The notes below the pieces were generated by a model. That model did no database searches. It saw nothing but the letters and a program-made list of their open reading frames with translations, and was not told where the DNA came from. The position numbers were made by a program, and so were the translations under genes. From assembly GCA_043381765.1 (NCBI GenBank), contig JBHJMP010000271.1, positions 1-33,640 on the forward strand: DNA of 33,640 nucleotides, given 5' to 3'. The first letter of the stretch is position 1. Every line of letters begins with the position of its first letter. The DNA comes from Collodictyon triciliatum (lineage: Eukaryota). This document shows positions 1 through 33,640 of this stretch, piece by piece.

Positions 1-66
<66 letters not shown>
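1..66. repeat. (TAT)n trinucleotide microsatellite, runs off the window start
   Basis: Perfect tat repeats from 1 to 66. Confidence 0.95.
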
Positions 67-634
67 CCCAATTTTTTTTAATCCATGCAAATATAGCGCG
101 CTAGATGATCGATCGGAAGCCGCGCTTCATGGTTATCCGAGGCAGTTTCGATACCCTTGGTAAGGAAAGGAAAAGAATACAGCGCGGTTTCCTTTCGCGA
201 TTCTTTCGCGTGGACAGGGCGAATAATCGGGTTGAGAATCGCTGCACTTTTGAATCAGCTTGTTTGATCCTTGGGTGTCCGAAAGGAGAATTCCACATCA
301 GATTCATTTACCGAATGTAAGGTATGGAGACTAAGCCACGAGGGTGCCTGGGTGCAAAAGAGCAGGCCACGAGGCCAAAATGTGTTGAAAGACAATCACA
401 AAACTTGATAACAGAATCTGCTTCTGAAAGAGCGATAAGATATGAGATCTCCAGATAATATTTAACAGAATCAGTACTTGGTGATACATCGATGGGTAAA
501 TACACGAAATTGAAATTATTTTTTATGATGCAGATGTCCAATCCAAACACGCTTGACAGGAAAGAGAAAATGAGGGAAGGGGTTCGCAATGGTAAAGGTG
601 CCTGTGAAAACACACTGTTTTGATATGAAGAAGA

Positions 635-2794
635 TCAGGTCGAGGTTATTTTAGATGTGAGATGCCCCAGTTTTTTGCTCATCTCAGTTAGTGTTGTCAG
701 AGCTTGTTGTTGGTATTCATACTTTGCACAGATTTGTTCCAAAGCCTCGTTTCGAAAGCAGCAATCGACGGCATGGTCAGGGCCACAAAGGTGACAAAAT
801 CTGTCAGTTCCATGTTCGATAGTTTCCTCCTTTAGCTGACTAATGCATACAGAGCAAAAGGAATGTCCACAAGGGAAACATGTCTCCGGTTGCTTCAAAT
901 TGTTCAGGCAAAACATGCACGTAATGTTAGCCTACAAATAAGAAAGAAGGGATGTGTGGTGGTGTGACGATTCCATGAGCTTAACATGTGTGAATATAGA
1001 TTTTTTTAAAATTAAAATAAACAGCACCGCTTCTTTTTTTTTTATGAAAAAAAAAAAAAAGAGATATTAAAATAAACGTGCGAGTATGTGTATTTGACCT
1101 GCATTGCTTCGTTTGAATGAATAAGTTTCGCTACAACACTTTTTAGTTCTTTTTCCGTCGATAAAATAATTTGTGCACGGTTTTGAGCCTCTGAACTGGT
1201 GGCAGTTTGTAAATCTTTTGAAAGAACTTTCAAAAAAATAACAATAAGAAACCCATAGAGCATCTCAATTTTCACACCTTTGAATTTTCTTTGGAATATG
1301 AATGGTAGTTACCAAATCGAAATAGAAAGGGGAAACAATATGGACGGGAATGAATGTAAACTTGCAACCTTGTATTTGTCTATCCTTTTCTAAGAGTGTC
1401 GAAGACATCTGGTCAGCCCTTAATTCTGCAGCTCGCAACCTCACATTTAAGTCTTGATGTAGTAATTCTAGCTTATCTACATCAGATGTCTTTTGGGATA
1501 TGATATTATCCTTATCGGATATAGTCTTCTGAGTCTGAGATAACTTCTGCTCTAAGGTTTTGATTTTCTCTAAATCGTTTACATAAAAAAAAAGTACTAA
1601 ATAACCGACCAAAGACAATACGATTGAATCAAAATGGAAAAAAAAGTGTGTCATAAAATATAATCACCCTATATGATGGAGGGAGATGGTAGTTTGGTTA
1701 TTTTTTGAAAGTATTCCTCCGTCATGTTTCATGGATATGGATTTCATAAAATATACCAGCACTCCTTTCAAACATGTCCCTACTAGACGAGCCTTCATCT
1801 TTGTTCCGATGAAATTTATCCAGCATTAGTACCAATATTTATGCAATGACCACAGTGCAAATAATATAACTCAGAATTAACCTTGAAGAGATTGTAATCG
1901 GTTGTGCGCTTCTTGTAATGCAAGCCTGATATTCTGATTATGCAACTCGAATTGTTTTCTTTCCTTCATTCATTCAAATACGAGAAAATTCATTAGAATA
2001 ATGAGATAAAAGAGAGGAAACTTTCGAGTCATGTACTCTTATTCCTCACTATCTAAAAATAATAATTGAGATAGTATACTTTTTCCAAGACACTTTCAAA
2101 TTCTGTACATTTTTCTGTAAGTTCCTGGTTTGCTCTGTCAGATTTTTTCAAGGACATTTCAAGTTCTCGAATTCTTTGCGTCAAGGAACTATTTGAAATT
2201 TACTCGAATTACAGGACCATCAGTAATTTTGAAAACATAAGGGAAGAAATACACAAATTGTCCATGAAATATAAAGTAATCATGATTACGATATTGAAGA
2301 AATGGATTTTTCCTTATCCAAACGTGCATCTGATTGCATTTGAGTCTGCATATTTTTGTAGTCACTATGATTTTTGCATATTACTTGGTTTGCTTTTATG
2401 AAAAATTAATAAAAGAATAGACAAATGAATAAATGCACATGTCTTCTTCCTTTAATCACAAAAAAAACAAAAGGCTTATTTCAAATAATTGAGCATTGAT
2501 ATACAACCTATACTCTGCTGAAATAGATCTCATTTTTGACTCGATGGATGTAATATTTGATGTCAAAGAAGTGATTTCTTTTTGCTGGACTCTGATTATT
2601 GGCGAAGAAGAAAGTATGTAAAGTATAATTATATCTTCACTTTGCAAATGGCATTATAACTGTACATATAAATTTTAGTTAAAATAAGTATCGATTTCAT
2701 TCTTACAGAATTTGCTTTTCAAAATTTGCTTTTACAATTTGATGTTCTTGGATTTGGATTAGGTAGGATTGAAGTTTTTCTCTGTTAAGATATT

Positions 2795-2829
<35 letters not shown>

Positions 2830-2838
2830 AGAAAAAAA

Positions 2839-2872
<34 letters not shown>

Positions 2873-4643
2873 TTACGATGCAGCTTGAGAAAAAAAATGT
2901 CACCTTGGGATTGGTTTTAAATGAAAAGGAAAATTACTCATATGCCACAGTGCTCGAATTGATCTGACTATCTAGTTGCCTAATTCTTTTTCTTGCATCT
3001 TCAAGCTCGCTTTGTAAAGTATGAAGCGACCTTGTTTAGGTTTTTTATATGAATACAAATAAGATTCCATAGAGGAAATTCAGTTAATGAAATTTTTCTG
3101 TATTTTTTTTAAATGGATCATCATATCTAGATTATTCGTAAATTTTGAAGCAATTATATTGATTATATTATCATTTTTATGCTAAGACGATGGTCTTGAA
3201 AATAAATGGATACTGTTTTGCAGCATCATGTTCCAGCTCCATTCCTTTGTGTGAAGATTGAATTTTTGAAATAATCGATTCAAACTCTAGTTTTCTAGAA
3301 GACTCTGAAATTTTTAATGCCTCAATCTCATTCCTAGTCAAAGGATGAGTAAATACAAAGTATGATTAAACATGGTCAACTTGCTTGCTTGTCTAAGTGT
3401 TCATTTTTTGCGGTATATTTGACGCTCAAATAAAAAAAAAGAAGAAAATAAATAAGTGGAGACATATTTGGTATACTTGAGTGATGAAATCACTGAATCC
3501 TTTGATTTCATGTCTTTGTCGTATTTAGATTCCATCGCGGCTAGCTTTTCAGAGACCACTACAAAATGCAGTTTCAGATAAATTTAAGAGCGATACAGAA
3601 TAATATATATCTGTACATCGGTAATAAAGAATGTGAGTTTTATTTTATTTTTAAAAAAATTAATCCTGTAAAGAAAATCATGCATTTGTGCTCTTCTAAT
3701 TGTCCTTTTATGTCTGCCAAAAGGCGGTTTAGACGAGCTATTTCCTCCTTGTCGTCTACATTCGTCCATAAGTTTACAGTGAGTGCTCTAAAATAGTACA
3801 TATATATTTCGATAAAAAAAAAAAGTAGACCTAAAAGGTGTATGAGTGGGATGATGCGGAAAAAAATGCTTCCAAAAAAAAAAAAAGATATCATATCGCT
3901 TCATCAATAAATACTTCGGCACATGTTGGATAAGCTTTCAAAATTTCTCTGAACAGCAGCCAGAGCCGCTACTTTTCCATCCAGCTCGTTCTTTTGCTCA
4001 GATATTTTTGCTTTCAAGTCATTAATCAACATCTTGTCAGACTCTAAGAACGCCTTCGCTTTGGATGCCTTTTATCATTATTATTTGTGACATGAATTTC
4101 GTGCGTAAAATAGAAACACATGAAGGAAAATGAGCACGATTTTTTTTTAAAAAAAAAAAAACATGCAAGAAAATAGTTGAATTTTACAAGATCGCAATTA
4201 AATCGTGTGATATTATCAATAATGTGTACTTTCTTTCTTTTTCTATTGACCTTTGTTTCTTTTATTTAAAAACAAAACAAAACAAAACAAAACAAAACAA
4301 ATTAAAGAAAACAAAATAAAACAAATGAAAGAATGAATACAGAGCGGAAAGGAGGTTGTGTTTGGCACAGAGGCTTGATTTCAACGACATATGCTTGTAA
4401 ACAGAGACAAACTCTCATTTTGACGGCCACACTGTCATCAGAGTCGCTGCCGGAGTCATTCTGCTGCCTCTGCGACAATGGCGCGCCATAGCCAAAACCT
4501 TTGAGCGAATCATTACTCCGGGAGCTCTGCAAGGGTGGTTTGCCGAACGGCCCGCTTCGTGCAGGCGAGTCCAAGCCTCCATCCTGCGGCTTCCGAGTCG
4601 ACGAGACAAGATCGCGCAGGTCTTTTGGATTCCGCGAGTTCAT
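635..4643 (-). CDS. Multi-exon long coiled-coil protein with C-terminal RING-HC (C3HC4-type) finger; probable E3 ubiquitin ligase
   Basis: Probable ATG at 4643 (MNSRNPKDL...), S/P-rich first exon ending AGA|GTTTGT. Many short heptad-rich exons (e.g. KIKTLEQKLSQTQKTISDKDNII, EEIARLNRLLADIKGQLEEHK) joined by GT-AG introns in consistent phase where checked. Last exon 931-635: ANITCMFC..CFPCGHSFCSVC..CHLC, stop TGA. Not all internal boundaries were resolved. Confidence 0.8.
4270..4301. repeat. (AAAAC)n pentanucleotide microsatellite in the first intron of the RING gene
   Basis: Direct read of aaaac repeats. Confidence 0.85.
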
Positions 4644-4815
4644 CTGTTTCAAGCCACGAGGGGAAGGTTGGTGTGTTTGCAAAACAAAAAGGGGACCGCG
4701 CCTATGAGAGGGTTGGGCTCTCTCGAAAACAGATCAGGAAGAATTGGAAGTGAAGAAGTGGGAGAAAGATAAAAAGACAAAAAATAAAAAGGACAGAAGT
4801 AAAAGTGAATGCTTC

Positions 4816-4897
4816 CGACACTGGCAGGATTTGAACCTGCGCGGGCGGAACCCAACAGATTTCGAGTCTGTCGCCTTAACCACTCGGCCACAGTGTC
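4816..4897 (-). tRNA. tRNA-Ser-CGA: tRNA-Ser (anticodon CGA), 82 nt, intronless
   Basis: Reverse complement GACACTG-TGGCCGAGTGGTTAAGGCG-ACAGA CT CGA AA TCTGT-long variable arm-GCAGGTTCAAATCCTGC-CAGTGTC-G. Acceptor stem pairs, A box and B box present, discriminator G, no encoded CCA, T-runs downstream. Confidence 0.97.
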
Positions 4898-5283
4898 TTT
4901 TACTTGATAATTCAGGAAATTAATTTTATATAATATATAGTAATACTTTAGCCCTGCCGCCCGAAACTAAAACTTGGCGTCTGTCTTTCCTATCCTACCC
5001 AGACTATGTTTCTCGTCGCCGAGTCACCTTAAATTACACAACGGATGTGAAAGGGTAATAAATGGTTAATTACATTATGGTGCATTTGCACATAAAATAT
5101 GTTAGTCTCCATGGGCTCTGCCTTGAAATAAAGTGTGATGCTATTGGCATGGTGTGTAACAAACTGTTAATAGACCGGATATTCATGCTTTTGGGTGTGC
5201 CTATTCGAAAATGGTTTCTTTCACGTCCAATCGCTGTGTTTTGCTTTCTTTATTGCCTTGTTGTCCAAACCCATGCGAAAGTT

Positions 5284-8074
5284 TTAGGAAGACTTTTTTG
5301 GCAACGCTGGCTTTCGCTTCAGACGGAAGACTCGAATTTGGAGGATGGAGGTCATTCGGTCGACTACCGTCCACGAGGAGAGGAGGCAGACAAACAGGCC
5401 GAAAAACATTACCGAATGGATGATATACGCTGGATTCAGTGAGAAGGGCCTACATAAATTGGGGAGATTTTTACGGAGAAAGAAAAAAAAAAAAGAAGAA
5501 ATGGACCAAGTGCCCAAATGATATAATCTTATTTAGTTAATACAGAAAAAAAAAGTTCCCAATTAGACATAATAAGCTGACACATGATTGCTACAAAAGT
5601 TGGTATGTATAACAGGAAAAGGGCTATTTTGAATCGTGTCTTACGAAAAGAAGTTGAGAAGTGAAACAGTCAAAGCACACAAGACTGGGTGAACGACAGG
5701 ATACTTCTCGTGGCACAAATGCGATAGTATTAAGGAAGCCTGCAATAATAAAAATAAAAAATGGTGTAATTTATTGTCAAGAGGAAAATATGCTGACCGA
5801 AAGCGAATACATCTCGTAATTTCATGAACCAATTACAGATATAAATTATTTTTTTTAAGATGAATCATAACTCACAAGCATCTCCCAAAATGCAAATTCT
5901 ATAGCCCACATGACGACACGAGTGTCAGAGTAATTAAACTGATGGTGTTTTCAGAAAAAGGAGACTCCTTCAATAACAAATCATCTGGTCCTTCATCGTC
6001 AGTATGATTGACCAAAATGTTATATATTTTACTCACATATGGCGCACCAAGAATGACAGTAAGAAAAGACGCCACCGAAAATACCAAGAAAGTAGTAAGC
6101 GACAAAATAGGATGTGTCTTGCTTTCTTTTTCTTTAGAGCGGAGGTCATTGTAATGCTTCATGACAGACGATGTACTAATGTTTTATCGAATAGAGTAAA
6201 TATAATGCATCACATATTTTCAGGCAATATAGTAATCTAAACCACTAAGATTAAAAGAGCACATTAATTATCTTACTTGATTACAATTGTCACAAATGCC
6301 ATGACAAAACCAATAATCGGCATCATGTGTTTTAGGCGAATGTTGGCAAGAAATGGGGAAAGATTGCCTAGCTGCGATATGTGCATATTCCAAAACTGAT
6401 GTCCTAAGGTTTATTTTATGCGGTTGATTTTAGCTTTGATATTAGCTCTGATTTTAGTGGTTTTTTTGTCAGAGTTTTGTTATTCCTTTGTAAAGAAAGG
6501 TATTTGTAAGACAGTAATATAAGATAAACATAGAGAAAGAGGGGGGGAGAGAAAAGCGTATCCTAGAAAAATTATTATTGGGAGATTGCCTGCAAAAGCT
6601 GTTGTCAAGTGGATGGCGACGATGAGAAGAATTCCCTCACAAGGCCCATTAATTTGAGCTAGTATCATAGTTCCTGTGTGGTACCTGATGACATGAATTG
6701 ACAGGCTCATGGATTAATAATCACCGAATTTAGATTATTTATGAGATAGTATACATTTATAAGAGACGAAACGGAATGGACATACTCTTCCCATGTTGCA
6801 AAGAAGAATGGTAGGTAGCCACCAGCCCACAGAAGAAGGAATGACCAAAATCCAGCACCAAGTTGTAGAACAGACGCAGTGTTTAATCCTACGACCTGAA
6901 TAAATATTACAAACCAAAATTTGACGCCTTTATGTAAGTATGATTATTGCTTCATTTACATCAAATGCATGGAAATCAGTCAAGTTGGAACTTCAAACGC
7001 AGTGAATTAGGGTTTACAAAGAAATGGTAAACTCTTTGTGGATTATACGAATCGATAATACATACTGTAATGTTGAGACAATCACAGCCTTCATCGAGAT
7101 AATGAAATTTGAAAATGAAGAAATTAGGATGGTACATATTAAGAGAAACCACAAGAATTAACTATACAACCAAAGTCTAGGCATTTTTTTTTTTTTTTTT
7201 GCAAATAAAACATACAGTGGTCAAACATGTGTCCAAGTGGAGATGATGACCCTGTCTTTCGCGCTTGTCGCCCATCCAAGTTGTCAAATGTTTGGTAAAA
7301 GAAGACAGAAAATGCGCTGAACAAGATAATCCAGACAGGAAGATTTGAGTCCAGGTTCGGAGAGTACGACGCCACAATAAAATGCGAAGTAAGCAGCGGA
7401 ATCATTCCTATCACAGTGACCTATGCATCAATCCTCCTTAGAAAGAATCAAAAAAAAAAAACATGCGAATGTTAAATTGAATTACGATACTATGTGATGG
7501 TTTCATTTATCATTTTCCTTCATTCGATTCAAAATTAACAGTGCTATTTATGATTTTGGCGTGGACGTGATGATTGGTTTGATTGTTGGTTTCAATGTAG
7601 TACTTTGTACATAAAAAGGAAGCACAGAATGAAAGCTTACAAGATTTGGGCTGTATTTTTTTTTTTAAAAAAAAAAAAAGAAGCATAGGGCGTCCCAGCA
7701 GTTGGCAAACAATTATTTATATTTCAGTAAAAAAAAAAAAAAAGCATAGATATAGAATGCGTGATTATTTCGATTTAGTTATTGAATTGTTGTTATAAAT
7801 AGCTCGTATTGCTTTCAGGCCACCCACACTACTCTCCTTTATGATCTTTGTTTTGTTTTGGGCCATCAGCATAGCTATAAAATCAAATGTTGTCACAGAT
7901 TATATTGAAAAGGGACAAAAGAACATACGCCATCCACTCAGGCACAAAGCGCATGCACCAGTCCCAGTAGTGTCTGAGAAAGAGCCGATTGGAGATGGAG
8001 TTGTCCGTGCCACTGTACGCATAGTTCTTTAAAGCACTCGCGCGGGCTTTCCAGTCGTCGCTTGGGTCGATCAT
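5284..8074 (-). CDS. Choline/ethanolamine phosphotransferase (CEPT/EPT/AAPT family, CDP-alcohol phosphatidyltransferase), ~392 aa, 11 exons
   Basis: Exons 8074-7929, 7650-7641, 7420-7216, 7088-7066, 6895-6786, 6684-6590, 6403-6277, 6175-6037, 5938-5876, 5739-5645, 5449-5284 total 1179 nt in frame. Motifs [43 protein letters not shown] (CDP-alcohol motif), WEEYHTG..INGPCEG. An acceptor-like TTTCAG 3 nt before the ATG means an extra upstream exon is possible. Confidence 0.93.
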
Positions 8075-8109
8075 TTCCTGAAAGTTTTTTTGGTTGTTTT
8101 TGGTCTTGG

Positions 8110-8405
8110 TCTTCTTTTTTATTTCTTTTTTATTTCTTTTTTATTCTTTTTATTTCTTTTTATTTCTTTTTATTCTTTTTATTTTTTTATTTCTTTTTTA
8201 TTTCTTTTTTATTTCTTTTTTATTTCTTTTTATTTCTTTTTTATTTCTTTTTTATTTCTTTTTTATTTCTTTTTTATTTCTTTTTTATTTCTTTTTTATT
8301 TTTTTTTTTTTTTTTTCTTTTTTATTTCTTTTTTATTTCTTTTTTATTTCTTTTTTATTTCTTTTTTATTTCTTTTTTATTTCTTTTTTATTTCTTTTTT
8401 ATTTT
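8110..8405. repeat. Degenerate 11-bp tandem repeat (TTTTTTATTTC)n
   Basis: About 300 bp of ttttttatttc units; source of the F/Y/L/I-rich spurious ORFs 8062-8466. Confidence 0.9.
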
Positions 8406-10221
8406 AGGTCCTAGTTTGCCCTGTAAAAAAAAACCCCAACCAAATAGATGCACAGAGGTTTTGTGATTCCCCTATTTTCATAGCTTTTTTTTTATTTTTT
8501 TATTTTTTTAGTTCTCGTGCATCAGGATCAACTCTTTGTTCATTTTTTCTATAAACAGCTGAAAGGCACAAGGAGACAGCCCAGCATCACTTGGTAGAAA
8601 ACATACTGCGGGTGGCAAAGTATGATTGTCTGAGCTGCGCAAAGCAATCTTTGTGTCGGCTCGTACTTCCAACCGGAGTGAAGGCTTGTCAGTTTGATGT
8701 TCCTCAGCGACAAAGAAGCAGGTAATATCATCATCTGATTTCGAGGGCGCAGGCTACGCGGCAAGATGGAGCTATCTGCGAGCTGTTTTTTTTCTTGACA
8801 TCCCAGCGAGGTACAAGGACTATACATCTTGGAGTGGAGATTGAGCGAGCGAGGGAGAATCTTGGTGATAACTTCGGTCGAATCTGACAGAGTTGATGAG
8901 TTTGCTTGGAAGGTCGTTGCGTGATGAGATTTGTTCTGTTTCAAACTAGATTGTGTGTGTGGATTCACATGATGTAGATTTATATCCTGCCGTGAAAAAA
9001 GTATGAAAAAAAAACTTCAGCAGAACACCCAAGAACAAAAAGAAAATAATTCAAAAGGCTCTAAACACAGCACTGGCGCGGATCAGGACCGAGCGAAAGT
9101 AGTACAGAAACAGCCCGCTGCTCGGCGGAACCTTCGGCACGTCCATGGAAGCAGCACAAAGCAAGAGCAGCCTCGAACATGCAAACGGTGTCTGAATCAA
9201 AGGATTAAATTTATATTCGCTATTCTGGAAATTACAATTTATGGTAGAATTATGATTACACATATGTCATGAACTTAATACCATTCAATTAAGAACACAT
9301 TATGTGTAAAATTATTGTAAGTGATAATCAATATCATCGATGCAACAGATTCTGCTTGTGTCTGCTTCACAACTACCCGAGAAGCTTCTAGATGTTGCCC
9401 AGCAAATAAGGAAATTTGTGGCCACATCTATGAAGTAATATGCATAATAATATTAGCACAATAATATATTTGCTGGAATTATTTGAACTCAAAATAACAT
9501 TTTTAAATTAATAATTATATTTTCCGTAATTAGATACCACCTGCCACCTCACCAGAGCACAACGCCACGCAACAACCTGTCACGCTGACACGCACAAGCG
9601 AACGCAACCAAAGCACAACCACCAAACACAAGAAGGATCACAACAAGGGCGAAGCAGGAGGCAAACCACACCGGAGGTCGAAAAGCAGTGCGAAGCCAAA
9701 AGCTGCTTCACTTTTGTTTGCTGGCTGGAAAGGATCAAACAATTTCCCACAGCCACAAACGAATCCACAGACACAAATGAATCCAGATCCAAAACATTAA
9801 TCAAGCCACAACTTCAACACAAGCGAGACTCGCGCCGAGCACAAGAAGGCCTCCCATATAGATGCCCTTGTGTACGGGTATATAGAAGCCCTTTGCCGCA
9901 TTTTCCTGAGGTTTTCCTCGGGTGGGTTGCACTCTCAATTGTCAAACATAAGCAGTTGGCTCCGTAATGCGCGAGGAGTTTGCAGGGGAAAGAAAACAAT
10001 CAAACATGCATCGTATTCACGCGAAACGACGTGATCGGCACGATCTGCCGAGGCCATTAGCATGAAGTATCTATATATACATAAGACAGAGTTTTAAACA
10101 AACAACCACAGGGATTTCCCAAGGCAACGCCACGAAGGAACATCTTCCTTTCAGCTCGCCTTAAGAAGACCGTCTCTTGCTTTCGTACCCAGTGCACCGC
10201 CTGCTGTGATCAGCCTGCGCC

Positions 10222-13200
10222 ATGAAGCGACGCAACTCTTCTGTAAGTGAAGAGCACATATGGATCACTTATTCAAGAGAAGCTGGACTTTCTTTTTCTC
10301 TGTAACGTGATTTTCTTGACTCAAAGAGCATTTACACTTTTTTTTAAATTGGCAACCTGTCCTTTTTAACCAAAAAGAAAAAAAAGTCTTCGATATTCCA
10401 AACAAACCCTTAACGCATGCATCTAAAGATGACCGAGCTGGATCAGCTCTTCCCACCCACCGCGCCAGTTGTGATCGATCAACTACCAAACTCTGAGGAG
10501 ATGAGTCCGTCCCAACTCATCAACTTTTCTGTCACCCTTGGAAACCGCCACCGCATCGATACAAAACCCGGTCGCCCACTTTTGCTCAAGCGACTCTTTG
10601 AGAATGCGACTATTCTTGAGCAAGCCTACAAAATGGTAGCTGACGCAGCACACGGCAATACTCGTTTGTCACACGCAGGTATCTGCCATAGAAAAGTTGT
10701 CTGTTGTATACATGTTTTTTTTTTTATCTTAAGCGTGCTATAGTATCCGCGAAAAACCATTTGGATACCTGATATAAAATTGCTTTAGAGGAATGGTTCA
10801 TCGACAATTTCTATCTCCTCTCCGAGAACATCAACAACGCCCGCAAGTTCTTTCCGCCTGGATATGACAAGAAAAGTGATCTTTTTTTTTTTTTAAATTT
10901 TAAGTGACTTACATCCAACCACAGTCTTCTGCTAAAGAGATAATTTATTTTTAACATTCATTTCTAAAACAAAAACAAAAACAAAAACAAAAAAACAGTG
11001 CCTCGCCTGCTCAATACCGACTCCAGCGGCCTTCCGCGCGTCTATGGCCTCGTCTTGGAACTGATTAGCTTGGTCAACTGCCATATTACTGAAAATAATG
11101 TAACCTATTTTGTCCAAGGTTACCAGTCCGTGTCTCCGTTGAAGATCGGTGAGCTGTGGGCTATCCCTATCATGCTTCGATTAGGGCTCCTCGAAAACAT
11201 TCGCTCTGTTGCCGACAAAATCATCAACATGAGAAAGGACCGAAACGTCGCAAACAGATGGGCTGACAAACTTCTCGAAGCGGCAGAGAAAAGTGGAAAA
11301 TCTGTGATTGAGGTTTTGTTTCAAATGTCCCAAAATCAGCTGAATATCAGCGATGCCTTCGTCATTCAAATCTCCCAACGCTTGCAAGGCTCTGACCCAC
11401 TCCTTTCCGTCATTACAACATGGCTGGAGCAACAACTCTCCACTCAAGGATTGGATATCGATGACGTCCATCGTTCTGAGCGCCATATGAACCAATTGCA
11501 CTTGGTTCGCCTTCGTAACTGCATCACTTCTCTTCGATTTGTGAATACGCACCAATGGGCAGATTTTGTAGAGACGCAGAGCTTAACCGAGTCTATCCTG
11601 CGCAAGGACCCAATGGGAATCTACACCCTGCAAGATTTCAGCACAAGAGATGCCTGCCGCCACGCAATCGAAGGCATTGCTGAGGATTCCAAAAAACCTG
11701 AGCAAGATATTGCCAACTTTGCTTTGGAACTGTCTACAAATGCCATCAAAGAATACCGAAAAATCATCAAGGAAATGAGCACAAAAGAGCCCTCTGCCAT
11801 GCTGCTTCATCGTAAGGGTTTTATTGGTTACTGGCTTATTGACCCAGAGGGCCAAATTGAATTGAGGCAAACTAAAAGCCTGAAAATACCTCTTGGTATT
11901 CAAATCACACGCCTTCTCAGTTCCGAAATTCGAATCGGCTTCTTTGTCTTATCTGTTGCGGTGATTTCCTTGCTTTTCACCGTCCTGGCACTCGGACTGA
12001 CTATGACGTCAGCTGGCGAGCAATTATCCTTTGGGCTTTTGTCCTCCCAGTTTGTTGGGAACGATTGGATTCCATTCCTCCTCTTTGTTCTGTGTCTTTT
12101 GGCTGTTGGAAGCCAGCTTGGCGTGGCACTTACAAATCTGTTTTGCGTTCGATGCGCTTCCCCGACTTTCATGCCCCGATTGGATTTCATCGAGACAGGA
12201 ATACCGGTTGAGCATCGCACGATTGTGGTTGTGCCTACGATGCTGACATCTACTGGGACTGGCAAAGAACTGGCTTCAGACCTACGAGCCCGCTTTCTGG
12301 TCAACAAAGACCCCAATATCTACTTCGCCTTGTTGACTGACTTCCCTGACGCAAAGACAGAGACATGCGCTACTGACGAGGCCATTCTTCAGGCGGCAGT
12401 CAAGGAAATCGACGAACTGAACCGTGTCTATCCAAATGATTCTGGTTCACCCTTTTTTATGCTCTTCCACCGACCAAGAAAGTATAACAGTGTTGACAAG
12501 GTCTGGATGGGCTATGAGCGAAAACGTGGAAAATTAAGCGACTTTAACCACTTGATGAGAGGCGGAGCCAAAGGTGCTTTCAGCAAAGTTATTGGCGATG
12601 TCCAGCTTCTCAAAACAATCCAATATGTTATCACTCTTGATACAGACACAATGTTGCCGTCTGACTCTGCAAAGAAGATGATTGGAACAGCTGCCCACAT
12701 ACTCAACCGACCTGTCTACGACCCTCGCATTCGCAAGGTGGCATGTGGTTACACCCTTTTGCAACCCCGCGTCTCATATGGTATCAGCAACATCTACAAA
12801 TCATACTACGGTTACTGGAACTCATTGGACAGCGGCGTTGACCCGTACACCAGGCAGGTTAGCGATGTCTATCAAGATGTGTTTGGAGAAGGGTCGTTCA
12901 TCGGTAAAGGAATCTACCACTTGGATGTCTTTGAAAGTGTTTTTGATGACCGATTCCCCGACAATCGAATCCTTTCTCACGACCTTATCGAGGGTTGCTA
13001 TTGCCGCTCAGGGTTCGCCTCCGACGTGGAGGTAATTGAAGAGTACCCTTCCAGTTACTTGACCGAAGTATCACGCCGCCATCGCTGGGTTCGTGGGGAC
13101 TGGCAAATTGCAGCATGGCTTCTTCCATTTGTTCCATCGCCTCATGGCTACACTCGCAATACATTGACCTACCTTTCCAGATGGAAGATTTTTGATAATC

Positions 13201-16200
13201 TTCGCCGGTCATTGGTGCCTAGTGGCATGCTTGGAATTCTCCTTTACAGTTGGTGCCATTCATCATTTTCTTCTGGGACTCCTCTGATTATGACTGTATT
13301 TTCTCTGTCATCGTACGTCATTCCTGGTGTGATAGAGATTCTTTTTGAGCTTACTCACAAGCAAGAGGATGTGGATATAGGATTGCACTTGAGCAACGTT
13401 TCATACTCTGTTTATCGTCGCTTATTACCTCTGGCGTTAGACATGATTTTCCTGCCCATCGACGCCTTCAATAACGTGGATGCTGCTGTTCGTTGCCTTA
13501 CACGCCTCTTCTTTACGCGCAAAAACCTTCTCGAATGGACAACCAGTACTGCTGCTGCCGCCTTGTTTACTGGAAACACTTTTCTTCGATTCTTACGCGT
13601 ACTCTGGTTTGGGCCGTTTGTTGCGGCGTTCACAGTTGCTATCCTGATGGGCCAATTGGTTATCCATGGAGTCAGCTTTAAATCTCTGATCGAAAATAGC
13701 GAATTTACCTTGGTGTCCATTAACTTCCTACAGGTTACATTGCTCCTTATCACCTGGGCTTCAAGTCCATTTATCGCTTGGTGGATTAGCAGCCCCATGG
13801 ACTCGCCCGAAAGTGGAATCTCTAAAGAAGACCGAGTCGAAAATCTGTCTGAAGAGCAAAAAGAATTCCTTCATGTGCTTGCTAGAAGAACTTGGCGTTT
13901 CTTTGAAGCTTTTGTTACTGAAGAGGATAACTGGCTTCCCATCGACAACTACCAAGAATTTCCCAAACCCATGTTTGCTCGTAGAACTAGCCCTACAAAC
14001 ATAGGCCTGGCCCTAATGGCAAACATTGGCGCCTGGGACTTTGGCTATGTCACCATGAAAACAGTCATAGAACGAACAGAACTTACCCTTAAGTCAATGT
14101 CCCAGCTGGAAAGGTTCAAAGGCCACTTTTATAACTGGTATGATACAAGCAACATGAAGCCTCTCCCACCAAAATATGTATCTGCAGTCGATTCAGGAAA
14201 CCTCTTTTTCACTTTGGTTATCCTGTCCACTTTTATCAAGGAAATGTCATCGGCCCGCCTAATACCTGGGCAGTTTGGAAAGGGATTATTGAATGGTAAT
14301 TTCCTTCTTTTGGACTACATCAATCGTCAGCTCCAAAAGAAACAAAAAAAGAACACAACCACCGAAGTTCATGACGATGCACATCCCGAAGAAAATGTTT
14401 CTCAGTTGCCACGCGAGTTAGATACACAGGCAGTGACCCCCATTCTTACGACCATTAAGTCGACCATCGAGAAGTTCCAGGTGCAGAATGCTTTGGACGT
14501 ATTTTTGGGCATTGAGTCACTATCTGAACCATGCAAACAACTCCTGCAAATATTGGAGCAGTTCAACGAGATTCAACGAGCAAAGGCTGAGAAACAAAAA
14601 GAGGAAATCATCTCGTCCGATGGAATTGTTGTTGTCCAACAAAGTACGGAAACGAAGGAGGGAGAAATGCTCTACTATATTCGAGCTCTTACCACCCAAT
14701 TGGAGGATACTAAGCAAGAAATAACCACCTACATGCCTTGGATACCCGTCCTGGCCACCATCAAGAGCGAGGGTAAGCAGAGCCCTGTGCCAGAGTCAAT
14801 TTTGAAGAAACTGTCCGACCCGAACTTGACAATCACATCTGTTTCGAGCCTGTGCGATGAAGTTATTGCTACATACGACAAAGAGTCTGGGACTGAGGGC
14901 GAAGATGAAAAAGAGCCTTCTAGCTTCTTATCTGCCATTCGCGAGGCAAAAGAAAATGCAAAGAAGAGACAATCTCAAATTCAGGAGCTTAGCGAGCTTT
15001 TGAATATCTTTATGGAGCAGGACTATACCTTTTTGTATAACAACTCCCGCAATCTCCTTTCTATAGGGTTCAATGTCGACCACAACCGAATGGACAATTC
15101 ATTTTACGATATGTTTTGTTCCGAAGCCCGCCTGTGTTCTTATGTGTGCGTGGCTAGGGGATTGTTGCCTGTGAAGCATTGGTTCTCCATGGGACGCCTT
15201 TTGACTGGAACAAAGACAAAGTCTGCTTTGCTTTCCTGGTCAGGCTCCATGTTTGAGTATCTGATGCCTCTTTTATTCATCCCCAGCATTCATGGAACTC
15301 TGCTGGACCAAACTTACAAATCTGTGGTTCGCCGCCAAATTGAATATGGACAGCAGAAGAAGGTCCCGTGGGGCGTTTCAGAGTCTGCGTATAACATGAT
15401 GGATGCTGGACTTGTCTACCAGTATGGACCATTTGGTGTGCCTGGACTTGGTCTCAAACGCGGTCTATCCAATGAACTTGTTATTGCCCCATATGCATCT
15501 TGTCTTGCGACTATGGTTGCCCCGGTGGAGGCTTGCAAAAATCTAATGCGCTTAACAAACATTGGAATGCAAGGAGCTTACGGCATGTATGAGAGTATTG
15601 ACTTTACTCAAAAGCGCCTGCGCGGTGCAATTACTGCACAACCTATCCAAAGCTTTTTCGTGCATCACGAAGGAATGTCTTTTTTGGCCCTGCTGTACAC
15701 TTTGCTCGACAAGCCGATGCATCGCCTCTTCTACAATACACCAGAGTTTGCTGCAAACGACCTGCTTCTGCAAGAAAAGATTCCAAAGATTCCTTACATC
15801 ATCAACCCCAACCAAAAAGAGCTCACCAGATGGAAAAACCCAGAAGGAAACGCTCCTTCGTGCAACAGAAAGTATCAAGGCCTGCAGGTTTCCATTGCAC
15901 CAGAAATTCACATGTTGTCCAATGGTAAATTCCATGTCATGATTACCGTGCACGGTTCCGGATATACAAACTACAAGGATTTGATGGTTTCTCGCTGGAG
16001 AGAAGACATCACAATGGACTGCTATGGTACCTACTTGTACGTGCGTGACCTCGACAACAAACGCTTCTGGACAGCAACATCTACGCCTGTTCTTGCGCCA
16101 CACAATTCAAACTACTCTGTCTTGTTCAGCCAAGGCAAAGCAGAATTCACGAGGGTTGAAGATGACATTGAGACCAAGACAACTGTGGTTGTTTCCCTGT

Positions 16201-19200
16201 ATGATTCTCTTGAAGTTCGGCGAGTTGAACTGAAGAATAACTCTAGCAAAGCCCGAACTATTGATTTGACAAGTTACAGTGAAATCATTTTGGGCAGTGC
16301 CCGCTCAGACGCCAGCCATCGTGCCTTTGCTAATCTTTTCATTCAGACCGAGGTGTTGACTGAACAAGACGCAATCCTTGCATATCGCAAGCCGCGCACA
16401 CACAAAGAAAAAACCATATATGCCTTCCACACTTGTTTTGTTCACCAAAAGAAGAAAACTTCTCAAGAGCCTCCGTCATTTGAGACGGACCGCAACATGT
16501 TTATTGGTCGCGGGTACTCTACACAATCGCCTCGCTCGATGTGTGAGGACGTGACGACGCTGAGCAATCCATCTGATGTTCATTACCCATTAGACCCTGT
16601 TTTTGCGGTCCGCCAGAAAGTCACCATCCCCGGCAACTCTTCTGTCTGTATTGACTTTATAACTGGTGTTGGGGAATCCAAAGAAGAAACACTCAAGCTG
16701 CTCCAAAAATCACGCCGAAAGAATTACACTTCGAGTGTTATCGAGTATTCGTGGATAAATAGTCAAAAACTCAACTTCAAGCTCGGCATATCTGAAATCG
16801 AAGCACAACTCTTCTGTCAACTTGGTGGCTGTATTTTATACTCTAATTCGAGATATCGTGCTTCTCCTCGTTTGATTGCAAAGAACCGCTCGAATCAAAG
16901 CGGTCTGTGGAGACTCGGCATATCTGGAGACCTTTGCATCATTTTGGTTCGCATAGGCGACGTCGCAAACATGGATTTAATTATCCAATGCCTGCAAGCC
17001 CATGCATACCTGCGAGCCAATGGCATCATTTGCGATGTTGTCATATGGAACGACGAGACAAGTTCATATCGCGATGAGCTCCATACATCGCTTTTATCAC
17101 TGATTGCAAACATGGGTGAAACATCCCAGCTCCTGCAGAAACCAGGCGGTGTTTTCCCGGTGAGAGGAGAGAGTATTTCCGAGCACGAAGGTATTCTTCT
17201 CTACAGCACTGCACGAATCGTCATATCAGACTATGGAGGTCGTTTAGTCGACCAGATTCACCGCGAGCCCAGAAAGGACAGAGAGTTGCCACCTCTTCTA
17301 AAAGTTGCCAACTTGCTCACCGAATCGAAGCCAACCACATTACCTCTGCCAAAGGTCCCTGTCGACCTTGAAAAGGAAAAGAAAGGTAGTGACATTATCG
17401 GCGGACTGGCGCCACTCGAGCAGAGAGACCTTGTTGAGGTGAACGAGTTTGGTGGATTTGACCAACGTCGAAAGGAATTTGTCATGATGCTGGAGGAAGG
17501 AAAATCCACACCGATGCCGTGGGCAAATGTATTGGCCAACGAGAGCTTTGGTTCTGTGGTCTCTGAGCGTGGCTCGGGTTACACTTGGTTTGAGAATGCA
17601 CACGAGTTCCGTTTGACTCCTTGGTCAAACGATGCGGTCACTGATGTCAGTGGAGAAGCCTTCTACATCCGTGATGAACAAACAGGCCAATACTGGTCTC
17701 CGCAACTGCAGCCCACGGTCGGAAAAACACCGTACGCAGTTCGTCATGGCTACGGTTATTCCGTCTGGGAGCATTCTGAGAACGGCATTCGCAGCGATAT
17801 GGTTGCTTTTGTCCCACCAAATGAATCTGTCAAGATTTTCCTTGTGCAACTCAAAAACCACAGCGGTCGGCCTCGCAAACTCACCGTGACTGGGTTTGTG
17901 GAATGGGCACTCGGAGAGATTCGAGACCGGACTAATTCTCACATAGTGACTGATGCTGAGTATGGCACATACATGAAGTCAATCATGGCTCGCAACCCAT
18001 ATCACCTCGACTTTGGCCTGCATGTGTGTTTCTTTGGTGTCATCGGCCACGACTGCACTATGACGGCCGATCGCTCTGAATTCATCGGATACAATCGTTC
18101 GCATGCATCTCCGGCCGGAATGGAGCGCACTCGGCTCTCAGGCACAGTCGGCAGTGCCTTGGACCCATGCGCTGCTATTATGGTGCCGGTGGAGCTTAAA
18201 GCCGAGTCTTCGATGGAGGTTGCGTTTATCCTGGGAGCATCGCATTCATCAAACAGTGCAAAAGACCTTGGCGAGCGCATTCGCAGCAACCTTATCGTGC
18301 ATCAGCTGCTAAAGAACACCAAGGCTTTCTGGCTGGACATTCTGCAATCCGTAACGATTGAGACGCCAGACAACTCGGTCAACCTTCTTGCAAATGGCTG
18401 GCTCCTGTACCAAGTCCTCAGCTCTCGCATCTTTGGCCGTTCAGGATTTTATCAATCATCGGGCGCCTTTGGATTCCGTGACCAGCTGCAAGACGCCATG
18501 TCTCTTGCTCACGCAGCCCCGCATCTGTTGCGTCGCCAAATCATGAGCTGCTGTGAACATCAGTTTGAAAAGGGTGATGTCCTCCACTGGTGGCATCAGC
18601 AAGGAAACCGCGGAACTCGCACTCGGATATCGGACGATTATCTTTTCTTGCCCCTGGCTGTCTACACCTATCTCGAAAACACAAACGATGTCCAGTTGCT
18701 GGATGCGATGTCGACGTATTGTACAGGGGTTGACGAGCCTGCTGAAGGTCAAGAGAGCGTCTTCAACCAGGCCCGAGGCTCGGAAGTGAGCGCAAGTGTG
18801 TACGACCACTGCAAGGCCGCCATCCGATACGGACTCAAGTATGGCCCTCACGGCCTTCCGCTGATGGGCTGTGGCGACTGGAATGATGGTATGAACGAAG
18901 TTGGGATTGAAGGCAAAGGCGAGTCTGTGTGGCTCGGCTTCTTCCTCTACTACGTCCTGGAGAAGTTTGCGTATGTGGCCCGCAAGTTCAAAGGAGACAC
19001 GGAGTTTGCCGAGTTGTGTGAGGAGCACATGGAGAAGGTTAAGGAGAGTCTGCACCAGCACTCCTGGGACGGCGAATGGTTCCTGCGCGCATTCTTTGAC
19101 AACGGCGAGCCACTCGGAAGCCACAAGAACGATGAGTGCCAGATTGACTGCCTGTCGCAATCGTGGGCCGTAATCAGCGGTGCCGTGGACAAGGAGCGAG

Positions 19201-19907
19201 CGCGGCAGGCGCTGTCGAGCGCAAACAGCCGCCTTGTGCGACGAGACCACAAGCTCATCCAGCTGTTTGACCCGCCATTTGAAAAGACAAAGATGGAGCC
19301 CGGCTACATCAAAGGGTACGCAAAGGGCGTCCGCGAGAACGGCGGGCAATACACACACGCGGCCGTGTGGCTGATCTGGGCGTATGCGGAGCAGCGCGAT
19401 GCACGGAGCGCTTGGGAGTTGCTGGACCTCATCAATCCAATCCATCACACGCGCACGGTGGACGAGCTGCAGCGCTACAAAGGAGAGCCCTATGCGATGG
19501 CGGCCGATGTCTACATGCTGCCCGGACACGAAGGCCGCGCGGGTTGGACGCTTTACACGGGCTCTGCTGGGTGGATGTATCGCTGCATCGTGCAGCGGCT
19601 CATCGGGCTTGAGCGGCAAGGAAACTGTCTTGTCTTGACGCCGCTTCCTCGGCCGGAGTGGAACGAGTTCAAGGTCCACTATCGCCACAAGCGCACGATG
19701 TATCACCTCCAGTTTCTGCGTCGGAAGGTCGGCAGCTTCAGCGGGTACAACATGAAGGAGATTGAGCGGACACTTGCGCAGCAGCAGCAGCAGCCCATGG
19801 AGAGGAAGATGACGATTGTGATTGATGATTTAGAGACCGTGGACGACAATCGCTTTGAGCTTGTCGATGATGGTCGCGACCACAATGTCAAGGTCCTCTT
19901 CTCGTAG
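10222..19907 (+). CDS. cgs: Cyclic beta-1,2-glucan synthase (Cgs/ChvB/NdvB type; GT84 + glucoamylase-like cyclisation domain + GH94 phosphorylase), ~3,080-3,090 aa, spliced
   Basis: Exons: putative 10222-10242 (MKRRNSS|GTAAGT), 10429-10678, 10789-10875, 10999-19907; total 9267 nt in frame. Splicing restores the conserved N-terminus SHAEEWFIDNFYLL..GYDKKMPRL..GLPRVY..GELWAIPIMLRL. GT84 motifs WMGYERKRGKL, VITLDTDT, YQDVFGEGSFIGKGIY, SHDLIEG, RRHRWVRGDWQ; about six TM segments; middle domain RTSPTNIGL, SEARL, SWSGSMFEYLMP, PWGVSESAY; GH94 YQSSGAFGFRDQLQD, GDWNDGMN, RENGGQYTHAA, YTGSAGW. The first 21-nt exon is less certain (alternative starts 10417/10429). Confidence 0.95.
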
Positions 19908-20677
19908 GATGGCGTCGGCTGTTAGTCTGTGTGTGGGCTCGACTTCAAAGAAGAAAAAAACGGAAAGAAAAAAAAAGTGTTTGATGTGTTCATGGGAATC
20001 ACCAATCGTTTTTTCCTTCTCTTTCACTTTCCGTCTCTCTCGTTTTCTTTCTCTTTCTCCTTCTTCCCAGGGTTCGAAAGCAGTGGAGCCAAGCAAACTC
20101 TCTCCCTTTCCCCTCTCACTATCGAAGGAATTAAACAAATAATAATAATAATAATAAAAAATAAAAATAAAAATAATGAATTCAGAGAAGCCAAGCCAGT
20201 CAGAAAAACACGTTCATTTCATATTAGGCAATTTAAGTTGCTTGCGTTACAGTTATTTATCTATTTAATACAACTACAATTATTCTAATTGTATTAATTT
20301 ATTTATTTATTTTTGGCTTTAGTTCAGCAGTTTATTGAGAGAAAACAGAACCAAGGAAACTGCCTTCGCCTTTAGGACAAAAATGAGCTGTGGACGAGAC
20401 AGTGGAAAACCTCGGATTGTGTGGCTGGAGTTTTTATGTTTTGGAAGGAAGGAAATGAAAAAGAAAAAGAAAATAGAAAGGAGAGAAGTGTTCTCACACA
20501 CAAACTATTCTACCCGAAGCGAATCAGCTCCAACGCGGTTTCTGGTTGTATTCGAGACTGACAGAAGAGCGGATAAAGTTGTCGGGTCGATTAAAGTACG
20601 CACATGGCAGTTACTTCTCAAATCGATTCCGACGAGTCCTTTCAACAATCCATCTCAGACAAGATTTACATCCTATT

Positions 20678-22017
20678 TCATTTCACAGGATGAGTCTTTT
20701 GAGGAGACAACGGGTCACTTTCCTTGCGTTTCTTGCTGGGCGACTCAAACAAAAAGCGATACATCGTTGTTTTCATGATATCAACGGAAGTGGCGCTTGA
20801 CCGTCCCCTGGTTTCGGAACCATGCGTAGCCGGCAGTGGACTTTGCTTAACCGGAGTATGGATACGCGTTTGTGGTTTTAGAAACATACGCTCTTGCTTG
20901 CTCGGGTTGCCTTTGGTGTGTGAAGTTCCAAGCTTGGATTCGACTTGTGCTGTTTGCCCTTGCTCCTTGGTTCTCGGTGCGATGGGCTGGGGCATGGATA
21001 AACGGACTATCTTTGGTGGGCGCTGGTTCTTGTGTTGCCTTCGCTTTGGAGTATCCTTTCGGATAAGCAACGAAGACTGCCTTGAGGCCTCCTATGTTAA
21101 CCATATTCACGTCAGTCTGAATGGGTAGTTTAAGGGGTATTTCTTTCGGGGTTTGGAGATGCGCTGCTCTTGGGTCTTGCGATGTGCAGGCTTGTCCGGC
21201 GTTGGCGGTGGATGGCTCGAGTGCGAGGATTCTGAAGAGGAACCGAGATTTCCTTCCATGTCATCGTCGCTGTCGCTGTATGCGCGTATCTGCTGTGAGC
21301 CTTGCAGACTCTGTTGTTGCCTGGCCTTGGCTTCCTTGACCCCGTTGCTGCTTGTCTACTTGGCGGGTGTATTCTTTTGTGGGGCTTTTGCTTTTCGTTC
21401 GTTGTTCGCAGCTGGCGGACGCTCTTTGAGGATGCGCTTTGGATACTTTTTTCCCATGACCGTAAACTTTGCAGGGAGCTTGTTCTTGTGACAAAGAAGC
21501 CTCACCACGGCCGTGTCTGTGAAGAAGCCTTTGTCCTCTTTGATCTCCACGTGGGTCGGTCTGAACGGCTTAACTCCTCACGAAGGAGTTGTGGCCACAC
21601 GTCCAGCGGTAGTTGACAGAGCATCACCGAGGTATCTGTTGGTCTACTTCTAGCGAAGCTGATCGTAATATCGATCAAACTTACCTGTTTCAGCTCCAGA
21701 AGCTTTCGGGCGTTTTCTGCAGTGCGGAAGGCAGTCATGCAAAGGCCTTCGCTGTCCGGTAAGCGCAATTGGATGGACTCTTCCTAAAGTTTGTTCGCTT
21801 TCAAGAAGGAGGCGAGCGCAACTGTAAGCCTGCGGGCCTTGTTCTTGTTTTAAACGACTTGCTCGACACCATGCAAAAATACTGTCCGCCCAGACAGACT
21901 TGCAGGCGGCTTCCTTGCACCAGTTTTCCTGGACTTACGTTCAACTCGGGGGTTTTCTGCACTAGTGTTTTGACCAAGCAACCCTACTTATATCTCATAT
22001 TCTGTTATGGTTGCCAT
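20678..22017 (-). mobile_element. Decayed ORF resembling the RRM-containing ORF1 (gag-like) of a non-LTR retrotransposon (L1/Tx1-like); no ORF2 seen
   Basis: Intronless, relatively GC-rich island. One frame 22017 to ~21555 broken by TAA 21990, TAA 21852, TAG 21786; one frameshift; second frame to 20678 broken by TAG 21358, TGA 21109, TAG 21094. Joined peptide AFRTAENARKLLELKQVSLIDITISF..TSVMLCQLPLDVWPQLLREELS../VEIKEDKGFFTDTAVVRL..KLPAKFTVMGK resembles the ORF1 RRM pattern by eye, followed by a K/S/P-rich tail. Confidence 0.5.
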
Positions 22018-22279
22018 AGGAAATGAATACATCGGTTCTATGTCACAACTTATTGATTCTACACCAGCTATTGACACACTGCGTAATTTAATCGTGATGA
22101 TTTGTCCATGTGGGGTCGCCCTCCCCAAAGGCATTGTAGACAGAAAGTAAAAGGAGATGGGGTAGAAATCAAAGATGCAAATATGTAATATCATAGTTCT
22201 TTGATACGGTTAAGATTTGAGTTACACGGCGGTAGTACGAAGGATATATAAGTATGCAGGTAGAGTCCAGAACTTCATC

Positions 22280-25200
22280 TTAAAAGGGGAGAGGTTGTGA
22301 CTCCAAGAAATGTCTTAATAGGCACAACTCCTCTGTCACAAAAAAGTCTGAGTCTGCTATGACGTCCCTAAAGAAAGACAGAAAGACAGAAAGACAGAAA
22401 GACAGAAAGACAGAAAGACAGAAAGACAGAAAGACAGAAAGACAGAAAGACAGAAAGACAGAAAGACAGAAAGACNNNNNNNNNNNNNNNNNNNNNNNNN
22501 NNNNNNNNNNNNNNNNNNNNNNNNNNNNNNNNNNNNNNNNNNNNNNNNNNNNNNNNNNNNNNNNNNNNNNNNNNNAAACAAGACAAAAAACAAGACAAAA
22601 AACAAGACAAAAAACAAGACAAAAAACAAGACAAAAAACAAGACAAAAAACAAGACAAAAAACAAGACAAAAAACAAGACAAAACAAGACAAAACAAGAC
22701 AAAACAAGACAAGACAAAACAAGACAAGACAAGACAAAACAAAACAAGACAAGACAAAACAAAACAAAACAAAACAAAACAAAACAAAACAAAACAAAAC
22801 AAAACAAAACAAAAAGGCGGGAAAACGGAGGAAATACTTTCCAGATTCTTCTATTTGCATCAAAATAGCTGAGACGCGATCTCTATGAATTCTACGAACC
22901 AGAATTATGGAAATATTAGAACTTAGAATCAGATTTCAAGTATGTTATGTACATACGGCTGATTTCATTACTTTTTTTTTTCACATAGCTAACATTAAAA
23001 AAAAAAAAATCAACATCTTACGATGATATCTTTTCATTTTGAAATGTAGAGTGGATTAACGCGAGCAAGGCAGAGAGCCTGGCCACAGTGCCCAAAAGCT
23101 TCAATTCCTCACATAGCTCCATTCCAGAATATGCACAAACCAGTGCATCTTTTATTCTCAACTGACGAAAGAATATATCAGCAAGAGATTCGTATGAGCG
23201 AGCACAAATTAATTTTCTCATTTCGCTTGATTCATCATCCTCCAGGTGAACAAGGTTGCGATGAATAAAGGCTGATTCAGACTTTTGACTGCTCGGTGGG
23301 AGTAATGCACATCGTGAAGTTACACGGCCAACCACGACCATTTCATTAACTTGTGTTTGCCTCACTATTTGTTCCGGATGCACTTGATTTGTGGGCAGAG
23401 CTGCAGAACACATGGCTTTCTTAATCCCAAGCCATAAGTCACGTCTAAGAGCAGTAAATACGAAAAAAAATGAAGATAGTCTAAAAGTCGATGCTCTGGC
23501 ATTGGATATCTCCAAACATTCACCAAGATACCTAGCAATAATAAAATAGCATGGTTAATCCTCTGAGAATGCAAATTAATTCATTTTAAATGTGCCAACA
23601 TCTTCACCATCCTGTACAAAATTGTAAGGAAGAATAAAAAAAATATTCATTTTAGATATATTTTGATGAAGTTGTTTGAATTCACCTTGATGATAAGATA
23701 AAGTCTCCTCGAATTTTGTAGCATTCGCCGATGTTAAATCTACATATCACACTTAAAATTGTATCTTGAGGGGAGCTCTCTTGATTCAACAAACACTCTG
23801 CCTGCAGAAAACACTATAGTTTTCTCCGGTTAATATAATCGACTGATTTATTTATTTTAGAGATGTAATTTTGAGAAGATTTTGCTTTCAAAGTAAAGAA
23901 ATGTGAAAGACAATTTTTTATAATGTATTTTTTAAAATGAATTACTCTGATTGCTTCATCCAAATTATGTAAATTAAGAGCATCCTCCCCAGAAAGCATG
24001 TAGTATTCTATTTCATTATATTTTACAGAATGAATAAAGTTGTCATTCTTTCTTTTGGATGATATTGATTCAAAATATCATAATGGCCTAAATATGACTT
24101 CTTACTTATCGCCTTCTTCGTTTCTTTGCTGTTGAGAAAGTGGAAGGCAATCTCGTAGTATGGAAGCTTCTTTCCCTTACCCATCTTCTGTTCGAAATAT
24201 TCCCCGATTATTTTGTGCAATCTTTCCCTTTTCTGAGATAGTATTGTATTATCTATTTCGAATGGAATTTTTATCGTGATTTAGGCTCTTTCTATTCATC
24301 ATTCAACAACATCACCGTGATTTATATTCATTTTTAATAAACTGTAAACTTACACACAATATTCTTTACCACATTACTCGAAAATGCATATGTGTCTTTT
24401 GCTTGAGGGATAGGAACAATAAAGCTGGACGCTATCGCAGCATGAAAACACTCATCCACATCAATGCTACCAAGAACTAAATTATGCAGCACAGCTTCAA
24501 TGCATTCTTTATGAAATGTTGAGCCTGCCACGCTAGGTTATCCAATAAAAATTTTCAGTAATATGCCAAATGGCGGTTGGTATCCAGAGGTAGATTTCAC
24601 ACAATAGGATAGTCTTGTATAAACAATTGCCCACCTGCAAATACGTAAGATATGACTCTGGTCAAGAGACAGGTTATCTACTTTCTGACATACCTATATG
24701 CACAGACATTCAACTAGTGGATAGATAGAACCAAGCAATATTTTCATAATATTCATGATTGCTTCAAATGTATTTTTTCTTTTACTTTTATGTTAAAAAA
24801 AAGAGGGAAAGGGAAACCATACAAGTCCTTCTAAACTTCCAGGTAGCTGAAAATTAGAATCCGATAGGTTTTTGATGCTAACTTGTTTTTCATGGATAAC
24901 AACAATATTCGCATCAACAAGTGCGCGGCATAGTTCTGTTGTTAAGAAGCATATATATATATATAGACTAATTGAGACTTCCATTATAAACTAAAAAAAT
25001 AGGATAAAAACAGAATCCTTACAGTATCTAGGCAAAATTTGTCAAAATGATCTCATCAAGTAGACATAAGCTTTTTTTTTTCACACTATTATGATGCAAA
25101 TAAAATTACCGCGAATCATGTACGCATTCCCGCTTGTTTTTGAGTGAATCATACGAACGAGTTCCTCAGGTATTGAAATGCAGCCCAGCAGTCTCGTAAT

Positions 25201-28200
25201 TATCAATCCGCATGATTCCATTTCAAAAGGAGATATGAGGAGTTCCTGGATAACAATACTAGACTCACGAAGTCGTGAAATCCAAAGATTTGTATTGGAT
25301 GATTCAATCGTATCAAAGGTAATGACACTGTAAATATTTGGCTCGTTTGCCAGAAAGTCTCTGAAAAGCTCCCATGATGCATAGTCGAGGCTACAACATT
25401 TATACATTTTGCTTAACTTTCCTTCATCAAAATTTGGATATATAATCAAAATCTGAAGGTATTCCCCTCCTTGTATGTTTTTTTTTTTTTGAAAAAAAAA
25501 ATACAAGTTGTAAGAACTGTATAAAATGAAACTCACGAGTCTGTTTCTTCAAAAATGATCACACATAACTTTGTTGAGGAAAAATAATGCATTATCTTGG
25601 ATAGAATTGTTTTTTGGAACTGTTTTTTTGATTCTGGGTCTATGTTTTCGTGGCTTTGAGGTGATTTGAACTTCAGGCTAAGTATTTGGTTAACGAGAGG
25701 AAGCATGTTTTCAATAAGATTTGTCACTCTATTAGCTCCTTGGCTCCCGACAGAACTTCTGGATTCCATGCGCATAATCGACTGAACAAGCTGTTTATGT
25801 TTGCCTTATTATTAATACTGTTTATTTTATTTTTATTCTTTTGTTGTTGCAAAACAGAATTACGATTCAAGAGCCTTGATGCTAGTTCATTTACTTATTT
25901 TGAAATTCACTTACCTCGGCTTGACGAGCAGGCTCAGAGCCGCACGCTTGGAATAAGATTTGCTGAACAAGGATACCCCACATAGCATATGGATCGATGG
26001 ACTTGATAGAATTGCATTTGCAAGTGAGGTATTTGATTTTTTCTTTGTTTAACAGTTTAGTGATATAATTCAGAAACGATGGTCTTCCAACACCGAATTC
26101 ACCACTGATGGAGAGAAGCTATAAAAATTAAAAAAAAAATAGAATAGAATAGAGAACGTTAGCCCCTCCACTTATCTTTCCTGTAATAAAAATTACATAA
26201 AAAGTTTTTAACATAAAGAAACAAATCCAAAAACCTTTGTCGTGCCTCTTTGCTCGCTGTTGATAGAATCGGCGTACAAGGAAGAATATACTTGGCTTTG
26301 AACATTATATGCATGATACACTTAGAATTTTATTTCATTTTAAAATGAAGACAATAAAAAAAAACTTTAATCTTACTTTTCTGCCTCCAAGTCGATCGGT
26401 TTCAACGAGCCAATAAAATCGTCAATAGTTTTCTTTTCGTCATTTCTTTCAGTGAGGTAATATTCATCATCATCCATCCCGTCAGCTAGCTTTGAACTTT
26501 CAGTTACGTGACTTTGTACTGAAGCCCCAACTCTCAAAGGGCGGTATGCTTTTATGAAGCCATCAACTCCTGTCATGAAAATCGATTAACAAGCTTCAAG
26601 AAGCCAGCATCTCCACCATTCTGCACAAAATTGAAAGGAAGAATAAAAAAAGAAAAAAGCTTCAAGAAAAAATACTTGTCTTCGATTCAGTGAATTATTG
26701 TAAACTAATATTCATCCCTTATTCCGAAGTGCCTGTGTAAAAAAAAAAAAACCTTTCATTTTGACTCCTTCCACAATTTCATATGTAAAATGTTCGGCAG
26801 TCTCATCATAGATCGACTTTTGGCAAAGTATGCCCTTTTTATTGTTCATTAGATGTGCTGCAGTGTTCACAGTAGCTAAAGGAGTGTTTAAGTTTAAGTT
26901 GTTCTTCGATGTCGACAGTTATTGAAATATCGCGGAATTCACCGCAGATTAATACCAAAGAGTTTTATTCTCAATTTATTTCTTTATTTTTTTCGTGAAC
27001 ATTAAAGTATCGCCAGCAAACCTCCGACTAAAGCAGCTTCTCTGAGGGATTCGAATGTTACGAAATTATCACATACGTGAGAAAATCTCTTACACTCAAT
27101 TTTGAATATTTTTTTTTTTAAAGATGAACACATAAATGTTTACAAAAAAATAAATCGATAAAGTCAAACCTTCTTGTAGACGAACCCACGTCACCGCAAT
27201 ATACTCGCCCAAAAGAGCAGCCGATATTGGCTGTGATAAGAGCTACATAAAGCAAATATACTTATTACAAATTATTCAGAGCTTTTCGTGGGTCATGTTC
27301 TAAAACCATGTATATTTTCCCTACTATAAAATAATAAAACAGTAAAAACATAATACCAAAAGAATTAAAAGATAAAAAGATAAAATAAATTGTCAAAAGA
27401 GCTGTTACATTTTTCCTTGAGTTGTGTATAAGCTTCTAAAGCTGATTTTATTGCCCTATATGCATCATCTGTGCCCGTAGTGTTAGCACGTGAATAGATA
27501 AATTCCTTACGATTTGGATGGGGGTGTTTACCTTGATGGGCATATCCTGGAGGCCCAAACACTATGATTGCTACACATCCTTTGTCATCCTAAACGCGAC
27601 TTTAAATTTATAATGAAGCTACATATACCGAAAAGATAAGGTAAAATAAAATTAAAGAGAGCCATCCATAGAGATGCAAATTCTTATGTGAATAAGATAA
27701 AAGACAAACTATGAGAAACTGTCTCAAAAATCCATCATTTTGGTCGCAAACAGTTCTAATGGTGATATATATTTGCTGCATCATCTTGGCATCGTTTTTG
27801 TCGACAAATCTAAAGCTTTCAATCCCAATCTAATGAAAAATGATATGATCATGAAATGAGTCTCTAATGAAAAATTTTAAGAAAACATTATGGCATAACC
27901 ATAGGCTCACAAAGACAATCGAACAAAGACGCATCTCTGGAACAATTGTAAAGTTTCTATCCTTTGACGATTTTTGGATATGTTTGGGGATAAATCTGTT
28001 GATAAACACATCTTGGCTATAAGACAACTTCAGATTCCTTGCCCATAGCTATACAAAAGTTCAAAAAAAATGAGCCTGGTTGCTTCCTTTTCATTTCATA
28101 CAAAAGGATTGCACTTAATTGATATTTTTGAGGATTATTTTAACCTCAAATGATTGTATGTCTGTGTTACTAGTACTTCTCGATACAAGACTAGTTCTAG

Positions 28201-29790
28201 GCTCCCCTATTTCTTCACCAAAATTAGTTGAGCCTGAATGTTTGAATTTATTTATATTCGTTACTTATAGAAACTACATATTAAAAAAAGTCCTGTAAAA
28301 AACACAAGTTTACGAAAGAGAACCTGATGTATCACCCAAAACATTTCTATCAACCCGATAGATGGTCACAGCCTGTACAATCTAAGAAATATATTTGGTG
28401 CTACCTCTCTCACATCATGTTTTTGTTCGATATATAGATATATGATGTCGTTAAGCCTCTATACTTTTGTTATGAAAACGAATGAATTGTATAAACCTTC
28501 GGTATTACAATAAACCATGTTTGATGAAATATATTTGAAATATATTCATATGTCGCAGAGTCGATGTATAATTCTCCTCTCTTGGATTCGTTCAACGTCC
28601 TGGTCATACTTCCAAATATTTCATCACCACATAGTATATACTCGCAACTTCCGTCATTATCTAGGTTTGTGTTGGCCGCAAATTATATTTTATCAGAATT
28701 TTTTTAAATTAGATTGCAAAAGTTTTTTAAGCTCTTGCGTTCTACTGCAGATTAGGATTTGAATTATTTTTTTTTTGTTTGGAAAAAATAGAAAAGAACC
28801 TCCGAATATTCCTTCATACACGAATCCTGAAGCTATTGCACAGTGAACACTGAGCATTTTTTGCAGTTCCGTAATTGAAGAATCTGATACAGATTGTGGG
28901 GTGATAGGCTCAAATGAGCCTCTAGCAGATTTGATGCAGGCATGGGCGCATAGTATAGCCAAAAGCGAAGTAATTTCCTTTGGGTCAAATTTATCCAGGG
29001 GCTGAATATACTCAACGTGCTTTGCATAATTTGCTAACTTTGCTGTTCTGCGTTCGGCATCCCAAAAGACAAGAAGGGCATCTCCAGCTATCTTGATGAC
29101 TAAAATGTAGTCATCATTAGATCACGCAAATAGTTAATTTTTGAATTTTTGAATGTTGTTGTGAGGTGGAAATTCTGTTAAAACTTAATTTTACCATCAC
29201 CACCGAAACTGTGTATCAATCCAATAATATCACCGAAAAACATATTTAACGTTCTATCATTTTGATGACCAGGGGAAAGAAAAAGAGGTAGATTAAGTCA
29301 TGGCAGATATGAACACGATCGATCATGAATATTTATATTCTAGATAATAGAACATATACAAGCAGAAGTATTCTATTTGTATTAATTTATTTTTTAGCAG
29401 TATTTCAAATGTACAAGCTCATGCGCTCGATTCCTTCAGCGCCTCTTGTTCCTAGAATTTCGCTGAGCTTCGTGAACCCAGTTATATCGACAAACAATAG
29501 TGCTACAGATACATAATGATGACACCTTTTTTTTTTGTGATTTAATCGTGTATCAAAATTAAGAAGATTTAATCAGATCTTTGAATCGAATAAAGGAAAA
29601 AAAAGAAGATTTAATCAGATGGGAGAATATTTTTTTATCGATAGAATGGAGATAGATATTACTTCCTTGTATTTTAGACACTAAAGGCAAGGTAACGTCT
29701 CCTGAAGTGGATACAAGCTGATAGAGTGTCTTTGGGACATAACTGACAGCAAAAGCAAGTCTCGACCGAAGAGATTCGGGCGCTTCAATA
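22280..29790 (-). CDS. Soluble adenylyl cyclase-like protein (ADCY10/sAC type: class III cyclase C1+C2, STAND/AAA NTPase, helical/TPR-like tail); many exons, 5' end unresolved
   Basis: Spliced peptides: SYVPKTLY (exon from 29790), TLLFVDITGFTKLSE..GAEGIE (~29500-29415), LNMFFGDIIGLIHSFGGD|VIKIAGDALLVFW, VHCAIASG; C2 EMRLCSIVFV, DDKGCVAIIVFGPPG, IGCSFGRVYCGDVGSSTRREAALVGATVNTAAHLM, KMKGVDG; P-loop region ISGEFGVGRPS; DYASWELF; KTSGNAYMI; EIAFHF; last exon 22367-22280 ends QPLPF-TAA. Confidence 0.88.
22370..22813. repeat. Compound microsatellite (AAAGACAG)n - 100-N gap - (AAAAAACAAGAC)n/(AAGAC)n/(AAAAC)n in the last intron of the cyclase gene
   Basis: Direct read; N gap 22476-22575. Confidence 0.95.
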
Positions 29791-29848
29791 CTAGGTCACC
29801 GCATTTCCATATTCACATATTTAAGTACATACATAGCGGCCTCACAGG

Positions 29849-30008
<160 letters not shown>

Positions 30009-30764
30009 GAATGCATGAATATATAAATATACATATTCGAGGTCTAAAAATGATACAGAGGGCAGAAATGCTTAGGAAACCTGTCAAACTTTTCGTTGGC
30101 TGCCATACTTTCTTCGGTGACCCCACAGGAAATAGAATGGAATCAAACTCTTTTTTCCACACAAGTTCAAAGGTGTTTGCTCTGTCCATGCAAAGTAAAT
30201 GGTTTATTAGCCACTATTAATCACATAAAGAGAAATAAGTCAAGGCTTTTGTACAACCTATCTCTTTTATGAAGGAATACCATCCCACATTAGCCGATAT
30301 AGGGATCAAGATAAATAAATAACGCAGTATGTGAAAGGTTATTGTTGAAAAAAGATAAATAGAAGAAGAAAAAAAGAAAATGCGAACGAGCCATGAGTCA
30401 GTATCTGATTAGTAAAAAGTGGTCGAACTAAGAAGGTAAGGATAGGAGATGACAGGTTGCCCAAGCAAACTGTATGTTAGAATGTGCATACAAATTTAGT
30501 CAAACAATCGAGTTGTAAGTATCCCGTGTAAAACTTGCTTTGATCAAAGCTTCGATGCTCTTGATTGAGGAACAAGAAAAAGGAAAGGAAAGATAAAAAA
30601 AAAAGAATAGGAAAAAGAATAGGAAAAAACAGCGTCCCTTGTATTTCGAAAAAAAAAATTAACGAAGAGCACATTCCAGCAAGAAAAATCTTTTCTTGTC
30701 TTAAGCCACCAACTTTTTTTAACTTGCATTCCTTTCTTAATTCTGTTTTGTTTTATGTTTATTA

Positions 30765-31440
30765 CTATTTCAATAATGTTGTCTGATTTTCACTTCTTTT
30801 TTTTCTTTTTCCCTCGTTTTTTTTAGGCTCCCATTTCCCATGGTCACCTGCAGCCCTAGGCAGCAGAACCTTGCCACCTTTGAAAAGTTTGGCCCAAATG
30901 ACTCTGAAAGCATCATCACAACCAGAGACAGCCACAGTCTGATGGGCATGGGTTGGCAGAGAGCCAAACACGCCTCGTTCTTTAACATTTTTCCTCTCGT
31001 GTGCTTCGACAATTGGTTCCTTGTCATGATGGAATCAAGAGTCATTGCGAGTCTGCTGCCAGTGGTGAGGGCATTCCCAGCAACAGGGCTTCAATTCTCA
31101 CCAGAATGCCATGAAGTGAGTTGGGGTGTGAGGAGGAAGCCGTCAGACAATTGCTTGTTTTCGCCTTTGTTTCATTGAGTAAACATCTGCACCGATATGG
31201 TCATATTCCACTTTTGTCCATTCATTGCGAGAGTCATGAATCCAACGGACAATCCCTAATTTGGCCAAGATGAGCGGGTGCTGTTGGGAAATCCAAATGT
31301 GGAAAATGCTGGAAAGTCTGTCTCGGTGCGCTCCTTGGCGCGTGGGATGCTCTGCGGGGCTGAGGCTGTTCGTCGGTGTCGTGCTTGCAAGAGGCATCAT
31401 TACACTTGGAATCGCAGGGGAGTCACCTGAGAGGGGTTTG
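30765..31440 (-). pseudogene. Stop-interrupted intronless frame, possibly another retroelement ORF1 fragment
   Basis: ORFs 31143-31400 and 30765-30971 share one frame, separated only by TGA at 31145, 31100 and 31037. Contains LAKLGIVRWI and PTHFMAFW*ELKPCCWECPHHW, loosely like the segment leading into an ORF1 zinc knuckle. Confidence 0.3.
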
Positions 31441-31850
31441 CAATCACACTCATATCTTTCGTTATATAATACATTATGAAACTTATGTTTTCTACTATTT
31501 CAAAAAAAAGCAGGTTATTATCATCATTATAATCGTCATTATTATTATTATTATTTTATCATGACCATTCGTGCGTGTGTGTACGACGATGAACCTAATA
31601 TCTTGGGTGACTCACAGAGTTTTTAACACGAATTACCATTGCACAAAAGGTNNNNNNNNNNNNNNNNNNNNNNNNNNNNNNNNNNNNNNNNNNNNNNNNN
31701 NNNNNNNNNNNNNNNNNNNNNNNNNNNNNNNNNNNNNNNNNNNNNNNNNNNNNNNNNNNNNNNNNNNNNNNNNNNNAGTACTTGCAGTTAGATACGAGAC
31801 TTCAAGAGTATCAGAACTGTTTTTTTTTTTATTCTTATATCCTAGCAAAC

Positions 31851-33376
31851 CTGTTTGCTACCAGTTCTTCATAGCGTGGGGAATGTTTTCTTATCAACAA
31901 GGAAGCAAGAACCATTTCCATGGTATTTCCAGTTAGCTTAGCTATGTTATATGCCCTAGAGTGATACGTAAAGGAATTGGATGGAATCCCATCTTATCGC
32001 ACAAATTGAAAGAAAGAGAAAAATGTAGAAGAATCAAATGGTCGCATCAAATATGAAAAAAAAAAAGGAGGAAAAGGAGGAATTCTTCCACTTATTTACT
32101 ATAAAGATAAATTTGTGAGATAAAAGTATACTTGATAAAGCAGGATGACGCCATGCCGATATTTTTAGAGTAGAGGTACAGGCAACCCCGAAGTCTCCAG
32201 ACAATCACATCTTTCCCCTTCGAAGGAGAGCTTCTCTGGAATATGTTGAGCAGCCTGGTGATTGTTTCCACATCATGGCCTTCGTTTGTTTTCGGATTCT
32301 TCAAATCTTCTAGAATTGCGTCAAGGACACGATTCCATTCAGAGTGAGGAGAATATCTACTTGCCAAACGGCGAACTTTCTCGGAAACTAGCAGCCGTGA
32401 CTGCGGAGTGCCGAAGAGATGACACAAGAGATTGTAGACACATGTGCCATACGAAAGCAGCGAAATCGAAGAATACGTAATCGTGCGGTGGAGAGACTCA
32501 ATGGCCTATAAAATGAGTCACGTCCAAGCATTAAAGGGCAAAGAACTTCTCAATTCGGCGAGTAAATATATTTCTCTCTCTCTCTCTCTCTCTTTTTTTT
32601 TTTAAATAAAATGCCAACGTAGTCGTGAAAACGTATTAAAGCAATCACCAGTCGAGCGAAGTAAGGGTGGCCGATGAGCGACGAAAAGCACCCCAGAAGA
32701 ATAATTGTGTTGAGGTCGTACGGTGTGCTTGTCTGACTCAACAATTTATCTGTTATATACAGTCTCAGCCTAAAGATATGATATATTATGTTAATAAAAT
32801 AAAAATAAATAAAAATAAATAAAAATAAAAATAAAAATAAAAATAAAAATAAAAATAAAAATAAAAATAAAAATAAAAATAAAAATAAAAATAAAACAAA
32901 AAACATTCGTCGAGAAAATCATATAATCATACATATCGATGAGATTTTCTCTATCTCCGATTCCAAATCGAAGGTAAAGGAGCGCTATTTGACATGCAGT
33001 AATCATATGTTGCTTCTTTTCTCCAAATTTTAACGAGTATCGATGCAGGTCTTGAATAAATTGGTGAACTGCGGCCAAATCCAACACAAAAAAAAGATTG
33101 TAGCCTTGCATCATCATCAACTGGAACTATAGCCATGCATAAACACAAAATGAAAGAGTGAATATGAGCACACAAAAGAGCCAATACAAAGTTTTGTATA
33201 TTTCAACAGAATCATCCCCAATGTGATTCGTTACGTGAGTGTGAAAGTCTGAAGCTGCTTGTGCATATGCCAGAGCCGCATTACAAATTTTCATTCCCTT
33301 TGAGAATTCATATTTGTACATGTGGATATAGGCTATCTTTTGAAGAGCTTTGGCTGCGTCCGAGTAGAGTAGTACT
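31851..33376 (-). CDS. 3' exons of an alpha-helical/TPR-like protein (gene starts beyond window end); resembles the tail of sAC/STAND proteins
   Basis: Spliceable exons give DAAKALQKIAYIHMYKYEFSKGMKICNAALAYAQAASD, FQLMMMQGYNLFFVLD..., WRLRGCLYLYSKNIGMASSCFIK|AYNIAKLTGNTMEMVLASLLI. Further exons may lie at 30735-30664 and ~30560-30500. Confidence 0.65.
32794..32903. repeat. Intronic (AAAAAT)n microsatellite
   Basis: Direct read. Confidence 0.9.
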
Positions 33377-33480
33377 CTTCCATAAAAAAAATGATGAACT
33401 TAGTCTGAGATTATGCCAATACACGGATAAAGAAGCGCAGAACATCACACGGTAACATTTTTTTTTTATAGGTAGAGTTA

Positions 33481-33640
33481 AACAAAACAAAACAAAACAA
33501 AACAAAACAAAACAAAACAAAACAAAACAAAACAAAACAAAACAAGACAAAAAACAAGACAAAAAACAAGACAAAAAACAAGACAAAAAACAAGACAAAA
33601 AACAAGACAAAAAACAAGACAAAAAACAAGACAAAAAACA
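33481..33640. repeat. Compound microsatellite (AAAAC)n then (AAAAAACAAGAC)n, runs off the window end
   Basis: Direct read; same units as 22576-22813. Confidence 0.95.

Follow-up and report, generated by a model that had tools for sequence, protein, structure and literature searches.

[quoted passage not shown] The gene is most probably a nuclear gene of a collodictyonid (CRuMs), near that of Diphylleia rotans, which descends from one old bacterium-to-eukaryote transfer, belongs to the same lineage as genes of heteroloboseans, and would act by a Cgs-like mechanism. The gene is real, and its protein, a newly recognised member of this known enzyme family, is probably functional.

The boundaries of the original prediction, which had described a protein of about 3,080 aa, coincide exactly with the start ATG and the end of the stop codon. 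The spliced model gives a coding sequence of 9,267 nt and a protein of 3,088 aa, with three GT..AG introns within the first 780 bases. The gene and its parts are as follows.

10222-19907, forward strand: cgs-like gene, ATG at 10222, stop ending at 19907, four exons
10222..10242, forward strand: exon 1, with the ATG and MKRRNSS; spliced translation equal to the first 7 residues of the D. rotans ORF P0002
10243..10428, forward strand: intron 1, 186 nt, GTAAGT..AG, GC 0.34
10429..10678, forward strand: exon 2, N-terminal domain, colinear with D. rotans P0002
10679..10788, forward strand: intron 2, 110 nt, GTATCT..AG, GC 0.32, phase 1
10789..10875, forward strand: exon 3, with the motif EEWFIDNFYLL, which is kept in the N-terminal domain of bacterial Cgs
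10876..10998, forward strand: intron 3, 123 nt, GTGATC..AG, GC 0.23, phase 1
10999..19907, forward strand: exon 4, 8,909 nt with the stop, 96% of the protein, with a full-length match to 8rf0_A/8rf9_A

The open frame at 10968-19907 comprises 2,979 codons; among the window's 8 ORFs that reach 150 aa or more, the runner-up has 416 aa. With about 3 stops per 64 codons, an open frame of 2,979 codons is beyond chance. The introns, with GC of 0.23-0.34, split sequence that is homologous to the N-terminal domain of bacterial Cgs. At the EEWFIDNFYLL place of exon 3, the consensus of an alignment of 18 sequences (alignment A1; 9 eukaryote-type and 9 bacterial full-length proteins, mean column identity 52%) is EWLLDNFYLIEEQI. 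A complete Trinity transcript ORF of D. rotans (EukProt EP00002) is 81.7% identical to the spliced protein (1-3088 against 1-3092, 8 gaps) and is colinear with it across all three splice junctions.

GT84, cyclisation and GH94 parts had been proposed for this protein, and their presence is confirmed by Pfam together with alignments to Agrobacterium Cgs chains. Pfam matches comprise the GH94 supersandwich (PF06165, E 8e-153, two stretches, best 2172-2413 on P0001), the GH94 catalytic domain (PF17167, E 3e-106, 2444-2870 on P0001) and Glycoamylase (PF10091, E 5e-9). Neither a Pfam match for GT84 nor any NCBIfam family (0 matched) was found for the protein, and the GT84 region is seen in the match to the Agrobacterium Cgs chain (query 459-926, E 5e-95). 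The Agrobacterium chains 8rf9_A and 8rf0_A match with E 0 and 1657.7 bits in two stretches, the best at query 1324-2894. Chains of GH94 disaccharide phosphorylases (chitobiose, cellobiose) match at E 1e-64 to 1e-79. The architecture of Cgs proteins, which have about 2,800-3,100 aa, is present in full and colinear: an N-terminal domain comes first, then GT84 with its membrane helices, the cyclisation domain and finally the GH94 region.

11943..12131, forward strand: two hydrophobic helices before the GT domain, residues 435-497 (Kyte-Doolittle window 19, peaks 2.66, 2.05 and 2.41)
12192..13109, forward strand: GT84-type glycosyltransferase domain, by residue-by-residue alignment to 8rf0_A
13284..13760, forward strand: membrane segment after the GT domain, residues 882-1040, three hydropathy peaks of at least 1.6
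13827..15800, forward strand: cyclisation (GH189-type) domain, with a variable insert between two conserved blocks, by alignments to 8wy1_A and 8rf0_A and by PF10091
15885..19679, forward strand: GH94 phosphorylase region, two supersandwich stretches and the catalytic domain, by PF06165, PF17167 and the 8rf0_A alignment

Six transmembrane helices flank the GT domain of Cgs; a simple hydropathy scan at a threshold of 1.6 gives five peaks here, 2 before the GT domain and 3 after it.

All functional residues that were checked are kept (15/15), and all 15 are invariant columns across the 18 sequences of A1. Residue numbers are those of the full-length protein, and 8rf0_A indices equal the numbering of PMC10901819. 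In the GT84 site, D567, D667-x-D669, D781 and R815-W816 correspond to D527, D624/D626, D739 and R773-W774 of Agrobacterium, to which the available part of PMC10901819 assigns the roles of UDP-coordinating aspartate, DxD, catalytic base and RW motif. The primer tyrosine is likewise kept, Y736 in GVDPY aligning with GIDPY of 8rf0_A (the autoglucosylated Y694 of Agrobacterium). The cyclisation site retains D1184, E1495, E1539, E1581 and H1675-H1676. The acid/base E1356, E1400, the nucleophile E1442 and H1536-H1537 of the Thermoanaerobacter italicus enzyme (TiCGS) all align to identical residues, with a chain offset of 1003 for 8wy1_A that is consistent over all five TiCGS residues; the roles are those given in the accessible portions of PMC10834661 and PMC10901819. 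Equivalents of Agrobacterium D1104 and E1300 are also kept. In the GH94 site, D2614 in GFRDQLQD and D2749 in GDWNDG correspond to Agrobacterium D2393 and D2528.

Full-length homologues are present in D. rotans (EP00002_P003193), Naegleria fowleri (XP_044563458), N. lovaniensis (XP_044554021) and Willaertia magna (KAL9648816), and Acrasis kona has two partial entries (KAL0483061, KAL0487169). Their names are automatic: 'hypothetical protein', 'N,N'-diacetylchitobiose phosphorylase' and '6 TM domain-containing transmembrane protein'. These homologues share with the window protein a length class of 3,092-3,161 aa and a clade; full-length identity to it is 81.7% for D. rotans and 50-58% for the others, and in the GT region (search query residues 380-900) 83% and 54-61%. 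The Naegleria and Willaertia copies sit on contigs of 505-784 kb. An acquisition private to one protist, as first envisaged, is not borne out, the homologues of Naegleria, Willaertia, Acrasis and D. rotans falling in one clade. Since the window gene and its eukaryotic homologues are one clade, the transfer is old and shared.

Relatives in bacteria are far more numerous. In a representative library drawn from some 15 billion proteins, 9,181 representatives match at E<=0.001; the eukaryote type amounts to two representatives at 50% identity, with 838 and 817 bits, the next match having 659 bits. Bacterial relatives account for at least 598 genome stretches, out of 600 examined, and a search of the ESM Atlas returned bacterial clusters only. 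Full-length identity to the nearest bacterial proteins is 42-44%, and for 80 loci the best segment has 33-46%.

In every tree the eukaryote-type sequences fall into a single clade: 11 of 179 rows in FastTree (SH-like support 1.0), 9 of 48 and 10 of 49 rows in IQ-TREE under LG+G4 (SH-aLRT 100), and 9 of 33 rows under LG+C20 PMSF (SH-aLRT 100), the last on an alignment reduced to 33 rows and 801 columns by taking one gap-free column in three. All supports are SH-like or SH-aLRT values from quick searches, and the trees are unrooted. The clade also includes four further sequences, P0003, P0004, P0006 and P0008. Its named heteroloboseans form a group of their own (SH-aLRT 90-93), and so do the two collodictyonids (100). 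A branch with SH-aLRT 100 and a length of 0.26 (LG+G4) or 0.45 (LG+C20 PMSF) divides the set made up of the eukaryote clade and some of the bacteria from the remaining bacterial groups. The bacterial origin that had been proposed is upheld by the FastTree and IQ-TREE trees, which place the eukaryote clade inside the diversity of bacterial Cgs; this nesting coincides with a eukaryotic gene feature, the introns. The maximum-likelihood phylogeny suggested as a way to the donor clade thus gave bacterial nesting and a single eukaryote clade, but no nameable donor. Naming of a donor phylum was attempted and abandoned: the sister group shifts by tree, being a Tepidisphaerales MAG at 0.38 in FastTree and part of open polytomies under LG+G4 and LG+C20 PMSF. 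Bacterial phyla are intermixed throughout the trees.

Conservation of all the catalytic residues checked makes a beta-1,2-glucan pathway of the cell's own plausible, in line with what had been predicted. The activity, product, topology and physiological role outlined here are predicted ones. By homology with Agrobacterium Cgs, the protein would be seated in a membrane with its catalytic domains facing the cytosol. There the GT84 domain would use UDP-glucose for self-glucosylation of Y736 and then extend a beta-1,2 chain, the GH94 domain would trim chain length by phosphorolysis, and the GH189-type domain (nucleophile E1581, acid/base E1495) would, by transglycosylation, set the chain free as a ring some 20 glucoses in size, each step again by homology. 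No ABC exporter of the ChvA/NdvA/Cgt type was recognised among the ORF pieces scanned in the 33.6-kb window. The enzyme would most likely serve the osmotic adaptation of freshwater and soil cells, or else contribute to the cyst or the cell surface.

It is rather unlikely that the enzyme has instead drifted to making a linear, protein-attached or wall-attached glucan, or to a mainly degradative role on the glucans of ingested bacteria. Such a change would be consistent with the long stem of the eukaryote clade (0.55-0.59 changes per column), with an apparently longer insert in the cyclisation domain (about 224-238 query residues against about 125 in Agrobacterium), and with organisms that eat bacteria and, as eukaryotes, have no periplasm to fill. 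Domains can also differ in weight, as loss of the GH94 catalytic acid in Agrobacterium has a minor effect according to the available text of PMC10901819. Against drift, the GT84, tyrosine-primer, cyclisation and GH94 residues are all kept, and the whole architecture persists across collodictyonids and heteroloboseans at 50-58% identity, which points to selection acting on the entire synthase cycle. Moreover, the isolated TiCGS cyclisation domain makes rings if the chains are long enough, as reported in the accessible part of PMC10834661.

A synthase of bacterial origin is also the preferred reading over vertical descent from a very early eukaryote with loss almost everywhere, which is very unlikely. 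One clade does join the distant supergroups CRuMs and Discoba, with heteroloboseans and collodictyonids each grouping as such within it. Yet only two eukaryote-type representatives at 50% identity stand against thousands of bacterial ones, the clade lies inside bacterial diversity under any root placed among bacteria, and loss would be required in nearly all eukaryote lineages. As the trees are unrooted, this case rests on parsimony.

The surroundings of the gene are recognisably eukaryotic on the upstream side.

638-931, reverse strand: RING exon, from a Pfam scan of ORF pieces
4816-4897, reverse strand: tRNA-Ser(cga), upstream of the cgs-like gene
7142-7420, reverse strand: CDP-alcohol phosphotransferase exon, the upstream neighbour, from a Pfam scan

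D. rotans P013336 shares 84% identity with the CDP-alcohol phosphotransferase exon (best of 4 matches, 96 candidates), and the collodictyonid link is to the upstream side only. Of the eukaryotic flanks described earlier, the CDP-alcohol phosphotransferase (CEPT), RING, tRNA-Ser and microsatellites (14 TRF rows in the window) stand, but the sAC-like downstream gene was not confirmed, Pfam finding no cyclase family in the 6 downstream ORF pieces. These pieces gave a sub-threshold KAP P-loop match. For the downstream neighbour there were 0 homologues among 457 candidates of 250-2000 aa and no PDB match, and no Pfam family exceeded the cut-off in 8 ORF pieces, taken from upstream positions 9530-9964 and from the interval that separates the stop codon from the first N gap. 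The cgs-like stop is followed by an N gap at a distance of 2.6 kb. GC per kb is 0.45-0.57 in the gene against 0.28-0.42 in its surroundings; the gene as a whole has GC 0.487 and GC3 0.54, against GC3 of 0.32-0.49 in neighbouring ORF pieces that include intron ends. The higher GC of the gene could reflect foreign origin or a join, and GC content was dropped as a test of foreign origin since the ORF pieces used for comparison contain intron ends. Among 21 sequencing runs, the highest word shares come from two small 2025 runs of uncertain type (0.41 and 0.33), followed by a freshwater metatranscriptome (0.31); nothing is drawn from them on expression, habitat or coverage.

Bacterial contamination or an assembly chimera, in which a bacterial cgs was wrongly joined to protist DNA, would fit the GC contrast, the N gaps, the downstream side with no recognised eukaryotic gene, and the existence of amplified single-cell collodictyonid assemblies, a method that yields many chimeric reads according to the available text of 10.64898/2026.06.11.730069, but it is already contradicted by the three introns inside the coding sequence and is highly improbable given also bacterial proteins no nearer than 42-44% identity, a D. 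rotans ORF that is colinear over the junctions, an upstream neighbour whose D. rotans orthologue has a similar identity, and Naegleria and Willaertia copies on long contigs. The gene is therefore eukaryotic, as originally proposed: introns cut conserved N-terminal coding sequence, the D. rotans ORF spans the junctions, and the neighbour is D. rotans-like.

No published eukaryotic Cgs was found in the literature, nor any description in print of the eukaryotic homologues. The novelty expected of a eukaryotic Cgs holds to that extent, and is lessened by homologues already present in public databases. In the portions available, PMC10901819, PMC10834661 and PMC11842490 (2024-2025) name no eukaryotic synthase; for a eukaryote they mention just one occurrence, that of the glucan in Chlorella pyrenoidosa (Suarez 2008, by way of PMC11842490). 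Current reviews treat cyclic beta-1,2-glucans as bacterial molecules. The main text of the Acrasis kona genome paper (PMC11589745) contains no mention of glucan, GH94, phosphorylase or CAZy, and its supplementary HGT tables may list the gene.

An intact, intron-bearing synthase in collodictyonids and heteroloboseans would supply a eukaryotic producer of such glucans and would open glucan physiology in wall-less freshwater and soil cells. A wider proposal, for which the sequences leave the chances about even, is that phagotrophs of two distant supergroups, the collodictyonids in CRuMs and heteroloboseans including Naegleria in Discoba, would themselves synthesise cyclic beta-1,2-glucans, using an enzyme that was acquired from bacteria a single time and then passed from eukaryote to eukaryote or retained from a very early ancestor. 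If so, cyclic beta-1,2-glucan would be a eukaryotic metabolite with a function of its own, for example in hypo-osmotic protection, as cyst or surface material, or in phagosome handling, and its biology would reach beyond bacterial host interaction. The gene would also neatly illustrate how a bacterial gene of 9 kb and several domains can be kept whole after transfer to a eukaryote. The Naegleria fowleri homologue is worth describing for the biology of that species, and misleading automatic names in Naegleria, Willaertia and Acrasis records would be corrected.

Among known systems, the Cgs/ChvB of Agrobacterium tumefaciens (8RF0, 8RF9; PMC10901819) is built of the same parts, arranged in the same order from end to end. 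The window protein differs from it in being encoded by a nuclear gene with three introns, in being about 260-290 residues longer than the Agrobacterium chains (2,799 and 2,818 aa), in the gap between its cyclisation blocks (about 224-238 residues against about 125), and in a host that lacks a periplasm for the product and a known exporter partner. The cyclisation domain of T. italicus CGS (GH189; 8WY1; PMC10834661) matches over both conserved blocks at E 4e-114; in that system the middle domain alone was solved and assayed, whereas the window protein is known from sequence. GH94 phosphorylases (1V7V chitobiose, cellobiose and 1,2-beta-oligoglucan) match the C-terminal 750 residues at E 1e-64 to 3e-79; they are free-standing soluble enzymes about 800 aa long, unlike the window protein with its 3,000 aa, of which the names 'cellobiose phosphorylase' and 'chitobiose phosphorylase' cover just the last quarter.

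Eight ORFs of at least 150 aa occur in the window, the longest comprising 2,969 codons (10998-19907, + strand, within a stop-to-stop open frame of 2,979 codons at 10968-19907) and the second 416. The N-terminal continuation of the protein was found in three short frames 5' of the long ORF. Reading of the DNA and scripted splicing gave the gene model below, listed with two further exons of the window.

Exons in the window
10222-10242, + strand, cgs-like exon 1 (spliced model)
10429-10678, + strand, cgs-like exon 2 (spliced model)
10789-10875, + strand, cgs-like exon 3 (spliced model), carrying EEWFIDNFYLL
10999-19907, + strand, cgs-like exon 4 (spliced model)
7142-7420, - strand, CDP-OH_P_transf exon of the upstream neighbour (Pfam match)
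638-931, - strand, RING exon

The three cgs-like introns (186, 110 and 123 nt; GC 0.34, 0.32 and 0.23, respectively) are all GT..AG, and the CDS of 9,267 nt encodes 3,088 aa. Since the spliced model runs from 10222 to 19907, the original prediction of that span and of a protein of ~3,080 aa was correct. GC per kb climbs along the long exon (11001-19904), from ~0.45-0.47 over its 5' half to 0.54-0.57 towards its 3' end; its overall GC3, 0.54, exceeds that of adjoining ORF pieces.

Pfam models matched in the protein are the GH94 supersandwich, in two stretches (E 8e-153), the GH94 catalytic domain (E 3e-106) and PF10091 Glycoamylase (E 5e-9); the glycosyltransferase part matched no Pfam model, and a search of NCBIfam matched no family. 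In PDB, Agrobacterium tumefaciens Cgs is followed by the isolated cyclisation domain of Thermoanaerobacter italicus CGS (TiCGS; 8wy1_A, E 1e-111) and then by stand-alone GH94 phosphorylases. The three parts of the protein were aligned residue by residue with reference chains, using the numbering and roles given for Agrobacterium Cgs in the available text of PMC10901819 and the roles given for TiCGS in that of PMC10834661. Indices of the Agrobacterium chain 8rf0_A equal the published numbering, as checked by D624-A-D626 within LDADT; with a chain-to-paper offset of 1003 for 8wy1_A, all five TiCGS residues align with identical letters in the window protein.

Residues of Agrobacterium Cgs (At) and TiCGS (Ti) and their aligned counterparts in the window protein
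GT84, UDP-binding: At D527, window D567
GT84, DxD: At D624/D626, window D667/D669
Primer tyrosine: At Y694, window Y736
GT84, catalytic base: At D739, window D781
GT84, RW motif: At R773-W774, window R815-W816
Cyclisation: At D1104, window D1184
Cyclisation acid/base: At E1300, Ti E1356, window E1495
Cyclisation helper: Ti E1400, window E1539
Cyclisation nucleophile: Ti E1442, window E1581
Cyclisation helpers: Ti H1536/H1537, window H1675/H1676
GH94: At D2393, window D2614
GH94 catalytic acid: At D2528, window D2749

All 15 residues checked are invariant in an 18-sequence alignment of nine eukaryote-type and nine bacterial proteins. Hydropathy scanning places two hydrophobic peaks ahead of the GT domain and three behind it; the N-terminus (MKRRNSSMTELDQ...) carries no hydrophobic leader. 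Every sequence criterion tested assigns the window protein to the Cgs family.

The architecture and residues of the protein are demonstrated by these comparisons; its activity, product, topology and location we infer. By homology with Agrobacterium Cgs and the TiCGS domain, as described in the available text of PMC10901819 and PMC10834661, it would be a membrane enzyme whose catalytic domains face the cytosol. It would prime itself on Y736, elongate a beta-1,2 chain from UDP-glucose, shorten that chain phosphorolytically in the GH94 domain and close it by transglycosylation through E1581 and E1495. A putative role in hypo-osmotic adaptation would fit cells living in freshwater and soil. The main live alternative is that the enzyme makes or handles another form of beta-1,2-glucan.

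The introns split sequence that is conserved in the N-terminal domain of bacterial Cgs; EEWFIDNFYLL, in exon 3, corresponds to EWLLDNFYLIEEQI in the alignment consensus. The closest database relative, the complete ORF of a Diphylleia rotans Trinity transcript (EukProt EP00002_P003193), aligns with residues 1-3088 at 81.7% identity with 8 gaps, continuously over all three exon junctions. A full-length Cgs in a eukaryotic locus, as originally predicted, is confirmed, and on sequence grounds the gene is real, intact, intron-bearing and eukaryotic, its function being predicted. Upstream, the CDP-OH_P_transf exon is 84% identical to D. rotans P013336 (best of 4 matches among 96 candidates); the RING exon, a tRNA-Ser(cga) and many microsatellites complete the eukaryotic picture. 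The window accordingly derives from a collodictyonid near to, yet distinct from, the EukProt D. rotans. The predicted eukaryotic flanks were recovered in these exons, the tRNA and the microsatellites; for the 'sAC-like' gene claimed downstream, neither Pfam nor homologue searching nor PDB gave any support. Contamination is much less likely than another glucan product. For some collodictyonid assemblies the DNA was amplified from single cells, which yields many chimeric reads (available text of 10.64898/2026.06.11.730069); this caveat and those on the downstream side bear on linkage to neighbours, not on the eukaryotic nature of the gene.

Nothing recognisable lies in the 2.6 kb from the cgs stop codon to an N gap at 22476. 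The first ~2.5 kb (19908-22400) has comparatively high GC (0.41-0.51), and both of its strands carry overlapping ORFs (90-150 aa) without family match; this interval may represent a gene not yet recognised or an extended 3' UTR. What seems to be a long multi-exon gene occupies 23000-33400 (- strand), its ORF pieces (70-178 aa) alternating with AT-rich gaps; one piece (25894-26118) gives a sub-threshold KAP P-loop match. Long T-rich, A-rich and AAACA-type microsatellite arrays lie at 8112-8405, 22372-22814 (interrupted by a 100-N gap, the extent being as assembled only), 29849-30005 and 33480-33640.

With residues 380-900 as query, each of the 8,000 candidates scored cleared the E 0.001 threshold. 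Seven relatives, at 83-54% identity, stand out above all others: the D. rotans transcript, four sequences on contigs scarcely exceeding the gene, a cluster with two partial Acrasis kona proteins, and a cluster that includes proteins of Naegleria fowleri and N. lovaniensis encoded on 778-784 kb contigs. Bacterial proteins come next, at 51% identity or less. An exhaustive search of representatives gave 9,181 matches at E<=0.001; the representative of the Acrasis cluster (838 bits) and a Willaertia magna protein (817 bits) are set apart by a gap from the next score, 659 bits. Scanning one genome per prokaryote species found relatives in at least 598 of the 600 stretches listed; the best 80 of these loci, from many phyla, show 33-46% identity.

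The Acrasis proteins (KAL0483061 and KAL0487169; 1,688 and 1,482 aa), one annotated '6 TM domain-containing transmembrane protein', lie on different contigs and are probably a single gene broken by assembly or annotation. The Willaertia proteins KAL9648817 (1,521 aa) and KAL9648816 (3,130 aa) carry the same locus tag and therefore look like alternative models of one gene. One full-length prokaryote locus (L034), in a MAG labelled Methanothrix (archaeon), is placed with Elusimicrobiota and Spirochaetota sequences in trees; either an archaeon acquired the gene by transfer or the contig was misbinned.

Trees (alignment rows x columns; all unrooted, with SH-type supports obtained in short searches)
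FastTree LG+gamma: 179 x 2842; 11 eukaryote-type rows; one clade, 1.0 (SH-like); stem 0.58
IQ-TREE quick LG+G4: 48 x 2748; 9 eukaryote-type rows; one clade, SH-aLRT 100; stem 0.56
IQ-TREE quick LG+G4: 49 x 2755; 10 eukaryote-type rows; one clade, SH-aLRT 100; stem 0.55
IQ-TREE quick LG+C20+F+G4 (PMSF): 33 x 801; 9 eukaryote-type rows; one clade, SH-aLRT 100; stem 0.59

The FastTree set omits 14 of the 113 proteins P0009-P0121 (<2,800 aa) and 11 of the 80 loci (outside 2,800-3,200 aa). In IQ-TREE the eukaryote clade falls together with bacteria in one set, nested inside it, and this set is divided from other bacteria (Chloroflexota, Acidobacteriota, an alphaproteobacterium and others) by a branch with SH-aLRT 100 and length 0.26 (48 x 2748) or 0.45 (33 x 801). 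Within the clade (49 x 2755 and 33 x 801 trees), the window protein pairs with D. rotans (100) and this pair joins two further sequences (93-99); Willaertia pairs with Naegleria (100) and these join Acrasis with one further sequence (90-93); one further sequence is basal. The nesting and very uneven distribution argue that the gene is of bacterial ancestry, the trees being unrooted; ancient vertical descent is much less likely. No donor could be named in the IQ-TREE runs because the clade's immediate neighbours form a polytomy. The original prediction is thus partly supported: a eukaryotic gene of bacterial ancestry stands, a nameable donor does not, and uniqueness to this genome is ruled out by the homologues in the collodictyonid D. 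rotans and in heteroloboseans.

The gene belongs to a small, unreported clade common to collodictyonids and heteroloboseans. No description of a eukaryotic Cgs was found in the literature, that on Naegleria included; the available portions of PMC11842490 and PMC10901819 do not mention one from eukaryotes, the sole eukaryote mention in those of PMC10834661 concerns fungal glucanases, and the main text of the Acrasis genome paper does not contain 'glucan'. In the available portions of these reviews the only eukaryotic link is Chlorella pyrenoidosa, from which cyclic beta-1,2-glucans have been reported (cited in PMC11842490). The window protein differs from known Cgs in host, introns and extra length, and the stretch separating its two conserved cyclisation blocks is apparently longer. 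A known enzyme family gains a member, of predicted function, in an unexpected domain of life.

Follow-up and report, generated by a model that had tools for sequence, protein, structure and literature searches.

Evidence for a resident, spliced gene of the cyclic glucan synthase family in the protist Collodictyon triciliatum

Introduction

When genomes of uncultured protists are assembled, DNA that looks bacterial is discarded as a matter of routine. A locus that raises the question of what such a clean-up may remove is found on contig JBHJMP010000271.1 of the Collodictyon triciliatum assembly GCA_043381765.1, of which a stretch of 33,640 nucleotides (hereafter, the window) was analyzed here. 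The window contains a 2969-aa open reading frame (ORF) that lacks introns, shares 38-41% identity with thousands of bacterial proteins and has a G+C content (0.45-0.57) higher than that of its flanks, all features that would be expected of bacterial contamination or of a chimeric join in which the long ORF is bacterial and the pieces upstream of it look gene-like by chance. A first-pass annotation had proposed instead that spliceosomal introns interrupt the conserved bacterial N-terminus of a cyclic glucan synthase (Cgs), arguing for integration rather than contamination. We therefore asked whether this is a resident gene, where it came from and what its product could do.

Exon-intron structure and transcript evidence

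The three intervals that separate the four exons of the Cgs gene (Table 1) are spliceosomal GT..AG introns that are removed from the RNA. The joined exons comprise 9267 nt, that is, 3088 codons followed by TAG, with no internal stops detected by script. Introns 2 and 3, both assigned to phase 1 in the first-pass annotation, have GT..AG borders and leave the joined frame open, and the junction peptide across the intron sites, SHAEEWFIDNFYLLSENINNARKFFPPGYDKKMPRL, is the same as the one rebuilt previously; direct reading of the sequence bears out that the GTG at 10998 consists of the acceptor G and the TG that comes after it. The further intron that had been proposed to add the leader MKRRNSS, intron 1, holds as well, given that the same leader is present in a transcript ORF of Diphylleia rotans and that the joint 10242/10429 is found in RNA. 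Retention of intron 1 or intron 3 would introduce three in-frame stops each, and retention of intron 2 a frameshift followed by a stop. The G+C content of introns 1, 2 and 3 is 0.34, 0.32 and 0.23, respectively, compared to 0.45-0.52 for the exons. All three introns are located within the first 777 nt of the 9.7-kb transcription unit, and an (AAAACA) repeat at 10966-10993 lies inside intron 3. Candidate branch-point elements resembling CTRAY, read by eye, are CTTAAC (intron 1) and CTGAT (intron 2), approximately 15-20 nt before the AG, and TCTAAA (intron 3), approximately 30 nt before the AG.

Table 1. Features of the Cgs locus (coordinates of the window)
Feature	Positions	Strand	Description
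RING-finger exon	638-931	-	Pfam match
CDP-alcohol phosphotransferase gene	5287..8062	-	multi-exon, eukaryotic; upstream of and divergent from the Cgs gene
CAG acceptor-like site	10109..10111	+	mRNA contigs switch from leader to window sequence
5' untranslated region	10112..10221	+	110 nt, no ATG, G+C 0.56
Exon 1, coding part	10222..10242	+	encodes MKRRNSS with the RRNxS motif
Intron 1	10243..10428	+	186 nt, GTAAGT..TAAAG, phase 0
Exon 2	10429..10678	+	250 nt
Intron 2	10679..10788	+	110 nt, GTATCT..TTTAG, phase 1
Exon 3	10789..10875	+	87 nt; encodes the conserved EWxxDNFY...PPGY block
Intron 3	10876..10998	+	123 nt, GTGATC..AACAG, phase 1
Exon 4	10999..19907	+	8909 nt, no introns; stop TAG at 19905-19907
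GT84 glycosyltransferase core	12639..13088	+	D667/D669 (DxD), Y736, D781, RRHRW 812-816
Cyclization (GH189-type) domain glutamates E1495, E1581	15123..15383	+	aligned to E1300, E1386
Glycoamylase match	15177-15689	+	Pfam match
GH94 phosphorylase, supersandwich and catalytic domains, D2614, D2749	17511..19607	+	aligned to D2393, D2528

The evidence for the junctions comes from assembled contigs of public RNA runs. Each of 17 runs covers at most 0.20 of the window, and the results are drawn from four of these (X1-X4) that were aligned to the window; the RNA label of X1 is a guess, X3 is a metatranscriptome, and the bar for a joint was set at 31 letters per side. The joint 10242/10429 is present in X1 (side of 71 letters) and in X3 (29, below the bar), the former being the sole intron 1 joint in which each side exceeds 31 letters, and the joint 10678/10789 is present in X1 (27), X2 (56) and X3 (89), so that two studies yielded the joints expected from the first-pass annotation for the first two introns. 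The intron 3 joint is read from the piece coordinates of one contig, the joint row itself being under the repeat mask: the second record of X1 passes from 10875 to 11003, and only 4 letters of the record separate these positions, such that exactly 123 letters are missing; the Diphylleia rotans transcript ORF lends further support to this joint. No contig from X1-X4 lies inside the introns, an absence that is informative for introns 1 and 2, both of which are bridged by contigs; the X4 contigs cover exon 4 only. Given that the joined product equals the transcript ORF of a relative and that RNA contigs carry the joints, the splicing is beyond chance.

The N-terminus and the translation start

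The Diphylleia rotans transcript ORF (P0003) is collinear with the spliced product, with 81.7% identity over 3094 aligned columns, and matches 121 of the first 125 residues, MKRRNSS included. The bacterial homologs are also collinear across the intron sites in all 8 Cgs N-termini tried: these match exons 3 and 4, leaving a gap of 41 codons that coincides exactly with intron 3 and recurs in all 12 homolog alignments (8 of them bacterial), whereas the matches to exon 2 are in another frame and end with the last residue directly before the exon 3 match. The exon 2 matches to individual bacterial proteins are weak (27-42% identity, E-values from 1e-4 to 0.08), and the introns fall in gap-free conserved blocks of the homolog alignment. 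The alignment of bacterial N-termini to the exons that had been suggested as a check thus succeeds in 8 cases out of 8, with exon 2 aligning weakly one by one, and the Cgs N-terminal pattern given in the first-pass annotation is real, the bacterial rows reading EWLLDNFY...LPKGYSRELP(R/K)L. For the contamination scenario, these observations are difficult to accommodate: about 120 residues of a bacterial-type N-terminus are absent from the long ORF and are restored when the three splices are made, and these joints are carried by RNA contigs.

A variant of the integrated and spliced gene, in which translation starts at the ATG at 10429 and exon 1 is 5' untranslated sequence only, deserves consideration because this ATG opens exon 2 and because the exon 1 leader is just 7 codons long and lacks a counterpart in bacterial proteins. 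We consider this variant quite improbable: the ATG at 10222 is the first after the leader junction described below, is in frame once the exons are spliced and has a G at position -3, MKRRNSS is identical in Diphylleia rotans, and the RRNxS motif occupies the corresponding position of P0006 and of the two Naegleria proteins P0008 and P0124. Altogether, RRNxS is found near the N-terminus in five of the seven clade rows shown; of the other two, one is 5'-cut and one is without the motif. With translation starting at 10222, the 7-codon first exon would add a eukaryote-specific RRNxS motif, speculatively, a kinase site.

A leader sequence at the 5' end of the mRNA

The contigs that reach the 5' end of the gene start from 10110 in X3 and from 10172 in X1, and no contig from X1-X4 covers positions 10000-10107. 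Two short X3 contigs carry 20 loose letters before 10110, and this 20-mer is absent from the window, with up to 3 mismatches allowed. Among metagenome contigs, there are 69 exact matches to the 20-mer, of which 65 are located at 0-14 nt from a contig end and the remaining 4 represent an unrelated internal repeat. In all 65 leader-bearing contigs, the 20-mer is directly followed by AG, which accounts for the overlap at 10110-10111, and beyond the AG, the contigs continue as 61 different sequences in which an ATG comes early. The common leader is at least 36 nt long and is located at the very tip of the contigs of these 61 mRNAs, with short 5' untranslated regions after it. The spliced-leader junction is likely 10111/10112 because the contigs switch there from a leader outside the window to window sequence. 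The joining of the leader at the AG acceptor of a gene that lacks the leader in its DNA is seen for one gene, in two X3 contigs. Collectively, these observations suggest spliced-leader trans-splicing of the Cgs mRNA.

Spliced-leader trans-splicing is known in euglenozoans, dinoflagellates, nematodes and rotifers, and the features in common with these systems are the single leader shared by many mRNAs and the AG acceptor. The leader differs from the known ones in that, to our knowledge, its sequence matches none of them. The average G+C content of these contigs, 0.60, is higher than that of the Cgs gene, so they may come from another species; neither their peptides nor their DNA match the window, and a 48-aa query from the leader-bearing contigs retrieved its own cluster only. 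The searches for a spliced leader RNA gene yielded no copy of the leader in the window and no GT after the leader among the 69 metagenome matches, and an Rfam search of two leader-bearing loci produced no match. In the open literature, spliced leaders and Diphyllatea meet in a single paper, and there only via its reference list, and the letters of the leader were not found.

Residence in the nuclear genome

The Cgs gene is flanked by sequences with a G+C content of 31-36% that contain microsatellites. The nearby CDP-alcohol phosphotransferase gene, which shows a match to PF01066 on one of its exons, aligns with a 393-aa transcript ORF of Diphylleia rotans (P0132) in 8 strong collinear segments and one weak segment. 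The base composition of the Cgs coding sequence (G+C 0.487, GC3 0.543) is similar to that of the exons of this neighbor (0.456 and 0.514, respectively). Among the 42 flanking ORFs that were scanned with Pfam, there were two clear matches, to RING and to CDP-alcohol phosphotransferase; a third ORF had sub-threshold matches on a poly-A stretch only, and no exporter of the ChvA/NdvA type was detected in this set. The Rfam scan of the window identified one tRNA and nothing else.

Thus, because the three introns are spliced out according to the RNA data, this is a resident gene rather than bacterial contamination, and the presence of a multi-exon eukaryotic neighbor gene on the same DNA further supports integration. 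The contamination scenario is refuted by the open spliced frame, the RNA joints, the alignment of the bacterial N-termini and the neighbor gene with its exons of like composition, and it also fails to account for the fact that the closest relatives are eukaryotic, namely, Diphylleia rotans (82-84% identity) followed by Naegleria, Willaertia and Acrasis-like sequences, all grouped in a clade that has a long stem; we assign it a negligible probability. The argument of the first-pass annotation for integration is upheld by the splicing, the bacterial alignment and the neighbor. With a high degree of confidence, the locus is best explained as an expressed nuclear gene for a cyclic glucan synthase in an AT-rich freshwater protist, which its best protein matches place as a relative of Diphylleia rotans (Diphyllatea, CRuMs).

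Domain architecture and predicted activity

The residue numbers of the protist enzyme given here are those of the spliced protein, and those of the Agrobacterium enzyme follow the published numbering (chain index + 19, checked on E1300, E1386 and D2528). The similarity to the solved Agrobacterium Cgs (PDB 8rf9 and 8rf0) is highly significant (E-value of 0, 1657 bits), and the two proteins share the length class and the order of domains, as well as the DxD motif, the third Asp, [QR]xxRW, the priming Tyr, two Glu and two GH94 Asp. The protist protein retains all 8 residues published as catalytic or priming, D624, D626, Y694, D739, E1300, E1386, D2393 and D2528, as numbered in PMC10901819, which includes the GT84 residues D624, D626 and D739, and in PMC11842490 for the cyclization glutamates E1300 and E1386; in addition, the [QR]xxRW motif of the GT84 site, as described in PMC7185993, is kept. 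In the GT84 core, the Agrobacterium counterparts of D667, D669, Y736, D781 and RRHRW are D624, D626, Y694, D739 and QHRW (codons checked), with TLDTDT, SHDLIEG and RRHRW corresponding to TLDADT, SHDLLEG and RQHRW; VDPY aligns to IDPY (Y694), which makes Y736 the priming tyrosine position. In the cyclization domain, SEARL and VSES have SECRL and ISEA, respectively, as their counterparts, and this region also matches 8wy1 (E-value of 1.5e-60). The GH94 part is recognized by PF06165 and PF17167 (E-values of 8e-153 and 3e-106), and its FRDQLQD and GDWNDG motifs are identical to those of the Agrobacterium enzyme. A crude hydropathy scan revealed hydrophobic segments at residues 425-503 and 882-1040, flanking the GT84 domain, where helices could anchor the protein in a membrane. 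No Pfam match was obtained for exon 2 or exon 3 taken singly, and NCBIfam assigned the 2969-aa ORF to no family.

From the conserved residues and the architecture, we infer cyclic glucan synthesis activity. The predicted protein would comprise an N-terminal domain, a GT84 domain flanked by hydrophobic segments, a GH189-type cyclase and a C-terminal GH94 phosphorylase; like the Agrobacterium enzyme, it would glucosylate its own tyrosine Y736, extend a beta-1,2 chain from UDP-glucose, trim the chain by phosphorolysis and close it into a ring. In bacteria, cyclic glucan serves osmotic adaptation, and the product of the protist enzyme may, speculatively, play the same role in fresh water. Conceivably, the Cgs fold could be retained with another product or role, such as beta-1,2-glucan in linear form, a polymer of the cyst or cell coat, or a predominant function in the phosphorolytic breakdown of prey glucans; compatible with this possibility are the linker between the glycosyltransferase and cyclase parts (residues ~1100-1320 of the spliced protein), which is unaligned to the solved enzyme, the best stretch beginning at 1324, and a search of the open literature in which no paper was found to connect such glucans with Naegleria. 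However, the domain order is identical to that of the solved enzyme and none of the 8 residues needed to prime, elongate and cyclize the chain and to control its length has been lost, so that we regard a different product as unlikely and favor cyclic glucan synthesis.

Compared to its bacterial counterparts, with which it shares the N-terminal EWLLDNFY...LPxGY...LPxL block, the protist gene is nuclear, contains three spliceosomal introns and a eukaryote-only RRNxS leader exon, and its mRNA probably bears a spliced leader; the identity to the closest bacterial proteins is approximately 40%. Another difference from the Agrobacterium Cgs is that no exporter gene was seen beside the protist gene among the 42 flanking ORFs scanned.

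A eukaryotic clade of probable bacterial ancestry

Phylogenetic analysis places 12 sequences, 7 of which were taken as eukaryotic by clustering alone, in one clade among bacterial ones; these are the gene analyzed here and homologs from Diphylleia, Naegleria, Willaertia, an Acrasis-like source and others. The support for this clade is 100 in a FastTree tree of 2829 columns, and the SH-aLRT values are 100 each in quick IQ-TREE analyses of the GT and GH94 columns, with the 12 rows on one side of the branch; all these trees are unrooted, were built with quick methods and include the best-scoring bacterial matches only, with no alphaproteobacterial reference rows. P0137, which had been guessed to be eukaryotic, falls among bacteria in the tree, and the 4.04-Mb size of the contig that carries its cluster likewise speaks for a bacterial source; for the GT and GH94 trees, P0137 and the partial P0136 were swapped for full-length cluster mates. 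The Cgs gene is a member of this older eukaryotic clade and not a private acquisition, which adds to the first-pass annotation.

The homologs from Heterolobosea (Naegleria fowleri, N. lovaniensis, Willaertia magna and Acrasis kona) are uncharacterized; those of Naegleria are annotated as 'hypothetical protein', with the UniRef name 'N,N'-diacetylchitobiose phosphorylase'. They share with the Collodictyon protein the clade, the architecture and the RRNxS motif near the N-terminus, the identity to the Naegleria fowleri homolog being 43% over the first 500 residues, but come from a different eukaryotic supergroup. Another homolog, P0005, starts precisely with the residue at the intron 3 site, a hint that an intron may be shared at this position. 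The grouping of 12 sequences in a single clade among bacterial ones points to one old transfer from bacteria rather than a recent one. A scan of viral contigs gave no indication of a viral source, its one match being weak (27% over 88 residues). Diphyllatea and Heterolobosea are distant branches of the eukaryote tree, and patchy occurrence often reflects repeated transfers, so an independent and recent acquisition from bacteria by Diphyllatea, unrelated to the heterolobosean genes, could be envisaged; given that all 12 rows are on one side of a top-supported branch in three trees (full length, GT and GH94) and that the clade has eukaryote-only N-terminal features in common, such a scenario appears highly improbable. 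Thus, the gene appears to have entered eukaryotes once and to be now common to Diphyllatea and Heterolobosea, which implies that the introns were gained after the transfer. Intron gain following transfer is a general, well-known pattern for genes of bacterial origin in protists, to which the Cgs gene conforms in its bacterial ancestry, its spliceosomal introns, its host neighbors and a composition resembling that of the host; it differs in its unusually long coding sequence (9.3 kb) and in the crowding of the introns in the first 777 nt.

Implications

Beta-1,2-glucans are described as bacterial products in the abstract of PMC12102758. The open papers that touch on horizontal gene transfer and eukaryotes together with cyclic glucan synthase concern bacteria, judging by title and abstract, and the open papers on GH94 and GT84 that were examined do not mention Naegleria. 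We tentatively entertain, as possible albeit short of probable, the joint proposition that cyclic beta-1,2-glucans are produced by protists of fresh water and soil and that the Cgs mRNA bears the leader of at least 36 nt. If true, cyclic beta-1,2-glucan, so far treated as bacterial, would be made by free-living freshwater and soil protists, and Diphyllatea (CRuMs) would become a new lineage with spliced-leader trans-splicing, which would bear on the number of origins of trans-splicing in eukaryotes.

A 9-kb ORF of bacterial type is an obvious victim of assembly clean-up and yet is here a resident spliced gene. The presence of the same transferred gene in CRuMs and Heterolobosea raises the question of ancient acquisition versus eukaryote-to-eukaryote transfer, and a Cgs gene that was once intron-free offers dated intron gains. 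With an enzyme that is catalytically intact, judging by its residues, and a conserved eukaryotic clade, the production of beta-1,2-glucans by protists and its purpose, possibly in osmotic adaptation, cysts or interactions, become directly testable.

Gene structure and removal of the introns

The window is AT-rich, with flanks of 31-36% G+C, microsatellites and homopolymer runs, and contains a single very long ORF of 2969 codons. The first-pass annotation, which was made from the sequence alone, proposed that three spliceosomal introns interrupt the N-terminus of a cyclic glucan synthase (Cgs) gene and that this gene is integrated rather than a contaminant; both the observation and its interpretation stand. 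The intron borders are exactly as proposed, and the joined exons form an open frame of 3088 codons followed by TAG (9267 nt, no internal stops). Retention of intron 1 or intron 3 introduces three in-frame stops in each case, and retention of intron 2 causes a frameshift that leads to a stop. The computed phases agree with the phase 1 previously assigned to introns 2 and 3, and the reading of positions 9800-11600 bears out that the apparent GTG start in the ORF list, at 10998, is the acceptor G followed by TG. The G+C content of the introns is 23-34% compared to 45-52% for the exons. All three introns fall in the opening 777 nt of the transcription unit, with no intron in the other 8.9 kb. The final quarter of the coding sequence (18000-20000 region) is distinguished by a G+C of 0.55 and a GC3 of 0.65, against 0.45-0.48 elsewhere.

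Features of the contig, with coordinates, strand and description
Feature	Position	Strand	Description
RING-finger (C3HC4) ORF	638-931	-	exon-sized; Pfam E 3.5e-7
tRNA-Ser	4816-4897	-	anticodon CGA, 82 nt
CDP-alcohol phosphotransferase gene	5287-8062	-	at least 8 exons
Tandem array	8112-8404		11-nt T-rich unit (TTCTTTTTTAT) repeated about 28 times
Cgs exons 1-4	10222-10242, 10429-10678, 10789-10875, 10999-19907	+	
Intron 1	10243-10428	+	GTAAGT..TAAAG, phase 0
Intron 2	10679-10788	+	GTATCT..TTTAG, phase 1
Intron 3	10876-10998	+	GTGATC..AACAG, phase 1
Longest ORF	10998-19907	+	
Further long arrays	22372-22814, 33480-33640		

The three introns are removed from the RNA, and three independent lines of evidence agree on this. 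The best protein match to the long ORF is a complete ORF of 3092 aa (P0003) from a de novo transcriptome with the source name Diphylleia rotans. It is 81.7% identical to the predicted spliced product over the whole length (3094 columns, 4 gaps) and equal to it in 121 of the 125 N-terminal positions, including MKRRNSS, the 7-codon leader predicted in the first-pass annotation through the removal of intron 1.

Contigs assembled from public runs (X1, X2 and X3) were aligned over positions 10000-11600; being contigs and not reads, they demonstrate that spliced forms exist and do not give their abundance. The joint 10242|10429 is present in X1 (shorter side 71 letters; the RNA label of this run is a guess) and in X3, a freshwater metatranscriptome, where it extends for only 29 letters, slightly below the bar of the tool, because an adapter-like Illumina tail, a library artefact rather than biology, closes one of the contigs after position 10457. 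The joint 10678|10789 is found in all three, with shorter sides of 27 (X1), 56 (X2) and 89 (X3) letters. At intron 3, a repeat mask over 10879-11002 removed the joint row, and the joint was read from the piece coordinates: the second X1 record covers 10787-10875 and then 11003-11137, with four record letters between the two pieces, that is, exactly 123 nt are removed.

A tblastn comparison of 12 N-termini (4 from the eukaryotic clade and 8 bacterial) with the window showed, for all 12, exons 3 and 4 aligned on either side of a 41-codon gap that coincides exactly with intron 3, and exon 2 aligned in another frame. The bacterial matches to exon 2 are individually weak (E from 1e-4 to 0.08); nevertheless, all eight stop one residue before the start of the exon-3 match, so that the collinearity with bacterial Cgs that had been predicted holds across the sites of introns 2 and 3. 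In the multiple alignment, each of these introns falls within a conserved stretch that contains no gaps, one before EWxxDNFY and the other before (L/M)PxL. The predicted protein of P0005, a Logan homologue from the eukaryotic clade, begins (MPTLENTE...) precisely with the counterpart of the residue encoded by the split codon at intron 3, as does the ORF call for the window itself. This hints that a relative with an identity of just 53% has an intron at that position too.

Domain architecture and predicted activity

Pfam searches detected two GH94 supersandwich stretches, the GH94 catalytic domain and a 'Glycoamylase' stretch, and the isolated cyclization domain (8wy1) was matched at 1e-111. 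Passages in two publications identify the key residues of the Agrobacterium enzyme as D624, D626 and D739 of the transferase, D2393 and D2528 of the phosphorylase and the self-glucosylated primer site Y694 (PMC10901819), along with E1300 and E1386 of the cyclase (PMC11842490). All eight residues and the [QR]xxRW motif are retained in a piecewise alignment to the solved chain 8rf9_A (the published numbering equals the chain index plus 19, as verified on four residues), and the codons of the conserved residues were confirmed in the window. In a crude hydropathy scan, the transferase domain is flanked on either side by hydrophobic segments. With these domains and conserved residues, the protein has the layout and catalytic make-up of a functional Cgs, and cyclic glucan is its predicted product. 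The gene adds a eukaryotic member to an enzyme family that was already known. Protists are not known to synthesise beta-1,2-glucan, and this lends the case its moderate to good interest.

An RRNxS motif is encoded by the first exon, which has 7 codons. In the multiple alignment, P0006, another homologue from the eukaryotic clade, and the two Naegleria proteins have this motif at the corresponding position, and none of the bacterial rows has it; as a speculation, it could be a kinase site.

Origin of the gene

A scan of 1.84 billion representatives yielded 11,581 clusters at E <=0.001. The closest named sequences come from D. rotans, Naegleria fowleri, N. lovaniensis and Willaertia magna, and the closest matches also include a cluster with Acrasis kona fragments and four metagenome or Logan proteins. 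Three trees of 68 rows each were constructed, using FastTree (2829 columns) and IQ-TREE in quick mode for the transferase (475 columns) and GH94 (727 columns) regions; the trees are unrooted, were built by quick methods and include only the best-scoring bacteria. One row guessed to be eukaryotic grouped with bacteria and came from a 4-Mb contig; it was replaced. In all three trees, the same 12 rows, 7 of which are called eukaryotic solely by tree position, fall on one side of a branch with a support of 100 and a long stem. This clade adjoins P0154, P0161 and P0182 in the two trees that were drawn (FastTree and GH94), and the branching order within it is poorly resolved. Read most simply, these topologies reflect one transfer from bacteria, after which the gene was inherited by descent or passed between eukaryotes; in that case, the introns must have been gained after the transfer.

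Genomic context

The divergent upstream neighbour of the Cgs gene consists of eight strong segments and one weak segment collinear with P0132, an ORF of the D. rotans transcriptome that encodes a 393-aa CDP-alcohol phosphotransferase (71-88% identity for the better exons), and is a typical intron-rich eukaryotic gene. The RING-finger ORF probably belongs to another eukaryotic gene; it and the tRNA-Ser, both more distant from the Cgs gene, are eukaryote-type features as well. The coding composition of the Cgs gene (G+C 0.487, GC3 0.543) resembles that of the neighbour exons (0.456 and 0.514, respectively). Because of this similarity and the multi-exon eukaryotic neighbour, contamination or a chimeric join is excluded for practical purposes. 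Together with the spliced introns, these features uphold the claimed integration: this is a transferred gene turned host gene, an example of textbook quality.

The tandem array is located in the 2-kb spacer that separates the two divergent genes. Downstream of the Cgs gene, the 20300-22000 region contains several overlapping ORFs, with a G+C of 0.51 in 21001-22000; no Pfam match was found for the ORFs around this segment, and the region may be an unrecognised gene.

A putative spliced leader

Two short X3 contigs match 10110-10150 without a difference and carry 20 additional upstream letters that are not found in the window, where 10109-10111 reads CAG. This 20-mer has 69 exact matches in metagenome contigs. 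In 65 of these, it lies 0-14 nt from the contig end and is always directly followed by AG. Beyond the AG, the contigs diverge into 61 different sequences, with an ATG 0-80 nt further on; the encoded proteins, assessed by eye, are ordinary eukaryotic ones (Hsp70/BiP-like, Sec61-like, Rab-GDI-like and others). The remaining four matches represent an internal repeat with different flanks. The 14 letters preceding the 20-mer are the same where present (13 contigs reach so far, one with a single difference), giving a common leader of at least 36 nt, as in positions 1-36 of the metagenome contig L014: AACCGATCAAGTAGCTAACACTACCTAATCAAAGAG. The 65 leader-bearing contigs have a mean G+C of 0.60, richer than the Cgs gene, and may derive from a different species. 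No SL RNA gene was seen in the window or the 69 metagenome matches.

These patterns are probably explained by spliced-leader trans-splicing, with the junction at 10111|10112; in the Cgs gene, the leader was observed in two contigs of one run (X3). The 5' UTR after the junction spans 110 nt and contains no ATG, and therefore 10222 is the first start. Among the main texts of open-access papers, we found none that links a spliced leader to Diphyllatea or gives the letters of this leader. The 5' leader may point to unreported trans-splicing.
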